Below, one piece after another: positions 1-64,000 of a stretch of 64,000 bases of DNA (positions are counted from its first letter, which is position 1; the number at the start of each line of letters is the position of its first letter). Both the position numbers and the translations under genes were made by a program. Below the pieces are notes generated by a model. That model had not been told where the DNA came from, did no database searches, and worked only from the letters and a program-made list of their open reading frames with translations. The stretch lies in assembly GCA_963665735.1 (NCBI GenBank), contig OY762444.1, forward strand, positions 1,068,231-1,132,230. Reading direction: 5' to 3'. The stretch is from Dehalococcoidia bacterium. Lineage in GTDB: Bacteria > Chloroflexota > Dehalococcoidia > Lucifugimonadales > UBA3495.

Positions 1-192
1 CGGAAGTTCACCTTTGCCAAGCAAGCCCATTATTCCGCAATTCTCTCCCCGGGCTGGAACAAAGCTGCGTGTACGTCAGCCCGCGGCAAACCGTCCTGAA
101 TCAACTTGAAAATCAAGCAACGAACCCATCAGCAATGCGATGAACTCCAAGGTTGCCTGACAAATACCCCGTAAACCTAGCAGGAGGCCCAG

Positions 193-3100
193 TTGCCCAG
201 GATTTTTGACAACCTCAGCCCCGACACCAAACTGGCCCCAGCGCTCCGGGAAACCCTAGCCTTATCCAAAAGGGCGGATTTTTGCGTCGGCTACTTCAAC
301 CTGCGCGGGTGGGGCGACCTGGCCCCTTACGTGGACAATTGGGACCCGGAAGACGGGCAGTGCAGGGTCTTGATTGGTATGCACCGCCTACCCAACTCTG
401 AACTTAGGGAATTCCTGGCGTTGCGAGACAATCCTCCGGGGATGGACAACGCCACCGCCCACCGGATACGGACACAACTTGCTGAGCAACTGCGCCAGCA
501 GCTGGTTTACGGCTTACCCACAAACGCCGATGAAAGGGCGTTACGCGGCTTGGCCGAACAACTCAGGGGAAAGCGCGTCATCGTCAAGTTGTTCCTACGC
601 CATACCTTGCACGCCAAGCTCTACCTGCTTTTCAGGGACGACCCCAACAATCCCATCACCGGTTACCTGGGCAGCAGCAACCTCACCTTCGCCGGTATGT
701 CCCAGCAGGGGGAGCTGAACATAGACGTGCTGGATCACGACGCCACGTACAAACTGCGAAAATGGTTTGAAGACCGCTGGAACGACCGGTTTTGCGTTGA
801 CATTACCGACGAATTGCTGAAAATCATTGAGGAAAGCTGGGCGCGCCCCGACCTGATACCGCCATATCACGTCTATCTCAAAATGGCGTACCACCTCTCC
901 AACGAAGCCCGCGCCGGTATCGAGGCTTTCAAAGTCCCCACCGTCTTCGGCAACCGACTGTTCGAGTTCCAAACCGCTGCCGTCAAAATTGCAGCCCATC
1001 ACCTGAACCGTCGCAACGGCGTGATGGTCGGCGACGTAGTCGGGCTGGGAAAAACCCTGGTAGCAACAGCCCTCGCCCGCATCTTTGAGGAAGACCTGGG
1101 AACCCAGACACTTATCATCTGTCCCAAGAACCTGGTCCCAATGTGGGAGCAATACCGGGATGACTACGGACTCCGCGCCCGGGTACTGTCCATCAGCCGG
1201 GTGCTCGGCGAACTGCCCAACCTGCGCCGCTACCACCAGGTCATCATTGACGAAAGCCATAACCTCCGCAACCGCGACGGGAAGCGGTACCGGGCTATCC
1301 GCGAGTACATCAGTGAGAACGAAAGCAAGTGCATTCTGCTGTCCGCCACGCCCTACAACAAGACTTACCACGACCTGTCCAACCAGCTGCGGCTGTTCAT
1401 AAGCGAGGAACAGGACTTGGGAATCCGTCCGGAGCAGATGCTGCGCGACATGGGGGAGGGGGAATTCCGGCGTCAGCACCAGGCCAATCCGCGCAGCCTG
1501 GCCGCGTTTGAAATGAGCCATCACCCCGACGACTGGCGCGACCTGATGCGCTTGTACATGGTGCGGCGCACCCGCAGTTTCGTCCAGGAACACTACGCCG
1601 AAACCGATCCCGAAACCGGCCGCAGGTTCCTCACCTTCGAGGACGGCAACCGCTCCTATTTCCCAGCGAGGGTTCCCAAGACCGTCGGATTTGCCGTCAA
1701 CGATTCAGACCCAAACGACCAGTACGCCCGGCTGTACGCGCCGGCAACCGTGGACGTTATCGGGAGTCTAAGCCTGCCCCGCTACGGTCTCGGAAACTAT
1801 GTGCTGGATAATCCGGAAACACCGCCAACAACCACCGAAGAACGCCAAATCCAGAACCTGGCCCGGGCCGGCAAACGGCTGATGGGATTCTGCCGCACCA
1901 ACCTGTTCAAGAGGCTGGAAAGCAGCGGTGACGCGTTCATGCAGTCCGTGGAACGGCACGCGCTTCGCAACTACGTCTTTCTCCACGCCCTTCGCAACGG
2001 ATTGCCCATCCCCGTAGGCACTCAGGATGCAGAAATGCTGGACTCCCGATTCACCGACGAAGATGTAGAAGAAGCCCAAGGCGAATTCGCGGACCGGGAA
2101 GACGAAGGAGAACAGGAAACGGAAGAAGATAACCTCAACGATGACTTTGGCCCGTCTCATCGGACGCCGGAGACATTCAGGGAACGGGCGGCTCGGATCT
2201 ACCAGGAATATGAAGTTCGTTATCACCGCCGTTTCACCTGGATGCGCCATGATATGTTCCGGCCCGAATTGGAAACCGCTTTGCAAAAGGACGCCGACGC
2301 TCTGATTGCGCTGCTCCACAACAACGGGTCTTGGAAACCGGAAAACGACACCAAGCTGGCCGCCCTGGAGGAGCTTATCACCAAGTCCTACCCAGACCGG
2401 AAAATGATCGTGTTTTCCCAGTTCGCAGACACAGTGCGATACCTGGAAAATGAACTGAAAAGCCGGGGAGTAACGGCGTTGGCCAGCGTCACCGGAGAAT
2501 CCGCCGACCCAACCGCCACAGCCTGGCGATTCAGCCCGGTCAGCAACGACAAAAGGCAAAGCACGGAACCGCAACACGAGCTGCGGGTACTGATTGCCAG
2601 CGACGTGCTCAGCGAAGGCCAGAACCTGCAAGACTGCGCCATAGTAATCAACTACGACCTGCCCTGGGCCATCATCCGGCTAATCCAGCGAGCCGGGCGG
2701 GTTGATCGCATCGGTCAGACCGCCGAAGAAATCCTCTGCCACTCGTTCATGCCTTCCGACGGCGTGGAACGCATTATCAACCTACGGGGCAGAGTTCGGG
2801 AAAGGCTGCGCCAGAACGCCGAGGTCATCGGCACCGACGAGGCTTTCTTCGAAGACGACCCGGACGACCAACCCATCATCAATCTCTACAACGAGAGAGC
2901 CGGCATTCTGGACGGCGACGTCGACAGTGAAGTTGACCTCACATCCTACGCCTACCAGATCTGGAAAAACGCCATCACCGCCGCCCCGGGACTGGAAAAG
3001 GCAGTTACCACCCTCCCGGACGTGGTTTTCTCATCAAGGCAGCACGATGGTGGATCCAGTCACCCGGAAGGCGTATTGGTTTACTTGCGTACCGCAGAGG

Positions 3101-3711
3101 ACAATGACGCGCTGGCCTACATCGGGCGCGACGGGCAGAGCATCACCGAGTCGCCTATCGAAATCCTGGCGGCCGCCCAGTGCCACCCAAATACGGTAGC
3201 CTATCCCCGGCAAGAGGAACACCACGAACTGGTTACGGCAGGGGCCAGACATATCGCCCAGCAAGCGCGCAACATCGGTGGTCAGTTGGGCCGGCCCAGC
3301 AGCGCGCGCTATCGCGCCTACAACCGCCTGAAGGAATACGCCGAGAGTATCAAAGGCCAGTTGTTCGACAGCGAAGATCTGCGCCAGGCCATCAACGACA
3401 TCTACCGCTACCCACTGCGCCAATCCGCCGTGGATACCCTGAATCGCCAGATGCGGAGCGGGATTGATGACGCCGGCCTGGCTCAACTGGCAGTCCAGAT
3501 GCGGAGCGAAGACCGGCTGTGCCTAATGGAACCGGAGGAAACCGAAATCCAGGAGCCGCGCATCATCTGCTCTTTGGGGCTGTTTGAGAATCGGCATAGC
3601 CTACCAGGTCCGATGCGGCAGGAACGAGACTCTCTCGGGATAGTAACGGTCTCGACAGGGCGCGAAACGTCATGGAGCAGGGACGAAATCTATAATGACG
3701 ATGGCCGGTGA
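193..3711 (+). CDS. PLD-family (HKD) nuclease domain fused to SNF2-type helicase
   Basis: 1172-aa ORF with a TTG start 5 nt after AGGAGG. N-terminal HKD-like motif LHAKLYLL...GYLGSSNLT. Helicase motifs VGLGKTL (I), IIDESHNLRN (II) and QRAGRVDRIGQ (VI). Confidence 0.9.
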   Translation: MPRIFDNLSPDTKLAPALRETLALSKRADFCVGYFNLRGWGDLAPYVDNWDPEDGQCRVLIGMHRLPNSELREFLALRDNPPGMDNATAHRIRTQLAEQLRQQLVYGLPTNADERALRGLAEQLRGKRVIVKLFLRHTLHAKLYLLFRDDPNNPITGYLGSSNLTFAGMSQQGELNIDVLDHDATYKLRKWFEDRWNDRFCVDITDELLKIIEESWARPDLIPPYHVYLKMAYHLSNEARAGIEAFKVPTVFGNRLFEFQTAAVKIAAHHLNRRNGVMVGDVVGLGKTLVATALARIFEEDLGTQTLIICPKNLVPMWEQYRDDYGLRARVLSISRVLGELPNLRRYHQVIIDESHNLRNRDGKRYRAIREYISENESKCILLSATPYNKTYHDLSNQLRLFISEEQDLGIRPEQMLRDMGEGEFRRQHQANPRSLAAFEMSHHPDDWRDLMRLYMVRRTRSFVQEHYAETDPETGRRFLTFEDGNRSYFPARVPKTVGFAVNDSDPNDQYARLYAPATVDVIGSLSLPRYGLGNYVLDNPETPPTTTEERQIQNLARAGKRLMGFCRTNLFKRLESSGDAFMQSVERHALRNYVFLHALRNGLPIPVGTQDAEMLDSRFTDEDVEEAQGEFADREDEGEQETEEDNLNDDFGPSHRTPETFRERAARIYQEYEVRYHRRFTWMRHDMFRPELETALQKDADALIALLHNNGSWKPENDTKLAALEELITKSYPDRKMIVFSQFADTVRYLENELKSRGVTALASVTGESADPTATAWRFSPVSNDKRQSTEPQHELRVLIASDVLSEGQNLQDCAIVINYDLPWAIIRLIQRAGRVDRIGQTAEEILCHSFMPSDGVERIINLRGRVRERLRQNAEVIGTDEAFFEDDPDDQPIINLYNERAGILDGDVDSEVDLTSYAYQIWKNAITAAPGLEKAVTTLPDVVFSSRQHDGGSSHPEGVLVYLRTAEDNDALAYIGRDGQSITESPIEILAAAQCHPNTVAYPRQEEHHELVTAGARHIAQQARNIGGQLGRPSSARYRAYNRLKEYAESIKGQLFDSEDLRQAINDIYRYPLRQSAVDTLNRQMRSGIDDAGLAQLAVQMRSEDRLCLMEPEETEIQEPRIICSLGLFENRHSLPGPMRQERDSLGIVTVSTGRETSWSRDEIYNDDGR

Positions 3712-3760
3712 TTCCCTTTTTGTAGATGCCAGCGTTCTAAACGGTGTCGTCACATTCCAC

Positions 3761-3857
3761 CGTCATACCGGCCTGCGCCGGTATCCGGGATTAGTTTGCC
3801 CCAAGGACGCTGTTACGTGGCCGGAATTTCTGGATTCCGGCTTTCGCCGGAATGACG
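3761..3857. repeat. Inverted pair of REP-like palindromic units
   Basis: Unit 1 is CGTCATACCGGC-CTGC-GCCGGTATCC (3761-3786). Unit 2 is GGATTCCGGC-TTTC-GCCGGAATGACG (3832-3857). Each is an 8-bp hairpin, and the two units are reverse complements of each other. They lie between the helicase and methyltransferase genes. Confidence 0.6.
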
Positions 3858-4043
3858 GTGGGGGGTGGGAATGGCGCATTATGGAATTGATGGCACGTCC
3901 CAAGAGGGTGTGCTGAAAATCCTCTCTTCGTTCCTATCCCAAGGGGATTCCACCCCCACCCCTTCGGCTGCGTTCAGGGCGGGCTCTAACCCTCCATCGT
4001 CGTAGGGGGAGGGGATTTGGCGCACACCTCTTGAGGATGACTG

Positions 4044-7000
4044 ATGCAAGTACAGGTTAACGAACTCCGCACCTACCTACAGTCCTTTGACTTTCCTCGG
4101 CTGTTCGTAGAGGGCCTGGGCTGGGACTACTATCAGGCGGAGCCGCTGGCGCTGACCGTTGAAAGCCATAAATATCTGCTCAAACCCGTGGCGGAAAAGG
4201 CGGGGTTCGGCGTCTTTGAGTGCGCCCCGGGCCCGGAGGGCGCTATTCCCGACTACCCGGCGCGGCGCAGGATTGAGACCGAAGTCGCCAAGCGCGTCTT
4301 TGAGCACCTGATAATCTTCGTGGATGCCCAACGTACCCGGCAAGTCTGGCAGTGGGTCAAGCGGGAGGCCGGCAAGCGGGCTACCTGCCGGGAGCATCAA
4401 TTCCATACGGGCCAGACCGGGCTGCCACTGTTGCAACGTCTCAACGACTTCATCTTCACGCTGGAGGATGAGGTCAAGGGCATCGGCATAGGCGACGTTG
4501 CTCGGAACGTCGGCAAGGCTTTTGACGTGGAGAAAGTCACCAGGCGTTTCTATGACCGATTCAGGACGGAGTTAACCGCTTTCGGCAACTTTATCGAGGG
4601 CATCACGGCCCAGGGCGACCGTGACTGGTACGCCTCCCTGATGCTCAACCGCATGATGTTCGTTTACTTCATCCAGAAAAAGGGCTTCCTGGACGACGAC
4701 ACCGACTATCTCCGCAACAAGCTGGACCAGGTGCGATGGGAACGCGGACAAGGGAAGTTTCAACTGTTCTATTATGAATTTTTGCGGCGGCTGTTCCACG
4801 AGGGCTTGGGCCAGCCGAAGGCCCGGCGCTCCCCGGACCTAGAAAAACTGCTCGGCAAGGTGCCTTTCCTCAACGGCGGTTTGTTTGACGTTCACGACCT
4901 GGAGCGGGACAACCCGGATATCGCCATCCCCGACGAAGCCTTTGAACGGGTCTTCGACTTCTTCGACAGCTACCGCTGGCACCTGGACGAGCGGCCCTAC
5001 CGGGAGGACAACGAGATTAACCCCGACGTGCTGGGCTACATCTTCGAGAAGTACGTCAACCAGAAGCAGATGGGCGCCTACTACACCAAGGAGGACATCA
5101 CTGGCTATATCTCCCGCAACACCGTCATTCCTTTCCTGTTCGATGCCGCGAAGAAGGAGTGCCCCGTGGCCTTTGGGCCGGAGGGCGGCGTCTGGCGTCT
5201 GCTGCAAGACGACCCGGACCGCTATATCTACCCTGCCGTCGGCCACGGCATCGCCTGGAACGCCCGGCAGCCGGAGGCCCCGGCGCGCCTGGACTCTCCT
5301 TTTGACCTGCCCGAGGACATTGCCGCCGGCGTCAACGACGTTTCCCGCCGCGGCGGCTGGAATGCCCCGGCTCCCGAGGAATATGCCCTGCCCACCGAGA
5401 CCTGGCGGGAGGTGGTCGCCCGCCGCGCCCGCTACCACGAAGTCCGGGACAAGCTGGCGGCCGGGGAAGTCTCCGAAGTCAACGACCTTATCACCCTGAA
5501 CCTGGACCTGGAGCGATTCGCCAGGGACGTTATCGCGCTGAGTGAAGGCTCAGACCTCTTGACCGCCTTCTGGCGCTCCCTCTATGGCAACCGGGAACGC
5601 ACCGACGCCGGAATCTCCGTTCTCGACCCCACCTGCGGCTCCGGCGCGTTTCTGTTCGCCGCCCTCAACATCCTGGAACCCCTTTACACCGCCTGCTTGG
5701 AGGGGATGCGGGGCTTTCTGGACGATATGGAACGGTCGGCGCGTCCCCGAAATCCCAACCGGCTAAGTCACTTCCGCGACGTTCTGGCGCAAGTGGAAAA
5801 GCACCCCAACGAGCGCTACTTCATCCTGAAGTCCATCGTCCTCAACAACCTTTACGGCGTGGACATCATGGAAGAGGCGGTAGAAATCTGCAAGCTGCGC
5901 CTTTTCCTGAAGCTGGCGGCCCAATTGGAGAGCTATGACCGGATTGAACCGCTGCCGGACATTGACTTCAACATCCGGGCCGGTAACACCTTGGTGGGGT
6001 TTACGTCGCTGGACGCGGTGAGCCGGGCCATGACCATTACCGAGACTCAAGACCGGCCCAGGCCCGAAGTGCGCCGCGCCGTGCGGGGCCAGCAAATTCG
6101 ATCCCTGGATGAAGAGCAGCAGGAAGCCTTGCAGCGCATTGAAGACAAAGGCAGGGAAATCGCCCGGGAGTATGGGCTGTTTCAATGGATACAGACGACT
6201 TTCGGAATGGACGCCGCCAGGTTGGCCCAGTCCAAGCGAGACCTGCGGGACAAGCTGAAGGACCTGGGCGGCGAACTGGACGCCCTGCTGTCCAAAGAGT
6301 ACGGCGTTGACCCGAAGAAAGCCGCCGCTTACGACGCCTGGCGGGCCAGTCACCGGCCCTTTCACTGGTTCGTGGAGTTCTACGGGATTATGAGCCGGGG
6401 CGGTTTTGACGTTGTGATTGGAAACCCGCCTTACCTTGAGTTTAAAGAAGTTGACTACCAGATGCGTGGGTATGCTTGCCTTGACACTAGAGCTATCCAT
6501 GCGCTCTGCATTGAGCGCAGTGCTACCCTGATTGACAAACTAGGTTGCATGAGCATGATTGTTCCACTTGCTCTGCCATCTACCCAACGTATGAAAGCCG
6601 TGCAAGACATACTGGAGGTAGGATATCGCAACGTGTGGTATGGGAACTTCGCTTGGCGACCAGCCAAGTTGTTCGACACAGTGAACCGAGCTTTGACCAT
6701 TTTCACCGTGACACCTTCGGAAAGTCCCCAATCCTCGTCCACGGCCTATCAGAAATGGACGAGCGATTCCAGGGAAGGTCTATTCGACCTAATCAACTAC
6801 GAACAGGTTCCCCGCGATAGGCTGGCGTTCTGGGTTCCCAAAATTGGCACAACCTTGGAACATTCGATATTGAAAAAGCTCATATCAATTCCTACCTCGG
6901 TAGCGGACTTTGTGGGCAAAACTGACCATCGTATCTTCTATCGAACCACGGGAGGGCTTTATTGGAAGGTATTTACTGATTTTGCGCCCGCTTTCTCCGT

Positions 7001-7427
7001 CAATGGGCGGGTTGGGAGATCGAGCCGTGAGACAAACTTCTCTGTGCGGCACCGCGATCAGGCTAAGCCAATCATTGCCTCGCTCAGCAGCGATGTCTTC
7101 TGGTGGTGGTATACAATCACATCCAACCTGCGTGATATGAACCCCACTGACATCAACGGATTTCCTATCCCCGAATCCATATTTTCTGATGTGCAGTTGG
7201 CAGAATTGGGTGGCCGCTATTTGGACAGCCTACAAGCCAACAGTCGCATGATGACGCGGCACCAGAAACAGACTGGCACGACAGAAACCCAATCGTTCGT
7301 GATAAAAGAATCCAAGCCCATCATTGACGAGATAGACCGGGCGCTGGCGGAGCATTACGGGTTTACGGAAGAGGAGATGGACTTCATCATCAACTACGAC
7401 ATCAAGTACCGCATGGGGCGGTCTTGA
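4044..7427 (+). CDS. N6-adenine DNA methyltransferase, Eco57I/type IIG-like, with a large C-terminal (probable target-recognition) region
   Basis: 1127-aa ORF. SAM-binding motif VLDPTCGSGAFLF and catalytic motif VIGNPPYLE. The N-terminus (FPRLFVEGLGWDYY) is typical of large single-chain R-M methylases. Confidence 0.9.
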   Translation: MQVQVNELRTYLQSFDFPRLFVEGLGWDYYQAEPLALTVESHKYLLKPVAEKAGFGVFECAPGPEGAIPDYPARRRIETEVAKRVFEHLIIFVDAQRTRQVWQWVKREAGKRATCREHQFHTGQTGLPLLQRLNDFIFTLEDEVKGIGIGDVARNVGKAFDVEKVTRRFYDRFRTELTAFGNFIEGITAQGDRDWYASLMLNRMMFVYFIQKKGFLDDDTDYLRNKLDQVRWERGQGKFQLFYYEFLRRLFHEGLGQPKARRSPDLEKLLGKVPFLNGGLFDVHDLERDNPDIAIPDEAFERVFDFFDSYRWHLDERPYREDNEINPDVLGYIFEKYVNQKQMGAYYTKEDITGYISRNTVIPFLFDAAKKECPVAFGPEGGVWRLLQDDPDRYIYPAVGHGIAWNARQPEAPARLDSPFDLPEDIAAGVNDVSRRGGWNAPAPEEYALPTETWREVVARRARYHEVRDKLAAGEVSEVNDLITLNLDLERFARDVIALSEGSDLLTAFWRSLYGNRERTDAGISVLDPTCGSGAFLFAALNILEPLYTACLEGMRGFLDDMERSARPRNPNRLSHFRDVLAQVEKHPNERYFILKSIVLNNLYGVDIMEEAVEICKLRLFLKLAAQLESYDRIEPLPDIDFNIRAGNTLVGFTSLDAVSRAMTITETQDRPRPEVRRAVRGQQIRSLDEEQQEALQRIEDKGREIAREYGLFQWIQTTFGMDAARLAQSKRDLRDKLKDLGGELDALLSKEYGVDPKKAAAYDAWRASHRPFHWFVEFYGIMSRGGFDVVIGNPPYLEFKEVDYQMRGYACLDTRAIHALCIERSATLIDKLGCMSMIVPLALPSTQRMKAVQDILEVGYRNVWYGNFAWRPAKLFDTVNRALTIFTVTPSESPQSSSTAYQKWTSDSREGLFDLINYEQVPRDRLAFWVPKIGTTLEHSILKKLISIPTSVADFVGKTDHRIFYRTTGGLYWKVFTDFAPAFSVNGRVGRSSRETNFSVRHRDQAKPIIASLSSDVFWWWYTITSNLRDMNPTDINGFPIPESIFSDVQLAELGGRYLDSLQANSRMMTRHQKQTGTTETQSFVIKESKPIIDEIDRALAEHYGFTEEEMDFIINYDIKYRMGRS

Positions 7428-7486
7428 CCCGCATAGACTTGCGGAAGTTGGGGCCGGAAACGTGGGGGTGGCCGACCTGCGGCGCG

Positions 7487-7495
7487 TGGTATAAT
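7487..7495 (+). promoter_or_regulatory. Candidate extended -10 promoter (TGgTATAAT)
   Basis: TGGTATAAT sits 60 nt after the methyltransferase stop and about 45 nt before the 7541 start. No good -35 element is visible. Confidence 0.4.
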
Positions 7496-7540
7496 TAGTG
7501 CATAAGTTCGTCGGGCGGACGACCCACGGGGAGGTGTAGG

Positions 7541-8680
7541 GTGGGACGGGAGGATAACTCAATCGGGAGCGGTATCGTGAATAAGAGAACCAGAGATGAC
7601 CTTGAACTAAGATTTGAGGCCGCGGGTGAATGGGTTGAACTGGCGATAGAACACTCGGAAATCGCCTCCGAACTGGCCAAGAAGCCGCGTTACAGAAAGC
7701 ACGCGCTGTACCACGCACAACAAAGCATGGAAACTGCTGCAAAGGGCATCGCGATTGGGGCAGGGGTTTCGCACGACGAAGTTCGCAAGCATTCCCATGA
7801 TTATCCCTACCTATTTTTCCTGCTCATGGAGAAGGTAATCACAGAGTCGAACGGAATCCAATATGCCAATGAACTGCTTGCGCCTTACTACGCAGGCCAG
7901 GGAGGATACAATGTCGAAGTGGCATTGGGAAATATGCTCACCCTGACATCTTCCCCCAAGAAAAGAGGCTTGTCCAAGGCCCAAAAAGAGAGCGCAGAAA
8001 CATTCTTTGACGTCCTTCTCCAGTTTCCACCAGAGGCGGTGGAAATGATGTTGACCCGATTGGCCAAATTGAACCAGAGTACGCAGAAAGCCCTAGCCAA
8101 GGAGGGGCCCATTGCCAAATTCACCAAGGAACCGTTTGTACTGGAACCATCGCGGTCTGACGGCAGTTTTGTGCAATCCGTTTACAAACAATTGGTTGAG
8201 CAGTCGCGTGAGCGGCCGGGCGGCCGTAAATTGTCCAAGGCCGAGACAGATTTGTTGCGGAGACTTGCGGGACGAGTAGAAGCAAATCTTGATGCCGAGT
8301 ACACGGGAGACCAGATATGGGAGTGGTTGGAAGAACAGGGAGGCAAGTTCTCATTCGACGCAAGTCAAACTTCGCCGGCATTGAAAAGCTTTTTCGATAT
8401 GCAGTCAGTGCTGGCTGGGATCTTAATCATAGGGAGTTTGGTGTGGCCCCACGAATCGTACCCTAGGTATCCAGCGCCTCCAGATGCCTCGGACTCTCTG
8501 GAGGAAGCTGCCCAGCGCACCAGAAGAGGACGCAGTTTGGGGACAAGGCATTACACAGAAGAACTGGGTGTTATCAAGCACATTAAACCCCTAACGGCCC
8601 AGTCTAGGAACACAGCCAGGTTGCTCAAGAAGTGTTACGACCACGGTTTTATGCTGGCGGTTTTTCCGAATGACTCTTGA
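7541..8680 (+). CDS. Hypothetical protein, possibly HEPN-like
   Basis: 379-aa ORF with a GTG start after GGGGAGG. Helix ALYHAQQSMETAAKGIAIGAG, then RKHSHDYPYLF and a distal WPHESYPRYP, resemble HEPN signatures. This was read by eye only. Confidence 0.6.
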   Translation: MGREDNSIGSGIVNKRTRDDLELRFEAAGEWVELAIEHSEIASELAKKPRYRKHALYHAQQSMETAAKGIAIGAGVSHDEVRKHSHDYPYLFFLLMEKVITESNGIQYANELLAPYYAGQGGYNVEVALGNMLTLTSSPKKRGLSKAQKESAETFFDVLLQFPPEAVEMMLTRLAKLNQSTQKALAKEGPIAKFTKEPFVLEPSRSDGSFVQSVYKQLVEQSRERPGGRKLSKAETDLLRRLAGRVEANLDAEYTGDQIWEWLEEQGGKFSFDASQTSPALKSFFDMQSVLAGILIIGSLVWPHESYPRYPAPPDASDSLEEAAQRTRRGRSLGTRHYTEELGVIKHIKPLTAQSRNTARLLKKCYDHGFMLAVFPNDS

Positions 8681-8740
8681 GTGGAAAATTCGAGAAAAAT
8701 TCGTCTGACCTGTGGGAAGGCTATGGAAAGCGGAAATAGC

Positions 8741-8971
8741 TATGTCCCAATGTATGGTGTGCCACGGCCAACGTTTGGATGAAGAGTTGGTTGACAAGGT
8801 GTTCGAGATCGGCGGTCTATAAGTGCTGGTGAGCAGGATTTCCGCAACGGTTTGCCAGGATTGCGGGGAGCGGTCTTTCAACCGGAATGCAACGGGGAGA
8901 ACCCGTCTGCTGGTGCATAACCCGAATGGGGCAGGAGGGATGATGAGGAAAGCGGGGACTCAATTCCCGTA
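8741..8971 (+). pseudogene. Small two-CxxC zinc-ribbon ORF (YgiT/MqsA-N-like) interrupted by an in-frame TAA
   Basis: The reading frame gives MSQCMVCHGQRLDEELVDKVFEIGGL, then TAA at 8819-8821, then VLVSRISATVCQDCGERSFNRNATGRTRLLVH. The frame is continuous over 76 codons. Confidence 0.4.
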
Positions 8972-8984
8972 GCGGGTTAGTGAA

Positions 8985-10952
8985 ATGCAAGAAGCATACC
9001 AACGACTACTAGAGACCGCGCGGCTCAGGTTCTTTTCCGATGCCCTAATTTTGAAAACCCTTTGCGCGCCTGACTCGCTGCAAGACCTGGAGGACATCCG
9101 CCAGTCCCTCGGTATTCAGCGGCGCCGGGGCAAAGATTACTACCGCTTAGTTAACGGCTACAAGCTGGTCGTTGCCACCCCCATTTACTCCCTGATTGAC
9201 GACATCATCAACTTATCCCCTCTGGTCGGGCTGGAGATTGACAACAGGCTCGCCGAGTGGTGGGGATGGCGACGTGACTCGGAAGGCATTCCAACACGCT
9301 CGGCCTTCACGTTTCCCGATTCCAACCTCGCTGACCTGGTCGTATCTATTCAAGACCTAGCAATGCAGTTCCCCAAGAGCGATAAGTGGCAGTCCTTCCA
9401 AGAAGCAATAGGGAAGGCATACACTTTGGGCGAAAATCTGTACGAGTCTGCCTTAAGTAGCTCTGTGTCCTGGACCCAGGGACAACTTGAAGACCTGGAC
9501 ACAGTCGAAGCGTTAAGGAGGGGTGCCATAGAACGAGTCGATGACTACCTGGAGACTGGCATAATGTCATCCGCCTACAAGTTCGCTTGGGGTCACAACA
9601 ATCACCCAGAAACTATCGCACCGGAAATCATGGATGAATTCTGGCAGAATACGGAAAGCCATCTCGACTCACCCCCTTTACCCATTCCGGAGAGAAGAAG
9701 GACATTGAATTGGGATAAAGGAATTTGGGCAGCCGTATCGATTGCACTAACCCGTTTGGGATTTGAAGGCCGGGAGGCCATCGATGTCCCTTCTTTGTTC
9801 AATACATATATAGAATCTCCGGCCCAAGTGGAGGATCGCCTTCGCAACAAAATGAACCGCAACTGGCCTAGCCAGTTGTATGGGCTTAACCAGCCGTCAA
9901 GCATCCCGTTGGACCAGCTAATTACTGCGAAATGCTCCGTACCGAATATACATCCGGAAGAACGGTTACAGGCATTAGTCGGCAACGAAGAAGGTCGAAT
10001 ACTGGGAAGCTACCCGTTCGACGCCTTTCATTTCCCGACGTTTCTTGAAGCCGCCTGTAAATTGGTACCGTACGATAACCGTATTGAGGTCATTCGGGTT
10101 AAACATCCGGTGTTAGAACCTAGCGAGTTGACCTGGTACTCCATCGCAATAAGGATCGCGCGATTCGGCTTATTTTCCAATTCTTCCAAGTGGTGGGTAT
10201 TTTACAAGGCTCACGGCTTTGGTCAGATGGCTGACTCAGAGGTGTACCACGCGGAACGTCTGGTAAATGAGAGTCTTGTAAAGCTAGCCGACCGAATAAA
10301 CCTGATCGAGTTTGAAGAAATCGACGAAAGGTTTTTCCTCAGTCTCTTTGAGCCACGTGCATGGCGAGCAATGCTTGAGAACGTAAAGGGGATACAACAC
10401 GAGAATTCAGACCTAAGGGGAGTTTTGCCAGAACTACTGGCTACGGAATTGCTTGCCCGTCGAAACTATCACCTAATCAGAACTTCATTTAAGCCCCAAG
10501 CCCCGGGAGGATTAGAACTGGATTCTCTGGGCGTCCGCCCGGTCTCCGACGGTGGCGAGTGCCTGGTAATGGAAATCAAAGGACAGTCAAGCACTGACAA
10601 AGTGCTGGAGCAAGAATTCGAACGTTTTGCCTGCAAGGTCAGAATCTTGAAGAATCACCTTCCTGAATTAGCTCGGGAAATCGGCTATGCAGGGGAAATC
10701 CACAAAATCTCCGGCACTTTCGTATCTATGGGACGCCCCGGGCGTGAATACAAGGATCCGGATGTAACTTTTTGGGACTACGACGACTTCATCACAGAAT
10801 TGCGCGGAGCAGGAATCCCTCGCCGGCTTTATGACCGGGTACGGCCTACCCCCGTATATCGGTTGATCGATTTTGCTACCGATGCCTGGTTCCAAGTCAA
10901 CGATAACGAAGGCCCTCCCGACGTTAATGGCCCTCGGGGGGGAATAACCTAG
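8985..10952 (+). CDS. Hypothetical protein with a C-terminal PD-(D/E)xK-like nuclease motif
   Basis: 655-aa ORF. The C-terminal segment GGLELDSLGVRPVSDGGECLVMEIKGQS matches the D...E-x-K pattern. Confidence 0.75.
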   Translation: MQEAYQRLLETARLRFFSDALILKTLCAPDSLQDLEDIRQSLGIQRRRGKDYYRLVNGYKLVVATPIYSLIDDIINLSPLVGLEIDNRLAEWWGWRRDSEGIPTRSAFTFPDSNLADLVVSIQDLAMQFPKSDKWQSFQEAIGKAYTLGENLYESALSSSVSWTQGQLEDLDTVEALRRGAIERVDDYLETGIMSSAYKFAWGHNNHPETIAPEIMDEFWQNTESHLDSPPLPIPERRRTLNWDKGIWAAVSIALTRLGFEGREAIDVPSLFNTYIESPAQVEDRLRNKMNRNWPSQLYGLNQPSSIPLDQLITAKCSVPNIHPEERLQALVGNEEGRILGSYPFDAFHFPTFLEAACKLVPYDNRIEVIRVKHPVLEPSELTWYSIAIRIARFGLFSNSSKWWVFYKAHGFGQMADSEVYHAERLVNESLVKLADRINLIEFEEIDERFFLSLFEPRAWRAMLENVKGIQHENSDLRGVLPELLATELLARRNYHLIRTSFKPQAPGGLELDSLGVRPVSDGGECLVMEIKGQSSTDKVLEQEFERFACKVRILKNHLPELAREIGYAGEIHKISGTFVSMGRPGREYKDPDVTFWDYDDFITELRGAGIPRRLYDRVRPTPVYRLIDFATDAWFQVNDNEGPPDVNGPRGGIT

Positions 10953-11421
10953 CCTCCAATCAGTGACTTTGCCCAGTGGCACAGGAACATCCGCCCACGA
11001 CCAAAGAGCCGGCTAACTGGTTACTGAGTCCTGCCTCATTTATCCCGTTGTATCCCCCGTGAGCACGGAATCCCAGCCGCGGCGGAAAACGAAATACTTC
11101 ACAGGATGAGACGTTTTCAGTTACCGCTCAATAGTACCCCTAGTTTCGCCATTTTCTCGGATAAACACATCCTTTTCCAAGAACGCTACTCCGATTATGA
11201 ATATATTGCGAGCATCCTCAAAAATTGACACAACAGCATAGGACATCTGGTTCAAACCAGCACCGACAAAGTTACCCTCACAGAGGTTGAACCGATGTAT
11301 CTCTGTAACCAATTGGAAATCCGGGTTTAATAGTCAAACTCCCGGTTGCCAAGTAGTGGAAGTCGAAGACATAATAATCCACGGGGTCGAAGTCGCCTGA
11401 CCGTCAAAAAATCCTGGCCGA

Positions 11422-11847
11422 ATGCTCGACCACACAGAGGACATTCCTATGCCTACATTCCGCGATTACGAGTTCGAAGGGCACAACCTGTCGCACCAGG
11501 AACCCCACGTCCGCGGCCTAGGCTACGGCCAGTACTCAGACGCCCTGGAAATCGACCCTACCGACCGTCAACGTTTCAGCGAACTGGCCGACCGATGGGA
11601 AGAAGAAACCATCTTCTTGTCCAACTCAGAACGGGCCGTCGCCCACCCCGCCCACCAGGAAATCATCAGCATGGGCGAGCCAGTGGTTCAGCTAGTTCTG
11701 GAGCGGATGCGTTCCCAAGGGGGCCACTGGTTTGAAGCATTGCAACGGATAACGGGAGAAGACCCAGTATCGCCGGCCGACTACGGCAACATTGCAGCGA
11801 TGCAGAATTCCTGGCTGCAATGGGGCGAAGACAATGGATACGCTTAG
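11422..11847 (+). CDS. Hypothetical protein
   Basis: 141-aa ORF whose stop overlaps the start of the next gene. Confidence 0.65.
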   Translation: MLDHTEDIPMPTFRDYEFEGHNLSHQEPHVRGLGYGQYSDALEIDPTDRQRFSELADRWEEETIFLSNSERAVAHPAHQEIISMGEPVVQLVLERMRSQGGHWFEALQRITGEDPVSPADYGNIAAMQNSWLQWGEDNGYA

Positions 11848-12286
11848 GTGGATGACATGGCTGAATATGTCGTTCCCCAAACTTCGCGACGAAGGATTCA
11901 CCGTAATAGACCCGCCATCAGACCTTTACAACTGCATAGCGTACGTCGCGGGAGATGCAAGCCAATGGTGGGATCATACAACCCGCCGCTATTGGCCATC
12001 CTACGCGATGAGGTCTGAGCGAATTGAAAGCCTGATTGAAGTATTCGCAGGGTTGGGCTTCGAGCGATGCAACGACAGTCAAGTCGAGGACAGCTATCAA
12101 GAAGTAGCGCTGTACGAAGAGCAGGGATTATGGACCCACGCTGCGCTACAAATGCCCAACGGACTATGGCGCAACAAGATGGGCCGAGGACCGTTAATCG
12201 AACACCTCAACCCGGAGTCGCTTTCCAGAGGACCGTACGGAGATCCCGCCGTCTTTATGCGAAGGACCTTGGACTTGACCCAATGA
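11834..12286 (+). CDS. Hypothetical protein with a Cys/His (papain/NlpC-like?) signature
   Basis: The internal ATG at 11834 overlaps the upstream stop. YNCIAYVAG and WTHAA could form a catalytic Cys/His pair. This is inference only. Confidence 0.65.
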   Translation: MDTLRWMTWLNMSFPKLRDEGFTVIDPPSDLYNCIAYVAGDASQWWDHTTRRYWPSYAMRSERIESLIEVFAGLGFERCNDSQVEDSYQEVALYEEQGLWTHAALQMPNGLWRNKMGRGPLIEHLNPESLSRGPYGDPAVFMRRTLDLTQ

Positions 12287-12305
12287 AGGGAATCCAAGTA
12301 CACCT

Positions 12306-13787
12306 ATGAAGAATGAATTCTTTGAGAAAATCCTCAACGCAGAAGAGGGCAGGCCATTCAACACGACCGTCTCCAGTAATGGGGATGAATTCGATACCAT
12401 CGCACAAATATCAGAAGGTGAAGAAGGCGAGCTTAACGTCACGTTGCAATCGTACATAGGCCCGTTTTTGGATTCAAACGATACCGAAACGACAATGATC
12501 CTCCCAACGCTGCCGAGATTCCGGCTCGACCCAAGCTCTTACGACATCACGAGTGACAAGACTGGAAGAAAAGTCCCCTTGTACTTGGGAGGTGGTCCAC
12601 AGGTTTTAGGTCCAGGTATTGAACACCAAAGGGTAATTGACGGCAGAAATATAAGCCTAGCAGAACCAGTAAGGGCAAAGACCCTAACCCTGTGGTACGA
12701 GGGAATCTGGGCGGAAGACTGGCGCACTAATTCAGACAAACAGCAAGTCACCATTTCCCACGAAGATTTCGCAGTTTCTAAAGTCCCTCCGCACGGCACA
12801 AACAACTTCTTCATTGAAATCACCAAGCCAACGCCAGGGAAACCTTCAATTGAATGGGACATCAGCGATACCTTTCAGGGAGTTATTGTCCGAACCGACA
12901 AGGGCAAGCCATTCGTAAAAGTCGCAATAGCTCCAGCAAACGGCCGGGATATAACGTGGGGCGATTACATAGCTAGAATCGAGGCAAAACACGAAGACCT
13001 TGAGATAAAAGACATCGTCTTACACATCTGGCGAACTGACGAATCCGAAATGGACCTAGAAGCAATCACAGCATTGGAGAAGACCATCAGCTACAGCCTA
13101 TCGTTTATGAACAGTGCTTGGTGCAGGCCAAAGGTAGCCATTGCATGGAGAGAAACTTGGTCCGACTCGGTTTGGCGCGGAACATGGGTGCCAGTATGGG
13201 GCGCATGGCAAACTACCCGGCCGACAAAGCAGGACCGGAATAAGAACTGGATGCCCATAGTGACAAACGCCGAAAAAGTGCTGGAGCAAGTGTTAAGGAA
13301 CATCAGGAAAGACCACCACCCCGTGATAGAACGGTACGTGCATAACACTATGGCTCTGGACAGAGGAGATTGGACAAGCTCAGTCACCGCATCGGTGGCT
13401 ATCCTCCAAAGGCTGGCTATAGATTCTGGTTTCAGGATTGAACGCAGGGGCCTAGAACTGTGGGATGGCATAGCCAAGTATCTGAGGTCTAAAGCAGTTG
13501 AGAGGCCTTACTACTACATAGGATGGGGAGAAGAAGCCAGGCATCTCATTGAGATGGGAGAACCTCACGACCACTTGGTGAAAGCAATAACCGAACTGCG
13601 AAACCGAGTAACAGCGCACTGGGTAAATGAACCTTCCGACAACGCAAGTTGGCTGGGACAACAAGCTGTTTACTACGTGGAATCCGCCCTGCACGCTGAA
13701 CTTGCTCCGAAAGTTCCAATGTGGGACAGAACCAGAGCATCCCACCACCCACCCAAGTCGGACCCGTCAGAGGAAATAGAGAAATAG
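12306..13787 (+). CDS. Hypothetical protein
   Basis: 493-aa ORF with non-repetitive composition. No motif recognised. Confidence 0.75.
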   Translation: MKNEFFEKILNAEEGRPFNTTVSSNGDEFDTIAQISEGEEGELNVTLQSYIGPFLDSNDTETTMILPTLPRFRLDPSSYDITSDKTGRKVPLYLGGGPQVLGPGIEHQRVIDGRNISLAEPVRAKTLTLWYEGIWAEDWRTNSDKQQVTISHEDFAVSKVPPHGTNNFFIEITKPTPGKPSIEWDISDTFQGVIVRTDKGKPFVKVAIAPANGRDITWGDYIARIEAKHEDLEIKDIVLHIWRTDESEMDLEAITALEKTISYSLSFMNSAWCRPKVAIAWRETWSDSVWRGTWVPVWGAWQTTRPTKQDRNKNWMPIVTNAEKVLEQVLRNIRKDHHPVIERYVHNTMALDRGDWTSSVTASVAILQRLAIDSGFRIERRGLELWDGIAKYLRSKAVERPYYYIGWGEEARHLIEMGEPHDHLVKAITELRNRVTAHWVNEPSDNASWLGQQAVYYVESALHAELAPKVPMWDRTRASHHPPKSDPSEEIEK

Positions 13788-13804
13788 CCAATTTGAGGAT
13801 AGCC

Positions 13805-13845
13805 AAGGGGCAATTTCAAGGGTCGCCGATACCGAAATTGCCCTT
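13805..13845 (+). terminator. Stem-loop after the 12306 gene (no U-tract)
   Basis: GGGCAATTTC (13808-13817) pairs perfectly with GAAATTGCCC (13834-13843) around a 16-nt loop. It starts 18 nt after the stop codon. Confidence 0.3.
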
Positions 13846-14132
13846 CTCGACAAGCCACAGCCGATATGCTTTGGCAAAGAAGATAGTCAGACTTAGTCAA
13901 AGCCCAGTCGCATTACACCAAGTGACCAGACCGGCCGGGGATTAAAGCTAGACTCACCCCAACCCACTCCTTGAGTAGTAAGAACTACCTGGCAGAAGGG
14001 AGGAATTTCCTCCGCATCCCACGCCAAGGATGGGTTGAAGTTTCCAAATCACCCCCAGTTCAAACGAAACGCAACAGCTTCCCACGCGCCAAAAACGGTC
14101 CGGCCCCAGCGCTGAAACCCAGGACAAGAAAG

Positions 14133-14498
14133 ATGCCCAACTCCATCCGCCGCCTCTGCATCATCCACTTCCAGTGCCCCCTCTGCGGCCTGGACCACGA
14201 CGACCAGATCTACGTCACCATCCCCGCCGACAACCTGGACGAGTACGTCGCCCGGCTCAGGACCTTCGCCCGGGACTGGGAATCCATCGAGTCCAACCTG
14301 ACCGAGGCCGTCATCCGGTTTCACCGGGAGCAGGGAGACCTGGACCGGCTCACGGAGCGGGACGGCAGGTACGGCCTCCACGAAACCCGGCCACCGACTC
14401 TGGGCCTCACCCCCGAAAGCGAATACACCTGCGCCGACTGCGGTCAGGTGTTCGAGAGCAACCCCCTGCTGCAGGAACACATGAAGTCTTCCCACTAG
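14133..14498 (+). CDS. Small protein with a C-terminal C2H2-type zinc finger
   Basis: Internal ATG at 14133. N-terminal CPLCG and C-terminal YTCADCGQVFESNPLLQEHMKSSH (C-x2-C-x12-H-x4-H). Confidence 0.6.
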   Translation: MPNSIRRLCIIHFQCPLCGLDHDDQIYVTIPADNLDEYVARLRTFARDWESIESNLTEAVIRFHREQGDLDRLTERDGRYGLHETRPPTLGLTPESEYTCADCGQVFESNPLLQEHMKSSH

Positions 14499-14533
14499 CC
14501 GGCATCAGGAAACCACCTCAAAGGATACGGAAA

Positions 14534-15010
14534 ATGGCATACGGAACGGCCCGGGTGGTCGCCTGGGCGCACTCTGAAAAGGAAGCCGAGAACCTGGTAA
14601 GAAACTACGTCGACGCGAAGATGGACCAAGCGGACAACATCGGTCAGACCCTGGCCTGGCTGCCCATTGAGTACGACGACGAAACGGAAAGGTTCGGCAG
14701 ATTGAGAGCCGGCGACAAACGGGGCGGGATAGACGCGCTGGAAGAAGCCATGCGCAACGGACGGGAAACCAGGCCCGTCAGGACGGAAATCGACGGGGAC
14801 GGAGGCTACCTGGCCACGGCGCAAGTCCTCGGCGCCTGTATAACGGTAGAGGACAGGTGCTACATCTGTAAGAAGATGATGTGCCTGGGCTGCCAGAACG
14901 TCGGGCTGATCCAGGCGCGTCCGCAGGGCGATGAACGAATCTGCTGCCGGGAGTGTCACGACACATTCCGGGAATTGATGCCGGACCGGCGCCCGCAACA
15001 GGACGGGTAA
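14534..15010 (+). CDS. Hypothetical Cys-rich protein, paralogue copy 1 (MAYGTARVV family)
   Basis: 158 aa, clearly homologous to 15355-15819. Shared segments: MAYGTARVVA, GQTL(A/T)WLP(I/L)EYDDETERFGR, C-x-IC...CLGCQ(N/D)VG...CC..C.DTFRE(L/M)MP. Confidence 0.7.
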   Translation: MAYGTARVVAWAHSEKEAENLVRNYVDAKMDQADNIGQTLAWLPIEYDDETERFGRLRAGDKRGGIDALEEAMRNGRETRPVRTEIDGDGGYLATAQVLGACITVEDRCYICKKMMCLGCQNVGLIQARPQGDERICCRECHDTFRELMPDRRPQQDG

Positions 15011-15027
15011 CTGCGGGAGGACCCAGT

Positions 15028-15121
15028 CCCCGACCCCGAAAGCAAGTACACCTGCAACCACTGGGGGCGGGTGTTCGAGGCCAATCCCCTGTTGCGAGAC
15101 CACATGAAGTCCGCCCAATAG
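15028..15121 (+). pseudogene. Decayed copy of the C2H2 zinc-finger 3' end
   Basis: PDPESKYTCNHWGRVFEANPLLRDHMKSAQ-stop aligns with LTPESEYTCADCGQVFESNPLLQEHMKSSH-stop of 14133-14498. The second Cys and last His are lost, and there is no upstream ORF body. Confidence 0.5.
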
Positions 15122-15354
15122 CCGCCGACCCCGCAGGAATCCCCCTGCCGGTGAACCCGATGCGAAACGCCCCAACCTCCAACCCCGGGGAATCCCATCC
15201 CCATTGCCTCCAATCCCAACCGGACCGGGAACAAGCATAACGCGCCGAATCCGGCGCCGAACTCCCCAAGCCGGCCCCGCGGCTGCTGGACGAACCCGCC
15301 GGGTCCGTGGAACACTGTACCCGGCAAGACCCCCCCTGAACAAGGAGAAGAGAA

Positions 15355-15819
15355 ATGGCCTACGGAACTGCCCGGGTCGTCGCCCGCGCGGAATCGGCCG
15401 CCAGGGCCGAGAGCCTGGTCAGGAATTACATCAACGAGCAGATCGACTACGCCATCAGCATCGGCCAGACCCTGACCTGGTTGCCCCTCGAGTACGACGA
15501 CGAAACCGAAAGGTTCGGACGCATCGACGCCGGCGACGCCCAGGCCGGCCTGGACGCCCTCTACGACGCCGAGTACGCCGGGAAGGAGACCAAGCCCGTC
15601 AACATCGAAGACGCCGGGGGCGGGGTCTCCCTGGCCACCGCCCAGATCGGAGGCTCATGCCTGACCATCGACGGCAAATGTCACATCTGCGGGGAGGTAC
15701 TGTGCCTGGGCTGCCAGGACGTGGGAATGATCATGGTGGTCCCCGGGGAGCGGGAACAGCTCTGCTGCGACAAGTGCCGGGACACCTTCCGGGAAATGAT
15801 GCCCGGCATCCCCAGGTGA
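15355..15819 (+). CDS. Hypothetical Cys-rich protein, paralogue copy 2 (MAYGTARVV family)
   Basis: 154-aa ORF after the RBS GGAGAAGAG. Paralogue of 14534-15010. Confidence 0.7.
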   Translation: MAYGTARVVARAESAARAESLVRNYINEQIDYAISIGQTLTWLPLEYDDETERFGRIDAGDAQAGLDALYDAEYAGKETKPVNIEDAGGGVSLATAQIGGSCLTIDGKCHICGEVLCLGCQDVGMIMVVPGEREQLCCDKCRDTFREMMPGIPR

Positions 15820-15916
15820 GGGAAGGGGACGAAACCATACGGAAAGTTCCCAAGTTAAACTGCAACCAGCCCACCCCGTGGAAGACTCTTACTGAAACCC
15901 AACAAAGGAAACCTAT

Positions 15917-16471
15917 ATGACCACCCTGGCCGCCTACGACAACCCCCACCTGGAAACCCTTCCCCACCACATACGCCGGGAGTTATTCCCCGACAGCCAA
16001 CCCGGAGACCACCCGGAACTGGAAAACGTCCTGCTGCCGGAACTGGCCGGAAAACTGCGCCGGGACCTGCTGGAACGCCGGAGAAGGGCCGAGGAAGACC
16101 TGGCCCTGGCCCGGAGCCACGCAGTGGAAACCCTGGGCAGCGAAGGAATCGACGAAGACGGGAAACTGACCCCCACCAGACGGAACACTCCCGTGGGCCG
16201 GGCCTACGAAACCGCGAGGGAACGGGCGCGAACCCTGACCCACGACCCGGAGAGCGCCGAGGCCCTGGTATTCCTCCACCTGAACCGGTTCTTCTTCGGC
16301 CTGGGAGACACGTCGTCGGGAGAACTCCGGGAGAAACTGGACACCTACCTGAAGGACAGGGCGCTGCACCTGGATACCTTGGCGGAACAGGGTGAATACT
16401 TCATCCAAGTGGCCCTGGCCGTCCGGGACCTGGGCCGGAGGATAATCGACTTCGTGGAGGAGCACAGGTAA
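15917..16471 (+). CDS. Hypothetical protein
   Basis: 184-aa ORF. Confidence 0.6.
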   Translation: MTTLAAYDNPHLETLPHHIRRELFPDSQPGDHPELENVLLPELAGKLRRDLLERRRRAEEDLALARSHAVETLGSEGIDEDGKLTPTRRNTPVGRAYETARERARTLTHDPESAEALVFLHLNRFFFGLGDTSSGELREKLDTYLKDRALHLDTLAEQGEYFIQVALAVRDLGRRIIDFVEEHR

Positions 16472-16585
16472 TAAACGCGCAGCTCGCCCCAACCTGGGAC
16501 GTTCAATTCGCCAACGTGGTTATTCGTGTGGAAGGGATGTTCAACCAGGGAATCCGCCACCAAAAACACCAAGCAGGGGTGAGAA

Positions 16586-16993
16586 ATGTCCCAAGAGAAC
16601 CTGATGGATTCAATCCGGGCACGGAAACTGGTCCACGCTCACCAGGATCACACAATACGCGGGACCGCGGCGATAATGGCCCAGAGCGACTTCTCACAGG
16701 TCCCAGTTCTCAGACACGACGGAACCCTGGAATTCGTAGTCACCTGGGAAGTGATAGCCGCAGGAATGATGAGTGGAACATCCGCGGATGCCAAAATCAG
16801 TGACCTGGCCATCATCGCTAACCTGTCGCAGCAGACCTACCAAATCTTCGAGCTTACAGGGAACGACGAGAAGGACGAAAATACAATAAGGGAACGGCTG
16901 AAGATAATCCCCTACGTGCTGATAAAGACAGGAATCGGAGCAATCCCATTCATAAATTCAATAGCGACGTTGTGGGACCTAGCCACACGTTAA
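16586..16993 (+). CDS. Hypothetical protein, possibly a single CBS-like domain
   Basis: 135-aa ORF. The segment TIRGTAAIMAQSDFSQVPVLRHDGTLEFVVTWEVI resembles a CBS motif. Confidence 0.55.
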   Translation: MSQENLMDSIRARKLVHAHQDHTIRGTAAIMAQSDFSQVPVLRHDGTLEFVVTWEVIAAGMMSGTSADAKISDLAIIANLSQQTYQIFELTGNDEKDENTIRERLKIIPYVLIKTGIGAIPFINSIATLWDLATR

Positions 16994-17044
16994 TCCCGTA
17001 AACAAGCCAAGAAACGTCAAAGAGGTCGAACACCCCCAAACCGA

Positions 17045-17073
17045 TTGACCGGCCCCAAACCCCGTGTTATCCT
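17045..17073 (+). promoter_or_regulatory. Candidate sigma70-type promoter (TTGACC-N17-TATCCT)
   Basis: TTGACC at 17045-17050 and TATCCT at 17068-17073, with an exact 17-nt spacer, in an ORF-free gap. Confidence 0.3.
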
Positions 17074-17197
17074 GAAAGAGAAATGAAACGCCAAGACCTC
17101 CATAACCACCGCCGTCCCACGTGCGGCATGAACCCTGAGCCGGGAGACCCACCCGACTCGTAGAGAACTGCACCCACCGCAAACCCGCACCAGACGA

Positions 17198-17242
17198 GGC
17201 GGGAAGTTCTCCGAAACAGGGAAACTTCCCGCCCTTATTTTT
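17198..17242 (+). terminator. Rho-independent terminator
   Basis: 11-bp perfect stem GGCGGGAAGTT / AACTTCCCGCC (17198-17208 / 17223-17233) followed by CTTATTTTT. Confidence 0.6.
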
Positions 17243-17332
17243 CCCCATAATGAAAACCGGGCCGGGGCGCCCCCGCCGTAGGGCCGTCGCGCCCCGTCAC
17301 CCCACCAAAAAATCCAGCAAGGCGGACCAACC

Positions 17333-18967
17333 ATGACCTACCTCACCAGAATAGTCACCGATCCCGTTCCCCAGGACGAACCCCTGGACGAAAGACAGGT
17401 TCCCAACAGCGCCGGGGGCTACTCCTACCCGGTGGACGACTTCACCCGGCTGGGCCGGTTCCTCATCCTCGGCTCCGAGGGGGGCAGCTACTACGCCGGG
17501 GAGCGGCAGCTCACCCTGGAAAACGCCGCCGCCGTCAAGCGCTGCGTGGAACGGGACGGCGAGCGGACCGTCACGGAAATCATGGACGTCATCCGCCAGG
17601 GAAGGGCTCCGAAGTCCGGCCCGCCCCTGTTCGCCCTGGCCGTCGCAACCGCCCACGGCAGCGAGGACACCCGGAAGCTGGCCCTGGAACAGGTTCCCGA
17701 CGCCGCTTCCACCGCCAGCCAGCTGATGCAGTTCGTCCAGTACGCCGACACCCTGCGGGGCTGGGGCCGGGGGCTGAGAAACGTCGTCGCCAACTGGTAC
17801 CTGGAAAAGACCCCGGAACAGGTGGCCTACCAGGCGGTCAAGTACCGCCAGCGCTACGGCTGGACCCACCGGGACCTGCTCCGCAAGTCCCACGCCGACA
17901 CTCCGGACATCAACCCCGACCTGCGGGAAGTTTTCCAGTGGGTCACTCACGGCGATCTGCCGGCGGAGCAAGGCGCTCTTGGCGTCATCCACGCCTACGA
18001 GCAGGCCAAGACCGCCGATGCGAAAACCCTGGCCGCCCTCATCCGGGAAAACCGCATGAGCTGGGAGATGGTCCCCGCCGAGATGCTCCAGGAGAAGGAG
18101 GTCTGGCAGGCCCTCTACGAGGATATGCCCCTGGTGGCCACCGTCCGCAACCTGGCAACCCTGACCCGGGTGGGCGTCATCGCCCCCATGCAGTTCGACC
18201 GCGCCGTGGAAACCATCGGCCGGATCGGCCGGGACGACCGGAGCCGGATACATCCCATCCAGGTGCTCTCGGCCCTGGCGACCTACCGCTCCGGGAAGGG
18301 GCAGCGGGGTAACAATACCTGGACGCCGGTACCCCAGGTGACGGAGGCCCTGGACGCCGCCTTCGAGCGTTCCTTCCAGCACGCTCCCCAAACGGGGAAG
18401 AGGTTCTACCTGGCGGTGGACGTCTCCGGCTCCATGAGCTACGGGCAGATAGCCGGGGTGCCGGGACTGACCCCCAGGGAAGCGGCGGCCGCCATGGCCA
18501 TGGCGATTGCCCGCCGGGAGCCCAACCATTACATCGCCGGATTCTCCCGGTCGGACGGCTCATACCGCGGGGCCATGATGGCGTCCCTGGACATCACCGC
18601 CGGGGACAGCCTGACCGACGCCATGAGGAAAACGGAAGAGATGCCCTTCGGCGGCACCGACTGCGCCCTGCCGATGATGGATGCCCTGGACAAGAAAATC
18701 CCGGCGGACTGCTTCGTTGTCCTGACCGACGGCGAGACCTGGGCCGGCAAGATCCACCCCGCCGAGGCGCTGCGGAAGTACCGCCGGGAGATGGAAATCC
18801 CAGCCAAGCTGGTGGTGGTGGGCATGGTCTCCAACGGGTTCACCATCGCCGACCCGGAGGAAGCCGGGATGCTGGACGTGGTGGGCTTCGACGCCGCCGC
18901 GCCCCGGATCATCGCCGACTTCGCCGGGAGCGACAAAAGAGACGTTGGGGAAGAAGAAATGGAATAA
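17333..18967 (+). CDS. rsr: Ro60-related protein Rsr (TROVE domain plus vWA domain)
   Basis: 544-aa ORF. The N-terminus (QVPNSAGGYSYPVDDFTRLGRFLILGSEGGSYYAGE) is typical of TROVE/Ro60. The C-terminal MIDAS motif is LAVDVSGSMS. Y-RNA-like genes follow directly. Confidence 0.9.
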   Translation: MTYLTRIVTDPVPQDEPLDERQVPNSAGGYSYPVDDFTRLGRFLILGSEGGSYYAGERQLTLENAAAVKRCVERDGERTVTEIMDVIRQGRAPKSGPPLFALAVATAHGSEDTRKLALEQVPDAASTASQLMQFVQYADTLRGWGRGLRNVVANWYLEKTPEQVAYQAVKYRQRYGWTHRDLLRKSHADTPDINPDLREVFQWVTHGDLPAEQGALGVIHAYEQAKTADAKTLAALIRENRMSWEMVPAEMLQEKEVWQALYEDMPLVATVRNLATLTRVGVIAPMQFDRAVETIGRIGRDDRSRIHPIQVLSALATYRSGKGQRGNNTWTPVPQVTEALDAAFERSFQHAPQTGKRFYLAVDVSGSMSYGQIAGVPGLTPREAAAAMAMAIARREPNHYIAGFSRSDGSYRGAMMASLDITAGDSLTDAMRKTEEMPFGGTDCALPMMDALDKKIPADCFVVLTDGETWAGKIHPAEALRKYRREMEIPAKLVVVGMVSNGFTIADPEEAGMLDVVGFDAAAPRIIADFAGSDKRDVGEEEME

Positions 18968-18969
18968 TT

Positions 18970-19110
18970 CCGGGGACGGGTCGACGCCGTCGGGTTATTT
19001 GGAACGTATAGGGCGCGGGTTCGATTCCCGCCGTTCTCCCCCAGGGGGGAGCGTAGCTCAGTGGCAGAGCGGTGCGACAGCCCCGGCGACACCACCCCAT
19101 CCGTCCCCGG
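18970..19110 (+). ncRNA. Y RNA-like gene 1 (YrlA-type, with permuted tRNA-like domain)
   Basis: Terminal helix CCGGGGACGG (18970-79) / CCGTCCCCGG (19101-10). Inside are a T-arm GCGGG-TTCGATT-CCCGC, a CTCCCCC/GGGGGAG hairpin and a D-arm GCTC-AGTGGCA-GAGC. GGGTTATTT follows the 5' strand and ACCCCATCCG precedes the 3' strand. Confidence 0.8.
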
Positions 19111-19166
19111 CGAATCTTTCTTCAACCGCACCCCCAACGTGGGGGAGACATCAGAAACAGGAAAAA

Positions 19167-19236
19167 CCCCGGCGGGTCGAAGACGGTGGGTTATTCTCCA
19201 ATAGTAACCCCATCGCCAATCACCCATCCGCCGGGG
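19167..19236 (+). ncRNA. Y RNA-like gene 2 (short form, no tRNA-like domain)
   Basis: Terminal helix CCCCGGCGG (19167-75) / CCGCCGGGG (19228-36). It shares GGGTCGAAG, GGGTTATT and CACCCATCCGCC with the other modules. The interior is a simple hairpin. Confidence 0.65.
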
Positions 19237-19262
19237 AAGTGTCAAAATCAATAGAGACCGCC

Positions 19263-19401
19263 GGCGCGGGCGGGTCGAAGTTCTCGGGTTATTTGGAACG
19301 CGCAGGCCGTGGGTTCGAGTCCCACCTCCCGCATCTTGCGGGAGTAGCTCAGTGGTAGAGCGGCGCGAAACTCCGGGGGCGCCAACCCATCCGCCCGTGC
19401 C
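19263..19401 (+). ncRNA. Y RNA-like gene 3 (YrlA-type, with permuted tRNA-like domain)
   Basis: 11-bp terminal helix 19263-73 / 19391-401 with one G-U pair. T-arm GTGGG-TTCGAGT-CCCAC, hairpin CTCCCGCA-TCT-TGCGGGAG and D-arm GCTC-AGTGGTA-GAGC. Confidence 0.8.
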
Positions 19402-19425
19402 AGCGGAATAAGGAAACAGGACCAC

Positions 19426-19569
19426 GGACCCCGGGCGGGTCGAAGTTGACAGGTTATCCACTCATAGATGGAGAGACGCGGGTTCGAGTCCCGCCTCCCC
19501 CCGGCGGGGGGAGTAGCTCAAAGGCAGAGCGCTTGAACCCTGCCGGCAACCCCCATCCGCCCGGGGTCC
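19426..19569 (+). ncRNA. Y RNA-like gene 4 (YrlA-type, with permuted tRNA-like domain)
   Basis: 13-bp perfect terminal helix GGACCCCGGGCGG / CCGCCCGGGGTCC. T-arm GCGGG-TTCGAGT-CCCGC, hairpin CTCCCCCC-GGC-GGGGGGAG and D-arm GCTC-AAAGGCA-GAGC. Confidence 0.8.
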
Positions 19570-19588
19570 CAGGATAAAAAGGAAGAGA

Positions 19589-19654
19589 CCCCGGCGGGTC
19601 GATGATGACGGGTTATTTTGGTTAACCCCGTTGCCGCCAACCCATCCGCCGGGG
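19589..19654 (+). ncRNA. Y RNA-like gene 5 (short form)
   Basis: Terminal helix CCCCGGCGG (19589-97) / CCGCCGGGG (19646-54). GGGTCGATG, GGGTTATTTTGG and CAACCCATCCGCC are conserved. Confidence 0.65.
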
Positions 19655-19682
19655 CCAATAACCAGAGGAGGGACAACCGGGC

Positions 19683-20147
19683 ATGAAGGATAAAAGCAAA
19701 ATCCCGACGCTTTTCCGGGAACTGGACCTGAACTTCAGGAACATCACTGCCATCCCCGTCATCGCCCTCGTCTACTACTACATCGCAGTGCAGGCCAGGG
19801 AACTGGCCGGGGGAGACGTTCCCGAAAACCCGGTAATGGCATCCGTCACGCTGCTCCTCGCCTCCCTGCATAACCACAGCCTCACCCGGAACGTCCTGAT
19901 GGACAAGATCTTCACCGTCATTGCCCTCACCGCCACGACACTGGCCCTGTTCTTCCTGGGCGCCGCTTTCCCCTTCGCCATGGCCGAGGGAAAACCGGTA
20001 GTTCTCGCAATCATGGCCCTCTCCCTCGGAATGACCGTGTGGAACCTGGTCCTGGCGGTGAATGAAAGGCGGAATCCGTCCGTTCCAAAACAACCGAAAG
20101 AGGAAAACCATGCAACGGAACCGGGAAGCGTTTCTCCATCATCCTGA
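19683..20147 (+). CDS. Hypothetical membrane protein
   Basis: 154-aa ORF after GAGGAGGG, with several hydrophobic helices (ITAIPVIALVYYYIAV, LALFFLGAAFPFAMA, VVLAIMALSLGMTVWNLVLAV). Confidence 0.6.
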   Translation: MKDKSKIPTLFRELDLNFRNITAIPVIALVYYYIAVQARELAGGDVPENPVMASVTLLLASLHNHSLTRNVLMDKIFTVIALTATTLALFFLGAAFPFAMAEGKPVVLAIMALSLGMTVWNLVLAVNERRNPSVPKQPKEENHATEPGSVSPSS

Positions 20148-20784
20148 ACCCCGCGAAACTCCCAACCCCCAAGCCATGGCCGCTGCGGAGGCCGCCGCCG
20201 AAGCCCTCCGCCGGGCTGCGCTGACCCAGACCCGGGAGATGATAACCGAGGAGGCCCGGGCGTCGGCTTACATCGAGAGCGAGTACGACGAGGAAGAAAT
20301 CGCCCGCCACGCCGGGGCCTTGGAGTCCTACCTGCTGGAACCCAAGGGCCAGGACGAGGAGAGCCTGCTCCTGGACCTGCACCGGCGGATGATGCGAAAC
20401 CAGGCCCACGCCCAACCGGGCCGGTACCGCACCTTCGGAGTCACCATCGGGGACTGGAGGCCGCCGGGAGCCGGACTGGTTCCGGCGCTGATGCGAGAAT
20501 TTCACGACGGGGGATGGCGGAGAGCCGGCGGCCAGGACGGGGATGCCGCAGCCCGGGCCATCCGGGCCCACGTCCACTTCGAGACCGTCCACCCCTTCGC
20601 CGACGGCAACGGAAGAACCGGCCGGGCATTGCTGCAGCGGATGCTGGGAACCCGCATCCCCATCAGCCCCTTCATCCTGCGGGAACGGTGGGAATACTAC
20701 CGGCTGTTCGAGGAAGGCGACTGGTCCGATTGGGTCTTGTGGCTGAGCCGGGGCATCGTGGAACAGGCCGGAAGTAACCGCTAG
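20110..20784 (+). CDS. Fic/DOC family protein (AMPylase-type active site)
   Basis: Canonical Fic motif HPFADGNGRTGRALL. The start is ambiguous between 20062 and 20110; 20110 was chosen to limit overlap with the upstream ORF. Confidence 0.85.
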   Translation: MQRNREAFLHHPEPRETPNPQAMAAAEAAAEALRRAALTQTREMITEEARASAYIESEYDEEEIARHAGALESYLLEPKGQDEESLLLDLHRRMMRNQAHAQPGRYRTFGVTIGDWRPPGAGLVPALMREFHDGGWRRAGGQDGDAAARAIRAHVHFETVHPFADGNGRTGRALLQRMLGTRIPISPFILRERWEYYRLFEEGDWSDWVLWLSRGIVEQAGSNR

Positions 20785-21036
20785 GTTACTGACCGGAAGC
20801 GATTGTTAAGTCGCTGACGGGAGCAGCTATCGCCGGAAGTGTCCGTAAGGACACTGACGGGAACAGCTTGCCCCGGAGGGCAAGCGATGTGAACGGGGCG
20901 ATAGCGATGCGAAGGGAACAGGATAGCCCGGAAGTAACCGCCAGGTTACTGACGGGAACAGTTTGCCCGGGAGGGCAAGCGATGTGAACGGAGGCTATCC
21001 ACTGTGAAAAGCGTAGCGAACACATTCAGTGGATAG
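20768..21036. repeat. Array of short hairpins (REP/BIME-like) between convergent genes
   Basis: Four units have the form GGAAG-hairpin-CTGAC, with stems GTAACC/GGTTAC (twice), GTGTCC/GGACAC and GCGA/TCGC. Two copies of CTGACGGGAACAG-(C/T)TTGCCC-NGGA-GGGCAAG-CGATGTGAACGG are present. A 10-bp hairpin CTATCCACTG/CAGTGGATAG closes the array. Confidence 0.6.
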
Positions 21037-21051
21037 TAGTCAGTGGTCAGT
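21028..21051. repeat. Heptanucleotide tandem repeat, locus a
   Basis: AGTGGAT AGTAGTC AGTGGTC AGT, overlapping the stop of the minus-strand lipoprotein gene. Confidence 0.6.
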
Positions 21052-22404
21052 TCCCCCATCCCCCCGGTCGCCGGACACCGGCAACCCGCCACCGGCCCAT
21101 ACTTGAGGCCCCGCCAGGTAGAGCCAGCAGCCGGATTCGTCCTCCGGCGGCGAACCCGGGTCCCAGTAGACGATCATGTTCCCTGAACCGTCCCGCACGG
21201 TGACCGGCGAAGGCCCGGAATCGTTCTCCGCGACCAGCCCCGGGGCCAGGTGATACCCGCCCACCGTGGAGTTCCTGATTCCCCGCCACTCGGAGTCGCC
21301 GAAGCACAGGTCCACGGGGTCCTCCGGGTTCACCGCCACCGGGAACCAACCCTGCAGGGCACAGGCCGGGGAATCAACCAGGACCTCGGCCACCAGTTCG
21401 TTCACCTCCTCCGCCGATGAAACGTCATCCCGCACCCGCAGCCAGCCCATGAGCAGTTCATCACAGTCGATGGAAGACGACGGGGGAATCGGAACAACCG
21501 GCCCAGTACCGGGCACGGGGGAGGGCGTGGAAACCTGGGGCGCCTCGATGACGAAGGGTGCGCCGTAGCCGCTGAACCGGAGTTCCACGACAAAATCCTC
21601 CTCGGGAACGACCTCACCGGAGGGCTCCGCCGAGACCAGCCGCAACAGCCCGTCCCCGGCGTGGAACCGGTAGACCGCCTCCGCCTCGGCCCCGTCCGAG
21701 GATCCCAGATCATCGCTGAACCGGGAATAGGTGGATGAATCGCCGCCGGACTCCGTTCCCACGAAGACGTGGTAATCCTCGCCGTCAAACTCCTCCAGGC
21801 CCCGGTAGACCAGACTTTCCTGGTCCGAGACAGTCAACACTTCCTCCATCAACCCGTGGAAGGCCATGTCCCCGTCCTCGTCCCGCTCCCACTCCCCGGT
21901 GAAGGGGGAGCGGATATAGGAATCGGCGCCCACGGAGATGAAGTCCACCGAGATGGCCATTCCCAGCAGAGAGAAGGCGAAGGAGCCGTCGGAGCGGTCC
22001 GGCAGGACGGTGCGGCCCTTCATATCCACGAAAAGGGCGCACTCGGGAGTCATGGGAGCGTCGGACTGGTCGTCGGGGCAGGCGCGGTTGCGGACCGATA
22101 CCTCGTAGCGGTAGGAACCGGCGGCCACGGCCAGTTCCAGGGAACGGGCGAAGTAGGCGGCCGGGTCATCGGGGGAGATTTTTTCCAGTGGAATTTCCGT
22201 AGGCGCGGGCCGGGTGGGAGTGGCCGTGGGTTCGGGAGTCTCCGTGGGAACGGCCGTTGCCGTGGGAGCCGGCGTCTCGGTGGGTAAAGGAGTCGCCGCC
22301 GCAACCATCGCCCGGGTAGTAACGGTGGGAATGACCGCCGGGCCGGACCCTTGGTTGCAGCCCAACAGCAGGATCAACAGCGCCGGGAGAAGCAGGAATC
22401 GCAT
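21040..22404 (-). CDS. Secreted lipoprotein with a Thr/Pro-rich linker
   Basis: Signal peptide plus lipobox MRFLLLPALLILLLGCNQ. The start is taken at the internal Met (22404). Linker PTETPAPTATAVPTETPEPTATPT. Confidence 0.75.
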   Translation of the reverse strand: MRFLLLPALLILLLGCNQGSGPAVIPTVTTRAMVAAATPLPTETPAPTATAVPTETPEPTATPTRPAPTEIPLEKISPDDPAAYFARSLELAVAAGSYRYEVSVRNRACPDDQSDAPMTPECALFVDMKGRTVLPDRSDGSFAFSLLGMAISVDFISVGADSYIRSPFTGEWERDEDGDMAFHGLMEEVLTVSDQESLVYRGLEEFDGEDYHVFVGTESGGDSSTYSRFSDDLGSSDGAEAEAVYRFHAGDGLLRLVSAEPSGEVVPEEDFVVELRFSGYGAPFVIEAPQVSTPSPVPGTGPVVPIPPSSSIDCDELLMGWLRVRDDVSSAEEVNELVAEVLVDSPACALQGWFPVAVNPEDPVDLCFGDSEWRGIRNSTVGGYHLAPGLVAENDSGPSPVTVRDGSGNMIVYWDPGSPPEDESGCWLYLAGPQVWAGGGLPVSGDRGDGGTDH

Positions 22405-22535
22405 GGGGGAACCTCCGCGGTGAGAACCGGAATGACGCAAGGGTAACACCCGCATTCGGCCCCCCGATTGTTCCGGCGAAGGGCAAAACGGGAACCCGCC
22501 GGCGGGAAAGTAGAATCAACCCCACGGGAGGGGAA

Positions 22536-23060
22536 ATGAAAGAAGCCTGCGAACTCGCCCAGCAAGCCACACTGGAAAAACGGCGGGCAGGGGAACAACT
22601 GGCGGAGGCCTCCCGGCTGCTGCGCAAGAACCCAACCGTCAACAACGCCATGAGCCTGCTGGTCCGAGACGTTCACATCAGGGAATCTGAGGGGAAATAC
22701 ACCCGCGCCGCCCTGGAGTGCGCCAGGCGGATGGGAGACCGGGCCCGGGAACTCCGCCGGAACCCCGACAACATGGAACGGGCCGACCGTCTGAATCGCC
22801 GAGCCGACCGGCTGGTGCGGGAGATGCTGGAATCCCCGTCTCCCTCCCGCGAGGAGGATATCGACCTGGCGTTGGCGACAATTGAGGAATACGGCGAAGG
22901 AACCCCGGTAGAAGGAATGATGGCCCTGGCCGGCCTGGCCAAGTGTTTTATATGCGGCAATGAGTGGGAGGTGGACCCGGAGGAGTTCACCAGCAGACAG
23001 GGACCGCCCGATTGTCCCGAATGCAGCCCGCAGGAGGAGGAACCGGAATGCCCTCGGTGA
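22536..23060 (+). CDS. Hypothetical protein with a C-terminal zinc ribbon
   Basis: 174-aa ORF after GGGAGGGG. C-terminal CFICGNEW...DCPECSP. Confidence 0.6.
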   Translation: MKEACELAQQATLEKRRAGEQLAEASRLLRKNPTVNNAMSLLVRDVHIRESEGKYTRAALECARRMGDRARELRRNPDNMERADRLNRRADRLVREMLESPSPSREEDIDLALATIEEYGEGTPVEGMMALAGLAKCFICGNEWEVDPEEFTSRQGPPDCPECSPQEEEPECPR

Positions 23061-23461
23061 ACGTGGTGATGTCCTGCGGCCACCCGGAAAGGCGGCAGGT
23101 GAAGGGGTCGGGCAGCAACAAGGCCGCCCAGATGAGGAACATGGCCCGCCATCCCTGCCGGGAGTGCCGGGAGGAGGAAGCCAGGAAAGCCGCCCTGATG
23201 GCCGAGCGGCAGGGACTGCCGGTCATGGAAGGCCCGCCCCGCCAGGCCGCCGCCGCGGAGGTTGTACGGCGGGAATTGCTGCACCGGATGGACCCGGAGA
23301 ATGGGGAGAACCCGGACCTGGGCCCCGACTGGACCCCGGAGCGGGCGCAGCGGGCCCGGCGGAACGTCATGGCGGTCACCGACTCCGGGTGGTGGCTGGA
23401 ACACCGGGCCGACGGCGCGGAGCAGCTCCACTGGTTCGGCGAGGAGATGCTGGTGAGATGA
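23048..23461 (+). CDS. Hypothetical protein
   Basis: The internal ATG overlaps the upstream stop region. 137 aa. Confidence 0.5.
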   Translation: MPSVNVVMSCGHPERRQVKGSGSNKAAQMRNMARHPCRECREEEARKAALMAERQGLPVMEGPPRQAAAAEVVRRELLHRMDPENGENPDLGPDWTPERAQRARRNVMAVTDSGWWLEHRADGAEQLHWFGEEMLVR

Positions 23462-23772
23462 ACGACGGGAAAGATTGCACCGAAGTACTGGCGGAATGCC
23501 GGAACTGCGTGGAAAGGGTGGGGATAATCGGAAAACCCAGGGTAGGCGTATTCACCGCTTCTTTCCGACAGCATATCAACCACCACGTCAGGATGTCCGG
23601 GCACACGATGATTGTGACCGCGTTCAGCAGGCACACCGACCAAGAAACCGGCCACGGGATCAAATTGCCCCTCAGCGCCGATGAATCGCAGATGGTGTGG
23701 GGAAAGCTGGACCAAGTCAGGCACATAGGAGGCCAGGTGGAATGGGTTGTCCAGCCGGAAAAACCGAGATGA
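23458..23772 (+). CDS. Hypothetical protein
   Basis: ATGA overlap with the upstream stop. 104 aa. Confidence 0.5.
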   Translation: MNDGKDCTEVLAECRNCVERVGIIGKPRVGVFTASFRQHINHHVRMSGHTMIVTAFSRHTDQETGHGIKLPLSADESQMVWGKLDQVRHIGGQVEWVVQPEKPR

Positions 23773-24287
23773 ACGAGGAAAACGGAGGCACCGGAGTGAT
23801 AGAACCCCCCGACCAGGACGAGGGAATCAGGGACCCGGAGGAACTTCGCACCGAGGTGGAAAAGACCCACGAACTGGCCAGGGAGGCCCGGAGGGCCGCC
23901 CTGGAGCAGCAGGAGACTGCCAACGAAGTCCGGAACCGGGCCATACGGGAGATGCCGGGCCACATTGAGGACGCGGCGAAGGTCCGGCAGGAAATTGACC
24001 AGGCCGTCCTGGAGTACATGAAACAGGTGGCGATGGAGGCGGAGGCCCGGGCCCAGGAATCCGTGGCCGAGGCGATGACGGCGGGATTTCACGCCCGGGC
24101 GGCGGAGCTGGAATGGGAGAACAATCCCAACCGGGGGAACGCGGTGCGGAGGGCCGAGGAATCGTTGAGATCCCGGCTGCGCTGGATTCGGGCGGAATCC
24201 CTCCAGGACCAGGCCAACGCGGCGTGGGCGGCGCTGGCAAAGGAACAGGAAACGCAACAGCAAAGCGCCGTGGAGGGGGAACAGTGA
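23769..24287 (+). CDS. Hypothetical coiled-coil protein
   Basis: ATGA overlap with the upstream stop. 172 aa, rich in Glu, Ala and Arg. Confidence 0.55.
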   Translation: MNEENGGTGVIEPPDQDEGIRDPEELRTEVEKTHELAREARRAALEQQETANEVRNRAIREMPGHIEDAAKVRQEIDQAVLEYMKQVAMEAEARAQESVAEAMTAGFHARAAELEWENNPNRGNAVRRAEESLRSRLRWIRAESLQDQANAAWAALAKEQETQQQSAVEGEQ

Positions 24288-24589
24288 CCGGCCCGGCAAT
24301 CCCGGCGGGGTTGGTCGCCCCGTTGCGTAAAGCAGTATACAAGCGATGACGATCTACCCCGTATCCACGGTGACGCTGTTCCTGCTGGCGGCCCTCATGG
24401 CCCTGCTGGCAATTGAGCCCGGACGGGCCGGCCCGGAACTTTTGGCCGCGACCCCGGCCCTGCTGCTGCCGGGTCTGGGAGCCGCCCTGACGGACATCCT
24501 CCGGCTCATGGTCAGAGTAGCGCCGGAGCGCCGGGGGATGGCGGGCGGGAATGAAAACCGACGGCCTCCAGTAGGGGGAGGGAGAAACG

Positions 24590-24904
24590 ATGACCGTTCT
24601 GATGTACGAGGACATCCGGGTCCGGCTGGTGCTGGCCGCGCAGGACATCGAGTCCCCCCGGTGGTACGACTACACCGCCGTAGCCGGGGAGGGCCGGGCG
24701 TTGACCGACATGATCCTGTTGCAGGACCGGCAGCTGTCCCCCCGGGGCAGGGGTGTCACCGGCCGGAACGGGTTCTACGCCGGAGGGGGCCGGGAGAACC
24801 CCGGCGAGCAGCTCATCGCCGTCTGCGACGAGAGGGAGGTCCGCCTCCACCGGAGCCGCATGGGACGGGCCGGGCGGGCGGCCTTCAACGTGCCGGAGGG
24901 GTAG
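24590..24904 (+). CDS. Hypothetical protein
   Basis: 104-aa ORF preceded by GGGGGAGGGAG. Confidence 0.5.
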   Translation: MTVLMYEDIRVRLVLAAQDIESPRWYDYTAVAGEGRALTDMILLQDRQLSPRGRGVTGRNGFYAGGGRENPGEQLIAVCDEREVRLHRSRMGRAGRAAFNVPEG

Positions 24905-24972
24905 CCCTTGCAGTGGAAGGCGGCCGGCGACCAGTGATTACTGTCTATCATCCACCGGGACTGTCGTGGAGC

Positions 24973-25000
24973 CTGGTCACTAGTCACTATCCACTGGCCC
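24973..25000. repeat. Heptanucleotide tandem repeat, locus b (opposite orientation)
   Basis: CTGGTCA CTAGTCA CTATCCA CTGGCCC, which is the reverse complement of GGGCCAG TGGATAG TGACTAG TGACCAG. Confidence 0.6.
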
Positions 25001-25208
25001 CGGTACCATTCGATATGCCGGCGTGGTTCTCCGTAGTAACGGAATGTTCAACCGGGAACCCCCGTGGCGGGCAGTAGTGTAGCAGTGCATTGGCCGGGAG
25101 TCGGTCCCGGAGGAGCGGGTGCAAGTCCCGCCGCCCGACCAAAAACCCCGGCGGAGTGGGACAGCAGACCAAGCGTGGTACAATAGCAGCCAAGAGACGG
25201 AGAGAACG

Positions 25209-25526
25209 ATGCCGAAAACGGACGCAACGGTTCCCGCGCCGCAACCGAACCGGGGCGGGCCTACCCGCCCCCGCGAAGAGATTGCCCGCCTGGGCGATGA
25301 GATATACGAGCGCGACATCCGCCGGGAAGTGGAGGACGCGCATCATGGTGAAATCGTTTCCATCGACGTGGACTCCGGCAAGTGGGCCATCGCCGACGAA
25401 CTGCTGGAAGCGGCGGGCCGGCTGCGGGCGCAACACCCGGAAGCAATCAACGTCTGGTCCTTGCTGGTAGGCCACCGGGCGGTATACCGGTTTGGGGGCA
25501 ACTCCCTGTCCCGGATGCCCCGGTGA
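25209..25526 (+). CDS. Small hypothetical protein upstream of the aspartic-protease-like gene
   Basis: Internal ATG after GAGACGGAGAG. 105 aa. Its stop overlaps the GTG of the next gene (GTGA). Confidence 0.55.
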   Translation: MPKTDATVPAPQPNRGGPTRPREEIARLGDEIYERDIRREVEDAHHGEIVSIDVDSGKWAIADELLEAAGRLRAQHPEAINVWSLLVGHRAVYRFGGNSLSRMPR

Positions 25527-25893
25527 TTGAGGGCGCAGTAAACGCGGCCTACGAGGCCGTCATACCACTCACCGTACAGGGCCCGTCAGGGCAGAACAGA
25601 GAAATTGAAGCGGTTGTCGATACCGGCTATAACGGACGCCTGACACTGCCGACGGAGTTAGTCTTGGCGTTGGAATTGCCCCTCGTGACCATCAACACGG
25701 TGATTCTGGCTGATGGTAGCGAAGTTGCCCTAGAGGTACACAGGGCCTCGGTGCTATGGGACGGCTTCCCCCGCAGTGTCGATTTCATATCTCGGACTCC
25801 TCTCCCCTTGTGGGTATGCGCCTCCTGAGCGGCTATAACCTGAACGTCGACGTTCAGGACGGCGGGCGCGTTCTCATACAGACGAAGGCGTAG
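25523..25893 (+). pseudogene. Retropepsin-like (clan AA, DTG) aspartic protease with a frame break
   Basis: EAVVDTGYNGRLTLP contains the DTG motif. The family-typical C-terminus PLVGMRLLSGYNLNVDVQDGGRVLIQTKA-stop lies in another frame, entered near 25786-25792. The annotated ORF instead ends in the atypical tail RTPLPLWVCAS. Confidence 0.55.
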
Positions 25894-26652
25894 CGAGTTC
25901 CAAGGGGCCCCTCGCGAGGGATACTTCCAACCCGAGCAACCTCAAGGCAGAAAGGTAGTACACCTACGAGGCGTACTCCAAGGACGGGTGCAACAGCGCA
26001 GACGCAATAGCGGAAATCACGTTCAGCAACATGAGCGAGGCAAATTTCGGGGTAGCCACGGTGAGCAAATCGGGTGGCGACGGCCGTGAAGCTGCACAGG
26101 AGTTCACCATACGCTGAAACAGCGGCAGGTGCACCCTCTCGAGTGTCACAATCCAGACCATCGCGAAGATCGGAATGCCAACCCACTCCGTCGTGACGCT
26201 AAACGCATCCGGCAATACTCCCGGAGCCACTTACCACCCCTAGCGGAAGCAACCAAGACACCGAGCGAAGCTATTCCTGCTCCAGCTTGGACTGCAACCT
26301 GGCCTCAGACACCACGTACATCATCGTGATTAAGGTCAGCTGCTCCACCCGACCAAGGAACCGCTACTTGATCAACACGACGCAATTGGACAATAAGAAG
26401 CTTGTGCCATCCGATTATGGGTAGTCCATCCACAACGGGAGTTTCACGCTCCAGATATCAGTTGCCTCATCAGCCCCACCGCGGCGTACAAGGTAACGGT
26501 GGCCGCCGCGCCGAAGTAGTAGCAGACCACCGGAGGACGCGAGCCGAGTTGAGGTCCGACCCGATTAGCAGATTCTCTCTTGACATCAAGGGATGACCTA
26601 GTTAACCTTTGAGCCGCTCTCGCGCTAAGCCGTATCAACCAGAGGCTATTAC

Positions 26653-29154
26653 ATGGCAAACACCACAGTTAGCCCGACCACGCAGCTGTTTTACTCTTAT
26701 TGCCATAAAGATTCCTTCCACAGGGTGTCCATGGAGACATCTCTAGCTCTATTGAAGGAAAAGGGACACTTACATCAATGGTCTGATGCGGAAATACTCC
26801 CGGGACGGAGCATTTCATCAGAAATTAGGGAACAGATGGACCAAGCGGACATCATGGTCTTCCTCTTTAGCCCCGACTTCTTAAGCTCCGAAGAGTGCAT
26901 GAAGGAGTGGAGGTACGCCAAGCTGTTATCAGACAATGGGAAAAACCTGTTCCGAATCCCGATTATAGTGCGTCCTTGCGCTTGGAAAGATGTCCTACAG
27001 GGCGATGACGTGTTGGCCCTGCCAAACGATGGAAAACCGGTCTCGCAATTCGATGACTACGACGTAGCTTGGCAACAAGTTTACGAAGGTATCAAGAAAG
27101 TAGTAAACACACTAAGGATGACCTTTCGCCCAAAAGAAGAATCCTTAGAAGAGATCGACAGAACCGAATTCATGTCGCAGGAGCACTTGAAGCTGAAAGA
27201 TCTGTTTGTTTTCCTTAGATTGAACCGCGAGGACCCTCTGACCAACGAAAAACAACTACGAGACACCACCGTAACTAGAATAGAGGAACTTCTCGACAAC
27301 AAATATGTTGTCATTCATGGACCGGAGAAATCTGGGAAAACTGCACTCGCCAGGTATGTATACCTTTCTCTCATTGAAGCAACTGATCCAGTACTTCTGC
27401 TGGACCCGAGTCAAGGACGAGGACGATTGACCGAGGCTCTCATAAGGAGAACGTACGAAGCACAATTTCGTGGTGATTACTCATTATGGATTCAGCAGAG
27501 CAAGAAGACACTTATAGTAGACGGCCTAACCCCAGAGTCCCGGATTCCTGACTTCCTTGAAGCGTCGAAGGAAATTTTTGAGCGCATCATATTAACCACT
27601 TCTTCCGATATTTATTATGCCTTCTTTAGAGATGACGCTCGCTTTGCTGAATTCATACCTATGAAGATACAGCCCCTTTCACGAGTCCAACAAGAGGAGC
27701 TCATCAGGAAACGCTTGGCACTGTTGCAGACCAACACTCAAATCACAGACGGATTCGTTGATCAGGTGGAAAACAGAGTCAACTCGGTCATAATCTCAGA
27801 CAGACTGCTACCCAGGTTTCCATTCTATGTACTGTCGATCTTACAAACTTATGAAGCGTATATGCCAACTAGTCTTTCGGTGACCTCCTACGGACACTGC
27901 TACCAAGCATTGATTTTCGCCAGTCTCCTCCTCTCTGGAATCTCCGAGACAGACGACGACGTGAACGCCTGCTTCAACTTTTCTGAACAGTTGGCATTCG
28001 CAACCTACCAGCACCGCAATACTGCTCAGAACGAAACCTTTGACTTTTCGGCGTTCGTAGATGATTACAAAAGGCGATTTTTCATCCGAGAAGCCATCAT
28101 CAACCGGCTCAAGAGTAGACCATACGGCCTGATTGACGAGACGGGCAACTTCCGGACAAATTTCATGTATTACTACTTCTTGGGGAAGTTTCTCGCCGGA
28201 AACAGCAAGCTGGGACCTCCTGTAATCGAAGAAATGTGCATCAACAGCCACAGGGAGGCAAATTACCTAACGCTCCTGTTCGCTATCCATCACACCACAG
28301 ATAATTCTATCATTGAGGACTTATTGCTCCGCACAATGGACACTTTGGGGTCAATCTCTCCAGCTACTCTAGAACAAGACGAGACTCGAAGATTCGGAGA
28401 GGTGATAACGCAACTTCCAGAAGATGTTCTATCCAACAAAGGAGTACGACAGGCCAGAATTGAGGAGCGGCATCTCAGAGACACGATGGAGGAACAACGG
28501 GCAAACGCTCAGGAGAACGGAGAAGAAGAATCGCCAAATGGAGATGAATTCTTGGACAGCCCGGAGACACTGAATGGGATTTACAAGATACTGAAGAATA
28601 ACAAGATTATGGGGCAAGTACTCCGGAACCGGCACGGGAACCTAGACAAATCGACCATTGAGGAGATAATCCAAACGATAGCGGATAGTGGGCTACGGCT
28701 CGTGAACCTAGTGCTCGCAAACGAGCAAGATATAGCTCGATGGGCCTCCTACGTGAACCAAAGGCATAACGACTGGGACGCAGAAAAAATCAAGGAGGTG
28801 CTTCGGTTTCTGTCGTTCGTCTGGACAATGGTGAACATAGAACAGGTTGTGGAAGCATTCAACATCCCAGAAATCAGAGAAGCAATCGAGTCAGTAGTAA
28901 ACAAAAACGCGACGCCAGCGTACGACCTAATAGGATACTTCAGCCGACTCGACAGCGCCACCGAACTGACAAATCGAGAGCGAGACTGTCTCGAATCTCT
29001 CTTGAAAGAACACGACGACCTGTTCGTACAGAGAGTACTATCGATAAGAACTCAGTACTACATGAACACGCATCGTAGCAGGGCACCCATAGAACAAGCT
29101 ATCTGCTCCCTACTGGACATCAGATACAGACCTCGCCTGCTACCATCTCCTTAG
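26653..29154 (+). CDS. TIR domain fused to a P-loop NTPase (STAND-like), with a long helical C-terminal region
   Basis: 833-aa ORF. TIR signature LFYSYCHKDS...ADIMVFLFSPDFLSSEECMKEW. Walker A HGPEKSGKT, and a possible Walker B TLIVDGL. The gene is markedly more A/T-rich than its surroundings. Confidence 0.85.
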   Translation: MANTTVSPTTQLFYSYCHKDSFHRVSMETSLALLKEKGHLHQWSDAEILPGRSISSEIREQMDQADIMVFLFSPDFLSSEECMKEWRYAKLLSDNGKNLFRIPIIVRPCAWKDVLQGDDVLALPNDGKPVSQFDDYDVAWQQVYEGIKKVVNTLRMTFRPKEESLEEIDRTEFMSQEHLKLKDLFVFLRLNREDPLTNEKQLRDTTVTRIEELLDNKYVVIHGPEKSGKTALARYVYLSLIEATDPVLLLDPSQGRGRLTEALIRRTYEAQFRGDYSLWIQQSKKTLIVDGLTPESRIPDFLEASKEIFERIILTTSSDIYYAFFRDDARFAEFIPMKIQPLSRVQQEELIRKRLALLQTNTQITDGFVDQVENRVNSVIISDRLLPRFPFYVLSILQTYEAYMPTSLSVTSYGHCYQALIFASLLLSGISETDDDVNACFNFSEQLAFATYQHRNTAQNETFDFSAFVDDYKRRFFIREAIINRLKSRPYGLIDETGNFRTNFMYYYFLGKFLAGNSKLGPPVIEEMCINSHREANYLTLLFAIHHTTDNSIIEDLLLRTMDTLGSISPATLEQDETRRFGEVITQLPEDVLSNKGVRQARIEERHLRDTMEEQRANAQENGEEESPNGDEFLDSPETLNGIYKILKNNKIMGQVLRNRHGNLDKSTIEEIIQTIADSGLRLVNLVLANEQDIARWASYVNQRHNDWDAEKIKEVLRFLSFVWTMVNIEQVVEAFNIPEIREAIESVVNKNATPAYDLIGYFSRLDSATELTNRERDCLESLLKEHDDLFVQRVLSIRTQYYMNTHRSRAPIEQAICSLLDIRYRPRLLPSP

Positions 29155-29738
29155 CCAAATTGACAGGTCGTAGGTGGCCTCGCCAAGACAGTTCAGAATA
29201 GACGGCCAACTCACGCGGTTGGTAAGACAACAGGCGGCATGATGCCTCTCTCTTGGCGCGCAGGGCTGTTGTTGGGGAATCCATCCCCAATTGCAACGTG
29301 CTTTTCAGTTCTCCTCTGAACCCGCGATGGGTATACTGCTATCTTAGAGCCAGTGCTGTGGAGATCGGACTTGATACGGACAATATCAAGGATAGGGAGC
29401 TATGAGAAAACTATACCGGACTCTGGGAAACGACATCTAGCGAAATCCGCAATCTACGGACCCAGTACGCCTCACCAAGACACAGCAAAACTGCCACAGT
29501 CCGCAGTCAGCCTTGACCAATATCCTGCCACTGCAACATAAGTCATGGCAGTAATCAGTACAATCTTGTGAGACTTTAGCACTACTATGCAACACGTCGC
29601 ACGATGAACGTAATTCACCAAACACGGCGATGTTGGAGCCATACGAGCCGAGGTTTTTGATTTCGTAATCGTCTCAAGTTGTCAACATTCCCAACCAAGC
29701 GAAAACCGAGCCGCACAACCTCTGACCACCAGCCCAGA

Positions 29739-29798
29739 TTGGAAAGACCATCACTCTTGGCCGCGCGAGCCGTCTGTCAAGAGTGATGGTCTTTCCAA
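29739..29798. repeat. Perfect 21-bp inverted repeat (large hairpin)
   Basis: TTGGAAAGACCATCACTCTTG (29739-59) pairs with CAAGAGTGATGGTCTTTCCAA (29778-98) around an 18-nt GC-rich loop. No U-tract follows. Confidence 0.7.
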
Positions 29799-30037
29799 GT
29801 TCAACCAGGGAAGACACTTCCCGTTAGCGGAAACTCCGTCAAACAGCAGGCTAGCAACCAACAATGATCAAGAAGTACTACGCGGACAGTACGGGGTCGA
29901 TAGCGCGCATGGATGCCGGCATGGACTATACGACGGTGGAAACAGAGCCAAGGCGAGGAAGAGAAAAACCAGACGGTTGAGGTGTGATGGGGCCGACTTC
30001 CGTCAAAACACCCCACGAAGAAAGAGAGGAAAATGAA

Positions 30038-30631
30038 ATGCCCCAGTCCACCGCCTCGCGCTTGGCCGCCGGGATAAGGAAATCCAGGAACGATGAGACC
30101 CGGCGGATGCTGGTGGAACAGGCGATGACCGAAGCCGAATCCACCGCCGAATACGAAGGCCGGCGCCTGATGGCCTTCCGGGACAACTCCGCCCTTGAAG
30201 TTCACCGGGACGGTTTCATCCAGGCCATAGCCCCCTACACCGGGGACTCGAGGCGGGTGGCAGTGAAGATCAACCACGCGAACACGCTGCCCCCGCCGGA
30301 ACCCTACTGTGCCAGCCCCACCTTCGACGTTCCCGAGTGCCGGAAAACGGGGGAACTGGTCCGCTGCGTCGGCTGCGGGAAGATAATGTGCTCCGACCAC
30401 GCCCAGCGGCACCACTGCCCCGGCCAGTACCGCCCGGTGGAAGGATGCCCTGAAGAGAATCCCGATTGGACCGGCGAGCGGATTACCGACCGGGTCCAGT
30501 TCACTCCCCACCCGGACTTCGGGGGTATGTACCTGGTGGAGGGCAGGGACGAGAACACGGCCGCCACCGGCAGCAGGGAGGAGATGATCCGTCTGGCCCG
30601 ACTGATCCTCACGCGCTTGGACCCGGAATGA
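30038..30631 (+). CDS. Hypothetical protein with a Cys/His cluster
   Basis: Internal ATG at 30038. Cluster CRKTGELVRCVGCGKIMCSDHAQRHHC. Confidence 0.55.
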   Translation: MPQSTASRLAAGIRKSRNDETRRMLVEQAMTEAESTAEYEGRRLMAFRDNSALEVHRDGFIQAIAPYTGDSRRVAVKINHANTLPPPEPYCASPTFDVPECRKTGELVRCVGCGKIMCSDHAQRHHCPGQYRPVEGCPEENPDWTGERITDRVQFTPHPDFGGMYLVEGRDENTAATGSREEMIRLARLILTRLDPE

Positions 30632-30660
30632 CAACCGACGGCCCGGATTCCGGCCAAAAA

Positions 30661-31626
30661 CTACCCCGCCCGGCGGGCCAGCAGCAGGTTGCTGAGAGTA
30701 ACAAGCCCCAACCCGGCCAGCAGTAGCTCCCAGTGGGCCACCCCCGCGCCCCCGGGAACCAGGGCCAGCCACAGGACGCTCAGCCCCGGGGACAGGTAGA
30801 GCAGGGCATTCACCGTGGAGCCGGAGCCCGACAGGTTAGCCCGCACCCAGGCCAGGTTGGCCAGGAAGACCAACAACCCGCCGGAGACGTACCAGCCCGA
30901 CAGATGCAGCGAGGGCCACTCTCCTGAAAAGAAGGCCAGGTTCCCGATGACCAGGCTGGAACCCAGTTCTCCCCCGGCCATGGCCAGGACGCCGAAGGAC
31001 AAATCATCGACCCCGCCGCCCAGCCTGCGCCCCAGGGTCCACCAGCAGGGCTGGAACATACACAACCCCACCGACAGGAAGGCCAGGGCCACGCCGGACA
31101 AACGGGCCGAGGAGACCATCGCCTCCGGAGAGAACCCCGGCGAGAGGGCCGACAACGCCGCGCCGGCGAACCCCAAAGCCAGGCAGAAAGCCATGCCCCG
31201 GCCCAACCGCCGGGACGGCCCAGTCTCTCGGGAACGCAGGAAGGAGTCGCTGCAGACGATCAGCCCCGGAGACGTCCAGAAGATGACCGTCACCGCCGCG
31301 CCGTCCAGGTAGGACAGGGCCCAGACGAAGAACAGGATGTCGCAGAATCCCAGGACCGCCCCCACCAGCAACAGGAAGCAAGCCGGTTCCCGGAAGACCC
31401 GTCCGAACCGCCGCCAGGTGGACGGGTCCAGGAAAAACTTGCGCCGGGCCGAGAGGAAGTAAACCGCCAGTCCCAGGCACACCCCCACCCGGAAAACGGC
31501 CACCTGGGACAGGACGTTGCCGCCGCCGTCCGGCAGGAACATCACCGGGAGCAGGGAGTAGATGAAGACGGCCAGCAGCATCCAGGGCAGGGCCGGGCTA
31601 CGGGCAATAAACGGGAGGAGACTCAC
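30661..31626 (-). CDS. Polytopic membrane protein, possibly a DMT/EamA-like transporter
   Basis: 321-aa ORF that is hydrophobic throughout, with about 10 predicted helices. One of only two convincing minus-strand genes. Confidence 0.65.
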   Translation of the reverse strand: MSLLPFIARSPALPWMLLAVFIYSLLPVMFLPDGGGNVLSQVAVFRVGVCLGLAVYFLSARRKFFLDPSTWRRFGRVFREPACFLLLVGAVLGFCDILFFVWALSYLDGAAVTVIFWTSPGLIVCSDSFLRSRETGPSRRLGRGMAFCLALGFAGAALSALSPGFSPEAMVSSARLSGVALAFLSVGLCMFQPCWWTLGRRLGGGVDDLSFGVLAMAGGELGSSLVIGNLAFFSGEWPSLHLSGWYVSGGLLVFLANLAWVRANLSGSGSTVNALLYLSPGLSVLWLALVPGGAGVAHWELLLAGLGLVTLSNLLLARRAG

Positions 31627-31686
31627 GGGATATGATTGTAGTGGCCGCCCAACCCCGGGCAGTTTTCAACGACAGGGGGAAGAAAA

Positions 31687-33069
31687 ATGACGGAGAACTA
31701 CACCTACCGGGAGACGCAGGAGGACGCTCACGAAGGTTACCTGGACCTGGGCCTTCACAACCACCCGGTGAACTTTCCCGTAGACCAGGGGAACGACGTC
31801 ATCCTGGAGGCCTACCAGGAAGAACGGGACGCGGGAACCAAATACCGGGACAATCCCGAGGGACACCGGATGCTGGCCGAGCAGTACGCCAAGGACATCG
31901 CCGCCCCCTACTTCAAGGAACTCCAGGACCACACCCTGGCCCTGGCGCGGCACGCCGAGGAGGGAAGGGCCCAGAGGGCAGCTTTCGAGGAACACGCCCA
32001 GCCGGTCATGGAGAAGTACGGCCTTGAACCCCGGCCCGAACCCACCCTGGAGGAACTGGCCCAACGGGACGACGCCGAGGGACGGGTGGCCCGGTACGCG
32101 CTGGTGGGAACCCGTGACTGGACCCGGGAAATCCGGGACTACCTGGCAGCCTGCGGCCGCATCCAGGAAACCGGCCAGCGCGAGGTAGCCCAGGGATTAT
32201 TGCAGGAAGACGAACGGCGCATCGCCGAGGGGCGCGGCATCATGCGGGGCGCCGCCATGTCCTCCCGGGAGATGGAACGCGAGGACTGGCCCTCGGCCCT
32301 GGAAACGATGGCCCGGAGCGAGCGGGAGGCCCGGGAGTCCGATTCCATCCAGGAGAGGGCCTTCCACTACACCAACATGGTGCGCGCCGCCGGCTGGCAG
32401 ATGAGATACAACTCCGACCACGAACACGACGACGAGCGGCGGGACCACGTGCTGGCCGGGATAATGCAGCAGGAGAACCATCGCCAGCAGCAGCTGAACT
32501 ACGAAGCCCTGATCCGCCACACCGGGAACCTGGACGCCTGGAGTCACCCCCTGTACCCGGCCATGAACCGGCTGGACAACACTCAATACACCCAGAGGGC
32601 CCTGGACGTTCTGCACCTGGACAGCGAGGGTCACGCCTACCGGCTACGCAAGGTCATGGAGTCCCAGCAACTCCTGAACGAGAGCTTCCGCAACCTGGCC
32701 CGGACCTGCGAAGACGAGAAGCCGGAAATCGTGACCTACGCCGGAGAGAAGCTCTACTCCGCCCACGAGATCGAGGAGGACATCGAGGCGGCCCGGGACC
32801 GGATCCGCCAAATCGAGAACGAGGAGACGCAGCACGACTTTCAACGCACCGCCAACGAATTGGAGGCGGCGGTGTTGGCGGAAGCGGCCATCATGTACGA
32901 AGCGCACCTGGAGCGCCGGGGGTCCTCCCACAGCTATTTCTACCTGGAGCAGGCCCGGCGGCTGGAACATCTCACCAGGGAGGGAAAAATCCGGTCGGTC
33001 TGCGAGAACACCGACCGGGAGATCTTCCGGCGGGAACAGGAATCGACGCACCGGATAATAAGAGAGTAA
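31687..33069 (+). CDS. Hypothetical protein, paralogue B1
   Basis: 460 aa. The N-terminus MTENYTYRETQEDAHEGYLDLGLHNHPVNFPVDQGNDVILEAYQEERD aligns with 33121-34431. Confidence 0.75.
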   Translation: MTENYTYRETQEDAHEGYLDLGLHNHPVNFPVDQGNDVILEAYQEERDAGTKYRDNPEGHRMLAEQYAKDIAAPYFKELQDHTLALARHAEEGRAQRAAFEEHAQPVMEKYGLEPRPEPTLEELAQRDDAEGRVARYALVGTRDWTREIRDYLAACGRIQETGQREVAQGLLQEDERRIAEGRGIMRGAAMSSREMEREDWPSALETMARSEREARESDSIQERAFHYTNMVRAAGWQMRYNSDHEHDDERRDHVLAGIMQQENHRQQQLNYEALIRHTGNLDAWSHPLYPAMNRLDNTQYTQRALDVLHLDSEGHAYRLRKVMESQQLLNESFRNLARTCEDEKPEIVTYAGEKLYSAHEIEEDIEAARDRIRQIENEETQHDFQRTANELEAAVLAEAAIMYEAHLERRGSSHSYFYLEQARRLEHLTREGKIRSVCENTDREIFRREQESTHRIIRE

Positions 33070-33120
33070 CGGACGCCGGGATCCCCGCCCGGCATCCGGG
33101 AACAACAACAGGGGGAGAAA

Positions 33121-34431
33121 ATGTCCGAACACTACACCTACCGGGAGGAGATCCGGGACTCCCGGGATGAGTACTTTGAACTGGGACTGGGCGAACATCC
33201 CATTGACGCTCCCGTGGACCAGGGCAACGACGTGATCCTGGCCTTCTACCACGAGGAACGGGACGATGAAACCCGGTACCCCGACGACCCCCGGAAGAAC
33301 TCATGGCTGGCGGTTCACCACACCCGGACGGTAGCCCTTCCCTACCTGCTGGAACTCCAGGAACACGAGAAGGGGGCCCACCCCGAGTGGGAACTGGAAC
33401 ACGAGGACTCCCCGGAGGACGACGGCTGGTTCGTGCGGGATGACGTTGCGGAGAGAGCCGCCCGGTACGCCGAGCGGAATCCCGGCGACTGGGCCGAGGA
33501 CATGAAAAGCCATCTCTGGAACTGCGGAAGGGCGATGATCGTGGCCGAGCAGGACGTGCTCCGGGGAATCCTGGAGGATGACGAAACCCGCATTGAGCAG
33601 GGCCGGGAACTACTATCCCAAGCTGCCCTGCTCTGTCACCGGGTGGAAAAGACCGACGACCACTTCGACCGCATGAACGAGTACCGGTCCGCCGCCCAGG
33701 ACAAAGACGACCCCGGCGAGAAGACCCGTCTGTATCTTCAATCAATAGAACACGCCCGGGAATTTTACCGGAGCGGCGATGCCCGGATCGACCTGGGCCG
33801 GATCCAGGCAGTAACCCACGACATGGTGAACGAAGAATCCCTCCGGAACTACGGCCGGTACGGGCAGGCATTGAGGGGCAAAGATGATCAAGAAAACGGA
33901 CTCCACGAACTATTCCGGGTAGCGTCGGAGTTGTGTGAAGCCGGACCGGAATGGAACGGAGGAAGGGAATACAGCTTCCTGGCGGAAGCGGCCCGGAGCC
34001 TGGAGTCCGGCGACGAGGAACGGGCGATCCAAGCCTTCAGCCAGGAGATGGAACTGCACCGCACCCTTCGCGTCCTGGCTGAAAACCATCCCACGGAAAC
34101 CACGGAACAACTCTGGGACGAGTGCCTGGAACAGGGCATCAGCCACGAACAGGTCATCCGGGACGCCGCCGCGGTGGAACAAAGGCTTGCCGGCGATGAA
34201 CTGGAATACCGGGCCCGGTTCGAACCCGCCGCCAGACTGGAGAGATTCATCCTGGAACAGGCCCGGACGTTCTACAAAATCCACCTGGATAACTGGAACC
34301 AAAGCCGGCATTACCGGGAGCGAACCGACCGGAGAATACGGCTGAGAGAAGCCAAAACATTTGAATACCTGGCCGACCCGGAGAGGATAGAACAAGCCAA
34401 CCGGATGGCCCGGCTGGAATTACAACCGTGA
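33121..34431 (+). CDS. Hypothetical protein, paralogue B2
   Basis: 436 aa. N-terminus MSEHYTYREEIRDSRDEYFELGLGEHPIDAPVDQGNDVILAFYHEERD. Confidence 0.75.
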   Translation: MSEHYTYREEIRDSRDEYFELGLGEHPIDAPVDQGNDVILAFYHEERDDETRYPDDPRKNSWLAVHHTRTVALPYLLELQEHEKGAHPEWELEHEDSPEDDGWFVRDDVAERAARYAERNPGDWAEDMKSHLWNCGRAMIVAEQDVLRGILEDDETRIEQGRELLSQAALLCHRVEKTDDHFDRMNEYRSAAQDKDDPGEKTRLYLQSIEHAREFYRSGDARIDLGRIQAVTHDMVNEESLRNYGRYGQALRGKDDQENGLHELFRVASELCEAGPEWNGGREYSFLAEAARSLESGDEERAIQAFSQEMELHRTLRVLAENHPTETTEQLWDECLEQGISHEQVIRDAAAVEQRLAGDELEYRARFEPAARLERFILEQARTFYKIHLDNWNQSRHYRERTDRRIRLREAKTFEYLADPERIEQANRMARLELQP

Positions 34432-34739
34432 AGATAACCCTGGCCGAGATGTGGATGGGGGCGGCCATCGCCGCCATCTTTTTCACACTATACAACCTGG
34501 GAGAGGTCTTCCTCGGCCTGGCGGTCAGGGACATGGCAACCGGTGATGCCGGCCTGCACGTGATCATCGCCATGGGCATGGCGCTGATGGCCCGGGGCTG
34601 TTACGCAATGTACCGGCGGGAGAAGAACCGGGAGATCCACGGCGGCTACTGCATCCACTGTGGGACCAGTGTGCCTGACGAGTGGAGTCGTGGGGTGAGA
34701 AAATCCTGCCCTGGGTGCGGGAAGACGTGGCAGGAATAG
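34428..34739 (+). CDS. Small membrane protein with a C-terminal zinc ribbon
   Basis: The GTG start overlaps the upstream stop (GTGA). Two hydrophobic helices, then CIHCG...CPGCG. Confidence 0.55.
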   Translation: MKITLAEMWMGAAIAAIFFTLYNLGEVFLGLAVRDMATGDAGLHVIIAMGMALMARGCYAMYRREKNREIHGGYCIHCGTSVPDEWSRGVRKSCPGCGKTWQE

Positions 34740-34780
34740 TTCTTTCCCGGTTTGACGCCCCCAGACCACACCCAGCAAGA

Positions 34781-35191
34781 ATGGAGAGAAAAGAGAACGT
34801 GACCGAAACTTCGGAAATTCCCACCCTGCTGGCCCGCCAGTTCCCCGAACTGTTCCGGGTCTCAACCCTCCCCTCCGGCGTCATAAGGCTCAGGACCCCT
34901 CTCACCCATACCGACGGGACGGTGGTGGACGTATTCGTAACCTCCAACCCTCCGGGGTTCCGCGTCTCCGACCTGGGAGACACCCAAGGGCTCCTGGAAA
35001 CTCGCGGCAGCCAACTCTCACCGGAAGCCCTTGAGTTCCTCCGGGCGACCTACGAAGACCTGGAGATACTCCCGGCAGGAGGAACCATTCACAAGTACCT
35101 GGCCCGGCCCGCCGAACTGGCGGAATCCGCGCTCCGGGTGGCCCAGGCGGCGGCGCAGCTCACCGTCATGGCGGAATTCAACCGGCGGTAG
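34781..35191 (+). CDS. Hypothetical protein
   Basis: Internal ATG chosen. 136 aa. Confidence 0.5.
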   Translation: MERKENVTETSEIPTLLARQFPELFRVSTLPSGVIRLRTPLTHTDGTVVDVFVTSNPPGFRVSDLGDTQGLLETRGSQLSPEALEFLRATYEDLEILPAGGTIHKYLARPAELAESALRVAQAAAQLTVMAEFNRR

Positions 35192-35401
35192 ATGCTGTAC
35201 GTCGACGACAGCCGGTGGCCCCTGGGACGGATGCGAATGTCCCACCTGGTAGCCGACACCCCGGAGGAACTGCGGCAGGCAGCCGGGCGACTGGGAATTG
35301 ACCCCCGGCACGTCCAGTACCCGGGGACGTGGAAGGAACACCTGGACGTGAGCCGGAGCAAGCGGCGGCAGGCCATCGACCAACTGGGGCCCGGGAGATA
35401 A
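35192..35401 (+). CDS. DUF4031-like small protein
   Basis: MLYVDD...MSHLVADTPEELRQAAGRLGI...HLDVSRSKRRQAI matches my recollection of the DUF4031 pattern. The ATG directly abuts the upstream TAG. Confidence 0.6.
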   Translation: MLYVDDSRWPLGRMRMSHLVADTPEELRQAAGRLGIDPRHVQYPGTWKEHLDVSRSKRRQAIDQLGPGR

Positions 35402-35545
35402 CCGGGAGGGAGTTGGTACTGACGCTGCGGGAGAGAAGAAACGGCCCCGGGTAGGTTATTCTTCCCCCCACCCCGGCGGCGGCTTTTTGGGCGCCCGGTG
35501 TCGCCCGCCGCCGGGGAGACAAGAAGAAAGGGGGAGAGACCGGCC

Positions 35546-36508
35546 ATGAGTCCAATGACCCTCCGCGAGAAGCCCGCCAGGACAATCCTCAACCCCGCCA
35601 ACGGTTTCATCGGCGAGTACGACTACACCCTCAATCCCTACGCCGGCTGCGCCTTCGGCTGCGGCTACTGCTACGCAGCCGCCTTCACCCAGAAGAACGC
35701 GCCGGCCGGCGCATCCTGGGGCCGGTGGGTCGACGTCAAGACCAACGCGCCCCTCCTGGCGCAACAAGCCGTGTCCCGAAAAGAACTGGACGGGAAGACC
35801 GTCTACATGAGCTCCGTCACCGACCCCTGGCAGCCGGCGGAGAAAACCCACCGCGTCACCCGCCGCATCCTCCAGGCCATGGCCAAGGCCAGGAACTTCG
35901 GACTGACCCTCCAGACCCGCAGCCCGATGGTCGCCGAGGACCTGGAATACATCGCCGCCGTAGCCCAGGGCGAGGGCAACGAAATCCAGGTCAACGTGAC
36001 CGTCTCCACCGACGACGAGGAGGTACGCCGGGTCATCGAAGCCACCTGCCCGCCCACCGAGGCCAGGGTGGAGGCCTTGGAAATCATCGCCCAAGCCAAC
36101 GTGGAGAACCTCCACGCCTGCTTCACGCTGACGCCGCTATTGCCGCTGCGCGACCTCAAAGGGTTCGCCCAAAGGCTGTTGGCCACCGGGGTGAGGAGAT
36201 TCATAATCCAGGAAACCCACGACACCACGCCTTCGGCCATCGGCAACCTGAAGGCCGTCACCCGGGACACACTGCCGGAGCAGCTGGCCCGGCTGTACGG
36301 CATCCCGGTGGAAAGGGTCCACGCCCGCTACCGGAGGGAGTACGAGGAGAACGCCCGGATCCTGACGGCGGAGCTGACCCGGGACCCCGACATGAAGCTG
36401 GGGTTCGGAAGAAAGGGTTTCGGGCTGCCCTTCGAGAACCGGACCGGGTGGCATTCTCCCCGGAACCGGCCCGAGTACACCAAGGCGACGTCGAGAAATT
36501 GGAGATAG
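35546..36508 (+). CDS. Radical SAM protein (SplB / DNA-repair-photolyase-like family)
   Basis: NPYAGCAFGCGYCYA carries the CxxxCxxC cluster. Start at the internal ATG after AAAGGGGGAGAG. Confidence 0.8.
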   Translation: MSPMTLREKPARTILNPANGFIGEYDYTLNPYAGCAFGCGYCYAAAFTQKNAPAGASWGRWVDVKTNAPLLAQQAVSRKELDGKTVYMSSVTDPWQPAEKTHRVTRRILQAMAKARNFGLTLQTRSPMVAEDLEYIAAVAQGEGNEIQVNVTVSTDDEEVRRVIEATCPPTEARVEALEIIAQANVENLHACFTLTPLLPLRDLKGFAQRLLATGVRRFIIQETHDTTPSAIGNLKAVTRDTLPEQLARLYGIPVERVHARYRREYEENARILTAELTRDPDMKLGFGRKGFGLPFENRTGWHSPRNRPEYTKATSRNWR

Positions 36509-36512
36509 ACGC

Positions 36513-36827
36513 ATGAGCCAGGAACAAACCCCGAAACCCCGGGACGGCGACCCCCGGGCCGTATTTCCCTGGGACGAGGGATACCGGGGCGACGACCCCC
36601 AGGACAGCCACCGTCTGCTGGCATACGTCACCGTGGGAACCATCGCCAGCAACCACGACCAGCAGATCGAGTTCGACGACGACCGGAAGGGCGAACCCCT
36701 CTGGGACGACCTGACCCCGGAACAACGGGAGGAAATCATCGACCACGTCGTCGCCTGGGGGTGGAAGCAGCTCCACGAGGACGGCATTTGCCAGGCCATC
36801 GACCAAGCCCTGGGGAGGAACCGATGA
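36513..36827 (+). CDS. Hypothetical protein
   Basis: 104-aa ORF. Confidence 0.55.
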   Translation: MSQEQTPKPRDGDPRAVFPWDEGYRGDDPQDSHRLLAYVTVGTIASNHDQQIEFDDDRKGEPLWDDLTPEQREEIIDHVVAWGWKQLHEDGICQAIDQALGRNR

Positions 36828-37141
36828 CCGCCCCGGAACTCACGGCGGCAAGGCCGGAGGACGCCCGGAGTCTGCTGGGGGAGATAGCCCGGTTCTACCG
36901 GCTGAACCCCGAGGCCTGGACCGACGACGACAACCGGGCCGGTGAATCCAACGGAGTACGCTACTCCGTGCAGGAACTGGTGCGGGTCCTGGGCGCGCAC
37001 CTGCCCGAAAGGGAACTGGAACTGGCCCGGGTCAAGCTGCGGGCCACCCGGCGGCTGGTCCAGCGAAGGATCGACGGGAAGAACCCGCCCCAAGGGGGCC
37101 GGGCCGCCTACCGCTGGGCCCGGAAGGCCGCGGCGCTATGA
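36824..37141 (+). CDS. Hypothetical protein
   Basis: ATGA overlap with the upstream stop. 105 aa. Contains LLGEIARFYRLNPEAW. Confidence 0.55.
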   Translation: MTAPELTAARPEDARSLLGEIARFYRLNPEAWTDDDNRAGESNGVRYSVQELVRVLGAHLPERELELARVKLRATRRLVQRRIDGKNPPQGGRAAYRWARKAAAL

Positions 37142-37872
37142 GCGGCGCCGGAGAAGGAGAAACAACCATGCCGACCGTCACGAAAATAGAAGACTTCCGG
37201 GCGGGACCGGAAACCACCGCCGACGACCTGCTCCATGCCGCTGAACTGATGCTGGATAAGGACCCGATGATGTGGGGACCGGCAAGGACCACCGGGACAT
37301 GGTGGCACGACGGACAGGTCATCCGGCTCCGATACCAGTACACCCTGCGGGACATGATCATAATGCTGAGCGTAAACGCGCCCGTCGATGCAACGGACGA
37401 AGCCCTGGAACGGTTGGAAAGCGCCGAACCCTGGGGCATCAAGAACTTCCGGGACTACGGCATCGAACCCGGGCTGGCAACGGCCCGGGAGTGGATCGCC
37501 CGGGCGCGGGAACAGGGGACCTGCGACACGTCAACCATCGTGAAACACCGGGCAGGGAACGACGCCACCGCCGACCAGGTGCTGGAAGCGGTGGACCGGC
37601 TGCTGGATGAGAACCCCGGTATCTGGCACCCCTTCGACCTGGAGACTTGGTGGCCCGGCAGTGAGAACCGCCGTCACATTCGCCGGTACAGCCTGGCGAC
37701 ATTGATCAACCAGGTGGGGATGACGGCGGCAACTGAGGCAGTGGAAGAAGCCCTGGAAAGGGTGAGGAGAACCGAGCCGCCGGAGGTTTCCGGTCACGAC
37801 CTGAACGACCCTCACCCGGGACCGGAGGCAGCCCGGGAGTGGATCGCCCGGGCCCGGCAACTCAGACAGTAA
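37138..37872 (+). CDS. Hypothetical protein built of two copies of a ~115-aa repeat
   Basis: ATGA overlap with the upstream stop. Both halves share ...TADDLL.A.E..LD..P..W...TWW... and end with EPG/GPEAAREWIARAR. Confidence 0.65.
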   Translation: MSGAGEGETTMPTVTKIEDFRAGPETTADDLLHAAELMLDKDPMMWGPARTTGTWWHDGQVIRLRYQYTLRDMIIMLSVNAPVDATDEALERLESAEPWGIKNFRDYGIEPGLATAREWIARAREQGTCDTSTIVKHRAGNDATADQVLEAVDRLLDENPGIWHPFDLETWWPGSENRRHIRRYSLATLINQVGMTAATEAVEEALERVRRTEPPEVSGHDLNDPHPGPEAAREWIARARQLRQ

Positions 37873-37907
37873 ACCCATCCCGACCAACGACAGAGGAGGC
37901 CCCCGAT

Positions 37908-38264
37908 ATGCCGCCCATTCCCAGAATAAACAAATACCGCGTCGGCCCCGAATCCACCGCCGACGACCTGCTGGAAGCGGTGGAGCGACTGCTGGCCGAC
38001 AACCCCAAGGTCTGGGCCCCGGCCAACTCGACCACGACGTGGGCAGGCGAGGACAATCTCCCTCACCGCCACAACTACAGCATGTCCAGCATCGTCAGCC
38101 AGGTCGGCATGGAAATGTCCGAGGCCGCATTTGAAGAAGCCGTGAAACGTCTGATGGACTGCATACCGCCGGAGATAAACGGCTTCCGGATGGGAGATGC
38201 CCACCCGGGGCCGGAGGTAGCCCGGAACTGGATCGCCCGGGCCCGGCAGGGAGGAAAAATTTGA
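37908..38264 (+). CDS. Hypothetical protein, single copy of the same ~115-aa repeat
   Basis: Internal ATG after GAGGAGG. Shares RVGPESTADDLLEAVERLLADNPKVW and the ending HPGPEVARNWIARARQ. Confidence 0.65.
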   Translation: MPPIPRINKYRVGPESTADDLLEAVERLLADNPKVWAPANSTTTWAGEDNLPHRHNYSMSSIVSQVGMEMSEAAFEEAVKRLMDCIPPEINGFRMGDAHPGPEVARNWIARARQGGKI

Positions 38265-38581
38265 TGAAATACCTGGTCATCACCCTGGTATCAGGATTCA
38301 TCATCGGGTTCGCCAGCTACATCGTCTGGACAATAATGCCAGGGGCCGAAGAATTTCGCGCAATGGCGCTAATCGTGGCGGCCTGCGTGGCCACCATGGG
38401 CCTGATGATGGCAATTCACCCCAGGTTCGAGTGGTTCATGGTATACGCCCCGGCCATTTTCTCCGGGTACCTCGTCGCAGTCCTGGTGAAACTGAAGCTG
38501 AGCCATCTCTGCTGCGAATGCCAGTGCAGGCTGAACAGCCAGAAGCGCTGCAAGAAAGCCGGGGAAGGAGAGAAAACCTGA
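38261..38581 (+). CDS. Small membrane protein
   Basis: 106 aa with three hydrophobic helices and a Cys-rich tail (CCECQC). ATGA overlap with the upstream stop. Confidence 0.55.
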   Translation: MMKYLVITLVSGFIIGFASYIVWTIMPGAEEFRAMALIVAACVATMGLMMAIHPRFEWFMVYAPAIFSGYLVAVLVKLKLSHLCCECQCRLNSQKRCKKAGEGEKT

Positions 38582-38883
38582 TGGAATACTTCATGATCCT
38601 GGCGGCGGGATTCGCCGCCGGGGTGATCTGCTGCTTGGTCGACGACCGGCTGGCAAACCGGGTCAACGGGGAGATTCACCGGATGACCGCCGCCCTTCTG
38701 GTAGCCGTGGTAGTAACCACCCTGATGATGGAATTTCCCCTCAGGAAAGTTGACCCCGGACTCGGTGATATGCCCATCTACGTCCTGGGCCTGGCCGCCG
38801 GGTACGCCTTGAAAATCCTGCACAACCGGCGACGGAACGGCAGCCGCGAAGATACTCACCACCAGGGAGGAGATAAACCTTGA
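38581..38883 (+). CDS. Small membrane protein
   Basis: The internal ATG overlaps the upstream TGA by 1 nt. 100 aa, hydrophobic. Confidence 0.55.
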   Translation: MEYFMILAAGFAAGVICCLVDDRLANRVNGEIHRMTAALLVAVVVTTLMMEFPLRKVDPGLGDMPIYVLGLAAGYALKILHNRRRNGSREDTHHQGGDKP

Positions 38884-40361
38884 ACACCGAAGAATTCCTG
38901 CAAGCCATTGAACCCGGAGAGAAAAAGTGGAACCAACAGGGGAAGGAGAACTTCCCCTTCCGTTTCCTGTACGCCGCCGCCCGTCTCATGGAAGGCGTCA
39001 TCATGGAAACCGCCCACGACTTCACCGAATACAACCGGGACCACCTGGAACGGGACTCCATAGCCCTGGCCAACGTGGTTGCCGGGCGGGTCGCCGACTG
39101 CCGGAATCCGGGGAGTTTTGAACCGGCTGTGAAGTGGGAGATGAGACGGCTCCGGGACCTCCACGGCGGCGACGTCTTCGAAGATTGGCCCTTCGGAACC
39201 CAGCTGTTCGTCCTCGCTGCCGCAATCATCGCCGGCACGGTGTACCGGAAGAGCCGGCAGTACGACCGGTACGACGAGCAGGACCTGCGGCTGGACGGAG
39301 TGCAGCTGGTGGCCCTGATGGCGCTGAACCTGGAGGCCGGGGAGAAGGGAGAACCCGCGGCGGCGAAGAAGAAGTGCAAACCGGCAGACGGGTGCGGGAG
39401 GAACCGGAAGCCCGACCGCCAGGTCGCGGTCAGCCACCGGAACTATTCCCGGATGCAGCGGTTCGCGGTGCCCATGGACGACGACTTCAACAGCACGTTG
39501 TCCAAGATAATGGACTTGGCCGAGGCCGGACACCGCCGGGATGAGGCGAAGGACGGCGGCCCGGAGATGTTCTACGACCTGATGAACCGGCTCACGGGAA
39601 GGACCGACCGGAGGAAGCCGTCGGAGCCGGGGGCTTTTCCCCGGGAGGCCCCGGTCCCGGAAATCCTCTTCCGGGAGATTCCCGACACGGGAGCGCCGAA
39701 GCTGGAAGTGATCACCAAGGAGAACCGGATCCCGGAGATTTCCGCACCGGAAGTTGAAATACCGGAGGAGTCTCCCGGTGACGACCACACCGCCAGCTTT
39801 TCCACTGAGGAACCCGCCGTGGAAGAACAGCCCGCCATGGCAGCAGAACCGGACGTGGGACAGCCCGTCGTGGAAGAACCCGGGGACGTGAACCAACCGG
39901 ACGTGGAACAGCCCGCCACGGCAGCAGAACCCACCGTGGAACAGCCCACCGTGGCAGAAGAACCGGACGTGGAACAGCCCACCGTGGAACAGCCCACCGT
40001 GGCAGAAAAACCCCGGCGGAGGAACAACCCGCCCCCGGAACCCTCCACCCCCCAGAACGACTACCGGCTTCCCATCATGGAGGCCCTCCGGGAACGGGGC
40101 GGCCGGGCTCCCGCCGGCGCCGTCATCGAACTGGTCCACCAGAGAATGGAACAAAGCCTGCATCCCGCCGACGAGGCCAAACTGGGGAACGGACGCCCCC
40201 GGTGGAAGAAGATGGTCGAGTGGGCCGGCAAGGAACTGGTGACGGAAGGAAAACTCAGCGACAAGTCCCCCCGGGGAACCTGGGAACTCACCGCGGCGGG
40301 GTTCAGCGAAGTGGGAGGCTCCCCGGAGCCGGAGTACCAGCTCCGGGAATCCCTGCGGTAG
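38880..40361 (+). CDS. Hypothetical protein with an acidic Pro-rich tandem-repeat region and a C-terminal Mrr_N-like winged helix
   Basis: 493-aa ORF. The C-terminus YRLPIMEALRERGGRAPAGAVIELV...RPRWKKMVEWAGKELVTEGKLSDKSPRGTWELTAAG resembles the N-terminal wHTH of Mrr-type restriction proteins. Confidence 0.7.
   Translation: MNTEEFLQAIEPGEKKWNQQGKENFPFRFLYAAARLMEGVIMETAHDFTEYNRDHLERDSIALANVVAGRVADCRNPGSFEPAVKWEMRRLRDLHGGDVFEDWPFGTQLFVLAAAIIAGTVYRKSRQYDRYDEQDLRLDGVQLVALMALNLEAGEKGEPAAAKKKCKPADGCGRNRKPDRQVAVSHRNYSRMQRFAVPMDDDFNSTLSKIMDLAEAGHRRDEAKDGGPEMFYDLMNRLTGRTDRRKPSEPGAFPREAPVPEILFREIPDTGAPKLEVITKENRIPEISAPEVEIPEESPGDDHTASFSTEEPAVEEQPAMAAEPDVGQPVVEEPGDVNQPDVEQPATAAEPTVEQPTVAEEPDVEQPTVEQPTVAEKPRRRNNPPPEPSTPQNDYRLPIMEALRERGGRAPAGAVIELVHQRMEQSLHPADEAKLGNGRPRWKKMVEWAGKELVTEGKLSDKSPRGTWELTAAGFSEVGGSPEPEYQLRESLR
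39819..40013 (+). repeat. In-frame 15/18-nt tandem repeats
   Basis: Units of the type GTGGAACAGCCCACC and GTGGCAGAAGAACCGGAC encode VEQPT / VAEEPD-type repeats. Confidence 0.7.
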
Positions 40362-40371
40362 AGGCGCGACG

Positions 40372-40710
40372 TTGGAACTCTTCAGAGCGTTCTCAACCCC
40401 ACTGCTGGTGATGGTCATCATCGCGGGAGCGTTGGCCCTCACCGGCCTGCTGGCCTACGGCAATCTCCGGCCCCACCCCGAACCGGAGAGAGATGAAGAA
40501 CTGGACTCCAGGGCCTGGGAACACTATGGCATGAGCCTGATGTCCCTGGCCGTCATGGGCCTGTCCCAGATGCAGGAGAACCTACTGGCCCACTTAATCC
40601 TGTTGATCGCCGGCATAATCGCCGGCAGGATCCACATCAAGCGGTTCGTGGAAACCTTGAGTAAACGGTCCGGCCCCGACCGGACTACGGGAAGCGGAGG
40701 GGAGAGATGA
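40372..40710 (+). CDS. Small membrane protein
   Basis: TTG start. 112 aa with hydrophobic helices. Confidence 0.5.
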   Translation: MELFRAFSTPLLVMVIIAGALALTGLLAYGNLRPHPEPERDEELDSRAWEHYGMSLMSLAVMGLSQMQENLLAHLILLIAGIIAGRIHIKRFVETLSKRSGPDRTTGSGGER

Positions 40711-40955
40711 AGGAGACCGAGGCGCCGCAGAAAACCGTGGGATACGTCTGGGGCAAGCCGGTGGGGTTCCAGCTGAACTTCGCGGCAGGCCGGACCACGT
40801 TGGAAGTGGACACCGGGCGCGCCGGGGTCGTGACGCTGCAAGTGGAAGACGTACCGAAGTCCCTGGAAAGCATCCTGGGAAAGACCGTCTTCGGGGTGGT
40901 GAACGACGACGGGAAAGCGCTGCGAATCACCCCCCAAGTTCACCCCGGTCACTAG
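40707..40955 (+). CDS. Hypothetical protein
   Basis: ATGA overlap with the upstream stop. 82 aa. Confidence 0.5.
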   Translation: MKETEAPQKTVGYVWGKPVGFQLNFAAGRTTLEVDTGRAGVVTLQVEDVPKSLESILGKTVFGVVNDDGKALRITPQVHPGH

Positions 40956-40992
40956 TCCCCCGTCATAAGCCCACCTCACGCCAAACAGCAGT

Positions 40993-41020
40993 AGTCAGCG
41001 ACCAGTGGACAGTGGCCAGC
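40993..41020. repeat. Heptanucleotide tandem repeat, locus c
   Basis: TAGTCAG CGACCAG TGGACAG TGGCCAG in the gap between 40955 and 41071. Confidence 0.6.
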
Positions 41021-41070
41021 CCACCCGTTCCCCCAGTCAACGGCCACCGGCCAACCGAAGGAGAGAATCC

Positions 41071-41295
41071 ATGACCGCCCAGCATCCCAACAAGTACTTC
41101 CAAAAGGCCCTGCAGGCCCACCTGGACCAGGACGACCTGGAATACGCCCTGGCCCATTGCAGCGTCACCCACGAGGAATTCCAGGAATTGAAGCAATTGC
41201 TGGCCGAGCAGGACATCCCCTGCGACCTGCCCAGCTGCCACTGTCCCCGGAACCGCCGGCACAAGTACTTCAACCCCGGGAGAAGAAGCCGATGA
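41071..41295 (+). CDS. Hypothetical small protein
   Basis: Internal ATG after GGAGAG. 74 aa. Confidence 0.5.
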   Translation: MTAQHPNKYFQKALQAHLDQDDLEYALAHCSVTHEEFQELKQLLAEQDIPCDLPSCHCPRNRRHKYFNPGRRSR

Positions 41296-41765
41296 CCCTG
41301 GCCAAAGACCAACCCGACCCCGGAATACTGGACGCCATCGAGGATATGGCCCGGTTCCACCGGGACGGCGCCCAAGGCGTAATCCGGAGGGCGGAGAGCA
41401 TCCCCTACGAGGACCGTTACGTGAAGATTGCCCGGGAAAAGCTGGAACGGGCCCAGTCCGTGCTGGAATGGGTGAACGAAACCCGTGCATCCCAATACGC
41501 CGAGCCCGAACTGGAGGAGGGCAGCGACTGGATCATAGTCATGCTCTACCGGGAATTCTCGGAGGACGTCTGGCGGGCCGGCTGGTACGACAGCCCCGAG
41601 AAGTCCGAGTCCACGCGAAAATCCTTCATGGACTGGCTGGAATCGGACCACTTTCCCCGGCGGATGAGCCTCACCGACTACGAGCGGGCCGCCATGCCCG
41701 CGCTCCGGGAGTGCCTCCGGGAAGCCCACACCCGGTTCAACGCCAGGTATTTTCCCGGCTCGTAG
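41292..41765 (+). CDS. Hypothetical protein
   Basis: ATGA overlap with the upstream stop. 157 aa. Confidence 0.6.
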   Translation: MTLAKDQPDPGILDAIEDMARFHRDGAQGVIRRAESIPYEDRYVKIAREKLERAQSVLEWVNETRASQYAEPELEEGSDWIIVMLYREFSEDVWRAGWYDSPEKSESTRKSFMDWLESDHFPRRMSLTDYERAAMPALRECLREAHTRFNARYFPGS

Positions 41766-41854
41766 CAGAACGGGGAAAACGCTGACCCCCGCCCATTGAT
41801 GCAAAACCACCCCGGCGTCCATAATCGGAATCCAAACTCCCAAGGAGAAAGACC

Positions 41855-42382
41855 TTGAACAGCAACGTGTATCACGTCCACTTTCTGGGCCACCAACTGC
41901 CCGAGTCCGAAGACCAACTCCGGGCCTTCTTCGACAAATACGTGGAGGACCTGGCCGGCCCGGAAAGGGACGAAATAACCCAAGTGGTCCAGAAGAGCAA
42001 CGTGGAAGACAGCTACCGCCTCACCGTCGCCGTGCCCCAGCGGCTGCAGGAAGTCGTGGAGCGCATCGCCCGGTCGGGATTGGAACCCGAATTCGAGGAG
42101 CCGGAGAAACCCCACGTGGAGGGAAATTCCTGCATCGTCCCCGGCACCTTCCAACTGCGGAAGTTCGGCGTGACCCTCCACCCACGCTCCATCTCCAACA
42201 ACCCGGAACGCCAGCAGATGATCGCCCAAGTCCTGGCGGACAGCGTGCCGGATTTCCCCGAGGAGGGGAAGGACTTCCTGAACTGGAACTACATCGAGTC
42301 CGACGAGGAGACCGGCATCGCCGTCATCCACTGGGGAGAGGATTCCGAGGAGGATGACGGGGAGCTGGTGCCCCTCTACTGA
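41855..42382 (+). CDS. Hypothetical protein
   Basis: TTG start after AAGGAGAAAG. 175 aa. Confidence 0.6.
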   Translation: MNSNVYHVHFLGHQLPESEDQLRAFFDKYVEDLAGPERDEITQVVQKSNVEDSYRLTVAVPQRLQEVVERIARSGLEPEFEEPEKPHVEGNSCIVPGTFQLRKFGVTLHPRSISNNPERQQMIAQVLADSVPDFPEEGKDFLNWNYIESDEETGIAVIHWGEDSEEDDGELVPLY

Positions 42383-42398
42383 ACCGGAGGAGAAGAAC

Positions 42399-42728
42399 AT
42401 GGGAAGAGAAGTCAGGCTGGTACCCCCGGGATGGGAACACCCCCGGGACGAACGGGGAGAGTACATCCCCCAATTCGACGAGAACTACCGGGGCGAGGAC
42501 GCCCGGTTCCAGGTGTACGAGAACATATCCGAGGGAACCCCGGTGACCCCCGCCTTCACCACCGAGGAGGAGTTGGAGGAGTACCTGGTGGAGGCCGGCG
42601 ACGACTGGGACCGGAAGCGGGGAACTTCGCCGCCGTCCCGGGGAGCCGTCCGGGAATTCATCAAGCATCGTTACGCCCCCACCGGCGCGCTGTGGAACGG
42701 CCGGGTCATCGGGCCCTACGAGGCCTGA
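42399..42728 (+). CDS. Hypothetical protein
   Basis: Internal ATG after GGAGGAG. 109 aa. Confidence 0.6.
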   Translation: MGREVRLVPPGWEHPRDERGEYIPQFDENYRGEDARFQVYENISEGTPVTPAFTTEEELEEYLVEAGDDWDRKRGTSPPSRGAVREFIKHRYAPTGALWNGRVIGPYEA

Positions 42729-42738
42729 GGAAACCAGC

Positions 42739-43395
42739 GTGAACGAGCCGCCGGCCTACCCCCGGACTCCCTGCTGGCCCACGTCGCCCTCCAAGCCGCG
42801 GGGAGACCGCAACACCCGGCACGCCGGGGAATTCCCCGGAGCGGACCTGACCGTCACTGAGAAGCTGGACGGCAGCAGCGTACTGATCCACGAGGGACGG
42901 GTACTCACCCGGGGAGGCGACCCCCACGCTCCCTGGCTGGCCATGGCCCGCAAGCATCACGGCTGGAAGCTCCGGGGACAACCCGGACTGTGCCTCTACG
43001 CCGAGGACATCTACGGGGTTCACAGCATCGCCTACGACCCGGTGCCCGAAGCGCGCACCCTCTACGTCTTCGCCGCCCTGGAGGACGGGCGGTTCCTGTC
43101 TTTTCCCGAAGTGGAGGAGATCGCGGAGCGGTTGGACATCCCGACGGTCCCGGTGCTGGTACGGGCCCGGTTCGACTCATTCGACTCAGTGGAAGAGTTG
43201 GAAGAATGCCTGCGGGAACACCACCGGGAACCCTCCGTCCTGGGGGGAGACCGGGAGGGGGTTGTGGTGAGGCATACCGCCGGGTTCAGCCGGGAGGAAT
43301 TCCACCGGCGGGTATTCAAGAGCGTCCGCGCCGGCCACGTCCAGACGGACGAACACTGGACCCGGAACTGGAAACCCTGCCGGATAGCAAGATGA
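42739..43395 (+). CDS. ATP-dependent RNA ligase-like nucleotidyltransferase (small stand-alone RNA_ligase family type)
   Basis: 218 aa with a GTG start. Motif I is VTEKLDGSS (KxDG). LYAEDIYG and EGVVVRH are consistent with motifs III and IV, and FKSVR with motif V. Confidence 0.75.
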   Translation: MNEPPAYPRTPCWPTSPSKPRGDRNTRHAGEFPGADLTVTEKLDGSSVLIHEGRVLTRGGDPHAPWLAMARKHHGWKLRGQPGLCLYAEDIYGVHSIAYDPVPEARTLYVFAALEDGRFLSFPEVEEIAERLDIPTVPVLVRARFDSFDSVEELEECLREHHREPSVLGGDREGVVVRHTAGFSREEFHRRVFKSVRAGHVQTDEHWTRNWKPCRIAR

Positions 43396-43399
43396 TAAG

Positions 43400-43678
43400 G
43401 TGGAAGTAATGGACCTGAACACCCTGCGGGCGGTGGCCCATTCCTACATCGACCAAGCCATCATCGAAGCCGTTACCGTGGACGACGACGGGGACCCGGC
43501 CGTTCACTTCCAAACGACGGAGGAGTACGAACTCCGGGCATCGAACACCCAGGGAGACCTGATGCAACTCAAGGCCGTCACCTTCGTCGCCGACGTGGTG
43601 AACGGCATCAACGGCGGCGAGATTGCCCCCGACGTCTGGCACGAATGCCGGTGCAGCAGCAGCCTGGAGAGTGGATAG
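43400..43678 (+). CDS. Hypothetical protein
   Basis: 92-aa ORF. Confidence 0.5.
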   Translation: MEVMDLNTLRAVAHSYIDQAIIEAVTVDDDGDPAVHFQTTEEYELRASNTQGDLMQLKAVTFVADVVNGINGGEIAPDVWHECRCSSSLESG

Positions 43679-43779
43679 CCGGGCCCGTCTCAAGGGATTG
43701 GCCAACATTGTACGGGGTCGCACGTCACCCATCTCCGGCCAATGAACACCGGAAAACGACCGTCGGCAAAGGAGGACCC

Positions 43780-44871
43780 ATGAACCACCTGATCCAAGAC
43801 CTATCCGCCCTGGCGGACCGGATAACCGCCGCGACGGAGCGTCTTTGACCTCCCCGCCAGGGAAAACACCATCGCCCGGATGGAATCCGAAGCCGCCCGC
43901 CCCGGTTACTGGGACGACCCTTGCCAGGCCCAGGCCCGGACCAAGCAACTCGAACGCCTGAAGGAAACTGCAACCATCTGGAACAACCTGCGTTCCCAAT
44001 CCCGGGAACTCCTGGAACTGGCCCGGATGGCCCTGGAAGAAGAGGATGCTACCCTGGACTCCGAACTGGCCGCCCGGGGCGAATCCCTGGCCGCCGACCT
44101 GGAACGGGAGGAGATCAACCTGGCCCTCTCGGGTACCACGGACGACCGCCCCGCCATCCTGTCCATCCAGGCCGGGACCGGCGGCGCCGACGCCCACGAC
44201 TGGGCCGGAATGCTGCTACGGATGTACCTGCTGTGGGCCGAGGCCAATGACCGCAGCGTCGAGACCCTGGACCTCGCACCCGGGGACAGGGGAGGAATCC
44301 GAAATGCCTCTCTGGAGATCGGCGGCAGGTTCGCCCACGGGTTCCTCCGAGCCGAGCGCGGCGTCCACCGACTGGTCCGAATCTCACCCTACAGCCCGAA
44401 AGGCGCCCGCCACACCTCCTTCGCCCGGGTGGAAGTCATCCCCGCCGCGCCGGAGGAAGAGTCCGAAATCGAAATCCGATCCGAGGACCTGAAGATGGAC
44501 CTTTTCCGCTCCGGGGGCCCCGGCGGCCAGAACGTCCAGAAGGTGAACTCCGCCGTCCGTCTGACCCACCTGCCCACCGGCGTCATCGCCGTTTGCCGGA
44601 CCGAGCGCTCCCAATACCAGAACCGGGAGTACGCCCTGCGGGTTCTGCGGGCCCGCCTGGAGGAATGTCGAAGAATCCGCCAGGCAGCGGAACGGGCCGA
44701 ACTGAAGGGTGAAACGCCCCCGCCGAATGGGGACGGCAGATCCGCAGCTACTTCCTGCATCCCCGGCAAATGGTGAAAGACCACCGAACCGGGTTCAGCA
44801 GCGCCAACGCCCAGGACGTGCTGGACGGGAACATCCAGGACTTCATTCACGCGTTTCTCACCAACCAATGA
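43780..44871 (+). CDS. prfB: Peptide chain release factor 2 (programmed +1 frameshift, plus an unexpected -1 frame break near the 3' end)
   Basis: ATG at 43780 after AAAGGAGGA. Frame 1 gives MNHLIQDLSALADRITAATERL and then TGA. The +1 frame continues with DLPARENTIARMESEAARPGYWDDP...GGPGGQNVQ (GGQ motif). The canonical C-terminus EWGRQIRSYFLHPRQMVKDHRTG...DFIHAFLTNQ-stop (ending at 44871) is reached only by a further shift at the C5 run 44717-44721. Confidence 0.85.
43836..43849 (+). promoter_or_regulatory. prfB programmed +1 ribosomal frameshift site
   Basis: GGAG-CGT-CTT-TGA-C. An SD-like GGAG lies 3 nt upstream of the classic CUU UGA C slippery/stop context. Confidence 0.85.
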
Positions 44872-44927
44872 TTGAAAGGCGGTTTCGACCCCAACCCGGG
44901 ACGCCGGCAATTGAACACCGGAGAAGC

Positions 44928-45215
44928 ATGACGAAAGTAATCAGGGTATCCGACCAGACTTGGGACAGAATAACAAAGACGGTGGGTGAAGACGGCACCG
45001 CCGACGAAAGGATCAGCCGCCTGCTGGACCTGGCGGGCCGGCCGCCCGCGCCCCAATTCGACTACCGCAAAGACCTGCTGTCCCAGAGGTATGCCCTCCA
45101 GGACATGATCAACCGGTGCCCCGAGGAAGCGGTCATCGACCGGGGCAGCCTGCAGTACGCGCTGCAAAAGGTCAACGAGAAAATCGCCCGGCTGGACCGG
45201 GAATCATGCCCCTGA
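44928..45215 (+). CDS. Hypothetical protein
   Basis: Internal ATG. 95 aa. Confidence 0.5.
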   Translation: MTKVIRVSDQTWDRITKTVGEDGTADERISRLLDLAGRPPAPQFDYRKDLLSQRYALQDMINRCPEEAVIDRGSLQYALQKVNEKIARLDRESCP

Positions 45216-45586
45216 CCCCCTACCCCTGCCCCCGGTGCGACCGCCGGTTCGAGAGCCGCCGGGGCCTGGACCAGCACATCCGGCAGGGCCACCACGCCTG
45301 CCCCGACTGCCGGCCAGAGGCCGAGCGCTGCCCCCACCACGACCAGGACCCGTACACCGAGTACCTGAAGGTGTACTACCACCAAAGGAACCGGAGACCC
45401 GTAACCCTGGAAGAAGCCAGGGTGAACGAAAAGGGGTGGATCATCGGCTGGATCGTCAACGGCAGGACCGCCGACCCCACCTACGATATTCTCATCATCG
45501 ACCCGGGTTTGGTGAAGAAGACCGAGACTTGGGTTCTGAACCTGTTCTTCGGCGACCTGGAGAAGAAGAACGAATCGCAGAAATGA
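45206..45586 (+). CDS. Small protein with an N-terminal C2H2-type zinc finger
   Basis: YPCPRCDRRFESRRGLDQHIRQGH (C-x2-C-x12-H-x4-H). Overlaps the upstream gene end. Confidence 0.6.
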   Translation: MPLTPYPCPRCDRRFESRRGLDQHIRQGHHACPDCRPEAERCPHHDQDPYTEYLKVYYHQRNRRPVTLEEARVNEKGWIIGWIVNGRTADPTYDILIIDPGLVKKTETWVLNLFFGDLEKKNESQK

Positions 45587-45876
45587 ACCGGGGAACTTCC
45601 GGCATCGCTCCACATCCACCCCCTCCACACCCACACACCGAACCCTATCACACCGTCATTCCACCGGCCCGGTTCACCACCAAGGGAAACGCCGCGCCGG
45701 CGGGCGAAGGCGGGAAGAATCTCCCGCGGCGAGACGAACCTGCTAATCCGGGGCAGGGACCGATTTTCCTAAACTTTCCTTAACTGACACCGCCTCTATT
45801 GGGGCCGCCCCCTTGCGGTGAAGAAGACGGGGCCGGCCCATGAGGCCCCGCGCCGAAAGGAGAGGAAACCCCGCCC

Positions 45877-47253
45877 ATGCTCACCATATCCACCACCCAC
45901 CAGCCCGCCACCGACCTGGGATACCTGCTGCACAAGCACCCCGACCGAGTCCAGGAGTTCCCCCTGGCCTTCGGCAAGGCCCGGGTCCACTACCCCCAGG
46001 CCTCCGAGGAAAGCTGCCAGGCCGTCCTCACCCTGGACGTCGACCCGGTGCGTCTCACCCCCAAGGGCAACCGGGACGCCCCCTCCCACCTGCTCCAGGA
46101 CTACGTCAACGACCGCCCCTACGTCGCCGCCAGCCACCTGGCCGTGGCCCTGAACAACGTCTACCGCACCGCCATGACCGGCCGCTGCGACGCCAAGCCG
46201 GAACTGGCCAACACCCCCATCCCGCTGCGAGCGGAGATAAAGTCCCTGCCGGCCCGCCGCGGGGAAGAAATACCCCGCCGCATCCTGGAACCCCTGGGAT
46301 ACCAGGTGGAGATGGAACCCCTGCCCCTGGACCCGGATTTCCCCATGTGGGGCGACGCCGGGATTCACAACCTGGTCGTGGAATCGAAGTCCCACACCCT
46401 GGCCGAGCTGCTCCGTCACCTCTACGTCCTGCTCCCCGTACTGGACAACAAGAAGCACTACTGGATCGGCAGGGACGAGATGGAGAAGCTGGAACGCCAC
46501 GGGGAGGGCTGGCTGGACCAACACCCGGAACGGGAGATGATCAGCAAACGCTACCTGGGATTCCGGGACAGTCTCACCAGGGAGTTCCTGGCCCGGCACC
46601 CCGGGGACGAAGAGACCCCCGCCGACGAAGAGACCTTGGAAGATGGAACCGTCGGCGAGAAGCGGGAATCCCTGCACCAGCTGAGAATCCGGGCCATCAT
46701 TGAACAATTGAAACGCGCCGGCGCCCACAGCGTCCTGGACCTGGGCTGCGGCGAGGGACGGCTCATCGAGGCCCTGCTGAAAGAGGACGCGTTCCGGAAA
46801 ATCACCGGCCTGGAGGTCTCCCAGGGAACCATCGGACGCGCTCACCGGAGAATCGGCAAGGAGGAACGGGTGACCCTGCTCCACGGCTCCCTGCTGTTCC
46901 CCGACCCCCGGCTGGATGGCCACGACGCCGCCGTTCTGATGGAGGTGGTCGAGCACGTGGACCCAGAGAAGCTGGACCTGGTGGAAATGAACGTATTCGG
47001 GCAGGCCAAACCCCGCGCCGTCATCGCCACCACCCCCAACCGGGAGTGGAACGCCGTCATACCCAACATGGAGACCCGGTTCCGCCACCGGGACCACCGC
47101 TTCGAGTGGGACCGGGAGGAGTTCCGGGAATGGGCCGAAGGAGTCGCCGCAAGGAACGGCTACGCGGCGGAAATCCTGCCGGTGGGCGAGGAGGACCCGG
47201 AACACGGGCCGCCGACGCAAATGGCGGTATTCACGAAAAAGGAGACCGCATGA
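45877..47253 (+). CDS. hen1: Bacterial Hen1 RNA 3'-terminal 2'-O-methyltransferase
   Basis: 458 aa. N-terminus MLTISTTHQPATDLGYLLHKHPDR is typical of bacterial Hen1. SAM motif VLDLGCGEGRLI. C-terminal HRDHRFEWDREEFREW. Confidence 0.88.
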   Translation: MLTISTTHQPATDLGYLLHKHPDRVQEFPLAFGKARVHYPQASEESCQAVLTLDVDPVRLTPKGNRDAPSHLLQDYVNDRPYVAASHLAVALNNVYRTAMTGRCDAKPELANTPIPLRAEIKSLPARRGEEIPRRILEPLGYQVEMEPLPLDPDFPMWGDAGIHNLVVESKSHTLAELLRHLYVLLPVLDNKKHYWIGRDEMEKLERHGEGWLDQHPEREMISKRYLGFRDSLTREFLARHPGDEETPADEETLEDGTVGEKRESLHQLRIRAIIEQLKRAGAHSVLDLGCGEGRLIEALLKEDAFRKITGLEVSQGTIGRAHRRIGKEERVTLLHGSLLFPDPRLDGHDAAVLMEVVEHVDPEKLDLVEMNVFGQAKPRAVIATTPNREWNAVIPNMETRFRHRDHRFEWDREEFREWAEGVAARNGYAAEILPVGEEDPEHGPPTQMAVFTKKETA

Positions 47254-47645
47254 CTCAACGGACGGAAGGCAACGCGGTGATAACACGGCACCTGAACCTG
47301 CTCCTGTCCCGGTTGGCCAAGGCCCGGTCCAACCTGATGGAATCGGCGGAGCGGTACAGCCCCAACAACGTGGAGCTTCACTGCCGGCACTTCGATCCCT
47401 GGCTCTTTTCCAAGGAGTTCGAGCAATGGGCCGAAATACACCGGAAGCCCCGGGAAGAATTCAACCGGACGAATCTCTACAACGCCCTGGCATGGGTCAG
47501 GATGAAGACCGGAATGGACACCGAGATGCCGACCCCGGGCGGAATGGCATTGGCCGCCATGTACTGCAACGACCCCACCGACCTGTACGTCGACCCCATC
47601 AGGGCATTGACCCTGGACCTATGCGAAGAATCCGGCAACCGGTAA
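47250..47645 (+). CDS. Hypothetical protein translationally coupled to hen1
   Basis: ATGA overlap with the hen1 stop. 131 aa. No motif recognised. Confidence 0.6.
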   Translation: MTQRTEGNAVITRHLNLLLSRLAKARSNLMESAERYSPNNVELHCRHFDPWLFSKEFEQWAEIHRKPREEFNRTNLYNALAWVRMKTGMDTEMPTPGGMALAAMYCNDPTDLYVDPIRALTLDLCEESGNR

Positions 47646-47667
47646 CTCTCAATCCAAAGAGAACAGA

Positions 47668-50217
47668 GTGAAAGAAAACATGGAAATACGAATCCCCGAA
47701 TTCTGCCTGGCGCTGATGATGGGACCCACCGGGGCCGGCAAGAGCCACTTCGCCCAAAAGTGGTTCAACACCACCGAGATTCTCTCCTCGGACAACTGCC
47801 GCGCCCTGGTCTCCGACGACCCCGCCAACCGGGAGTGCAGCGACGACGCCTTCGCCGTCCTCCACGCCGTCCTGGACAAGCGTCTGAAGCGCCGCCGCCT
47901 CACCCTGGTGGACGCCACCAACCTCAGGCAGGAGGACCGGAAGACCCTCCAGGAAATCGCCCGCGAACACGACTGCCAGTCGGTCATCTTCGCCATCGAC
48001 ACCCCCGTAAAAGTCTGCCTGGAACGGAACGCCGCCCGGGAGGGCAGGAAATCCCCGGAACGGGTGGTCCAGGCCCACTGCCGCCGGATGAGGATGTCCC
48101 TCCGGGACACCAAAAAGGAACGGTCCCGGGTGTACCAGCTGAAACCCCAGGAGGCCAAAGACGCCGTCATCCGGCGGGTGAAGATGCGGATCGACCTCCG
48201 GGATCAGCCCGGCCCCTTCGACCTCATCGGCGACGTCCACGGCTGCCAAGAGGAACTCGTGCAACTCCTGGACAAGCTGGGCTACCGGGACGCGGACGGA
48301 ACCTTCATCCACCCGGAGGAGCGACGCGCCGTGTTCCTGGGCGACCTGGTGGACCGGGGCCCGGCCAGCGACCAAGTCCTGGAGACCGCCATGAACATGG
48401 TGGAAGCCGGCTCCGCCCTGGCCGTCATGGGCAACCACGACGACAAGCTGGAACGCAAGCTCAAGGGCAACCCGGTGGAGGTCAGCCACGGGCTGGGACG
48501 GACCCTGGAACAGCTGGACAAGAGGGACGAAGAATTCAAAGAGAGGGTGAAGAAATTCCTGCACCGGCTGCCCGAACAGTACCTCCTGGACGAGGGACGG
48601 CTGGCGGTGGCCCACGCCGGCATCCTGGAGAAGTACCAAGGCCGGACCAGCCGACGGGTGCGGGACTTCTGCCTCTACGGGCAGACCACCGGCGAGAGCG
48701 ACGAGTACGGCCTGCCGGTGCGCCAGGACTGGGCCCGGGAATACACCGGCGAGACCCTGGTGGCCTACGGCCACGTCGCCGTGGACGAGGCCCGCTGGGT
48801 GGGCAACACCATCTGCCTGGACACCGGCTGCGTCTTCGGCGGCAGCCTCACCGCCCTGCGCTACCCCGAAAGGGAACTGGTCTCCGTGCCGGCCCGGGAG
48901 ACTTACTACGAAGGCATCAAGCCCTGGGAGAAGACGGCGGAGGAGGCCCGGGAGCGGGCGACGGAACGATTCGAGCCGGGCCACATCCCCCTGGCCGGGA
49001 TAACCGGCGACCTGAAGATAGACACCGCCACCCACGGCCCGGTGGAAGTTCCCGCCAACCGGGTCAACCACGCGTTGGAACCCATGAGCCGGTACGCGGT
49101 GGACCCCAGGTGGCTCATCTACCTGCCCCCCACCATATCTCCCACCCAGACTTCCCGGTTGCCTGGAATGATGGAACATCCCGACGAGGCCTTCCACCAG
49201 TACCGGGAAGACGGCGTGGCCAAGGTGATCTGCCAGGAGAAACACATGGGTTCCCGGGGCATCGTCATCGTGGGCCGCAGCCCGGAGGTCATCCGGGAGA
49301 AGTTCGGAGTGGATTCTCCCGCCGGGGGCGTATGCTACACCCGCACCGGACGCCGGTTTTTCCCGCCGGAGTTGGAAAAGAAATTCCTGGACCGCACCCG
49401 CCAAGCCCTGTATGCCGCCGGGCTGTGGGATGAGCTCGACACCGGTTGGATGTTGCTGGACTGCGAGATCATGCCCTGGAGCCTGAAGGCCCGGGGGCTG
49501 CTGCAGCAGACCTACGCGCCGGTGGCCGCCGCGGCGCTGAACACCCTGGAAGCCGCCCGGGAATCCCTGGAGCAGGCCCAAGCCCGGGGCATGGACGTGG
49601 AGTCCGCCCTGGAGGACAACGGGAAACGGCTGGATGCGGTGCGGGGATACCGGCAGGCCTACCGCGAGTACTGCTGGGAAACTTCCGAAGAACTTGAAGG
49701 CGTCAGGGTGGCGCCCTTCATGGCCCTGGCCGGGGAGCAGGGAGTCAACCACCGGGACCACCTCTGGCAGATGAGCGTGGGGAGCCGGCTGGCCCGCGTG
49801 GACCCCAAGCTGTTCCAGGCCACCTGCCACGTGGTTGTGGAGACGGGGAACGAGGCCCAGGAAATGGCCGCCCTGGAATGGTGGCAGGAGATCACCTGCC
49901 GGGGCGGTGAGGGAATGGTGGTCAAACCGTTGGAACTCCTGCCCCGGGGCAGCCGGGACCGGATACAGCCGGCGGTGAAGGTCCGGGGCAAGGAGTACCT
50001 GCGGCTGATCTACGGCCCCGAGTACGACCTGCCCGGCAACCTGGAGCGTATGCGGGGCCGGAACCTGCGGGCGCGGCGGGAGAACGCCGTGAAGGAGTTC
50101 GCCCTGGGACTGGAGGGAATCCGGCGGTTCACCGCTGGGGAGTCTCCCGCCCGGGTGTACCAGTGCGCCATGGGAGTGGCCGGGCTGGAATCGGAACCCG
50201 GCGACCCCCGGCTGTAG
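47668..50217 (+). CDS. pnkp: Polynucleotide kinase-phosphatase with a C-terminal ligase domain (Pnkp)
   Basis: 849 aa. Kinase P-loop GPTGAGKSHF. Metallophosphatase motifs GDVHGC, GDLVDRGP and GNHD. Ligase-type lysine motif QEKHMGSRG. Confidence 0.9.
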   Translation: MKENMEIRIPEFCLALMMGPTGAGKSHFAQKWFNTTEILSSDNCRALVSDDPANRECSDDAFAVLHAVLDKRLKRRRLTLVDATNLRQEDRKTLQEIAREHDCQSVIFAIDTPVKVCLERNAAREGRKSPERVVQAHCRRMRMSLRDTKKERSRVYQLKPQEAKDAVIRRVKMRIDLRDQPGPFDLIGDVHGCQEELVQLLDKLGYRDADGTFIHPEERRAVFLGDLVDRGPASDQVLETAMNMVEAGSALAVMGNHDDKLERKLKGNPVEVSHGLGRTLEQLDKRDEEFKERVKKFLHRLPEQYLLDEGRLAVAHAGILEKYQGRTSRRVRDFCLYGQTTGESDEYGLPVRQDWAREYTGETLVAYGHVAVDEARWVGNTICLDTGCVFGGSLTALRYPERELVSVPARETYYEGIKPWEKTAEEARERATERFEPGHIPLAGITGDLKIDTATHGPVEVPANRVNHALEPMSRYAVDPRWLIYLPPTISPTQTSRLPGMMEHPDEAFHQYREDGVAKVICQEKHMGSRGIVIVGRSPEVIREKFGVDSPAGGVCYTRTGRRFFPPELEKKFLDRTRQALYAAGLWDELDTGWMLLDCEIMPWSLKARGLLQQTYAPVAAAALNTLEAARESLEQAQARGMDVESALEDNGKRLDAVRGYRQAYREYCWETSEELEGVRVAPFMALAGEQGVNHRDHLWQMSVGSRLARVDPKLFQATCHVVVETGNEAQEMAALEWWQEITCRGGEGMVVKPLELLPRGSRDRIQPAVKVRGKEYLRLIYGPEYDLPGNLERMRGRNLRARRENAVKEFALGLEGIRRFTAGESPARVYQCAMGVAGLESEPGDPRL

Positions 50218-50242
50218 AAACAGGCCCCACGCCCCGTCCCGG

Positions 50243-50277
50243 TGGATAGTGGCTAGTGGCCAGTAATTGGTGACCCA
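50243..50277. repeat. Heptanucleotide tandem repeat, locus d
   Basis: TGGATAG TGGCTAG TGGCCAG TAATTGG TGACCCA, 26 nt after the pnkp stop. Confidence 0.6.
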
Positions 50278-50320
50278 TCCCCAACTATCCGATACCCACC
50301 ATCCACCCAGGAGGAAGGGA

Positions 50321-50698
50321 ATGACCAGCATCCACCAACTGACGAAGAATCTCCGGGACAAAACCGACGAGGAAGTTCTGGAGGGAATCGCCGACATCAT
50401 CGAAGCCGACCCCACCCGGTGGACCCAGGGCGTCAATTTCATGATGGAGGACGGAACGTGCCTCACCAACCCCAACCTGGCCCACTCCGCCTGCGCCGTG
50501 GGGTTCATCGACGCGGTATACCCCATCGAAATCCACTGGGAACGGAACTGGAACCTGGTCTCGATGATGCAGGAGAACATACCCAAAAAATACGGGACCC
50601 CCGGGACCCGGTACAACCTGACCAAGTACAACGACACCCGCCGTGACGCAGCGGAGGTCATCGCCTGGTTCCGCAGGGCCGCAGCCCAGGCCGGATGA
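50321..50698 (+). CDS. Paralogue family P member 1 (CA-x-G / YND motif family)
   Basis: Internal ATG after GGAGGAAGGG. Motifs EEVLEGIADIIEADPTRW, AHSACAVGF and TKYNDTRRDAAEVIAWFRRAA. Confidence 0.7.
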   Translation: MTSIHQLTKNLRDKTDEEVLEGIADIIEADPTRWTQGVNFMMEDGTCLTNPNLAHSACAVGFIDAVYPIEIHWERNWNLVSMMQENIPKKYGTPGTRYNLTKYNDTRRDAAEVIAWFRRAAAQAG

Positions 50699-51153
50699 CC
50701 GGCAACAGGGAGAGAACAATGGAAACGGAGAGCATATCGGGACTCACCCGGAACCTGCCCGGCAAGCCCGGCGCGGAGATACTGGCAGGAATCGCCGACA
50801 TCATCGAGTCCAACCCCCGGAGGTGGACCACCGGCAATCTTTTCAGGGAGAAGCGCGGAGCCGCCACCGACAACCCGGAACTGGCCCACCAGGCCTGCGC
50901 CGTCGGGTTCACCGACGCGGTGTACGACAACCAAATCCACGGCGATGAGAACCGGGAACTGGCCCGGCATCTCCTGAGCGCAGTTCCAACGGAATCGCCG
51001 GACCGGGTCCGGCAATACCCCTGGAAACAGGTCCGGCACCTGGTAACCCGCTACAACGATTCCCTGGAAAACGCCGGGCAGGCCGTTGAATGGTTCCGGC
51101 GAGCCGCAGAAACGGCCCGGAACCGGGAACAGGCGACCGGCAGCCGTGGATAG
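50695..51153 (+). CDS. Paralogue family P member 2
   Basis: ATGA overlap with the upstream stop. Motifs AEILAGIADIIESNPRRW, AHQACAVGF and TRYNDSLENAGQAVEWFRRAA. Confidence 0.7.
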   Translation: MTGNRERTMETESISGLTRNLPGKPGAEILAGIADIIESNPRRWTTGNLFREKRGAATDNPELAHQACAVGFTDAVYDNQIHGDENRELARHLLSAVPTESPDRVRQYPWKQVRHLVTRYNDSLENAGQAVEWFRRAAETARNREQATGSRG

Positions 51154-51182
51154 GACGAAACCCCGGGATCAGGAGGCAGACA

Positions 51183-51599
51183 ATGACCGGCAGGAACATC
51201 CGTGAACTGGCCGCTACCCTCAGGGGAAAACCCGACGCCGACGTACTGGAGGGAATCGCCGCCATCATCGAGGACGATCCCGACAGGTGGGGAAGGGGGT
51301 TCGTGTTCAAGTCCGAGGAAGGCGAGTCCACCTACGACGCGAGCCGGGCCCATTCAGCCTGCGCCGTCGGGTTCGCCGACCTGGTATACCCCCCGGACGT
51401 CTTACCGGAGGAAAACCGGGAGTTGACCGGCAGGCTGCTGGAACCCATAGCGCCGAAACAAGAAGGACGTCAGTCCCGCTACAGCGCGATCAAGTACAAC
51501 GATACCCGACGGGACGTGGCGGAGATCATCGCCTGGTTCCGAAAAGCGGCGGAAATAGCCCGGCAGGAACAAACGGAACCCCCGGATGGGACTTGGTGA
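51183..51599 (+). CDS. Paralogue family P member 3
   Basis: Motifs ADVLEGIAAIIEDDPDRW, AHSACAVGF and IKYNDTRRDVAEIIAWFRKAA. Confidence 0.7.
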   Translation: MTGRNIRELAATLRGKPDADVLEGIAAIIEDDPDRWGRGFVFKSEEGESTYDASRAHSACAVGFADLVYPPDVLPEENRELTGRLLEPIAPKQEGRQSRYSAIKYNDTRRDVAEIIAWFRKAAEIARQEQTEPPDGTW

Positions 51600-51832
51600 A
51601 GACCCCCCTGTACCACGTCTGGGCGCTGCTGGACCACGACACCCTGAAACGGCTGGCCAGCCGGCCCCACGACCCGACCCCGGCGGCGTGGACGTCGCGG
51701 TCGTCGGCCCGCAGTTGGGCCGAGAAAAGGCTGGCCCTGACCGGCTATAAGATCCTGCGCTGCAACCACCGGGACTGCGCCATCTGCCAGGCCGCCGCAG
51801 AAGCCTGGAACATCGATGTCAGTGAAAGGTAG
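51596..51832 (+). CDS. Hypothetical small protein
   Basis: GTGA overlap with the upstream stop. 78 aa. Confidence 0.45.
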   Translation: MKTPLYHVWALLDHDTLKRLASRPHDPTPAAWTSRSSARSWAEKRLALTGYKILRCNHRDCAICQAAAEAWNIDVSER

Positions 51833-51841
51833 CCGGCGACC

Positions 51842-52045
51842 GTGGAGAATGTCCGAATGCCAGCAGGAACTCACAGCAAAGCCGAATGCCCCGCCTGTGG
51901 ACGGGAGATAGCCTACAAGTCCAAGTATTCCGTCCAGATCCGAGAACACCAGCCGCCCAAGGGTAAGCCGCTCAACGAACGGGGGACCTGTCCCGGCTCT
52001 TCCCGCAAGATTTACGCGCACATGAGGAGGCGCGAGCATACTTGA
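51842..52045 (+). CDS. Small zinc-ribbon protein
   Basis: 67 aa. Contains CPACG...CPGS. Confidence 0.45.
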   Translation: MENVRMPAGTHSKAECPACGREIAYKSKYSVQIREHQPPKGKPLNERGTCPGSSRKIYAHMRRREHT

Positions 52046-52080
52046 AACGACCGCCCGGGATTGAAAGGCTTTCCGCCCAC

Positions 52081-52115
52081 CCAGGTACCAGTCACCGGCC
52101 ACCGTCCACCGAACA
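52081..52115. repeat. Heptanucleotide tandem repeat, locus e (divergent unit)
   Basis: CCAGGTA CCAGTCA CCGGCCA CCGTCCA CCGAACA, directly upstream of the 52128 gene. Confidence 0.45.
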
Positions 52116-52127
52116 CCGGAGGAGAGA

Positions 52128-52706
52128 ATGGGATCCCGCGCCCACATCGGAAAGATACACCCCGACGGCCAAGTGGAGTACGTCTACCTGGGCCACGGCT
52201 GCTACCCCGATGACGCCGGCATCATCCTGCTGGAGAACTACCGGGAAGAAGAACAAGCCGATGCCCTGATCCGGGGAGGCTCCATCGTCAACCTGGGGCC
52301 CGACGAGAAACGCACCGGACGCTACCACCTGACCCACTGGGACGACTGGGAAGATTCCGCCCCCGTCGTCATGCAGGGAGGCAGCGAGGCCTTCTTCGGA
52401 ACCCTGAACATCCCCGGCCCCGAGTGGCTCTACGCCTGGACTCCCGACGGCTGGCTGACCGCGCCGGCGGACTGCCACCCCCCGGACGGCTGGTGGAAGA
52501 ACCTGGCCGTCATGTCCCCCCAGGAGTACCAGGACTGGTTCGACCACAACCAACAGCCGGAATGGGTGGAGTGGCGGGAACGGGCCCGGGAAAAACAGCG
52601 GCCCCGGCCGTTGATCCACGTCATCACTCAGTACGTCCGGGAGAAGGCGAAACGGAAGCTCCGGAAGGAAAAAACCCAGACGGCGCTCGACGTCATCGGC
52701 TGGTGA
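52128..52706 (+). CDS. Hypothetical protein
   Basis: 192-aa ORF after GGAGGAGAG. Confidence 0.65.
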   Translation: MGSRAHIGKIHPDGQVEYVYLGHGCYPDDAGIILLENYREEEQADALIRGGSIVNLGPDEKRTGRYHLTHWDDWEDSAPVVMQGGSEAFFGTLNIPGPEWLYAWTPDGWLTAPADCHPPDGWWKNLAVMSPQEYQDWFDHNQQPEWVEWRERAREKQRPRPLIHVITQYVREKAKRKLRKEKTQTALDVIGW

Positions 52707-52733
52707 GCCCGGCACAGGAAAGGAGCAACCCGG

Positions 52734-52928
52734 ATGAAAGTAAGAGAGTTGAAAGAAGTCCTGGACGACTTCGACCCCGAAATGGAAGTCGCCGTCGGGG
52801 TCAGGGAAGGCGGCAGGGAAGTCCCCTACGGCTTCAGCGAGGATGACATCTACGAGTTGGATTTTGCCTGGGACGGCGAACGGGAACGCCTGCTGGCCAT
52901 AGCGTGCCCCGACCTCATGTCCCACTGA
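52734..52928 (+). CDS. Hypothetical small protein
   Basis: 64-aa ORF after AGGAGC. Confidence 0.5.
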   Translation: MKVRELKEVLDDFDPEMEVAVGVREGGREVPYGFSEDDIYELDFAWDGERERLLAIACPDLMSH

Positions 52929-52948
52929 CAATTCACGGAGAAAGGAAC

Positions 52949-53647
52949 ATGACCACCTACCCCAGCCTAGATGCCTACTACCGGGAGAATCCCGGGGGAA
53001 GACAAAACAGCCCCGAGGCCGACTACGGCGTCCACTGGACCATGCCCGGGGAGAGGACCCGCCAACGGGTCTCCTACGTGATGAACACCGGCGAGATCTA
53101 CGCCGCCAGTCCCAACGGACCGGTGACCGTCCTGGCGACCTTTCCCCCCGACCCCGGCGCGGGGCCCATGGATGTATGGTACAAGAACCTGGACCGCCAC
53201 CTGGACGGCTGGGCCAGCCGCTGCGCCCGGCCCGGCGGGATGAACTGGCTGATTCAAAGGCTGAACGAGAGTCCCGGAGAAATTGAAGTCTCCCACCTCT
53301 TCGGGAACGCCGGCCCCAACGGCCATGAGACGGCCCTCTGCGGAGCCAGGGACGGCCGGCAGTACCTGGCCAGGGAACTGGAGGAGAGCCGGAAGCGAAG
53401 AATATCCTGCGAACGGTGCACGGAACTGGACGCGGAGAACCATCACCAGAACTGGGAATTCGAGTACCGGGCGATCACCCGCGAGGACGATGAATTCCTG
53501 GTCTGCCGGTTCTGCGGGAAATTGGAACGGGACCACGACCCCGGCGGCTGGCTGGGAACGCCCCGCGACCCGGGAATCGCCGCCACCTGGACCTGCCGGG
53601 AGTGCGGGCTCCGGGGATACGACCCGGTCACCCTGATGCGGGTATAG
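52949..53647 (+). CDS. Hypothetical protein with CxxC pairs
   Basis: Internal ATG after GGAGAAAGG. Contains CERC...CRFCG...CRECG. Confidence 0.6.
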   Translation: MTTYPSLDAYYRENPGGRQNSPEADYGVHWTMPGERTRQRVSYVMNTGEIYAASPNGPVTVLATFPPDPGAGPMDVWYKNLDRHLDGWASRCARPGGMNWLIQRLNESPGEIEVSHLFGNAGPNGHETALCGARDGRQYLARELEESRKRRISCERCTELDAENHHQNWEFEYRAITREDDEFLVCRFCGKLERDHDPGGWLGTPRDPGIAATWTCRECGLRGYDPVTLMRV

Positions 53648-53659
53648 GAGAGAAAGCCG

Positions 53660-54529
53660 GTGAAACCCGACAAACTGACGGAAATCACAATTGAAAACTT
53701 CCGCAGCATCGACCGTCTGGAACTCCGGGACCTGGGAGACATCAACGTCGTCAACACCGGGAACGACGTCGGAAATACCCACGTCCTGGACGCCGTCCAG
53801 CTGTACGCCGGCCGGGGCAGCCCCCAGGTCATCCGGGAGATCCTGCTGCGGGACGACGAGTTCCTGAACGGAACCTACGACGGCCCCGTCCTACCGGACC
53901 GGGACGCCCTGTTCCACGACAGGGACAACGGGGCGGAAATTAGCATCTCCGGCCAGGACTGCCGGCTGGCAATACGGGTCGACGAACAGGACCTGGAACA
54001 GAACACTCTCACCGTCTCAACGCAGGGGCGGAACCGCCGGGTGAGCCTGGAGAACCCGTACGGGTTCCGGTTCCACCCGGGAGGGGAGAGGGATGCAACA
54101 ACCTGCATCCGGGTGGGACCCCGGGAGCCGGACAACGACACCCTGGTTGGACTCTACTACCCCATAGCCCTGACCGACGGGGAGGAACGGGTTGCGGAAT
54201 TCATCACCAGGGTCGCCGGGACATGGGTGGACCGTATCGGCAGCGTCGGGGACCAGGAACGGGCGCGGGTCATGGTGCGAACGCCGGGGAGCCGGACCCC
54301 CGTGCCGCTGCGCAGCCTGGGACCGGAAACGGTGCAGGCGGCCCACGCGGCGATGGCCCTGGAGAACGCCCGGGGAGGCATCCTGCTGCTGGACCAGGCC
54401 CACACGAGAATCCGACCGGAGGCCCGGGAAATAATGTGGCGGAGCATCGCCCTGGGCATCCGGGGCGAGGCGCAGGTATTTACCACCACCGACCCGGACA
54501 AGGTTCACCGGGCGCCGGCAGCAGAGTAG
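53660..54529 (+). CDS. AAA_15/ABC-ATPase-like protein with degenerate Walker A and B motifs (pseudo-ATPase)
   Basis: The N-terminus LTEITIENFRSIDRLELRDLGDINVVNTGNDVGNTHVLDAVQL follows the family pattern, but GK[ST] is replaced by GNT. The Walker B region reads ILLLDQAH (DQ instead of DE). The family's C-terminal TTHS motif reads TTTD. Confidence 0.6.
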   Translation: MKPDKLTEITIENFRSIDRLELRDLGDINVVNTGNDVGNTHVLDAVQLYAGRGSPQVIREILLRDDEFLNGTYDGPVLPDRDALFHDRDNGAEISISGQDCRLAIRVDEQDLEQNTLTVSTQGRNRRVSLENPYGFRFHPGGERDATTCIRVGPREPDNDTLVGLYYPIALTDGEERVAEFITRVAGTWVDRIGSVGDQERARVMVRTPGSRTPVPLRSLGPETVQAAHAAMALENARGGILLLDQAHTRIRPEAREIMWRSIALGIRGEAQVFTTTDPDKVHRAPAAE

Positions 54530-54566
54530 AAAAGAGCGCAGCCGTACGCGGAGAGAGGCAGGAAAG

Positions 54567-54980
54567 ATGACCCTGACCATCCTGGAGAAACGGGGGGCGA
54601 TGAACCCCGGAACGGCGGAAGGGATTCTCTCCGAAATATCCGCCGCCGTGCGCCGCAACCCCGGATCCTGGAACCGCTACTATACGTTCGTCAACCACAA
54701 GGGCAAGGTATTCACCCCCTGGGAAATCCGGTGGCCGGGCTACGCCCGCCGGAACGCCGCCAGCGCCTGCGCCCGGGGCTGGCTCCGGCTGGCCGGGGAG
54801 AAAGCCCCGGAGGAAGAGAGACGCCGGGCCGGGCAGGCCCTGGAACAAGCCATCCCGGCCGAACTCAGGAGGCAGGGAGTGGACGGCTACAACGACTCCC
54901 TGGAAAGCGCGGAAGAATTCACAGCCTGGGTGGAACGGGCCCTGGCCATACTGGAAAACGGAGGAGACAAGCAGGCATGA
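54567..54980 (+). CDS. Paralogue family P member 4
   Basis: Motifs AEGILSEISAAVRRNPGSW, ASACARGW and DGYNDSLESAEEFTAWVERA. Confidence 0.65.
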   Translation: MTLTILEKRGAMNPGTAEGILSEISAAVRRNPGSWNRYYTFVNHKGKVFTPWEIRWPGYARRNAASACARGWLRLAGEKAPEEERRRAGQALEQAIPAELRRQGVDGYNDSLESAEEFTAWVERALAILENGGDKQA

Positions 54981-55405
54981 CCACGCTGATGGAATCAATC
55001 AGGGAAATCAACGCCGGGGAATTCCCCCGGGACGCCCGGGGCATACTGGAAATGGCCGCCGATACCGTGGAAACTCATCCCGACACCTGGACCATCGGGG
55101 AGACCTTCCGCCGTTCCGACGGCAGCCCCATGGCCGCCAACCCCGCCAACGCCCCCTACGAAGAGAGTCACTTCAACGAAGCCGGTTCCGCCTGCGCCGT
55201 GGGATGGATCCAGTTCCTCGGCCACCAGGCCGGCCGGCTGGCCCGGCGCCGGGCGGACCAAGCCCTGCAACAGGCGATACCCCCTCCCTTCCAGGCCCAC
55301 GGAGTGACCGGCTACAACGACCAGCTGGAATACCCGGAACAGTTCGTGCAGTGGGCCCGGAGGACGGTCGCCATGATTGACGCCGAGGCGGAGGAGAAGG
55401 AATGA
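54977..55405 (+). CDS. Paralogue family P member 5
   Basis: ATGA overlap with the upstream stop. Motifs ARGILEMAADTVETHPDTW, GSACAVGW and TGYNDQLEYPEQFVQWARRT. Confidence 0.65.
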   Translation: MTTLMESIREINAGEFPRDARGILEMAADTVETHPDTWTIGETFRRSDGSPMAANPANAPYEESHFNEAGSACAVGWIQFLGHQAGRLARRRADQALQQAIPPPFQAHGVTGYNDQLEYPEQFVQWARRTVAMIDAEAEEKE

Positions 55406-55767
55406 AGGTTGAAGAACTGCAGCAGCTGGCCCAAGCCAACGACCGGGTGAGGGAACTGCTGGAACAAGGCTGGACCCAGGACGTCTTCGCCCGCCGGGAG
55501 GACGGAACCGCCGTCAATCCCAATAGCCCCGAGGCGGTGAGCTTCTGCATCTCCGGCGGAGTGCATCGCGCCGCCCGGGAAATCGTCCCCGAGGAGGACC
55601 TGTCCGACCTCCTCACCTGGCACCTGAAGTACATCGAGGACGCCCTGGGTTCAAGGAACCCGGTCATCTACAACGATGACCCGGAACGGACGCAGGAAGA
55701 CGTCATCGACCTGCTGGACCGGGTGGGACGGCGCATCAGGAAGGACGTGGAGACCGGCAGGAGATGA
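55402..55767 (+). CDS. Paralogue family P member 6 (divergent)
   Basis: ATGA overlap with the upstream stop. Motifs GWTQDVFAR, AVSFCISGG and VIYNDDPERTQEDVIDLLDR. Confidence 0.6.
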   Translation: MKVEELQQLAQANDRVRELLEQGWTQDVFARREDGTAVNPNSPEAVSFCISGGVHRAAREIVPEEDLSDLLTWHLKYIEDALGSRNPVIYNDDPERTQEDVIDLLDRVGRRIRKDVETGRR

Positions 55768-56126
55768 AACGGAAGAATCTCAGCGAAACCCTCGCCCGGC
55801 TGGAGAAACCCGGCAGCCCGGGCCAACTCCTGGAAAGCATGGCCCAAATCTGGGAAAATCACCCCGGCTCCTGGACCACCGGAGTCCCGGCCCGGGACCG
55901 GGACGGGAAGCAGGTTCCATCCAGCAGCGCCAGAGCCGTATCCTTCTGCGCCGAGGGCCTGGCCAAGCGTTTGGAACCGGAATGGGGAACATTCCGGTCC
56001 GCGCTGGCGGCATTGGAGAAAACCCACAACCAGGACGTGGGAGTGACCAACGACGCCCTGGCAAACCAGTACGAAGCGGCCCGGTGGGCCCGGAGCGCCG
56101 CAGCATTCCTACCCAATGGGGAATGA
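55764..56126 (+). CDS. Paralogue family P member 7 (divergent)
   Basis: ATGA overlap with the upstream stop. Motifs LLESMAQIWENHPGSW, AVSFCAEG and GVTNDALANQYEAARWARSA. Confidence 0.6.
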   Translation: MKRKNLSETLARLEKPGSPGQLLESMAQIWENHPGSWTTGVPARDRDGKQVPSSSARAVSFCAEGLAKRLEPEWGTFRSALAALEKTHNQDVGVTNDALANQYEAARWARSAAAFLPNGE

Positions 56127-56130
56127 AGAA

Positions 56131-56841
56131 ATGAAGCCGACCATCAGGGAACTGCTCCACGACGGAGAAGATCTGCCCCAAGACGTGCCCGGCATCCTCC
56201 GGGCCGTCATGGAGACGGTGCAACGGAACCCAGGGGCCTGGAACCGGGACAACTTCTTCCAGGACGCCCGGGGCCTGGCCCTGGAGCTGGCTGACAAAGA
56301 TGCCTGGGCCGAAGCCGCCAGCGGCTGCGCCATGGGCTGGCTGAAACTGGCTGCGCTGAGGAACCCGGACATCCTTCAACCGGTCAACCAGGCGCTCCTG
56401 AACGCCATCCCCGACGAATTCACGCCGCGGTCCATCATCGCCTACAACGACTCGCTGGAGCGGCCGGAACAGTTCGTGGAGTGGGTGCGGCGGGCCTGCT
56501 ATGAGCAGCAGCCCTCCTGCCATCACGCCGGGTGGACCTGTTCGTTGGGGCACCGGAACGAGACCTACCTGTTGATGGAACGGGAAAGTAAGGAGATAAC
56601 CCTGATGGGCGGCTCTGCCTGGGACTTCTGCAACGTCTGCGACGAGCGGCCCGAGCCTTCCGAGGTAGCCCGGATGCGGCGGGAGATCTTCCGCCGGTGG
56701 GGCCAGTTGGGAATAATCGAGCCCGGGGAACAGGTCAGGCTGGAAGAGGAATACGGAAGCGCGGAGTCGGTCCACAGCTGGGAGGAGAGAATGGCATGGG
56801 CGCTGGAGAAAATAACCAATGAAAGGATGGGTGAAGAATGA
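56131..56841 (+). CDS. Paralogue family P member 8 with a C-terminal extension
   Basis: Motifs VPGILRAVMETVQRNPGAW, ASGCAMGW and IAYNDSLERPEQFVEWVRRA, followed by about 100 additional residues. An alternative start exists at 56116. Confidence 0.65.
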   Translation: MKPTIRELLHDGEDLPQDVPGILRAVMETVQRNPGAWNRDNFFQDARGLALELADKDAWAEAASGCAMGWLKLAALRNPDILQPVNQALLNAIPDEFTPRSIIAYNDSLERPEQFVEWVRRACYEQQPSCHHAGWTCSLGHRNETYLLMERESKEITLMGGSAWDFCNVCDERPEPSEVARMRREIFRRWGQLGIIEPGEQVRLEEEYGSAESVHSWEERMAWALEKITNERMGEE

Positions 56842-57152
56842 CCCGGGAAACAGTCTACAACCCCGACCATCCCGTCTGCCCCGGAAACGACGCCGCCGCC
56901 GTAGTGGCGGAAATCCTGACCATCATCGAAGTTGAAGCCGACGAGGCCGGTGAGGAGACTCCCGAACTGGATGAGGAGACCCTGCGCCGGAGGATGCCGG
57001 AACTGGAACGCCTGGTCATGGAGCAGCTGACCGAAAACCCCATGCCCGTCTGCAAGCACCTGGAACACGCCGTGGGCGCCGCCGCCTGGGACGTCTGGCG
57101 AAAGCTGATCCAAGAGGAAAAAGACGCGCTGCGGGAAAAGGAGAAAGAATGA
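56838..57152 (+). CDS. Hypothetical acidic protein
   Basis: ATGA overlap with the upstream stop. 104 aa. Confidence 0.55.
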   Translation: MTRETVYNPDHPVCPGNDAAAVVAEILTIIEVEADEAGEETPELDEETLRRRMPELERLVMEQLTENPMPVCKHLEHAVGAAAWDVWRKLIQEEKDALREKEKE

Positions 57153-57760
57153 GCCAGGAGAAGGAAACCCACGAGTCCTACGGGACCATCTCCTTCACCC
57201 GGGTGAACGGCGCCGGCGATATACCCCTGTTCGGTTCCTCCATCAACCACCAGAACGTCATCATGCTTGAGGTGATGACCGCCGAGCGGACCCGCAACCT
57301 GAGCCGGGACTGGATTCACGGCAACAAGGTGATACTACAGGCCGTCATGTCCCCGGCCCAGTTCGCCGAGGCCATCACCTCCCTGGGGCAGGGGGGCGGG
57401 ACTCCCATCACCCTGGAATTCGTCGCCGGGGACGAGCAACGCCGCCGGCCGCCGCCGGCGCCCCGGGTCAGGGAGCAGTTCGATGCCGAGGTTCACGAGA
57501 GCATGGCCCACAGCATCGAAATCGTGGACGAGCTGATCGAGAAGACCAAGGGCACGGTGCGCCGGCGTCTGGAAATCCTGAGGGGAAGGCTGGAGAGCAA
57601 CCTGCCCTTCGTACAGGAGCAGTTCGCCCGGCAGATGGACCGGACGGTGACCGAGGCCAAGGCCGAGATGGAGGCCTACGCCCTGGCCCGTCACCCGCAG
57701 ATCGCCGTACCCGCCATGACCCGGCAGCCGGAGGCCCTGCCCCCGGCGGAAGAGGACTGA
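57149..57760 (+). CDS. Hypothetical protein
   Basis: ATGA overlap with the upstream stop. 203 aa. Contains YGTISFTRVNG...LFGSSINHQNVIMLEV. Confidence 0.65.
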   Translation: MSQEKETHESYGTISFTRVNGAGDIPLFGSSINHQNVIMLEVMTAERTRNLSRDWIHGNKVILQAVMSPAQFAEAITSLGQGGGTPITLEFVAGDEQRRRPPPAPRVREQFDAEVHESMAHSIEIVDELIEKTKGTVRRRLEILRGRLESNLPFVQEQFARQMDRTVTEAKAEMEAYALARHPQIAVPAMTRQPEALPPAEED

Positions 57761-57793
57761 ACCCCAACCAAAGGGAAAAGGAAGAAAAAAACG

Positions 57794-58195
57794 ATGAACG
57801 ACAACCAGCAACAGATGAAAGCCGTCATTGAATTCGCCCTCAGGGACTGGGACGAGGAACACTGGATCAAGGGACGCACCGCCCGGGCAGTACACCGGGA
57901 GCCCGACGGGCGGACAACCGCCGGCATCCCCGACGACCCAACCAGCCCGGAAGCGGGGTACTTCTCCGTGGTCGGCCGCATCAGCTGGGCCGCCAGCCGC
58001 CTGGACCACCGGGGCCACGTCATGGCCAACGCGGTCGATGAACTCCTGGCCCCGCAACTGGACCCGGAGTTCTTTCCCGACATGACTCCGGGGCAACGGG
58101 TGCAGAAGCACAACGACCTGCCCGGAACCACATTCGAGCAGATTACCGGGATGCTGCAGCTGGCCCAAGACGAACTGGAGGGTTCCATTTCCTGA
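57794..58195 (+). CDS. Paralogue family P member 9 (most divergent)
   Basis: HWIKGRTARA, then YFSVVGRISWA (the Cys is lost), then QKHNDLPGTTFEQITGMLQLA. Confidence 0.5.
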   Translation: MNDNQQQMKAVIEFALRDWDEEHWIKGRTARAVHREPDGRTTAGIPDDPTSPEAGYFSVVGRISWAASRLDHRGHVMANAVDELLAPQLDPEFFPDMTPGQRVQKHNDLPGTTFEQITGMLQLAQDELEGSIS

Positions 58196-58299
58196 ACCAC
58201 GCTTTCACCATGAACCGGGGGCAGCTGTCGTCAAAGCCGGCCGGACAACGGACGGTGTAATCTTCCCGCAACCATCCGCAGAACGGAACCGGCGGCAGC

Positions 58300-58512
58300 A
58301 TGACCACCGAGATACAGTCGGCCGCGGAGTCGCTGCACGAATACCTGAAGGGCCACCCCTGGTTCCAGGCCGTGGGCATCGGCTCAGTTGAACAATCCCC
58401 CGGCCTGCTGGTGTACGTCACCCGGAACAACCACCACACCAGGAGAATAGTCCCCGTCTCCTGGATGGGATTCCCGGTGCGCCCCGAGGCGACCGGGAGG
58501 ATGTCCCCCTGA
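58300..58512 (+). CDS. Hypothetical small protein
   Basis: 70-aa ORF. Confidence 0.45.
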   Translation: MTTEIQSAAESLHEYLKGHPWFQAVGIGSVEQSPGLLVYVTRNNHHTRRIVPVSWMGFPVRPEATGRMSP

Positions 58513-58534
58513 ACCCGCCCGGATAAACCCCCCA

Positions 58535-59305
58535 ATGACAAAAACCGGGGGACGGGCCGCCGGAAGCCCGGGTAAAATCCCCCGGGCCATGAACGAAGTC
58601 CCCCGTTTCCAACCACTGCTCTGTGTTACCTGCGCCCGGGAAATGCTCCGGGAGAGACGGGGCCGGCTGACCACGCTGCAATTCTGCGCGGGAGGGGAAC
58701 ACCGCCTCAGGCCCGACTGCCCGGACCACCCGGGCAACCTCTCCCACTCCCCCAACGGGCGCATCTTCTACTGCTCCCGGGTGACGGGCAAGGACTCCCG
58801 GGGCCGGGCCATAACCTGCAATACCCGGTTCACCGCCGTGACCTACGACGAACGGGGGAACCCCGTTAGGGAGAGAATAATCCCCACCATTCGTCCCCGG
58901 CAGGACCCGATGAACCCAAAGGAGGAGAGAGTGACCGAGTACAAACTGAGCGACGACGCCCGGGAACGGGCATTGGACTGGATGATGAACGGCCAGGTGG
59001 GAAAGTCCTCCCTGGAGATCGTCCGCACCGCCCTGACCGGAGAAACCGGTCAACACCCAAGATACCCCCTGGACCCCGCCGACCTGCGCCTCTGCCTGCT
59101 GCTGCTGGAAAGGGTGCCGGAGGCGGCCTGCGCGATGCCCCTGCTGTCGGAAGCGTCGGAGACCTGGAAAGGACTGGCCAGGGAATGGAAACGGCTGGAG
59201 AGCCTGCTCCGGGAGGAGACCGGAGACATACGAAATCCGAAAGCGTCCAAGGCCCCCAGAACCTACCAGGCCATGCTGAAAATCAGGCACCCCGAGGAGG
59301 AGTAA
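58535..59305 (+). CDS. Hypothetical protein
   Basis: 256-aa ORF. The start is uncertain (alternative at 58589). Confidence 0.6.
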   Translation: MTKTGGRAAGSPGKIPRAMNEVPRFQPLLCVTCAREMLRERRGRLTTLQFCAGGEHRLRPDCPDHPGNLSHSPNGRIFYCSRVTGKDSRGRAITCNTRFTAVTYDERGNPVRERIIPTIRPRQDPMNPKEERVTEYKLSDDARERALDWMMNGQVGKSSLEIVRTALTGETGQHPRYPLDPADLRLCLLLLERVPEAACAMPLLSEASETWKGLAREWKRLESLLREETGDIRNPKASKAPRTYQAMLKIRHPEEE

Positions 59306-59310
59306 AAGCC

Positions 59311-59643
59311 ATGACCACCGGAAACAACGACTTCACCGCCGAGTTCAACGAACTGTGCCAGGGGTTCCAGCCCCAGGGCGAACTGCCCAACTACCCCGTC
59401 AACGTCATCAGCGACCTGGGGAAGTTCACCTTCACCCCTGCCCACTTCCGGCACGTCAACCCGGGAGTGGTGGATATGATTGACGCCAAGCTGTCGGCCT
59501 GGGTGGAGGAAGAACCCGAAATGGAGGACACCCTGACCCCGGAGAAGCTGGCGGAACTGGCCCGGATGTGCGAGAACGCCGCGGAGGAAGCCCTGAACGA
59601 TATGCAGGAGGCGGTGGAGGACGTGCTTCGCCGGGAGACATAA
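59311..59643 (+). CDS. Hypothetical acidic protein
   Basis: Internal ATG after GAGGAGGAG. 110 aa. Confidence 0.55.
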   Translation: MTTGNNDFTAEFNELCQGFQPQGELPNYPVNVISDLGKFTFTPAHFRHVNPGVVDMIDAKLSAWVEEEPEMEDTLTPEKLAELARMCENAAEEALNDMQEAVEDVLRRET

Positions 59644-59713
59644 AACCCCACCGGGAAGGCACCGGTCGGAAGTGGTAGAATACCGGGAAGACCGGAACAG
59701 GGGAGAAAAGACC

Positions 59714-60394
59714 ATGACCGTACGGGAAGAAGTCCGGGAAATGACCCTGAACGCCGGGTATTTGGTCCTGGAAGAAAGCACGGGCAGAAAACTGTCCCCC
59801 GGCGAGAAAAGACTCCTGGAACGGCAACTCGACGCAAGAATCCCGGAATACACCGGGACTTATCCAGTCCGGTACATCCTCGACCGGATGGAGTCCCTGG
59901 CCGGAGTGGCGCACATAAACGGGAACCGGGAATTCCCGGGATGGGAATATCCCGTCACCGAACAATACCGCCGGGCCATCCTGGAAAGCGCGGAGAATAC
60001 CAGGATAAAGTACTTCGGCATGGCCGATGATTCCTTCAAAGCCGGAGACGTCCAGCAGGCCACGGAACAACTGAACCGGGCCGTCACCTGCTCCATAACG
60101 GCCATCGGAGCGTCCTTAGGCTGGCCCCACGGAGACCCGGAGAACGACGTAAGGGTCATGGCCGGAATCGCCTGCGGCAAATTCCCGGCGGAAGGGGAAA
60201 GCATCTACCGGATGCTGGATTCCGCTCCGGAGAGAGGGCAGGACCTGAACAGCGCCTTTGCCGCCGCCACCGGCCAGCCCGAGGCCGTCCGGACCGGCGC
60301 CTACCTGGAATCTGGAAGAACGTCGGAGGAAGCCACCATGTTCGCCCGGATGGCCGTGGAACTCGCCGATGAGCTGGGACGGGAACTTCGATGA
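59714..60394 (+). CDS. Hypothetical protein, C-terminal HEPN/PaREP1-like helix pair (tentative)
   Basis: Internal ATG. The segment DDSFKAGDVQQATEQLNRAVTCSITAIGASLGWPHGD resembles HEPN-superfamily helices. Confidence 0.55.
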   Translation: MTVREEVREMTLNAGYLVLEESTGRKLSPGEKRLLERQLDARIPEYTGTYPVRYILDRMESLAGVAHINGNREFPGWEYPVTEQYRRAILESAENTRIKYFGMADDSFKAGDVQQATEQLNRAVTCSITAIGASLGWPHGDPENDVRVMAGIACGKFPAEGESIYRMLDSAPERGQDLNSAFAAATGQPEAVRTGAYLESGRTSEEATMFARMAVELADELGRELR

Positions 60395-60477
60395 AGAAGC
60401 CAGATTGACCCCTACCGTAAACGTCGAAGCGACGGCAGACGACAATGAGGACATCCAATGGAAGAAGGAAATAACGA

Positions 60478-61548
60478 ATGACAGACACATTCCTATTGGG
60501 CGCAGGCTTCTCCAAAGCAGTGTGTAGCGCCATGCCAACCATGAAAGAGTTGTACGACCTCCTAGGCGCCTCCTTGAACAACCCAGACGGCCCAACCAGG
60601 GAAGCTTACGAGTACGCCTCCGGCAATACGGAGACGCTGCTCTCCTATTACGCAATTCCCAGTCCCCAAGATGACCGAATTCAACTGTTAAAGAAGAAAC
60701 AAGTTACGGCTTACTTGGAAAACAAGATAGGACAGATAATAAGTGACAAGGAGGAGGAGGGGGCAAAGCTGGGATTGAACCCTCTGGCGGGACGGCTATT
60801 GTCAAAGTGGCACGATGAGAAAACCCATGTGCTAACTACCAATTACGACACTCTCATCGAGAGAATAGCAGACCAAGGAATATACTCAGCACTAGGGGGC
60901 AAGAAGGAACAGTTACATTACCAGATTATTTATCCCATACCCATAAGCACTGCCCAATCCAGATACGGAACAGCTGTACTAGGCCCAACGCGCCACGAAA
61001 CTTTCACAATATACAAACTGCACGGATCAACCACATGGTTCAAGTCAGACACGGAGGTTACCTTCGACCCCATCTATGGAGTCTCATACGACAGCACTAC
61101 TAACGTCGAAGAGAACCAACTAGTCGTCGATAAAAGAAGATTTATAGTACCTCCCGTCTATGATAAATCATCTCTGCTCAGCCACGACACCATAAGGAGT
61201 TTATGGCGATTGGCGAGAGATACCGCAATACGACCCGCTAACCGAATATACGTTATCGGCTATTCACTGCCCGAAACGGACACAGCCATGCACACCCTCC
61301 TGTGGGAAGGAAGTCAATCTAACGGCGGGGAGAAAGAAATCTACGTTGTGGATCTAAACCCTGAAACCGCCAAGAGATACAGACAGACCCTAGGGAAATA
61401 CTACCAAGTCAATGAAAAATACACTGGTGGAGACGACCCCTTCGGCAGATTCATAGAAGAGTACGTGGGAGAGGAATACGAAGAAATCGAAGCAACTGAG
61501 CAAAACAAAAAATCAGGAGCAATGCTGGTTCCTTTACCCAAGGCATAG
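60478..61548 (+). CDS. SIR2-like (SIR2_2 family) protein
   Basis: 356 aa. Motifs FLLGAGFSKAV...MPTMKEL, YKLHGSTTWF and YVIGYSLPETD. Visibly lower GC than flanking DNA. Confidence 0.8.
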   Translation: MTDTFLLGAGFSKAVCSAMPTMKELYDLLGASLNNPDGPTREAYEYASGNTETLLSYYAIPSPQDDRIQLLKKKQVTAYLENKIGQIISDKEEEGAKLGLNPLAGRLLSKWHDEKTHVLTTNYDTLIERIADQGIYSALGGKKEQLHYQIIYPIPISTAQSRYGTAVLGPTRHETFTIYKLHGSTTWFKSDTEVTFDPIYGVSYDSTTNVEENQLVVDKRRFIVPPVYDKSSLLSHDTIRSLWRLARDTAIRPANRIYVIGYSLPETDTAMHTLLWEGSQSNGGEKEIYVVDLNPETAKRYRQTLGKYYQVNEKYTGGDDPFGRFIEEYVGEEYEEIEATEQNKKSGAMLVPLPKA

Positions 61549-61845
61549 GCATGAACGGAATTTATCAACCGCAATTGTCTACCACTGAAACCAAATAGCA
61601 CAGAACAGGAGATGGGCGTAGTAGCCCCCGGTCATCTCCGAATACTAACGATGAGCTGAGAAACTCGAGTCCGATTGGACTTTGCTCGATGGTGACCTCC
61701 CAGTTGGAAAGGTTACCAACCCGTTGCCTTGAAACCAACAAATAGAAACACCAAGGACACCTAGGCTACTCCCAGGTGACTTGGAACATGGCCAGCCGGT
61801 AGAACGACCCTATGTGGCGATCCGACGTGGCCGCTGAGAAGAAAA

Positions 61846-61854
61846 TGGTAGAAT
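61846..61854 (+). promoter_or_regulatory. Candidate extended -10 element (TGgTAGAAT)
   Basis: TGGTAGAAT overlaps the first ATG of the TPR ORF. If it is functional, the true start would be the Met at 61886. Confidence 0.25.
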
Positions 61855-62668
61855 GACAGTCAACTTGGAACAGGAAAGAGACACCATGCAACCAGTTCAT
61901 GCGGACTACAAGTACCGGCGTTTTCCGAAAGTGGCAGATACCAATTACCTGCAACTGCCGGGAGACCTGGCCGAATTCCTGAAAGAGGCGCGACTCAGGG
62001 AGAAAAGGCGACTTGAACAGGAAGAACGGGAGCAGATGCTCCTGAGACTGGCCAGAGCCGAGCGATGCCTCCGGCCAACGGAATACCAGGATTGGAGAGA
62101 GTACCGGGTCACCGCAGACGGAACCGCTCTACGCCGGAACGACGCCGGGATGAGATGCCTCGAATCCGGGAACCTCACCAGGGCCTTCAGAAATTTCAGG
62201 GAAGCCATTGACCGGGACCCGGAACTGGGATTGGCCCACAACAACATCGGGTTGCTCTACCTGGAAATTGGAGAACATGAGAAAGCATTGGAGCACTTCG
62301 ACGAAGCCATCCTATTGGATAAAGGGTTGGACGTTGCTTACGGCAACCGGGGACTGGTTCTTATCGAACTGGGCGAGTACGAGGACGCCTACGGCAACCT
62401 TGAAGAAGCCCTGTCCATGGACCCGGAAGACCCAATGCACCACAACAACTTGGGGGTGCTTTTCCTGGAAATAGGGGAACCGGAAATCGCCATGACCCTT
62501 TTCAACCAGGCCATAGAAATCGAGCCCGACAGACCGCTTTACCACGCCAATCTGGGCATCGCGTACAAAGAAATGGACGACTGGGAAACTGCCAACCGGG
62601 AATTCGAAGAAGCTGCGGAACTCAGTAAAAGGGAGTTCGCCGAAAGCATGGACCGGATAGCCGCATGA
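61853..62668 (+). CDS. TPR repeat protein
   Basis: 271 aa with at least five TPR-like 34-aa units (for example AHNNIGLLYLEIGEHEKALEHFDEAILLD). Alternative start at 61886. Confidence 0.8.
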   Translation: MTVNLEQERDTMQPVHADYKYRRFPKVADTNYLQLPGDLAEFLKEARLREKRRLEQEEREQMLLRLARAERCLRPTEYQDWREYRVTADGTALRRNDAGMRCLESGNLTRAFRNFREAIDRDPELGLAHNNIGLLYLEIGEHEKALEHFDEAILLDKGLDVAYGNRGLVLIELGEYEDAYGNLEEALSMDPEDPMHHNNLGVLFLEIGEPEIAMTLFNQAIEIEPDRPLYHANLGIAYKEMDDWETANREFEEAAELSKREFAESMDRIAA

Positions 62669-63117
62669 CGGACAGCCAAGACGGCAGAATCAAAATCGTC
62701 ATAGATACCAATGTCCTGGTACCCATCCTGACATACAAATCACCCAACGACAACTGGCTAGTCAAATCCTGGAAGTCATACAGCGTAATCCCCCTGATTT
62801 GCGAGGAAACCTCAGAAGAACTCCGGAGGAAGCTGATATGGGCATCTCCCACGACAAAAGATTACCAAGCAATACTGTTCGCCGAGAGAGGCCTCAACGA
62901 CTACGCTCAATGGTGTGAGACGATCAGGGTGGAAGACGAACCTGCTAACCCGCAGTGCCGGGACAAAACCGACCAGATATTCATTGACCTGGCCTACGCC
63001 GGAAACGCCGCCTACCTGGTCACCAGGGACGGGAAACTCCTGGCAATGGATTCCCAAACCCCCTTCCGCATCCTCACCGACGCCGACTTCCGGCGGATAA
63101 TCGCCCCGCTAGTTTAA
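62665..63117 (+). CDS. PIN-domain protein (PIN_3-like putative toxin)
   Basis: ATGA overlap with the TPR gene stop. Motifs KIVIDTNVLVPIL, RDKTDQIFIDLA and YLVTRDGKLL. Confidence 0.8.
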   Translation: MTDSQDGRIKIVIDTNVLVPILTYKSPNDNWLVKSWKSYSVIPLICEETSEELRRKLIWASPTTKDYQAILFAERGLNDYAQWCETIRVEDEPANPQCRDKTDQIFIDLAYAGNAAYLVTRDGKLLAMDSQTPFRILTDADFRRIIAPLV

Positions 63118-63193
63118 CTCTCCCTCACCCCGCCAAACCCCGCCTGCCGTTCAATCCGCTAAAACCAACGCGGAAGGAGATAACCACGCGCCC

Positions 63194-63766
63194 ATGACCT
63201 CCCCACACCAGCCGACCTTCACCCTATTGGCCGGCCCCTCCGGCGTGGGCAAGGACGCCGTCCTGGATGCGTTGCAAAAGCGGCTGCCCCAACTCCACGT
63301 CCCCCTTACCGTCACCACCCGGCCCATGCGCCCCGGGGAGAAGGACGGCCGGGAGTACCGGTTCGTGGATGACGAAACATTCCTGGCGATGGAACGGGAA
63401 AAAAGATTCCTGGAAACGGCCCTAGTCCACGGGTGCTTCTACGGCACCCCCAAGGATGAGGTAGTCAAACCCCTGGCCGAGGGGCGGAATGTTATCCTCA
63501 AAGTGGACGTGCAGGGCGCGGAACAGGTGAAGCGGCTCATGCCCCAAGCCCTGGGCGTGTTCCTGATGCCCGAGGGAGAAGAACAGCTGCGCCGGCGGCT
63601 GGAACTCCGGGGCCTGGAACCCGCCGACCTGGAGACCCGGCTCGGGAACGCCCGTTGGGAGATGGAGCGGGGAAAGGACTTCGAACACGTCCTGGTCAAC
63701 CGGGAAGGAAAGCTGGAGGAAACCGTTGCCCTGGTGGAACGGGTGATCCTGGGAAAGCAAGTTTGA
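63194..63766 (+). CDS. gmk: Guanylate kinase
   Basis: 190 aa. Motifs GPSGVGKDAV, TTRPMRPGEKDGREYRFV and KVDVQGA. Confidence 0.88.
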   Translation: MTSPHQPTFTLLAGPSGVGKDAVLDALQKRLPQLHVPLTVTTRPMRPGEKDGREYRFVDDETFLAMEREKRFLETALVHGCFYGTPKDEVVKPLAEGRNVILKVDVQGAEQVKRLMPQALGVFLMPEGEEQLRRRLELRGLEPADLETRLGNARWEMERGKDFEHVLVNREGKLEETVALVERVILGKQV

Positions 63767-64000
63767 AGAACGTCTGCCACTTCACCGTGACCCTCGACCA
63801 CGTACGCCGCAGCCGCAGCGGCGAGGGCAACCCCCTGGCATTGGCGCTGCGGGAGAACGGGCTGATGGAACACCCCCGGGTGGAGGGAATATCGACCCGG
63901 GGCGAGTACGGGAACCGGAGCTACTCCTACCGGCACGCGCCCACGGTGATGCGGTGGCTGAACCGGTGGCGGCGGGGCGAGGAGATGGAACCACTGAAGT
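63763..64000 (+). CDS. Partial ORF running off the window end (hypothetical)
   Basis: The open frame starts at a TTG overlapping the gmk stop (LKNVCHFTVTLDHVRRSRSGEGNPLALALRENG...). It has no stop within the window. Confidence 0.35.
   Translation, partial: MKNVCHFTVTLDHVRRSRSGEGNPLALALRENGLMEHPRVEGISTRGEYGNRSYSYRHAPTVMRWLNRWRRGEEMEPLK

Follow-up and report, generated by a model that had tools for sequence, protein, structure and literature searches.

The locus described here raises the question whether the self-complementary modules that follow the rsr gene of a Dehalococcoidia bacterium are genes for Y RNAs, to which types these RNAs belong and how they relate to the Y RNAs of other bacteria and of animals. 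The window, that is the whole stretch of 64,000 nucleotides that was analyzed, very probably contains an rsr operon in which the gene for a Ro60 orthologue is immediately followed by five Y-RNA genes (M1 to M5, Table 1). The kind of system is already known, and the array in the window is a real, un-annotated and expanded member of it. Standard annotation misses the genes because Rfam is silent at its gathering thresholds and a spurious open reading frame covers them.

Table 1. Features of the rsr locus and of the predicted Y-RNA genes (positions refer to the window)
Feature	Position	Strand	Length and remarks
rsr (Ro60 orthologue)	17333..18967	+	544 aa; TROVE ring and vWA domain with DVSGSM MIDAS motif
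M1, predicted long YrlA-type Y RNA	18970..19110	+	141 nt
M1 Ro-site motif GGGUCGACG	18978-18986	+	
M1 GGUUAU	18993-18998	+	
M1 T arm	19015-19031	+	
M1 acceptor-like hairpin	19032-19053	+	
M1 D arm	19056-19070	+	
M1 3' strand CCCAUCCG	19096-19103	+	
M1-M2 spacer	19111..19166	+	56 nt
M2, predicted short minimal Y RNA	19167..19236	+	70 nt; fold z-score -4.3
M3, predicted long YrlA-type Y RNA	19263..19401	+	139 nt
M3 T arm	19309-19325	+	
M3 acceptor-like hairpin	19326-19344	+	
M3 D arm	19347-19361	+	
M4, predicted long YrlA-type Y RNA	19426..19569	+	144 nt; fold z-score -4.2
M4 T arm	19478-19494	+	
M4 acceptor-like hairpin	19495-19513	+	
M4 D arm	19516-19530	+	
M5, predicted short minimal Y RNA	19589..19654	+	66 nt
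154-aa ORF	from 19683	+	no family; behind GGAGG; starts 28 nt after M5
SoFic-like Fic-domain protein	20062-20784	+	Fic 1.4e-14; PADLOC SoFic 93 bits

The first gene had been identified as rsr (Ro60) in the first-pass annotation, and this assignment holds. The encoded protein is full-length, its TROVE ring of HEAT repeats preceding a vWA domain that bears a MIDAS motif (Pfam TROVE 2.6e-37, vWA_Ro60 1.3e-61). Its residues 12-532 align with Rsr from Deinococcus radiodurans (PDB 2NVO, 399 bits), and both human and Xenopus Ro60 could be aligned (378 bits for human Ro60, PDB 9NEN; 362 bits for PDB 1YVP). The DVSGSM motif is invariant, and so are residues D363, S365 and S367 (18 homologues). With the NCBIfam model for Rsr (NF041674), the protein scores 519 bits over positions 3-528 of 531, which is below the equivalog cutoff of 900. 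The closest relatives of the protein, which judging from its sequence belongs to a divergent lineage, stem from Dehalococcoidia MAGs and are 55-70% identical. A second copy of rsr with 94% identity was also noticed. A promoter-like site at 17045-17073 is unlikely to serve rsr because a hairpin followed by a T-run (17200-17245) stands in between.

All five modules lie on the plus strand, 2-690 nt past the rsr stop codon (18965-18967 in the ORF list), and the helix of M1 starts after a gap of just 2 nt, in agreement with the earlier statement that the array begins within 3 nt of the stop codon. The terminal helices and the common 5' and 3' motifs described at that stage were likewise recovered in five of five copies. 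In a stem test, ten of ten terminal pairs form in each of M1 to M5; in M1 the ends 18970-79 and 19101-10 are perfectly complementary. Common to all modules are GGGTCGA(C/A/A/A/T)G (M1 to M5), GGTTAT and CCCATCCG, the 3' side of every module reading CCCAUCCG in RNA letters, and the distance from GGGUCGA(N)G to GGUUAU is exactly 15 nt throughout. UUAUC is complete only in M4 within the window, the other four copies carrying UUAUU. These elements fall into one scaffold, in which the module's own 5' and 3' ends form a lower stem of 10-13 bp, followed by an internal loop and a covarying upper stem; the 5' strand GGG(U/C)-C-GA(N)G places a bulged C opposite CA(U/C)CCG, and GGUUAU(C) opens the loop. 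The predicted structure of a module is a 12-bp stem, a 1-nt bulge, a G-C pair, a loop and the upper stem. A scanner combining the motifs with the closing helix found exactly these five plus-strand sites in the 64-kb window. Single-module folding z-scores against shuffles are modest (-1.2 to -4.3), and the single-sequence fold of M1 is no better than shuffles (z -1.2), so that the weight of the evidence lies on comparative conservation rather than on folding energy.

The sample used to assess this conservation comprised 127 rsr loci, taken from genomes and metagenomes as well as from viral contigs; 160 modules lie on the rsr strand versus 6 on the opposite one. The scanner returned 92 rsr-strand versus 2 opposite-strand sites for the window plus 47 related loci and 68 versus 4 for the viral loci. 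Of the 47 related loci, 43 were collected, together with the window, by a genome scan and four by contig look-ups; L044 re-covers L003, and L045 and L046 represent the same array. Two covariance models, R1 and R2, detect modules beside rsr in most of these 47 loci. With just three sequences behind R1 and two behind R2, their E-values are rough; elsewhere in the window they gave two weak matches on both strands (35467-35520 and 43804-43866, E 0.4-0.8). M1, itself one of the building sequences of R1, scores 145 bits with that model.

Compensatory base changes argue for conserved RNA structure. In an alignment of 31 short modules that includes M2 (A6), the lower stem is 98% paired and eight of ten pairs show compensatory changes; the covariation score of 0.757 contrasts with 0.254 for shuffles, none of 500 of which reached it, and with 0.14-0.18 for slid registers. 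A MAFFT alignment of 22 long modules (A7) is out of register at the acceptor-like hairpin and the 3' end and was not used for pair counts; each arm was therefore checked sequence by sequence. The T stems covary (GCGGG/CCCGC, GUGGG/CCCAC, GGAGG/CCUCC, GCUGG/CCAGC, CCAGG/CCUGG), and unrelated sequences form acceptor-like hairpins of 5-9 bp (7-9 bp in 16 of the 18 copies in which all three arms were found). Even the three long paralogues of the window alone show compensatory changes in 12 of 45 pairs.

Multi-gene Y-RNA arrays are common in Chloroflexota. Relatives of this phylum carry three to nine modules, for example five in L003, three plus three in L039, at least five in L024 and eight to nine in L018. 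Five modules are thus a large but not a unique set, and the view that this repertoire is larger and more regular than that of the model organisms needs to be qualified: it does exceed the two Y RNAs described per studied species (PMC4201824, where processing from one precursor is described as well) but is unexceptional among relatives. The long-short-long-long-short order is likewise present in the window but not conserved (short-short-long-short-long in L003, four short modules in L045). The paralogues in the window are 73-80% identical to each other and differ about as much from the copies of genomes with an Rsr of no more than 65-69% identity, so that the duplications are probably old and have been kept. 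This suggests that the paralogues may have different roles. A recent duplication of a long-plus-short unit is unsupported, since M1 is nearest to M3 and the nearest relative of M4 is a module from another genome (L003c, 76% identity) and no paralogue in the window.

The earlier proposal of a circularly permuted tRNA mimic in the three long modules is supported, and the same applies to its absence from the two short ones. The loop of M1, M3 and M4 contains, in this order, a T arm (e.g. GCGGG-TTCGATT-CCCGC), a closed hairpin that measures 8-9 bp, TA and a D arm (GCTC-N7-GAGC), and these modules are accordingly classified from their sequence as putative members of the YrlA type, a class characterized by binding to and stabilization by Rsr and by modification by TruB and DusA. 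The Rfam/Infernal search that the first-pass annotation had put forward as a check did not provide the expected confirmation: over the whole window no covariance model matched at its curated gathering threshold, and the support comes from sub-threshold matches and from covariation in relatives. The best sub-threshold YrlA (RF02553) matches are, however, exactly M1 (34.6 bits, E 1.2e-5, full-length), M3 (39.8 bits, E 3.8e-7) and M4 (34.8 bits). The gathering score of 69 bits is reached neither by any module in the window, where about half is attained, nor by the modules in 24 related loci.

For the function of the array we propose the following course of events. The gene rsr and the modules, separated by gaps of 2, 56, 26, 24 and 19 nt, would be transcribed as one precursor, because the gaps contain no promoter-like site and no plus-strand terminator-like site; the spacers are all A/purine-rich and too short for promoters of their own. 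The 154-aa ORF and the Fic gene may also be part of this transcript. The precursor would be cut within the A-rich spacers, as is experimentally established for YrlA/YrlB of Mycobacterium smegmatis, and the lower stem of each mature RNA would bind to the outer surface of the Rsr ring. The tRNA-like modules could then link Rsr to an effector, for instance PNPase, so that structured RNA is degraded or repaired, and the minimal modules could act as gates or competitors that lack an effector module. A gene for PNPase or another effector was not found in the 64-kb window. We infer the RNA ends, the processing and the Rsr binding of M1 to M5 from the sequence.

A different function, which leaves the identity of the modules untouched, would be that of tRNA decoys: the tRNA-like modules would mainly sequester or inhibit anticodon nucleases or other tRNA-targeting toxins, or recruit RNA-repair enzymes, instead of tethering PNPase, and the array would have grown since several toxins need countering. 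The genomic setting is compatible with this idea. Chloroflexota-type rsr loci sit in defence and RNA-repair islands, and the rsr locus of the window lies in such an island, with a gene for an HKD+Snf2 helicase, a type IIG restriction-modification enzyme (1010 bits), the SoFic-like protein directly downstream of the array, a TIR-STAND protein, SIR2, and an RNA ligase (PF09414) and a PrfH-like release factor 23 kb off. In L044 a PemK toxin is encoded upstream and the RNA-repair genes hen1 and pnkp downstream; L047 carries genes for TIR and DndB proteins. In L018 and L024, true tRNA-Ser genes stand between the modules of the array, and Hughes et al. [quoted passage not shown] On the other hand, the modules lack the anticodon arm, the usual target of anticodon nucleases, and the two short modules would stay unexplained. 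A comparison of 19 window ORFs revealed no neighbour besides rsr common to the 47 loci, so no specific toxin partner is evident; two ORFs gave weak, partial matches in single loci (Fic, 78 aa, in L001; ORF 25382-25828, 96 aa, in L005). For want of a conserved neighbour, the notion that a particular protein, for example RtcB, is a constant partner was given up as well. Altogether, we consider the decoy function unlikely.

The short modules M2 and M5 have a loop of few nucleotides and no T and D arms. As they lack the tRNA-like domain they are not YrlA RNAs but would represent the minimal Y RNA or stem-bulge type, the presumed counterpart of YrlB and Yrn2. In M2 the lower stem measures 11 bp and is followed by the bulged C, the internal loop and an upper stem that ends in a UUAU loop, and M5 shares 80% identity with M2 and 83% with L045a. 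The best Rfam match of M2 is to RF01656 (27.8 bits, E 2.5e-4), a nematode stem-bulge RNA family (CeN72-3/CeN74-2) homologous to Y RNAs; M1 scores 25.6 bits, and the gathering score of 38 bits is not reached in the window. The vertebrate model Y_RNA (RF00019) gave no match at E <=10 in 18900-19750 and 19155-19250 or at E <=5 in L045. One might argue that only the long modules are functional and that M2 and M5 are processing or insulating hairpins or decayed copies rather than Rsr ligands, as they possess no effector domain and no promoter of their own and stay below gathering for every Rfam family. We regard this as improbable: every conserved element of the Ro-binding stem is kept at exact spacing, the strongest covariation resides in the short modules, these occur in several phyla and in some loci, such as L045 with its four copies, without any long module, and three homologues exceed the gathering score of RF01656 (L029 48.7, L039 42.6 and L045 40.4 bits). 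Moreover, in each of the three species studied, Rsr binds the long-hairpin second Y RNA, YrlB or Yrn2 (PMC4201824).

It is far less probable still that the modules represent tRNA genes or pseudogenes, or are left over from dimeric tRNA transcripts, without a present link to Rsr. Their T and D arms do come close to the canonical form, YrlA has been proposed to derive from dimeric tRNAs (bioRxiv 10.1101/312249), and the Rfam tRNA model yields 34.9 bits over 19338-19502. Yet this match is a chimera in which the D arm of M3 and the T arm of M4 are joined over an insertion of 111 nt, and ARAGORN, which detected neither a tRNA nor a tmRNA in the window, bears out the earlier expectation that the modules are not called as tRNAs. 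The permuted order of the arms, the lack of an anticodon arm, the Ro-site stem that encloses every module and the link to rsr and its strand across phyla all speak against this possibility. Matches to tmRNA, mascRNA, VA, miRNA and snoRNA models in E-value mode were discarded since they are partial and cover the T arm or a generic hairpin only. Finally, ORFs do exist in the region and the modules are tandem imperfect palindromes, but a protein-coding region or a generic repeat (REP, MITE, attC) is hardly credible, given that GC by codon position is non-coding in type for the 310-aa minus-strand ORF 18529-19461 (0.54/0.63/0.75), dismissed as spurious from the start, and flat for the 137-aa plus-strand ORF 18945-19358 (0.59/0.61/0.62) compared with rsr (0.66/0.46/0.88), compensatory base-pair changes misfit coding constraint, the scanner's plus-strand sites in the window are limited to the array, and the copies of other genomes adjoin rsr on its strand and are not dispersed.

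An rsr operon with five Y-RNA genes hence remains our preferred reading, and one Ro60 gene beside five Y RNAs of two structural classes would be convenient for testing Y-RNA-dependent partners. The modules have UUAUC and the two strands of the Ro site in common with animal Y RNAs, which bears on whether the Y RNAs of bacteria and animals share ancestry. We tentatively consider it possible, if not yet probable, that Chloroflexota-type rsr loci carry diversified arrays of up to about nine genes that keep the complete scaffold of animal Y RNAs (the Ro-binding stem in both strands, bulged C, upper stem and UUAUC in the loop) with the spacing found in human Y4 and the stem-bulge RNAs of nematodes. 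In that case, the Y RNAs of the two groups would be true homologues and not convergent, UUAUC would be an ancient element tied to Ro60 instead of a DNA-replication signal confined to eukaryotes, and the paralogues would enable a single Rsr ring to cooperate with several effectors in the response to RNA damage or in defence.

Among known systems, the long modules resemble most closely the YrlA RNAs, tRNA-like Y RNAs of Salmonella Typhimurium, M. smegmatis and more than 250 bacteria and phages, which are encoded on the rsr strand within 4 kb of rsr and bear a GNCGAAN0-1G motif in the 5' strand of the terminal stem (Chen et al., 2014, PMC4201824). All five modules adjoin rsr on its strand within this distance, and the motif is present in the 5' strand, exactly so in M2, M3 and M4 (GUCGAAG) and with one change each in M1 (GUCGACG) and M5 (GUCGAUG). 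The order of T arm, acceptor-like hairpin, UA and D arm with its near-invariant GCUC/GAGC stem is that of YrlA in M1, M3 and M4 and is absent from M2 and M5; an acceptor-like hairpin of at least 7 bp is shared with the M. smegmatis RNA, which is cleaved by RNase P. In contrast to YrlA systems, three paralogous copies stand in one array and score 35-40 bits against the gathering score of 69, and the Ro helix can be recognized in its two strands, as can the bulged C and UUAU(C), whereas in the Salmonella and M. smegmatis RNAs the 5' strand alone is reported to be recognizable (Chen et al., PMC4201824).

M2 and M5 are likened to YrlB of Salmonella and M. smegmatis and to Yrn2 of D. radiodurans by description, not by sequence: they are short, lack the full tRNA-like domain and lie beside a YrlA-type RNA and rsr. 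The M. smegmatis YrlB is processed from the same precursor as the YrlA-type RNA and possibly has a T arm, which M2 and M5 lack, and two copies are present here. As in the Salmonella rsr-yrlBA-rtcBA operon, Y-RNA genes immediately follow rsr and precede co-oriented protein genes in an apparent operon, but instead of rtcB, rtcA and rtcR the 154-aa ORF and the SoFic-like gene are found. Nematode and vertebrate Y RNAs differ from the modules in their Pol III U-tail, whereas the latter share a bacterial operon with the Ro60 gene and, in four of the five window copies, deviate from UUAUC, a loop motif defined in PMC4450293. Apart from this deviation, the modules are built like stem-bulge RNAs and human Y4, in which a lower stem with bulged C leads through an internal loop to an upper stem and the motif stands at the 5' end of the loop. 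Both strands align with RF01656 (CGGUCCG.. / CACCAACUUGACCG versus CGGGUCGA.. / C(A/G)CCAACCCAUCCG), and human Y4 (CCGAUGGUAGUGGGUUAUCA) can be aligned gap-free with the profile of the bacterial short modules, with UUAUC at the same spacing and a score reached by none of 20,000 shuffles.

The protein encoded by the rsr gene is, judged by its sequence, a divergent Rsr. It combines a TROVE with a Ro60 vWA domain (Pfam) and aligns end-to-end with D. radiodurans Rsr (2NVO, 399 bits) as well as with Ro60 from human (378 bits) and Xenopus (362 bits). The NCBIfam Rsr model is matched over its full length with a score of 519 bits, which is below the equivalog cutoff of 900. The nearest relatives stem from Dehalococcoidia MAGs and share 55-70% identity. 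As an Rsr paralogue with 94% identity and 32 substitutions is on record outside the window (protein P0001), the source genome probably contains two rsr loci. Two such loci, L002 and L003, are carried by MAG OZ253670. Upstream of rsr, a T-run follows a hairpin (CGGGAAGTT...AACTTCCCG); this terminator-like element, probably belonging to the preceding gene, separates rsr from the only promoter-like site.

The first-pass annotation had described five co-oriented Y-RNA-like modules (M1-M5), three long and two short, that begin within 3 nt of the rsr stop, and the sequence is as described. The gap between stop codon and M1 amounts to 2 nt, the following ones to 56 (M1-M2), 26 (M2-M3), 24 (M3-M4) and 19 nt (M4-M5), and the first ORF 3' of M5 begins 28 nt away. 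Each of the five modules is closed by an outer helix with 10/10 bases paired, and all carry GGGTCGA(N)G, GGTTAT at a distance of exactly 15 nt and CCCATCCG on the 3' side. The long modules contain, in this order, a T arm (5-bp stem, TTCGANT loop), a closed acceptor-like hairpin of 8-9 bp directly adjoining it, TA and a D arm (GCTC-N7-GAGC). M2 and M5 lack the tRNA-like domain and have just a short loop in its place. The original observation is real and its interpretation correct.

Coordinates of features in the window and, where a locus is named, in related rsr loci (numbering of the respective locus)
Feature	Position	Strand	Remarks
HKD(PLD)+Snf2 helicase	193-3711		adjoins type IIG enzyme
Type IIG restriction-modification enzyme	4044-7427		PADLOC 1010 bits
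DUF7689 protein	11792-12286
175-aa ORF	13971-14498		ends in eukaryote-type C2H2 zinc finger (Pfam zf-C2H2, 28.8 bits)
Promoter-like site	17045-17073
Hairpin and T-run	17200-17245		terminator-like
rsr ORF	17333-18967	+	544 codons; TAA stop at 18965-18967
M1, long	18970-19110	+	terminal helix begins at 18970
M2, short	19167-19236	+	motifs, terminal helix
M3, long	19263-19401	+	motifs, terminal helix, tRNA-like arms
M4, long	19426-19569	+	motifs, terminal helix, tRNA-like arms
M5, short	19589-19654	+	motifs, terminal helix
GGUUAU(C)	18993-18999, 19189-19195, 19287-19293, 19452-19458, 19611-19617	+	constant distance from Ro-site motif in every module
154-aa ORF	19683-20147	+	no family; just past array, co-oriented with rsr
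SoFic-like Fic-domain protein	20062-20784	+	directly downstream of array, co-oriented with rsr
TIR-STAND protein	26653-29154		833 aa; ThsB-like TIR, PDC-S60 NTPase
Radical SAM/DUF5131 protein	35498-36508
RNA ligase	42739-43395		PF09414
PrfH-like short release-factor-like protein	43880-44776		298 aa; PCRF+RF-1
SIR2-like protein	60478-61548
L044, PemK/MazF-type toxin	6613-7290		upstream
L044, Hen1 methyltransferase and Pnkp kinase-phosphatase-ligase	13595-17647		RNA repair; 4-7 kb downstream
L018, tRNA genes	7124-7211, 7341-7427
L024, tRNA gene	3438-3524
L021, tRNA genes	3189-3656
L029, short module	5786-5849		above RF01656 gathering score
L039, short module	5654-5719		above RF01656 gathering score
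L045, short module	9977-10045		above RF01656 gathering score

Searches of the whole window with Rfam at curated thresholds gave no match, and ARAGORN found no tRNA. In E-value mode, the best matches were those of YrlA to M3 (39.8 bits), M4 (34.8 bits) and M1 (34.6 bits, over the full length), all below the gathering score of 69. An Rfam tRNA match at 19338-19502 was rejected; it combines the M3 D arm with the M4 T arm over a distance of 111 nt and is an artefact of the permuted arm order.

Our comparison covered 43 rsr loci from species-representative genomes, four from contigs and 80 from viral contigs; among the contig-derived loci, L044 re-covers L003, and L045 and L046 carry the same array. 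Covariance models built from the three long (R1) and the two short window modules (R2) detected modules adjoining rsr in most genome loci, nearly always on the rsr strand. An independent scanner requiring nothing but a closing helix plus the 5' and UUA motifs returned exactly M1-M5 on the plus strand of the window; over the genome and metagenome loci and the window, it gave 92 hits on the rsr strand versus two on the opposite one, and over the viral loci 68 versus four. When 31 short modules from several phyla were aligned (MAFFT), they folded into the two expected helices with 98% pairing in the lower stem, where eight of ten pairs have changed on both sides and the base next to the bulge exhibits a clean switch from U-A (19 sequences) to C-G (12 sequences). 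The covariation score of 0.757 compares with 0.254 for shuffles, none of 500 of which reached it, and with 0.14-0.18 for slid registers. In the long modules the T stems covary, the D stem is invariant and the acceptor-like hairpins differ in sequence from copy to copy while keeping 5-9 bp (7-9 bp in 16 of 18 copies for which T arm, hairpin and D arm were all found); the three long window paralogues alone provide compensatory changes in 12 of 45 predicted pairs. All three traits agree with published features of YrlA RNAs, and the acceptor-like hairpin is 7 bp or longer in M. smegmatis YrlA just as in the long window modules (PMC4201824). Taken together, these data demonstrate a conserved Y-RNA scaffold that is associated with rsr and lies on the rsr strand.

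The claim that five copies of two size classes form a larger and more regular repertoire than that of the model organisms was borne out in part. Five exceed the one or two validated Y RNAs published per species, with 355 YrlA RNAs predicted in 276 genomes (PMC4201824), but array sizes in the relatives' loci place the window in the upper tail, neither largest nor unique, and the order of long and short modules is not conserved. Three modules each are present in six Dehalococcoidia MAG loci (L001, L002, L004-L007) and on a metagenome contig (L047), four short ones in L045/L046 (metagenome), five in the order short-short-long-short-long in L003/L044 (Dehalococcoidia), at least five in L024 (Anaerolineaceae), three upstream plus three downstream in L039 (Anaerolineae), and eight or nine together with two tRNA-Ser genes in L018 (Chloroflexota); viral loci have none to three. 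Identity among the window paralogues is 73-80%, and they are equally near to modules of genomes whose Rsr shares only 65-69% identity, which argues for old and retained module duplications. The window locus represents a known system in a divergent, expanded form that had escaped annotation. True tRNA genes lie within or adjoin the Y-RNA arrays of L018, L024 and L021; tRNA-Ser (gct, tga) recurs among those of the relatives, and none occurs in the window. Their presence is consistent with common processing and with an origin from tRNA.

Between 0.2 and 61.5 kb of the window, the locus is surrounded by genes typical of defence and RNA-conflict islands. The helicase and the type IIG enzyme form a defence gene pair at the window start, and the RNA ligase and PrfH-like genes, at a distance of 23 kb from rsr, constitute a second module for the repair of RNA or ribosomes. 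C2H2 zinc fingers like that of the 175-aa ORF are uncommon among bacteria. The 154-aa ORF overlaps the start of the Fic ORF by 86 nt; the true Fic start may lie further downstream or a frameshift may be present. Many further window ORFs matched no Pfam family. A release-factor gene is also located near the L044 rsr locus, and TIR, DndB and UvrD are encoded around that of L047. Apart from rsr, no neighbour is common to the loci, with weak partial matches for two of 19 window ORFs in one locus each, and Rsr and its array behave like a self-contained cassette.

From what has been published for D. radiodurans, Salmonella and M. smegmatis, a mechanism can be proposed. The array would be co-transcribed with rsr and the precursor processed in the A-rich spacers. 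The lower stem of each RNA would bind Rsr, the tRNA-like modules could tether it to PNPase or another effector, and the minimal modules might act in gating or competition.

The short modules bear the possibility of a further comparison. RF01656, which covers the nematode stem-bulge RNAs CeN72-3/CeN74-2, is the best Rfam family for M2 (27.8 bits, E 2.5e-4), and its gathering score is surpassed by short modules of L029 (48.7 bits), L039 (42.6 bits) and L045 (40.4 bits). The alignment spans both strands (CGGUCCG...UGGGUUAUC...CACCAACUUGACCG against CGGGUCGA...CGGGUUAUU...CACCAACCCAUCCG). In stem-bulge RNAs, which have been described as homologues of Y RNAs, a C bulges from the lower stem and UUAUC is conserved where the loop has its 5' end (PMC4450293, PMC4726728). 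A human Y4 segment (CCGAUGGUAGUGGGUUAUCA; sequence from PMC5331234) aligns without gaps to a bacterial profile made from the 5' halves of 30 short modules, with a score reached by none of 20,000 shuffles. The motif test is not circular: when modules are defined solely by T and D arms, 14 of 16 from genomes and 21 of 34 from viral loci have GUUA(U/C)C at most 70 nt upstream, where 3.7% would be expected from background. According to Chen et al. (PMC4201824), the 5' strand of the Ro site is the only one recognisable in YrlA RNAs, and bacterial Y RNAs have been reviewed as not homologous with the vertebrate clades (PMC4726728). In the part of the literature covered, which lacked several key reviews, UUAUC is not mentioned for bacterial Y RNAs. 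GGUUAU(C) of the bacterial modules matches the UUAUC motif in the loop of nematode stem-bulge and vertebrate Y RNAs. The animal-type scaffold of these bacterial Y RNAs is the by-product of most interest.

Follow-up and report, generated by a model that had tools for sequence, protein, structure and literature searches.

A known Pnkp/Hen1 RNA-repair system in an unusual Chloroflexota island beside a release factor 2 gene

Introduction

Does a release factor 2 (RF2) gene that lies among RNA-repair genes belong to the repair machinery? The question is raised by a 64,000-nt stretch of DNA (the window) in which genes for a stand-alone RNA ligase, RF2 (prfB), two small proteins, Hen1, an ORF coupled to hen1 and Pnkp follow one another on one strand. 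An earlier note had read this cluster as a composite module akin to prfH-rtcB2, with rsr, Fic and radical-SAM genes in the same gene train. All of the cluster genes it listed were found where it had placed them, and the rsr, Fic and radical-SAM genes were confirmed on the same strand (Table 1). We conclude that the locus holds an RNA-repair system already known, set in an island that is unusual, and that membership of RF2 in the repair machinery is unsupported: nothing shows it.

Table 1. Features of the window that bear on the question
Feature	Coordinates	Strand	Basis
rsr (Ro60 orthologue) and Y-RNA-like, tRNA-like repeats	17333-18967 and 18971-19630	+	TROVE, vWA_Ro60
Fic gene	20062-20784	+	domain search
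Radical-SAM protein gene	35498-36508	+	domain search
RNA-ligase-like nucleotidyltransferase, minimal, ATP-dependent, 218 aa	42739-43395	+	PF09414; motif I EKLDG
orf92, acidic ORFan	43400-43678	+	ORF list; starts 4 nt past ligase stop
prfB (RF2)	43780-44871	+	PCRF and RF-1 domains; TIGR00020; three-frame translations
orf95, 95-aa ORFan, GGAG upstream	44928-45215	+	exact gene call in public collection
126-aa protein, N-terminal CxxC...HxxxxH zinc-finger-like motif	45206-45586	+	gene call confirmed in public collection
Non-coding gap, 290 nt, upstream of hen1	45587-45876		sequence
hen1, 3'-terminal RNA ribose 2'-O-methyltransferase with N-terminal Pnkp-ligase-activating domain	45877-47253	+	Hen1_L, methyltransferase domain, TIGR04074
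orf131, predicted helical ORFan, 131 aa	47250-47645	+	sequence overlap; homology searches
pnkp, trifunctional	47680-50217 (alternative GTG start 47668)	+	AAA_33, Metallophos, PNKP_ligase; TIGR04075

Results

The hen1-pnkp operon

Hen1 carries a Hen1_L domain (E 1.5e-101) plus a methyltransferase domain and scored 598 bits against the NCBIfam equivalog TIGR04074 (cut-off 340), and Pnkp scored 1119 bits against TIGR04075 (cut-off 750) in an alignment that begins at residue 5. The kinase motif GPTGAGKS, the phosphoesterase motifs GDVHG, GDLVDRG and GNHD and the ligase motif KHMGS are all present in Pnkp, whose PNKP_ligase domain matched with an E-value of 4.8e-152. Both proteins clear the equivalog cut-offs by a wide margin and retain the catalytic motifs; judged by their sequences, hen1 and pnkp are a canonical and bona fide RNA-repair operon. 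The three domains previously assigned to Pnkp thus stood; for its start, the ATG at 47680 is likelier than the GTG at 47668 (the public collection's gene call is 845 aa).

Gene order is also standard, with co-oriented hen1 followed by pnkp in 69 of 70 loci, usually spaced by 0-50 nt. In the window, the lineage-specific ORFan orf131 is inserted at the spot where the two genes normally abut, and it is coupled to hen1 as had been proposed, an ATGA at 47250-47253 overlapping the hen1 stop codon. Searches of 5.8 billion proteins, and of 1.84 billion representatives by a full HMMER scan, returned only orf131 itself; in another Hen1 locus, L023, the position is taken by a 93-aa ORF unrelated to it.

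The heal-methylate-seal mechanism of Pnkp/Hen1 is established for the family. Applied here, a ribotoxin cut in tRNA or another RNA would leave 2',3'-cyclic-phosphate and 5'-OH ends, both of which the phosphoesterase and kinase modules of Pnkp would heal; Hen1 would methylate the 2'-OH of the 3'-terminal nucleotide, and the ligase module of Pnkp, which the N-terminal domain of Hen1 activates, would seal the break, leaving a junction that could not be cut again.

An ordinary prfB outside its usual neighbourhood

Three-frame translation revealed that codons 1-22 of RF2 share one frame ending at CTT TGA C (43843-43849), the classical autoregulatory +1 frameshift site of prfB, with a Shine-Dalgarno-like GGAG just upstream (43836-43839). 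The body of the protein follows in the +1 frame, which extends to 44776, and the conserved C-terminus (WGRQIRSY...TNQ-stop) returns to the first frame. This second break falls at a C5 run (44717-44721); adding one C to the run lets RF2 align gap-free with its relatives, in none of which is the break found. RF2 is thus not a single full-length ORF, two frame changes being needed, and in the public protein database the gene is represented only by its 298-aa middle ORF. The break at the C5 run reflects either an error of assembly or a mutation that turns the gene into a pseudogene.

The protein scores above the cut-off of the prfB model TIGR00020 (413 bits against 370) and below that of the PrfH model (87.5 bits against 166.65). 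It has a PCRF domain, GGQ and an SPY/SPF-type motif, SPY being common to its relatives; by these features, it is a full-length class-I RF2 of the stop-codon type. The earlier description of it as divergent holds only in moderation, as it is 54-65% identical to RF2s of Chloroflexota/Dehalococcoidia. In a tree, it branches sister to the sampled clade, on a branch just slightly longer than those of its relatives.

We compared the genomic context of prfB and hen1 in other genomes. All six nearest relatives keep prfB in a conserved housekeeping block (thrS / prfB / ribBA-ribE-ribD-dcd), and no hen1, pnkp or ligase gene lies within 8-10 kb of it in these six; the thrS/ribBA-ribE-ribD context is missing around the window's prfB. 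Conversely, no RF-family gene was found near Hen1 in any of 84 further Hen1 loci, the two most similar gene trains among them, in a sample that consists mostly of short metagenome contigs (36 of the 84 with at least 3 kb of sequence upstream of hen1) and in which L023 is the only other such ligase-carrying gene train. The adjacency of RF2 to hen1-pnkp thus showed no conservation from either side. That prfB has left a neighbourhood kept in all six relatives examined nevertheless calls for explanation. The thematic coincidence of a translation factor gene lying between two RNA-sealing enzymes, with no terminator detected between them, is also real; both points weigh against the account given next.

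Together, these data make it reasonably probable that a canonical Pnkp/Hen1 operon and an accessory ligase sit in a conflict island and that prfB is an ordinary gene misplaced by a lineage-specific accident. In that case, prfB would encode a stop-codon-dependent, self-regulated RF2, and its position would reflect relocation or a captured copy, not a dedicated role as a repair partner.

A rather unlikely account treats prfB in the island as a duplicate in decay, a pseudogene: a real break at the C5 run would cost the protein its last ~50 residues (domain 4), and a functional prfB would exist elsewhere, probably at the thrS/rib locus. This account draws on the presence of the break in the deposited sequence, on its absence from all relatives, on the public gene call being a fragment, on the gene lying outside its conserved context within an accessory island, and on the paralogous copies of other island genes in the genome. 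However, the ~50 codons past the break are fully conserved, stop-free and terminate at the expected stop codon, so that any break would be very recent or an artefact, and a single-base homopolymer indel is a typical assembly error. Moreover, the RF2 branch is barely longer than those of relatives, and none of the best 120 RF2 matches (down to 54% identity) is a further RF2 from the same 3.92-Mb contig.

The ligase, rsr and the surrounding island

The stand-alone ligase matched PF09414 RNA_ligase (E 4.5e-21; EKLDG fits the KxDG motif I) and PHROG 34045 and 24030, both 'RNA ligase'; a sequence search found no solved structure. Ligases of its subfamily are found again in two further loci, 6-7 kb upstream of hen1: L023, where the ligase is 48-50% identical to the window's and lies 7 kb upstream, and the viral contig L024, which carries Hen1, RlaP and a ligase with an added OB domain. 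The breaks that the enzyme seals are probably of a different class.

The rsr gene and its repeat array lie 24 kb upstream of the cluster, and rsr is found directly upstream of hen1-pnkp in loci L093 and L101. Of the five Y RNAs proposed for the array, what remains is five copies of the motif CGGGTCGA..GGGTTAT, as Rfam gathering scores were not reached and the three YrlA matches downstream of rsr are all sub-threshold. With Hen1-Pnkp, the recurring ligase and rsr-hen1-pnkp elsewhere, the RNA-repair theme of the neighbourhood is upheld; RF2 as a member of it is not.

The region is a large, ORFan-rich accessory 'conflict' island in the chromosome of a Dehalococcoidia-related member of the Chloroflexota. 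Roughly 82% of the coding length called there falls on a single strand, with a coding-strand A>T skew of +0.2 to +0.35, both traits common to the closest Hen1 loci, L022 and L023. Its defence genes comprise Type IIG restriction-modification, HKD+Snf2, TIR-STAND and SIR2, and DUF6197 paralogues stand in tandem.

It is unlikely that the gene train is a mobile (integrative or phage-like) element or a derivative of one, with RF2, the ligase, Hen1-Pnkp and Rsr as cargo sustaining translation under attack by a host or competitor. Huge phages do carry release factors and RNA ligases. Consistent with this possibility are the ORFans and DUF6197 tandem in a one-strand train, second copies of Hen1 (82% identical, on the same contig) and Rsr (94%) in the source genome, the similar trains around the closest Hen1 homologues, ligase homologues (30-44% identical) in jumbo and huge phages, RF2 homologues (35-41% identical) on 400-kb viral contigs, and the joint presence of Hen1, ligase and RlaP on L024. 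Against it, the proteins scanned include no integrase, relaxase, structural or packaging gene, no DNA similarity to known phages was found, GenBank phages lack Hen1, and the viral RF2 loci contain none of the repair genes. Furthermore, the A>T skew extends to gmk, a housekeeping gene at the edge of the window, and so may be a property of the whole genome.

Small ORFs and the gap before hen1

The small proteins beside RF2 gave few clues. No Pfam or NCBIfam family matched orf92, which has a homologue in no fetched locus, and an NCBIfam scan found none for orf95, which shares a 10-nt overlap with the ORF of the 126-aa protein. The C2H2 finger claimed for the latter corresponds to a real but weak zf-C2H2 match (E 5e-4; 20.7 bits, Pfam threshold 25.2), accompanied by sub-threshold zinc-ribbon matches. 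The 290-nt gap that follows is the cluster's largest and possibly a separate promoter region; we found no consensus promoter or terminator in it, and its predicted RNA structure was not significant (z = 0.61).

These observations bear on the composite rescue-repair module, in which the island RF2 would free peptides where cleavage of tRNA, mRNA or rRNA has stalled the ribosome, Pnkp/Hen1 and the ligase would repair the RNA, and one of the small proteins (orf92, orf95 or the zinc-finger protein) might bring in RF2 in the manner of ArfA or BrfA. The cluster genes share a strand with short gaps and no terminator detected anywhere in the cluster, prfB has moved from a housekeeping context to an RNA-repair neighbourhood, release factor-RNA repair coupling is known from PrfH-RtcB (PMC9304027, PMC6514570), and ArfA-dependent rescue employs canonical RF2 (references cited in PMC9304027). 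Yet we consider the module very unlikely: none of the 84 other Hen1 loci has the pairing, model scores reveal no PrfH-like remodelling of RF2, whose gene is frame-broken as sequenced, the small neighbours are ORFans that neither match ArfA or another family nor recur in fetched loci, and hen1 stands apart from the RF2 block, with the 290-nt gap in between.

Discussion

Comparison with known systems places the locus among several relatives. Like the PrfH-RtcB2 operon of E. coli (PMC9304027), it has a GGQ release-factor-family gene near RNA-sealing enzymes in a conflict-type neighbourhood. Here, however, the factor is an RF2 of full length and of the stop-codon type, which has a PCRF domain and the autoregulatory frameshift of prfB and does not pass the PrfH model; sealing falls to ATP-dependent 5'-phosphate ligases in place of RtcB, and the pairing is not conserved.

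In the Pnkp1-Rnl-Hen1 three-protein complex, Rnl corresponds to the ligase domain of Pnkp, and hen1 is distant from the pnkp1-rnl operon (PMC4411300). That system likewise has a separate ligase gene in a genome with Hen1 and a Pnkp-like healing enzyme, but the window's Pnkp retains its own PNKP_ligase domain (KHMGS) and its extra ligase belongs to PF09414.

Jumbo and huge phages carry RNA-repair gene sets (PMC7824862). The minimal Rnl-type ligase, the TROVE/Ro protein with its tRNA-like partner and translation factors as conflict cargo are shared with these sets; unlike them, the locus lies within a 3.92-Mb contig, the window yielded no phage hallmark genes, and the locus includes Hen1, which is missing from GenBank phages.

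Compared with the housekeeping prfB of Dehalococcoidia-related Chloroflexota, the window's gene differs in lying outside the thrS/prfB/ribBA-ribE-ribD-dcd block, in its extra frame break and in its sister branch, and agrees in identity (54-65%), +1 frameshift arrangement (ERL|DL), GGQ, SPY/SPF and length. Finally, the canonical Pnkp/Hen1 system differs in that here a hen1-coupled 131-aa ORFan splits hen1 from pnkp and the operon lies within a largely one-strand island of ORFans, in a genome with a second Hen1 (82%); the trifunctional Pnkp, the Hen1 with an N-terminal ligase-activating domain and the order of hen1 then pnkp are the same.

A Hen1-Pnkp repair operon forms the core of the cluster

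An ORF list combined with family scans recovered every gene that the earlier note had named, in place and on the + strand. Hen1 reaches 598 bits with the NCBIfam equivalog model TIGR04074 (cut-off 340) and has an N-terminal Pnkp-ligase-activating domain and a C-terminal SAM-dependent methyltransferase, with VLDLGCGEG and MEVVEH motifs visible in its translation. Pnkp scores 1119 bits against TIGR04075 (cut-off 750) and carries the three activities of a trifunctional enzyme: firstly, a kinase P-loop (GPTGAGKS); secondly, the GDVHG, GDLVDRG and GNHD motifs of a binuclear metallophosphoesterase; thirdly, an adenylyltransferase ligase with its motif-I lysine (KHMGS). The true start of pnkp is probably ATG 47680, since TIGR04075 aligns from residue 5 and a public collection holds the same gene call.

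Features of the cluster and its surroundings (window positions)
Feature	Position	Strand	Description
Defence genes	193-7427, 26653-29154, 60478-61548		HKD+Snf2 helicase, type IIG restriction-modification, TIR-STAND, SIR2
Y-RNA-like array	18971-19630		directly downstream of rsr; three YrlA matches, 35-40 bits vs gathering score 69
RNA ligase	42739-43395	+	218 aa; PF09414 RNA_ligase, E 4.5e-21; motif I EKLDG
prfB (RF2), outer limits	43780-44871	+	two frame changes
orf95	44928-45215	+	95 aa; between RF2 and hen1
Zinc-finger-like ORF	45206-45586	+	126 aa; between RF2 and hen1
hen1	45877-47253	+	Hen1_L, E 1.5e-101, plus methyltransferase domain
pnkp	47680 (likely ATG start)	+	845 aa; AAA_33, Metallophos, PNKP_ligase (E 4.8e-152)
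DUF6197 paralogues, at least six	50267, 50695, 51090, 54567, 55402, 57794 (within 50267-58195)		directly downstream of pnkp

The two genes are adjacent and co-oriented in one operon, and of 70 loci in which both were seen, 69 have the order hen1 to pnkp. The usual gap between them is 0-50 nt; the spacing here is 426 nt (to ATG 47680) because the coupled orf131 sits between them. The start of orf131 overlaps the hen1 stop codon as ATGA, with a GGAG nine bases upstream, and the protein proved a strict ORFan both in a word-indexed search and when 1.84 billion representatives were scanned in full with HMMER. Its position is occupied by an unrelated 93-aa ORF in L023, one of the two closest Hen1 loci, and its single-sequence AlphaFold model (pLDDT 47) was too poor to use. 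The C2H2 finger previously noted in one of the small proteins is present as a match but falls under the Pfam threshold. No significant fold was found in the 290-nt gap upstream of hen1, the largest in the cluster, and a promoter and terminator consensus scan of the DNA gave hits at chance level.

Enzymes of the Pnkp/Hen1 family heal, 2'-O-methylate and seal RNA (PMC3675462, PMC4411300). The core of the cluster is a standard Pnkp/Hen1 repair operon; from the intact domains and motifs we infer that its products act by the same heal, methylate and seal mechanism.

The RF2 gene contains a frameshift site and a second frame change

The earlier note had placed a full-length RF2 at 43780-44871. These outer limits were right, but RF2 is not one ORF: three-frame translations revealed two frame changes within them. 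Codons 1-22 (MNH...ERL) lie in the first frame and end at CTT TGA C (43843-43849), which follows a GGAG (43836-43839) after a 3-nt spacer; this is the classical autoregulatory +1 frameshift site of prfB with its SD-like element, and the resulting ERL|DL junction is common to annotated relatives. From there the +1 frame encodes the body of the protein as far as 44776, and the conserved C-terminus (WGRQIRSY...VKDHRTG...VLDG...TNQ-stop) is back in the first frame. A second frame change is therefore needed, at the C5 run 44717-44721, which departs from the uninterrupted frame of a canonical prfB.

With one extra C in this run, RF2 aligns gap-free with eleven relatives; the frame break is missing from all eleven, and the ~50 codons 3' of it are perfectly conserved. 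The public gene call for RF2 in the source genome is a 298-aa middle fragment only. A programmed -1 frameshift at the run was ruled out, as the run lacks an X XXY YYZ heptamer and the relatives need no shift to encode the same peptide. The break is not conserved and has no recognisable slippery heptamer, which leaves two possible origins: an assembly error in the homopolymer, or an inactivating mutation (pseudogenisation) of very recent date.

The reconstructed RF2 is 363 aa long, has a PCRF domain, and passes the prfB model TIGR00020 (413 bits, cut-off 370) while failing the PrfH model TIGR03072 (87.5 bits, cut-off 166.65). As in a canonical prfB product, both diagnostic motifs can be recognized: GPGGQ, and an SPY variant of the SPF motif that is common to five RF2 relatives (P0002, P0003, P0010, P0028 and P0044). 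Identity to RF2s of Chloroflexota/Dehalococcoidia is 54-65%. The protein has 27 unique substitutions at columns that are otherwise invariant. A rooted NJ tree argues against marked acceleration as their cause: the window RF2 is sister to the sampled clade, a position that these substitutions reflect, on a branch only slightly longer than the others (root-to-tip 0.644 versus 0.58-0.625). All in all, the protein resembles an ordinary termination factor under autoregulation. The source contig contributed no second RF2 to the 120 best RF2 matches. Full-length RF2 homologues, 35-37% identical, also occur on three huge viral contigs of IMG/VR (L110, L114 and L115; 400-446 kb), with no hen1, pnkp or window-type ligase within 10 kb.

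RF2 is not a conserved neighbor of hen1

The adjacency of RF2 to the repair genes was checked from both sides. On the prfB side, the nearest relatives (58-65% identity) carry prfB in one conserved housekeeping block at six loci (L001, L002, L003, L106, L107 and L108), with thrS divergent upstream and ribBA-ribE-ribD(-dcd) convergent downstream. This thrS / prfB / ribBA-ribE-ribD synteny is absent from the window, and none of hen1, pnkp, the ligase or the small ORFs lies within 8-10 kb of prfB at the six loci. On the hen1 side, we collected 84 Hen1 loci (80 metagenome contigs, two loci from the closest ENA homologues and two viral contigs), 83 of which gave a Hen1 match by tblastn. The same method found no RF2 in the 84 loci, 36 of which extend 3 kb or more upstream of hen1, and a search of all their six-frame ORFs with a profile from an RF2 alignment detected no member of the RF family at all. 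The adjacency of RF2 to hen1 and pnkp is thus not conserved from either side. A literature search on genomic islands that carry a second prfB returned nothing relevant.

A minimal RNA ligase and Rsr recur near hen1

The stand-alone ligase matches PF09414 over profile positions 3-171 of 171 (76 bits, cut-off 27), has the KxDG motif, and has no second domain, neither the C-terminal domain of Rnl2 nor the N-terminal OB fold of Rnl5. PDB sequence and profile searches with it returned chance matches only, and its single-sequence AlphaFold model (pLDDT 40) was too poor to use. Homologues of this minimal ligase, 30-44% identical, are found in jumbo and huge phages. Ligases of the same family also lie near hen1: in L023 a PF09414 ligase that shares 48-50% identity with that of the window lies 7 kb upstream of hen1, and the predicted viral contig L024 (IMG/VR, 48 kb) has one that joins a PHA02142 OB fold to PF09414, 6 kb upstream of hen1. 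In L024 this ligase, Hen1 and, just downstream, an RlaP (PF10127) nucleotidyltransferase span 2790-13063, and no pnkp was detected near Hen1. GenBank phage records gave no Hen1 match, and the 7.5-kb cluster has no DNA similarity to known phages.

Two unrelated metagenome contigs carry rsr directly upstream of hen1-pnkp (L093, 8294-13979; L101, 1-6232), with Rsr 47-50% identical. Linkage of rsr to rtcBA is already known; the present arrangements suggest that a linkage between Rsr and Hen1-Pnkp recurs beyond it. The array that follows rsr in the window contains tRNA-like modules (GTAGCTCAGTGG..., GGGTTCGA.TCCC) and a CGGGTCGA..GGGTTAT motif that occurs five times. This number agrees with the five Y RNAs reported before, but none of them reaches the Rfam curated threshold; neither ARAGORN nor Rfam searched at its gathering thresholds gave any match in the window. 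The extra ligase and Rsr with its Y-like RNAs fit the theme of RNA-damage countermeasures, to which their recurrences near hen1 lend modest support. The links of a minimal phage-type RNA ligase with Hen1, and of Rsr with Hen1-Pnkp, are of interest at that same modest level.

The cluster lies in a defense island with A>T-skewed coding strands

The window is part of a 3,922,041-bp contig; its + strand carries about 82% of the called coding length, and most of its products have no family match. Defence genes in three segments mark the region as a defence/conflict island. Of these, the type IIG restriction-modification enzyme was matched at E 3e-304, and TIR-STAND consists of a ThsB-like TIR plus PDC-S60; the segments 26653-29154 and 60478-61548 are lower in GC (~47-48% versus ~64%). 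Rsr, Fic and a radical-SAM protein of the PA0069/Rv2578c type are also found in the window. Beyond it, the same contig encodes one paralogue each of Hen1 (P0126, 82% identical) and Rsr (P0124, 94% identical), so an island of this kind is present at least twice.

Coding strands have a strong A>T skew (+0.15 to +0.35). The skew is very strong (+0.2 to +0.38) in the mostly one-strand trains of small ORFan genes that occupy the window at ~14000-60000 and the two closest Hen1 loci, L022 and L023; these two loci have a C>G skew in addition. Nothing but hen1, pnkp and the ligase is shared among the trains. The A>T skew is seen neither in 20 or more other Hen1 loci nor in the relatives' housekeeping prfB loci; gmk, at the window edge, has it too, so the skew may be genome-wide. 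Such gene trains, mostly on one strand, rich in ORFans and with a strong A>T skew, are of interest as a distinctive class in Chloroflexota-like genomes.

Several further features were observed in the window. Large unannotated proteins are encoded between defence genes (7541-13787). A 493-aa protein (38880-40361) has an Mrr_N domain at its C-terminus, together with an acidic peptide repeated in tandem, EQP(T/A)V...EEPDV, which is encoded by 33/48-nt DNA repeats at 39825-40019. Directly downstream of the Fic gene, 20765-20991 holds three tandem units of 41-81 nt with a hairpin (CCGGAAGTAACCGC.AGGTTACTGACGGGAAC), which may represent a small structured RNA or an array of binding sites. A family of tandem ORFan paralogues is present in three or four copies (37138-38264 and 25387), and a 300-nt unit in two copies with 69% identity (14585-15705).

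The position of RF2 and comparison with known repair systems

The evidence does not support the idea that RF2 and the repair enzymes form a composite module. Most simply, the placement of RF2 is a lineage-specific accident, in which a native gene was relocated or a copy, possibly decaying, was captured; an essential-type translation gene outside its conserved neighborhood and within a defence and repair island is of interest in itself. ArfA or BrfA recruits RF2 to ribosomes. By analogy, the self-regulated RF2 of the island might serve as an accessory backup factor for termination and rescue. A neighboring ORFan, such as the zinc-finger protein, which has a basic stretch, might bring it to ribosomes that ribotoxin-cleaved RNA has jammed, and repair of this RNA would then fall to Pnkp/Hen1 and the extra ligase. 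Such a system, carried by a conflict island that may be mobile, would correspond to PrfH-RtcB but with a full-length RF2. We consider this highly improbable, and nothing in the evidence on the neighboring ORFans points to an ArfA-like adaptor route for RF2.

An arrangement of the Pnkp1-Rnl-Hen1 type is ruled out: in that complex Rnl is equivalent to the Pnkp ligase domain and its partner healing enzyme has no ligase of its own (PMC4411300), whereas the Pnkp of the window keeps its ligase domain and the stand-alone ligase belongs to PF09414, not PNKP_ligase. The PrfH-RtcB operon encodes a short (~200 aa) RF homologue in which a damaged-ribosome-recognition domain replaces the codon-recognition region, unlike the RF2 described here. 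PrfH acts without a stop codon through this remodelled domain, which is specific for the colicin-E3-type cut (PMC9304027); the window RF2 has nothing comparable. PrfH-RtcB also has an adjacent RtcB-family ligase, which is absent next to the window RF2; no RtcB domain of this 3'-phosphate ligase family was found in any window protein scanned, the ligases being of the PF09414 and PNKP_ligase families. Were RF2 a true partner of Pnkp/Hen1, the logic of rescue followed by repair would apply to a canonical release factor and not to PrfH, a specialised one, alone.

Follow-up and report, generated by a model that had tools for sequence, protein, structure and literature searches.

The prfB gene in the window, by which we mean the whole stretch of 64,000 nucleotides analyzed here, lacks, as assembled, a single base in the short linker that leads into the conserved W-G-x-Q-I-R-S-Y segment of release factor 2 (RF2). 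We infer, with a probability of a little under one half (≈0.48), that the missing base is an assembly or consensus error in or beside a run of five cytosines (C5). The true state would then be C6, reading ...GETPPAEWGRQIRSY..., and the cell would make an intact RF2 of 363 aa. A genuine, recent mutation is also quite possible, and the assembled sequence alone does not separate it from a miscall.

Layout and identity of the gene

The locus is an ordinary bacterial class-I release factor 2 gene. When one base is added, it encodes a 363-aa protein that scores 413.2 bits on the NCBIfam model TIGR00020 (prfB), for which the curated cut-off is 370 bits, and that covers positions 2–352 of the 353-position profile. 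This repaired protein carries the Pfam domains PF03462 and PF00472 (PCRF and RF-1) together with the RHTSF and GGQ motifs, and it aligned over its whole length to solved RF2 structures. On other models it scored 231 and 208 bits (RF1), 87.5 bits (PrfH) and 39.5 bits (ArfB). Identity as PrfH was ruled out, since the cut-off for that model is 166.65 bits and domain 1 is present. The product as encoded is 331 aa long and consists of domains 1–3 followed by a 17-residue out-of-frame tail; it reaches 333.7 bits on TIGR00020 over profile positions 2–303 of 353, which is below the cut-off.

The gene lies on the + strand and starts with an ATG at 43780, 4 nt downstream of a Shine-Dalgarno (SD) sequence, AAAGGAGG (43768–43775), read directly from the DNA. 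The first open reading frame, ORF1 (43780–43848), has 22 codons (43780–43845; translation MNHLIQDLSALADRITAATERL) and ends with an in-frame UGA at 43846–43848. It aligns with the N-terminal end of three relatives annotated at full length (P0004, P0007 and P0044). The original prediction had placed a classic +1 frameshift site, GGAG-CGT-CTT-TGA-C, at 43836–43849, and this site is indeed present: GGAGCGTCTTTGAC comprises an SD-like GGAG, a 3-nt CGU spacer and CUU UGA C, and the frame that begins at 43847 reads as RF2. CTT_TGA_C is the consensus for prfB +1 sites (PMC3711429), and the string GGAGCGTCTTTGACCTC is identical in three Dehalococcoidia orthologue loci (L001, L002 and L003). The sole real recoding signal of the gene is this canonical autoregulatory +1 site, as predicted from its sequence.

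The body of RF2 follows in the +1 frame from 43847 to 44724 and comprises domains 1–3, up to the linker preceding domain 4, as delineated by the PCRF and RF-1 Pfam domains and by tblastn. As encoded, this frame continues to a UGA at 44774–44776, and the resemblance to RF2 is lost from ≈44725. The conserved C-terminus (EWGRQIRSYFLHPRQMVKDHRTG...TNQ), located by tblastn at 44725–44871 with its stop codon at 44869–44871, is shifted by −1 relative to the body and thereby shares the frame of ORF1. Its 48 codons are out of frame with the body, and no uninterrupted frame leads from the +1 shift through domain 4.

The tripeptide SPY (44384–44392, within RISPYSPKGARHTSF) lies opposite SPF, the stop-codon recognition motif, of B. 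subtilis RF2, and the catalytic GGQ motif (44522–44530, within GGPGGQNVQKVNSAV) sits in the context GPGGQNVQK. Both had been read correctly in the original prediction, but the oddity that it implied for SPY and for the GGQ context was not borne out. The 120 closest homologues all come from Chloroflexota/Dehalococcoidia-type MAGs; SPY is the majority form among them (63 sequences, compared to 56 with SPF), and GPGGQNVQK occurs in 118. SPY is also reported from nearly one third of bacteria and is viewed as functionally neutral (Duarte et al., PMC3472500). Judging from these alignments, both SPY and GPGGQNVQK are normal for the Chloroflexota/Dehalococcoidia clade. Private to the window gene are the serine immediately following SPY, where 117 of the 120 homologues have aspartate, and the G of SGGPGGQ, which replaces a serine before GPGGQ.

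The gene resembles prfB of the E. coli and B. subtilis type in its 22-codon ORF1, SD-like element, 3-nt spacer and CUU UGA C, and the protein resembles RF2 of that type in its PCRF and RF-1 domains, SP[F/Y], RHTSF and GGQ motifs and end-to-end structure alignment. It differs in the base missing before domain 4, in having SPY for SPF and NVQK rather than HVN after GGQ (clade-wide), and in its location in a defence and RNA-repair island instead of a housekeeping neighbourhood.

The break in the reading frame

Alignment of relatives to the window by tblastn gave three collinear segments, in frames 1, 2 and 1; for P0004, these correspond to 43780–43860, 43844–44713 and 44716–44868, respectively. 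The query residues are contiguous over the break, running from 301 to 302 in P0002 and from 310 to 312 in P0004. As originally proposed, the C-terminus is in the −1 frame and the switch falls within 44713–44727: the C-terminal frame contains a TGA at 44710–44712, and homology in the body frame is over by 44725. This interval holds the C5 run (44717–44721) and the sole candidate slip motif, C_CCG (44719–44722). The relatives read ...LRGERVAAEWGNQIRSY... across the break and the repaired window gene ...LKGETPPAEWGRQIRSY..., and the alignment is ungapped (GERVAAEWG in the relatives, GETPPAEWG in the repaired protein). Because the relatives show no gap there, exactly one nucleotide is missing. The proposal that an extra C would restore the frame thus holds as to the number of bases, but the site is not bound to C5, since an addition at any of the positions 44713–44724 gives the same length.

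The sequence downstream of the break is intact. Identity to P0002 is 64.9% over 43838–44725, before the break, and 66.0% over 44725–44865, after it (tblastn). All clade-invariant C-terminal residues are kept, GC3 is 0.83, and no second lesion or excess divergence was seen 3′ of the break. The break is also unique to the window gene: it is found in none of the 119 other homologues, all of which keep the G[EDQ]x5[WF]G spacing with an in-frame C-terminus, and the DNA of loci L001–L004 and L006 shows an unbroken frame at this position. Independent translation of the C-terminal piece was considered and rejected; the first ATG is at 44770, within the conserved segment.

Relatives and genomic surroundings

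The window RF2 is 54–63% identical to 15 relatives, which are mutually 64–97% identical, and 54–65% identical across P0002–P0120. It carries 27 private substitutions at positions that are invariant in all 15, including the change from D to S right after SPY and that from S to G before GPGGQ, and the repaired protein scores 29–37 bits below the relatives on the prfB model. In the GTDB representative set, no locus exceeded 63% identity, and IMG/VR yielded no RF2 relative; the phage and plasmid collections yielded only distant RF2 genes, at ≤43% identity. The RF2 genes of Dehalococcoidia/Chloroflexota MAGs (P0002–P0120; L001–L004 and L022) share with the window gene the frameshift string, GPGGQNVQK, the frequent SPY, and the length and spacing at the break, whereas the second frame break is found in the window gene alone. 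The five closest relatives examined (L001–L004 and L022) also have a common thrS–prfB–ribBA-ribE-ribD(-dcd) synteny, while no thrS or ribBA-ribE-ribD neighbourhood is present in the window. (L022 and L023 are different strains, with 97–98% identity.) An unusually divergent RF2 outside its usual neighbourhood suggests an inserted accessory copy. A deep-branching host could be another source of both the divergence and the missing synteny; the more distant Chloroflexia locus L006 lacks thrS–prfB–ribBA synteny as well.

The gene is located in an island of ≈60 kb, unnoticed in the original prediction, with genes for an SNF2/PLD helicase, an Eco57I-type methylase, Ro60, Fic, TIR-STAND, radical SAM and Mrr_N proteins, RNA ligase, Hen1, Pnkp and SIR2. 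Around RF2, the gene order is RNA ligase (PF09414, 42739–43395), a 92-aa ORF, RF2, two small ORFs, Hen1 (45877–47253), a coupled 131-aa ORF (47250–47645) and Pnkp (47668–50217), the last a kinase-phosphatase-ligase. Defence-type genes are found at 181–7427, 20062–20784, 26629–29154, 38877–40361 and 60475–61548; the types represented are an SNF2 helicase with PLD nuclease beside an Eco57I/MmeI-type methylase, Fic, a TIR-STAND NTPase (ThsB-like / PDC-S60), an Mrr_N-domain protein and a SIR2-like protein. PADLOC gave no match for RF2 or its immediate neighbours. A Ro60/TROVE and vWA (Rsr-like) gene at 17333–18967 is 65% identical to the Ro60 of island L024, and similar islands, in which Ro60, Hen1 and Pnkp occur with arrayed small ORFans, are found in other genomes at L024 and L025, without RF2. 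Rfam and tRNA scans of the window revealed no Y-RNA or other Rfam family at the gathering threshold, and no tRNAs.

Between 30000 and 60400, the island consists of about 45 small, co-directional and translationally coupled genes, nearly all without a Pfam match. A few belong to PHROG families of unknown function (phrog_1987, phrog_6452 and phrog_1229), one is a DUF6197 protein, and one, at 45206–45586, encodes a C2H2 zinc-finger protein of 126 aa. The array has the look of a phage or mobile element, but no integrase, capsid or tRNA gene was found in it. The large ORFs at 7499–8680, 8973–10952 and 12279–13787 had no Pfam match. GC3 is ≈0.55 at 7230–13800, 26600–29200 and 60475–61550, compared to 0.75–0.87 elsewhere in the window, which suggests that the low-GC3 segments are DNA acquired separately within the island. 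Elsewhere, the host chromosome carries a second Hen1 at 82% identity (P0122). The guanylate-kinase-like gene of the window (63194–63763) likewise has two further copies there, at 86% and 79% (P0242 and P0243). Parts of the island are therefore multi-copy in the genome, and the “guanylate kinase” probably belongs to the island and is not the housekeeping gmk.

The RF2 gene is bracketed by a 22-nt imperfect direct repeat, with 86% identity between the copies. The left copy, CCGGCCAATGAACACCGGAAAA, is at 43735–43756 (+), and the right copy, CCGGCAATTGAACACCGGAGAA, at 44904–44925 (+), ends 2 nt before the next ATG (44928). The 22-nt pattern has three matches in the window, the third at 52102–52123, compared to 0.01 expected. 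A leader motif, (T/C)GAACACCGGAG, recurs directly 5′ of several + strand genes; it has eight matches, namely these three and five looser sites, compared to 1.46 expected. The bracketing repeats may mark the insertion of an RF2 cassette into a pre-existing intergenic leader.

PrfH is an RF2 paralogue coupled to the RNA ligase RtcB in the rescue and repair of damaged ribosomes (PMC9304027; PMC1586002). The window locus resembles that system in that a gene of the RF family adjoins RNA-repair enzymes (PF09414 ligase, Hen1 and Pnkp), and by analogy, it is conceivable, if unlikely, that an intact accessory RF2 was recruited to the Ro60–RNA ligase–Hen1–Pnkp island and works in the manner of PrfH and RtcB. 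It differs in several respects, however. The window gene has a +1 site and encodes RF2 at full length, domain 1 included; it is accompanied by Pnkp, Hen1 and an Rnl-type ligase, with no RtcB found among the ORFs scanned, and the association of RF2 with the island is absent from the two related islands (L024 and L025).

Origin of the missing base

Several observations argue for an assembly or consensus error. The repaired protein passes the prfB model and the as-encoded product fails it, the tblastn alignment is contiguous, and identity is undiminished after the break; the strong ribosome-binding site and the +1 site are both intact. Of 43 genes in the window, 26 end in UGA, which makes it the main stop codon there; the host must therefore have RF2 activity, and either the gene is really intact or another copy exists. 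The exact truncated ORF was found only once in the protein collection, and singleton, homology-validated frameshifts in prokaryotic genomes are generally put down to sequencing errors (PMC3711429). Contigs with related genes carry long-read assembler names, and the source assembly appears to be a long-read, single-contig assembly of 3.92 Mb.

Against an error, every window gene with a family match is intact (for example, the SNF2/PLD helicase of 1176 aa and the methylase of 1128 aa), and no further frame breaks were found in the 64-kb window by codon-bias frame track, junction inspection or Pfam coverage. The other frame changes inspected on the + strand are normal coupled gene junctions, with either an ATGA overlap or a ribosome-binding site and start codon. 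The window contains 96 C5, 17 C6, 50 G5 and 7 G6 runs, and because the other genes are intact despite so many C and G runs, it does not come from an error-riddled assembly. One indel in 64 kb fits a real mutation as well as an occasional consensus error of long-read sequencing.

The explanation next in probability to an assembly error, and one that we consider quite possible, is that a single base was truly, and very recently, deleted from an accessory prfB carried by the island. The gene would then be a young pseudogene, with a housekeeping RF2 elsewhere, probably in a thrS–prfB–ribBA locus, and with the loss of domain 4 tolerated. The gene may be a dispensable accessory copy, as suggested by the island, the lack of synteny and the divergence, and this would make a real inactivating mutation quite plausible. 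Defence, RNA-repair and ORFan genes surround the gene over ≈60 kb, the thrS–prfB–ribBA synteny of its relatives is missing, and the protein is divergent; the 22-nt direct repeat on both sides suggests insertion, the related Ro60–Hen1–Pnkp islands L024 and L025 do without RF2, and the window is otherwise free of frame breaks. On the other hand, the gene has no second lesion or extra divergence after the break, and the absent synteny could, as noted above, reflect a deep-branching host. A second host RF2 did not appear among the top 120 RF2 hits. This carries little weight, since such a copy could rank below hundreds of clade members, and it says nothing about divergent or fragmentary copies.

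We consider it very unlikely that a second programmed event restores the frame, either by a −1 slip of tRNA-Pro on C_CCG (44719–44722) or by insertion of a C by RNA polymerase at C5. The DNA would then truly be C5 and the gene in use, and, just as improbably, RF2 synthesis would require both a +1 and a −1 event. The recoded or repaired junction would read ...GETPPAEWGR... (LKGETPPAEWGR), and the unshifted, out-of-frame tail ...GETPPPNGDGR.... The Z_ZZN tetramer C_CCG is in phase, with a partial SD-like GGUGA 6 nt upstream and a modest hairpin possible 6 nt downstream, and the frame downstream of the break is perfectly preserved. However, the break is shared by none of the 119 homologues, whereas programmed shifts are conserved among orthologues, and a manually inspected prfB set held no second frameshift (PMC3711429). 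The body codons ACG CCC CCG place the heptamer G_CCC_CCG in phase, which does not correspond to X_XXZ_ZZN, and only the tetramer C_CCG fits. In E. coli, C_CCG gave 1.8–3.6 times the background of 0.064%, even with the strong IS3 pseudoknot, and was among the weakest motifs tested (PMC4066793). Folds of the downstream 90–100 nt (without pseudoknots; the minimum-free-energy hairpin starts 6 nt downstream) were no more stable than shuffled sequences, with z-scores of −0.45 and −0.42, and the potential hairpin draws on conserved codons for Trp-Gly and His-Pro, which are also present in the relatives. Motifs for transcriptional slippage are usually homopolymers of ≥8 nt, and usually of A or T (PMC3711429); the C5 run is far shorter. 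A +1 slippage of tRNA-Pro on the C run was rejected, as it gives the wrong frame.

The site resembles those of dnaX and IS-element −1 frameshifting in that a −1 change is required and a Z_ZZN tetramer is in phase, but differs in lacking the X_XXZ_ZZN heptamer, conservation among orthologues and, in folds without pseudoknots, a significant stimulatory structure. By these sequence comparisons, the second break is unlikely to be programmed. The original prediction had offered the same three alternatives (decay or truncation, a homopolymer error and, far less likely, recoding), and its ranking agrees with the absence of the break from all 119 homologues, the weak slip motif, the fold z-scores of about −0.4 and the short C5 run.

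Domains 2 and 4 of RF2 form one codon-reading unit, and the loss of domain 4 should destroy the folding of that unit. Least probable of all, and hardly to be expected, is that the truncated 331-aa product is a functional form, a specialized factor that acts alongside the RNA-repair enzymes encoded nearby: RNA ligase, Hen1 and Pnkp are adjacent, Ro60 lies 25 kb upstream, and the RF2 paralogue PrfH, which acts with an RNA ligase, provides a precedent (PMC9304027), but the out-of-frame C-terminal sequence is kept at all clade-invariant positions and with full codon bias, which would be unexpected if it were untranslated, the product scores below the prfB cut-off, and the related islands have no RF2.

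As it stands, the finding matters little, as the +1 site, SPY and the GGQ context either have been described before or are usual in the lineage. An artefact or a young pseudogene is the likeliest account of the break, which serves chiefly for annotation and as a quality flag for the assembly. If the DNA is correct and full-length RF2 is made, this would be the first double-recoded prfB. If the host has another prfB and the island copy is intact and expressed, the gene would represent an accessory release factor that moves together with RNA-repair genes, which may parallel PrfH and RtcB.

Follow-up and report, generated by a model that had tools for sequence, protein, structure and literature searches.

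An apparent orphan gene between hen1 and pnkp of a Dehalococcoidia RNA-repair locus probably occupies a variable cargo slot

The hen1-ORF131-pnkp locus

[quoted passage not shown] The features of the locus are as follows:

45877-47253, + strand: hen1, encoding a protein of 458 aa whose N-terminal domain is predicted to activate the Pnkp ligase and whose C-terminal domain is a methyltransferase (TIGR04074, Pfam Hen1_L)
47239-47244, + strand: Shine-Dalgarno-like AAGGAG, read from the sequence, within the last hen1 codons and 5 nt ahead of the ORF131 ATG
47250-47645, + strand: ORF131, an apparent orphan gene of 131 codons whose ATG overlaps the hen1 TGA stop (ATGA at 47250-47253)
47413-47435, + strand: hen1-like stretch in ORF131 (KEFEQWAE), of which 20/23 bases match hen1 47117-47139 (EEFREWAE) with the codon phase preserved; at most a faint clue to origin
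47646-47679, + strand: ORF131-pnkp spacer, without a GGAG-type ribosome-binding site
47680-50217, + strand: pnkp (TIGR04075; AAA_33, Metallophos and PNKP_ligase domains), with ATG 47680 as the likelier start
50267-51599, + strand: three co-oriented paralogous small genes directly 3' of pnkp, two of which match DUF6197 (PF19698; E 2e-9 and 2.4e-5)

With TIGR04074 bacter_Hen1 (cut-off 340) the window Hen1 reaches 597.8 bits. Pfam Hen1_L (PF12623) accounts for residues 1-240 (E 1.5e-101), methyltransferase domains are also matched, and the protein has the residues that do not vary among 41 aligned Hen1 sequences, including DLGCG, E356/E359/H360 and H404/D406/H407; the protein is accordingly predicted to join a ligase-activating N-terminus to a C-terminal Mn-dependent 2'-O-methyltransferase domain, as in the Pnkp-Hen1 cassette. 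The window Pnkp reaches 1118.7 bits with TIGR04075 bacter_Pnkp, for which the cut-off is 750, and matches AAA_33 kinase (PF13671), Metallophos (PF00149) and PNKP_ligase (PF16542, E 4.8e-152, residues 469-844), and its translation shows the motifs GPTGAGKS, GDVHGC, GDLVDRGP, GNHD and KHMGS. Kinase, binuclear metallophosphatase and adenylyltransferase/ligase domains would therefore be carried by a single chain. As in the Clostridium thermocellum and Anabaena variabilis cassette, then, both enzymes are full length, have all their domains, exceed the equivalog cut-offs, and are encoded with hen1 upstream. The pnkp and hen1 ORFs of the known cassette are adjacent and co-oriented (PMC3675462), whereas the window pair is co-oriented but split by a coding 131-aa gene, with 426 nt between hen1 and pnkp, and its pnkp lacks a recognisable ribosome-binding site.

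An earlier note, made from the sequence alone, had described a 131-aa ORF between the two genes, starting at the ATGA at 47250-47253, and had proposed that it is translationally coupled to hen1. The coordinates were confirmed, and the overlap, with AAGGAG 5 nt ahead of the ATG, supports the view that ORF131 is coupled to hen1 inside a hen1-pnkp transcription unit. The same GGAG-plus-spacer layout is found ahead of the small junction genes and pnkp of related loci (see below), and also precedes hen1; no terminator-like site was found on the + strand within 45.5-52.5 kb of the window. The note had also placed pnkp 22 nt past ORF131. There are two candidate starts, GTG 47668 at that distance from the ORF131 stop and ATG 47680 at 34 nt, and the latter is more likely, because alignment to the family model begins at residue 5 of the GTG-initiated product and the protein on public record (P0123) is 845 aa long. 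In 8/8 relatives examined a GGAG lies 5-9 nt ahead of the pnkp ATG, but the window pnkp has none, the spacer ahead of its ATG offering only ...agagtgaaagaaaacATG.

The coding signature on which the earlier note had made its proposal depend is present. GC content at codon positions 1/2/3 is 0.55/0.42/0.82 in ORF131 and 0.71/0.41/0.86 in hen1, and a log-likelihood score for codon usage, for which five genes of the window with Pfam support served as the training set, is +0.415 bits per codon in the ORF131 frame and negative in all other five frames (neighbouring genes, 0.17-0.60 bits per codon). Overall GC is 59.8% for ORF131, 65.9% for hen1 and 66.8% for pnkp, so that in this respect ORF131 resembles the neighbouring small genes and not the enzymes. 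Public annotation lists a protein of 131 aa here (P0001). Since its codon signature is confined to one frame and is accompanied by a start signal for translation, ORF131 is in all likelihood a genuine gene and not an open frame that arose by chance.

Homology searches with ORF131

By every search made, ORF131 appears to be a singleton, found only in this genome. A word-indexed search of 5.8 billion proteins returned nothing but ORF131 itself, and exhaustive phmmer against 1.84 billion representatives gave no credible homologue, the 11 matches of residues 31-50 to a repeat protein being judged spurious. Metagenome and viral contigs, scanned by pattern and by tblastn, yielded no homologue, nor did plasmids and phages (tblastn) or PDB sequences (best E 1.4), and there was no family match in Pfam, NCBIfam, PHROGs or PADLOC; Pfam gave nothing above E 0.019 and a lone weak match, to DUF7607, below its cut-off. 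Within the window, tblastn at E 10 found no paralogue. Neither Pfam nor NCBIfam revealed the signature of a ligase or other enzyme. ORF131 was rejected as an RlaP, there being no match to PF10127 (Pol-beta-type nucleotidyltransferases), and as a third-subunit ligase of the Rnl kind, there being no ligase match. Its predicted product is soluble, with a pI of 6.1; a single-sequence AlphaFold model is helical and of low confidence (pLDDT 46.9), and a Foldseek search of the PDB with this low-confidence model gave no match below E 3.

The hen1-pnkp junction in other genomes

The earlier note had placed pnkp first in the characterised systems of Clostridium thermocellum and Anabaena, and had pointed out that here hen1 comes first. 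This order is not unusual: hen1 precedes pnkp, in the same orientation, in 153/153 surveyed loci that hold both genes. It is the 426-nt gap that is unusual, and not the gene order, since across these 153 loci the median distance from hen1 stop to pnkp start is -1 nt, with 89 loci overlapping and only 5 exceeding 150 nt. No homologue of ORF131 was found in the 160 surveyed loci or the 9 nearest-clade loci; of the 162 hen1 loci examined besides that of the window, none has one.

Insertions between hen1 and pnkp also occur in two distant loci. In L017 the gene that begins at the hen1 stop encodes RlaP (PF10127 match), while in L099 genes for Rnl, an HD/kinase protein and two RlaP proteins (PF10127 matches) lie between hen1 and pnkp. 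A precedent is found in rtcB-rlaP-rtcA, where the gene for the accessory protein RlaP (PF10127) is embedded in an RNA-repair operon (PMC12776372), and the window, L017 and L099 resemble this arrangement in bearing one or more extra genes between two core repair genes. RlaP and the other embedded accessories are, however, widespread enzymes, whereas ORF131 is a singleton that matches none of them.

Closer parallels come from the loci that cluster with the window in the Pnkp tree, whose Pnkp proteins are 53-63% identical to that of the window. This survey is small, comprising 9 loci, the window included, from metagenome assemblies of unknown organisms. Small genes are present at the hen1-pnkp junction in 5/8 of the other loci, with one to three per locus if the window is counted:

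L161: genes of 82, 138 and 90 aa
L162: gene of 136 aa and an uncalled homologue of the 82-aa gene
L164: gene of 117 aa
L165: gene of 93 aa
L169: gene of 102 aa
L163, L166 and L167: empty

Most of these junction genes begin at the ATGA that ends hen1, or near such an overlap. The 138-aa gene of L161 and the 136-aa gene of L162 form family A, and the genes of L164, L165 and L169 form family B; there are at least two families among the relatives, both unrelated to ORF131, and with ORF131 at least three unrelated families have occupied the junction. The dN/dS values of families A and B (0.29-0.46) are similar to those of the flanking hen1 and pnkp (0.31-0.36), and the slot genes are therefore functional genes. 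Family A and B genes share with ORF131 their position, a similar size (82-138 aa), mildly acidic soluble products and the lack of any known domain; they differ from it in having several members each and no sequence or profile similarity to it. By BLASTP, hhalign and HMM search ORF131 showed no relation to DUF6197, to families A and B or to the remaining slot proteins. When the loci were compared all against all by tblastx, the result was too noisy to show more than that hen1 and pnkp alone are shared. Most of the slot genes are as uncharacterised as ORF131, and their association with it therefore says little about its function.

The genomic neighbourhood

Some 30 kb around ORF131 are dense with co-oriented small genes, most of them without a family match. 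The three paralogous genes that follow pnkp possibly share its transcription unit, with no terminator-like site between, and serve here only as context for the repair system. The cassettes of this sub-clade sit in variable islands rich in small genes that lack annotation, and a mobile-element origin of the region is suspected. Like the morons and accessory slots of phages and plasmids, ORF131 is a small gene of atypical composition without homologues, set between conserved genes at a site whose content varies among related elements. Unlike them, the window region has no match to phage structural or integrase genes: the proteins tested did not match capsid, terminase, portal or integrase, blastn of 50218-58200 found no match in phages, and a viral contig collection contained no relative of the window Hen1. 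Reading the region as a prophage was accordingly not established.

Interpretation of ORF131

We consider it probable that the hen1-pnkp junction of one Hen1-Pnkp sub-clade is a variable 'cargo slot', and that ORF131, a genuine orphan, fills it here and is co-expressed with Hen1. In such a scheme hen1, ORF131 and pnkp would lie on one transcript; ribosomes ending hen1 would restart at ORF131 by way of the ATGA overlap and the AAGGAG in the hen1 tail, and those ending ORF131 would probably feed pnkp too, the window pnkp alone having no GGAG of its own. ORF131 would be made along with both enzymes, and its translation may affect the Hen1:Pnkp ratio. It would not belong structurally to the (Pnkp)2(Hen1)2 core; it might conceivably be an accessory, fast-turnover factor in the conflict where the cassette acts, and, as a guess, it could modulate a repair enzyme or act on an RNA-damaging toxin. 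Against any such functional reading, the slot could merely tolerate insertions with no functional link.

The earlier note had gone further, and proposed that the small protein may be a third component of the repair complex, to be sought as an intervening homologue at other hen1-pnkp loci. None was found there or elsewhere, an outcome that the note itself had named as refuting the proposal; with no homologue anywhere, ORF131 cannot be a general third subunit. A lineage-specific accessory role, on the other hand, is compatible with the unrelated small genes at the junction of its nearest relatives. It might still be held that ORF131 binds Hen1 and/or Pnkp and alters the repair target, whether as a third subunit in stoichiometric amount, as an adaptor or as a specificity factor, given its tight ATGA coupling to hen1 inside the operon, its positional analogues in the nearest relatives, and the accessory repair genes that L017 and L099 carry between hen1 and pnkp. 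There is also a known three-protein Hen1 system, the Pnkp1-Rnl-Hen1 heterohexamer, but its third protein is a ligase split from a shortened Pnkp1, and its hen1 is distant from the genes for Pnkp1 and Rnl (PMC4411300); the window Pnkp keeps its ligase domain, which places it outside that system. The characterised two-protein complex, moreover, repairs RNA with no third protein (PMC3675462). The junction is empty in three close relatives, the slot proteins of different lineages are unrelated, which would not be expected of a partner of a conserved surface, and for a second Hen1 (P0004), 82% identical to that of the window and apparently from the same genome, the records show no partner resembling ORF131. 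We therefore regard a stoichiometric third subunit as quite improbable.

It is unlikely, though somewhat less so, that ORF131 is a passenger, whether an ORF of recent or de novo origin or a moron-like insertion unrelated to RNA repair, acting at most as a ribosome relay from hen1 to pnkp. Its strict orphan status, its GC and GC1 below those of the flanking enzymes, the co-oriented and mostly unmatched small genes around it, and the want of a GGAG site at pnkp are all in keeping with this. So too is the fact that family B paralogues occur elsewhere in the same elements: these slot genes copy a domain already present there, and the slot is therefore filled from a local gene pool. The codon usage of ORF131, however, equals that of its Pfam-matched neighbours, an open frame of 131 codons has been maintained together with a perfect ribosome-binding site, the slot genes of relatives are under purifying selection, and the insertions at the junction in distant loci are RNA-repair genes. 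An origin of ORF131, at least in part, from a tandem copy of the hen1 3' end that later diverged is very improbable indeed. The 20/23-nt match covers the conserved Hen1 'EF..WAE' motif and was reached by 1/300 codon shuffles, and when ORF131 residues 39-62 and Hen1 396-421 were aligned locally as protein, the score was reached by 21/500 shuffles; but a gapped DNA alignment against the whole of hen1 was equalled by 47/400 shuffles, a Hen1 C-terminal profile aligns over 10 residues only (about 1 bit; hhalign probability 5%), and the rest of ORF131 shows nothing.

Implications for Pnkp-Hen1

Beyond the cargo slot itself, it is tempting, if quite speculative and in our judgement improbable, to see the junction in this clade as a diversifying locus for fast-evolving, lineage-specific partners, ORF131 among them, which would tune Hen1-Pnkp (for example in the choice of damaged RNA to be repaired or methylated) or neutralise a cognate RNA-cutting toxin. 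Pnkp-Hen1 has been described as a strict two-gene cassette. If the junction were such a diversifying locus, RNA repair here would be a three-part system with one part swappable. A junction that repeatedly hosts different small genes, or, farther off, RNA-repair accessories, offers a concrete handle on Pnkp-Hen1. Should the slot proteins instead be unrelated passengers, the tight coupling of hen1 to pnkp would still be breakable, and could be re-routed through another ORF, which matters for the annotation and expression of such operons.

The hen1-pnkp cassette of the window

Re-reading of the coordinates confirmed the arrangement described in the earlier note, in which a 131-codon open reading frame (ORF131) lies between hen1 and pnkp, and the family models make the identity of both enzymes unambiguous:

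45877-47253, + strand, hen1: TIGR04074 597.8 bits (cut-off 340); Hen1_L E 1.5e-101
47250-47645, + strand, ORF131: its ATG overlaps the hen1 TGA, as ATGA at 47250-47253
47668 (GTG) to 50217, + strand, pnkp: TIGR04075 1118.7 bits (cut-off 750); kinase, metallophosphatase and PNKP_ligase domains

The spacing of 22 nt previously given between ORF131 and pnkp holds for the GTG at 47668. The family model alignment of Pnkp begins at residue 5 of this GTG form, and the public protein for this gene (P0123) has 845 aa, so that the true start is probably the ATG at 47680, 34 nt past the ORF131 stop. The window's Hen1 carries the residues that are invariant across 41 Hen1 sequences, while the Pnkp translation shows P-loop, phosphatase and ligase-lysine motifs, and the cassette looks functional. 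A second Hen1 (P0004), 82% identical to that of the window, is recorded on a contig of equal length (3,922,041 bp) and apparently belongs to this genome. The best 120 Pnkp matches include no second Pnkp from that contig, and no paralogue of ORF131 to accompany the second Hen1 was found.

In the bacterial Pnkp-Hen1 cassette as described, the genes are 'adjacent co-oriented ORFs' whose products form a (Pnkp)2(Hen1)2 complex (PMC3675462). At least 8000 proteins match Hen1 at E 1e-10 or better, and 160 loci with a Hen1 45-53% identical to that of the window were surveyed, 80 of them drawn from species-representative genomes and 80 from metagenomes. In every locus holding both genes (153 of 153) hen1 precedes pnkp and the two are co-oriented, which does not agree with the pnkp-first order given in the earlier note. 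The median distance from hen1 stop to pnkp start is -1 nt; the genes overlap in 89 of the 153 loci, and only five (about 3%) have a distance above 150 nt. The window differs from this cassette in its 426-nt, gene-bearing gap, and it is therefore this gap, not the gene order, that is unusual.

Two of the five outlying loci have recognisable RNA-repair genes at the junction. In one (L017) the hen1 stop overlaps the start of a gene for an RlaP nucleotidyltransferase (PF10127); in the other (L099) hen1 and pnkp are separated by genes for an RNA ligase (PF09414) and an HD/AAA_33 kinase protein and by two RlaP genes. RNA-repair operons are a known location of RlaP (PMC12776372).

ORF131 as a coupled orphan gene

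ORF131 looks like a real gene, coupled to hen1 as had been proposed. Its GC content at codon positions 1, 2 and 3 is 0.55, 0.42 and 0.82, and a log-likelihood score of codon usage, for which five Pfam-supported genes of the window served as training set, is +0.415 bits per codon in its frame (neighbouring genes, 0.17-0.60) and negative in all five other frames. AAGGAG stands at 47239-47244, within the tail of hen1 and 5 nt upstream of the ORF131 ATG. The predicted product is soluble, with a pI of 6.1; its single-sequence AlphaFold model is all-helical and unreliable (pLDDT 46.9), and a fold search with this model came back empty.

By every comparison made, ORF131 is a strict orphan. Searches of 5.8 billion clustered proteins and, at the DNA level, of metagenome and viral contigs recovered only ORF131 itself. 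There was no match beyond self among plasmids and phages or PDB sequences, no match in four HMM libraries, and no paralogue within the 64-kb window. Exhaustive phmmer comparison with 1.84 billion representatives gave no accepted match beyond self; the one further hit, a repeat protein to which residues 31-50 aligned 11 times, was judged spurious.

With a GC content of 59.8%, ORF131 lies below hen1 (65.9%) and pnkp (66.8%), and its GC at first codon positions is low, as in the neighbouring small genes. A stretch at 47413-47435 (KEFEQWAE) agrees with hen1 at 47117-47139 (EEFREWAE) in 20 of 23 bases, with the codon phase preserved, and takes in the 'EF..WAE' motif of Hen1. Such a match, reached by one of 300 codon shuffles, is rarer than chance; gapped DNA, protein and profile tests of ORF131-hen1 similarity were not significant. 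A contribution of the hen1 3' end to ORF131 is thus a lead, not a finding.

A variable slot in the nearest clade

Long-read metagenome contigs encode the Pnkp proteins closest to that of the window (63-53% identity). In a neighbour-joining Pnkp tree their loci (L161-L169) and the window form one clade, with L161 and L162 as the window's sister. The hen1-pnkp junctions in this clade are as follows:

L161: genes of 82, 138 and 90 aa, each overlapping the next, end to start
L162: a 136-aa gene, whose product shares 59% identity with the 138-aa protein of L161, and a homologue of the 82-aa gene that had not been called
L164: a 117-aa gene, with an ATGA overlap
L165: a 93-aa gene
L169: a 102-aa gene
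L163 and L166: empty, 87 nt
L167: empty, 130 nt

The junction is thus occupied in five of the eight other loci as well as in the window, by at least three unrelated families. Family A comprises the 138- and 136-aa proteins of L161 and L162; family B comprises the 117-, 93- and 102-aa proteins of L164, L165 and L169, which are 54-64% identical. The slot genes have dN/dS values of 0.29-0.46, against 0.31-0.36 for the enzyme genes on either side, and on this evidence the slot genes of the relatives are maintained as proteins. None of the clade's junction proteins has a Pfam or PADLOC match, and BLASTP, hhalign and HMM search found no relationship between any of them and ORF131.

The remaining locus (L168) encodes a same-clade Pnkp of 875 aa at 5001-7628 with no hen1 within 5 kb up- or downstream, an exception to the rule that pnkp and hen1 are 'always in the same operon'.

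The family B domain of about 90 aa (LAEQA..VYD..GE.AML.FI) also forms the N-terminus of proteins of about 200 aa near hen1-pnkp in every locus of the sub-clade, those with empty slots included:

L164, 8594-9265
L165, 12551-13156
L169, 1520-2161
L163, 3284-3895, upstream of hen1
L166, 4834-5445, upstream of hen1

One such protein directly follows pnkp in L164. The family B domain may recurrently accompany the hen1-pnkp cassette.

Surroundings of the cassette

The window is a mosaic of variable genes, and also encodes radical SAM and Mrr_N proteins:

193-7427: defence-type genes (PLD/SNF2 helicase beside an Eco57I-type methylase)
17333-18967: Ro60/TROVE protein with a vWA domain (E 1.3e-61)
20062-20784, 26653-29154, 60478-61548, 62665-63117: defence-type genes (Fic protein, TIR-STAND NTPase, SIR2-like protein, PIN protein)
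42739-43395: stand-alone RNA ligase (PF09414, E 4.5e-21), on the same strand as hen1 and 2.5 kb upstream
43781-44900: broken prfB (release factor 2 gene), between the RNA ligase and hen1
50267-51599, 54567-54980, 55402-55767, 57794-58195: up to seven small, co-oriented paralogous genes, four above the DUF6197 cut-off

Among the fetched loci, the only homologue of the RNA ligase is that of L099 (11423-12163), directly between hen1 and pnkp. At about 43844-43850 the prfB copy has CTT TGA C, the canonical site of programmed +1 frameshifting, and near 44700 it has a second frame break, after which the conserved C-terminus (WGRQIRSYFLHPRQMVKDHRTG...) resumes in another frame; this suggests either a pseudogene or an error in the sequence. 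Three of the small paralogues stand in tandem directly 3' of pnkp (50267-51599); the first and third match DUF6197 and the second (50695-51153) has no Pfam match. The gene at 54567-54980 has only a weak DUF6197 match. DUF6197 is mentioned in one paper only, a note on the genome of a Gordonia phage (PMC10586128). Many co-oriented small genes of the window have no match at all.

Low-GC blocks occur at 6-14, 26-30 and 60-62 kb, and the TIR-STAND and SIR2-like genes each lie within such a block (about 50%). No phage structural genes, integrase or tRNA were found in the window, nor any Rfam family, Y RNA included, at gathering thresholds. The loci of the relatives are similar in character, and a mobile or defence-island setting for the cassette is likely, not proven.

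Role of the junction gene

Between 45.5 and 52.5 kb there is no terminator-like hairpin on the + strand, and hen1, ORF131 and pnkp would share one transcript. Ribosomes ending hen1 would reinitiate on ORF131, and those ending ORF131 would be likely to supply pnkp, 34 nt downstream. A GGAG-type ribosome-binding site before pnkp is absent in the window (47640-47680); in eight of eight relatives examined, GGAG lies 5-9 nt upstream of the pnkp ATG. Translation of pnkp may thus depend on ribosomes arriving from ORF131. Through this hand-over ORF131 would be made alongside Hen1 and Pnkp, and its translation may determine how much Pnkp is produced.

The earlier note saw in ORF131 a possible third subunit, adaptor or specificity factor. 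The homologue sought in other hen1-pnkp loci was not found, the junctions of three close relatives (L163, L166 and L167) are empty, and the slot families are mutually unrelated, all of which argues against ORF131 as a conserved, core subunit of the repair system. That ORF131, an orphan, is a pure passenger is a serious rival explanation. Set beside it are the recurrent occupation of the slot, the purifying selection acting on slot genes other than ORF131 and the presence of RNA-repair genes at the junction elsewhere, which together argue for slot genes tied to the repair system or to the conflict in which it acts. New here is the slot for variable genes that one clade has between hen1 and pnkp, a variant form of a known system.
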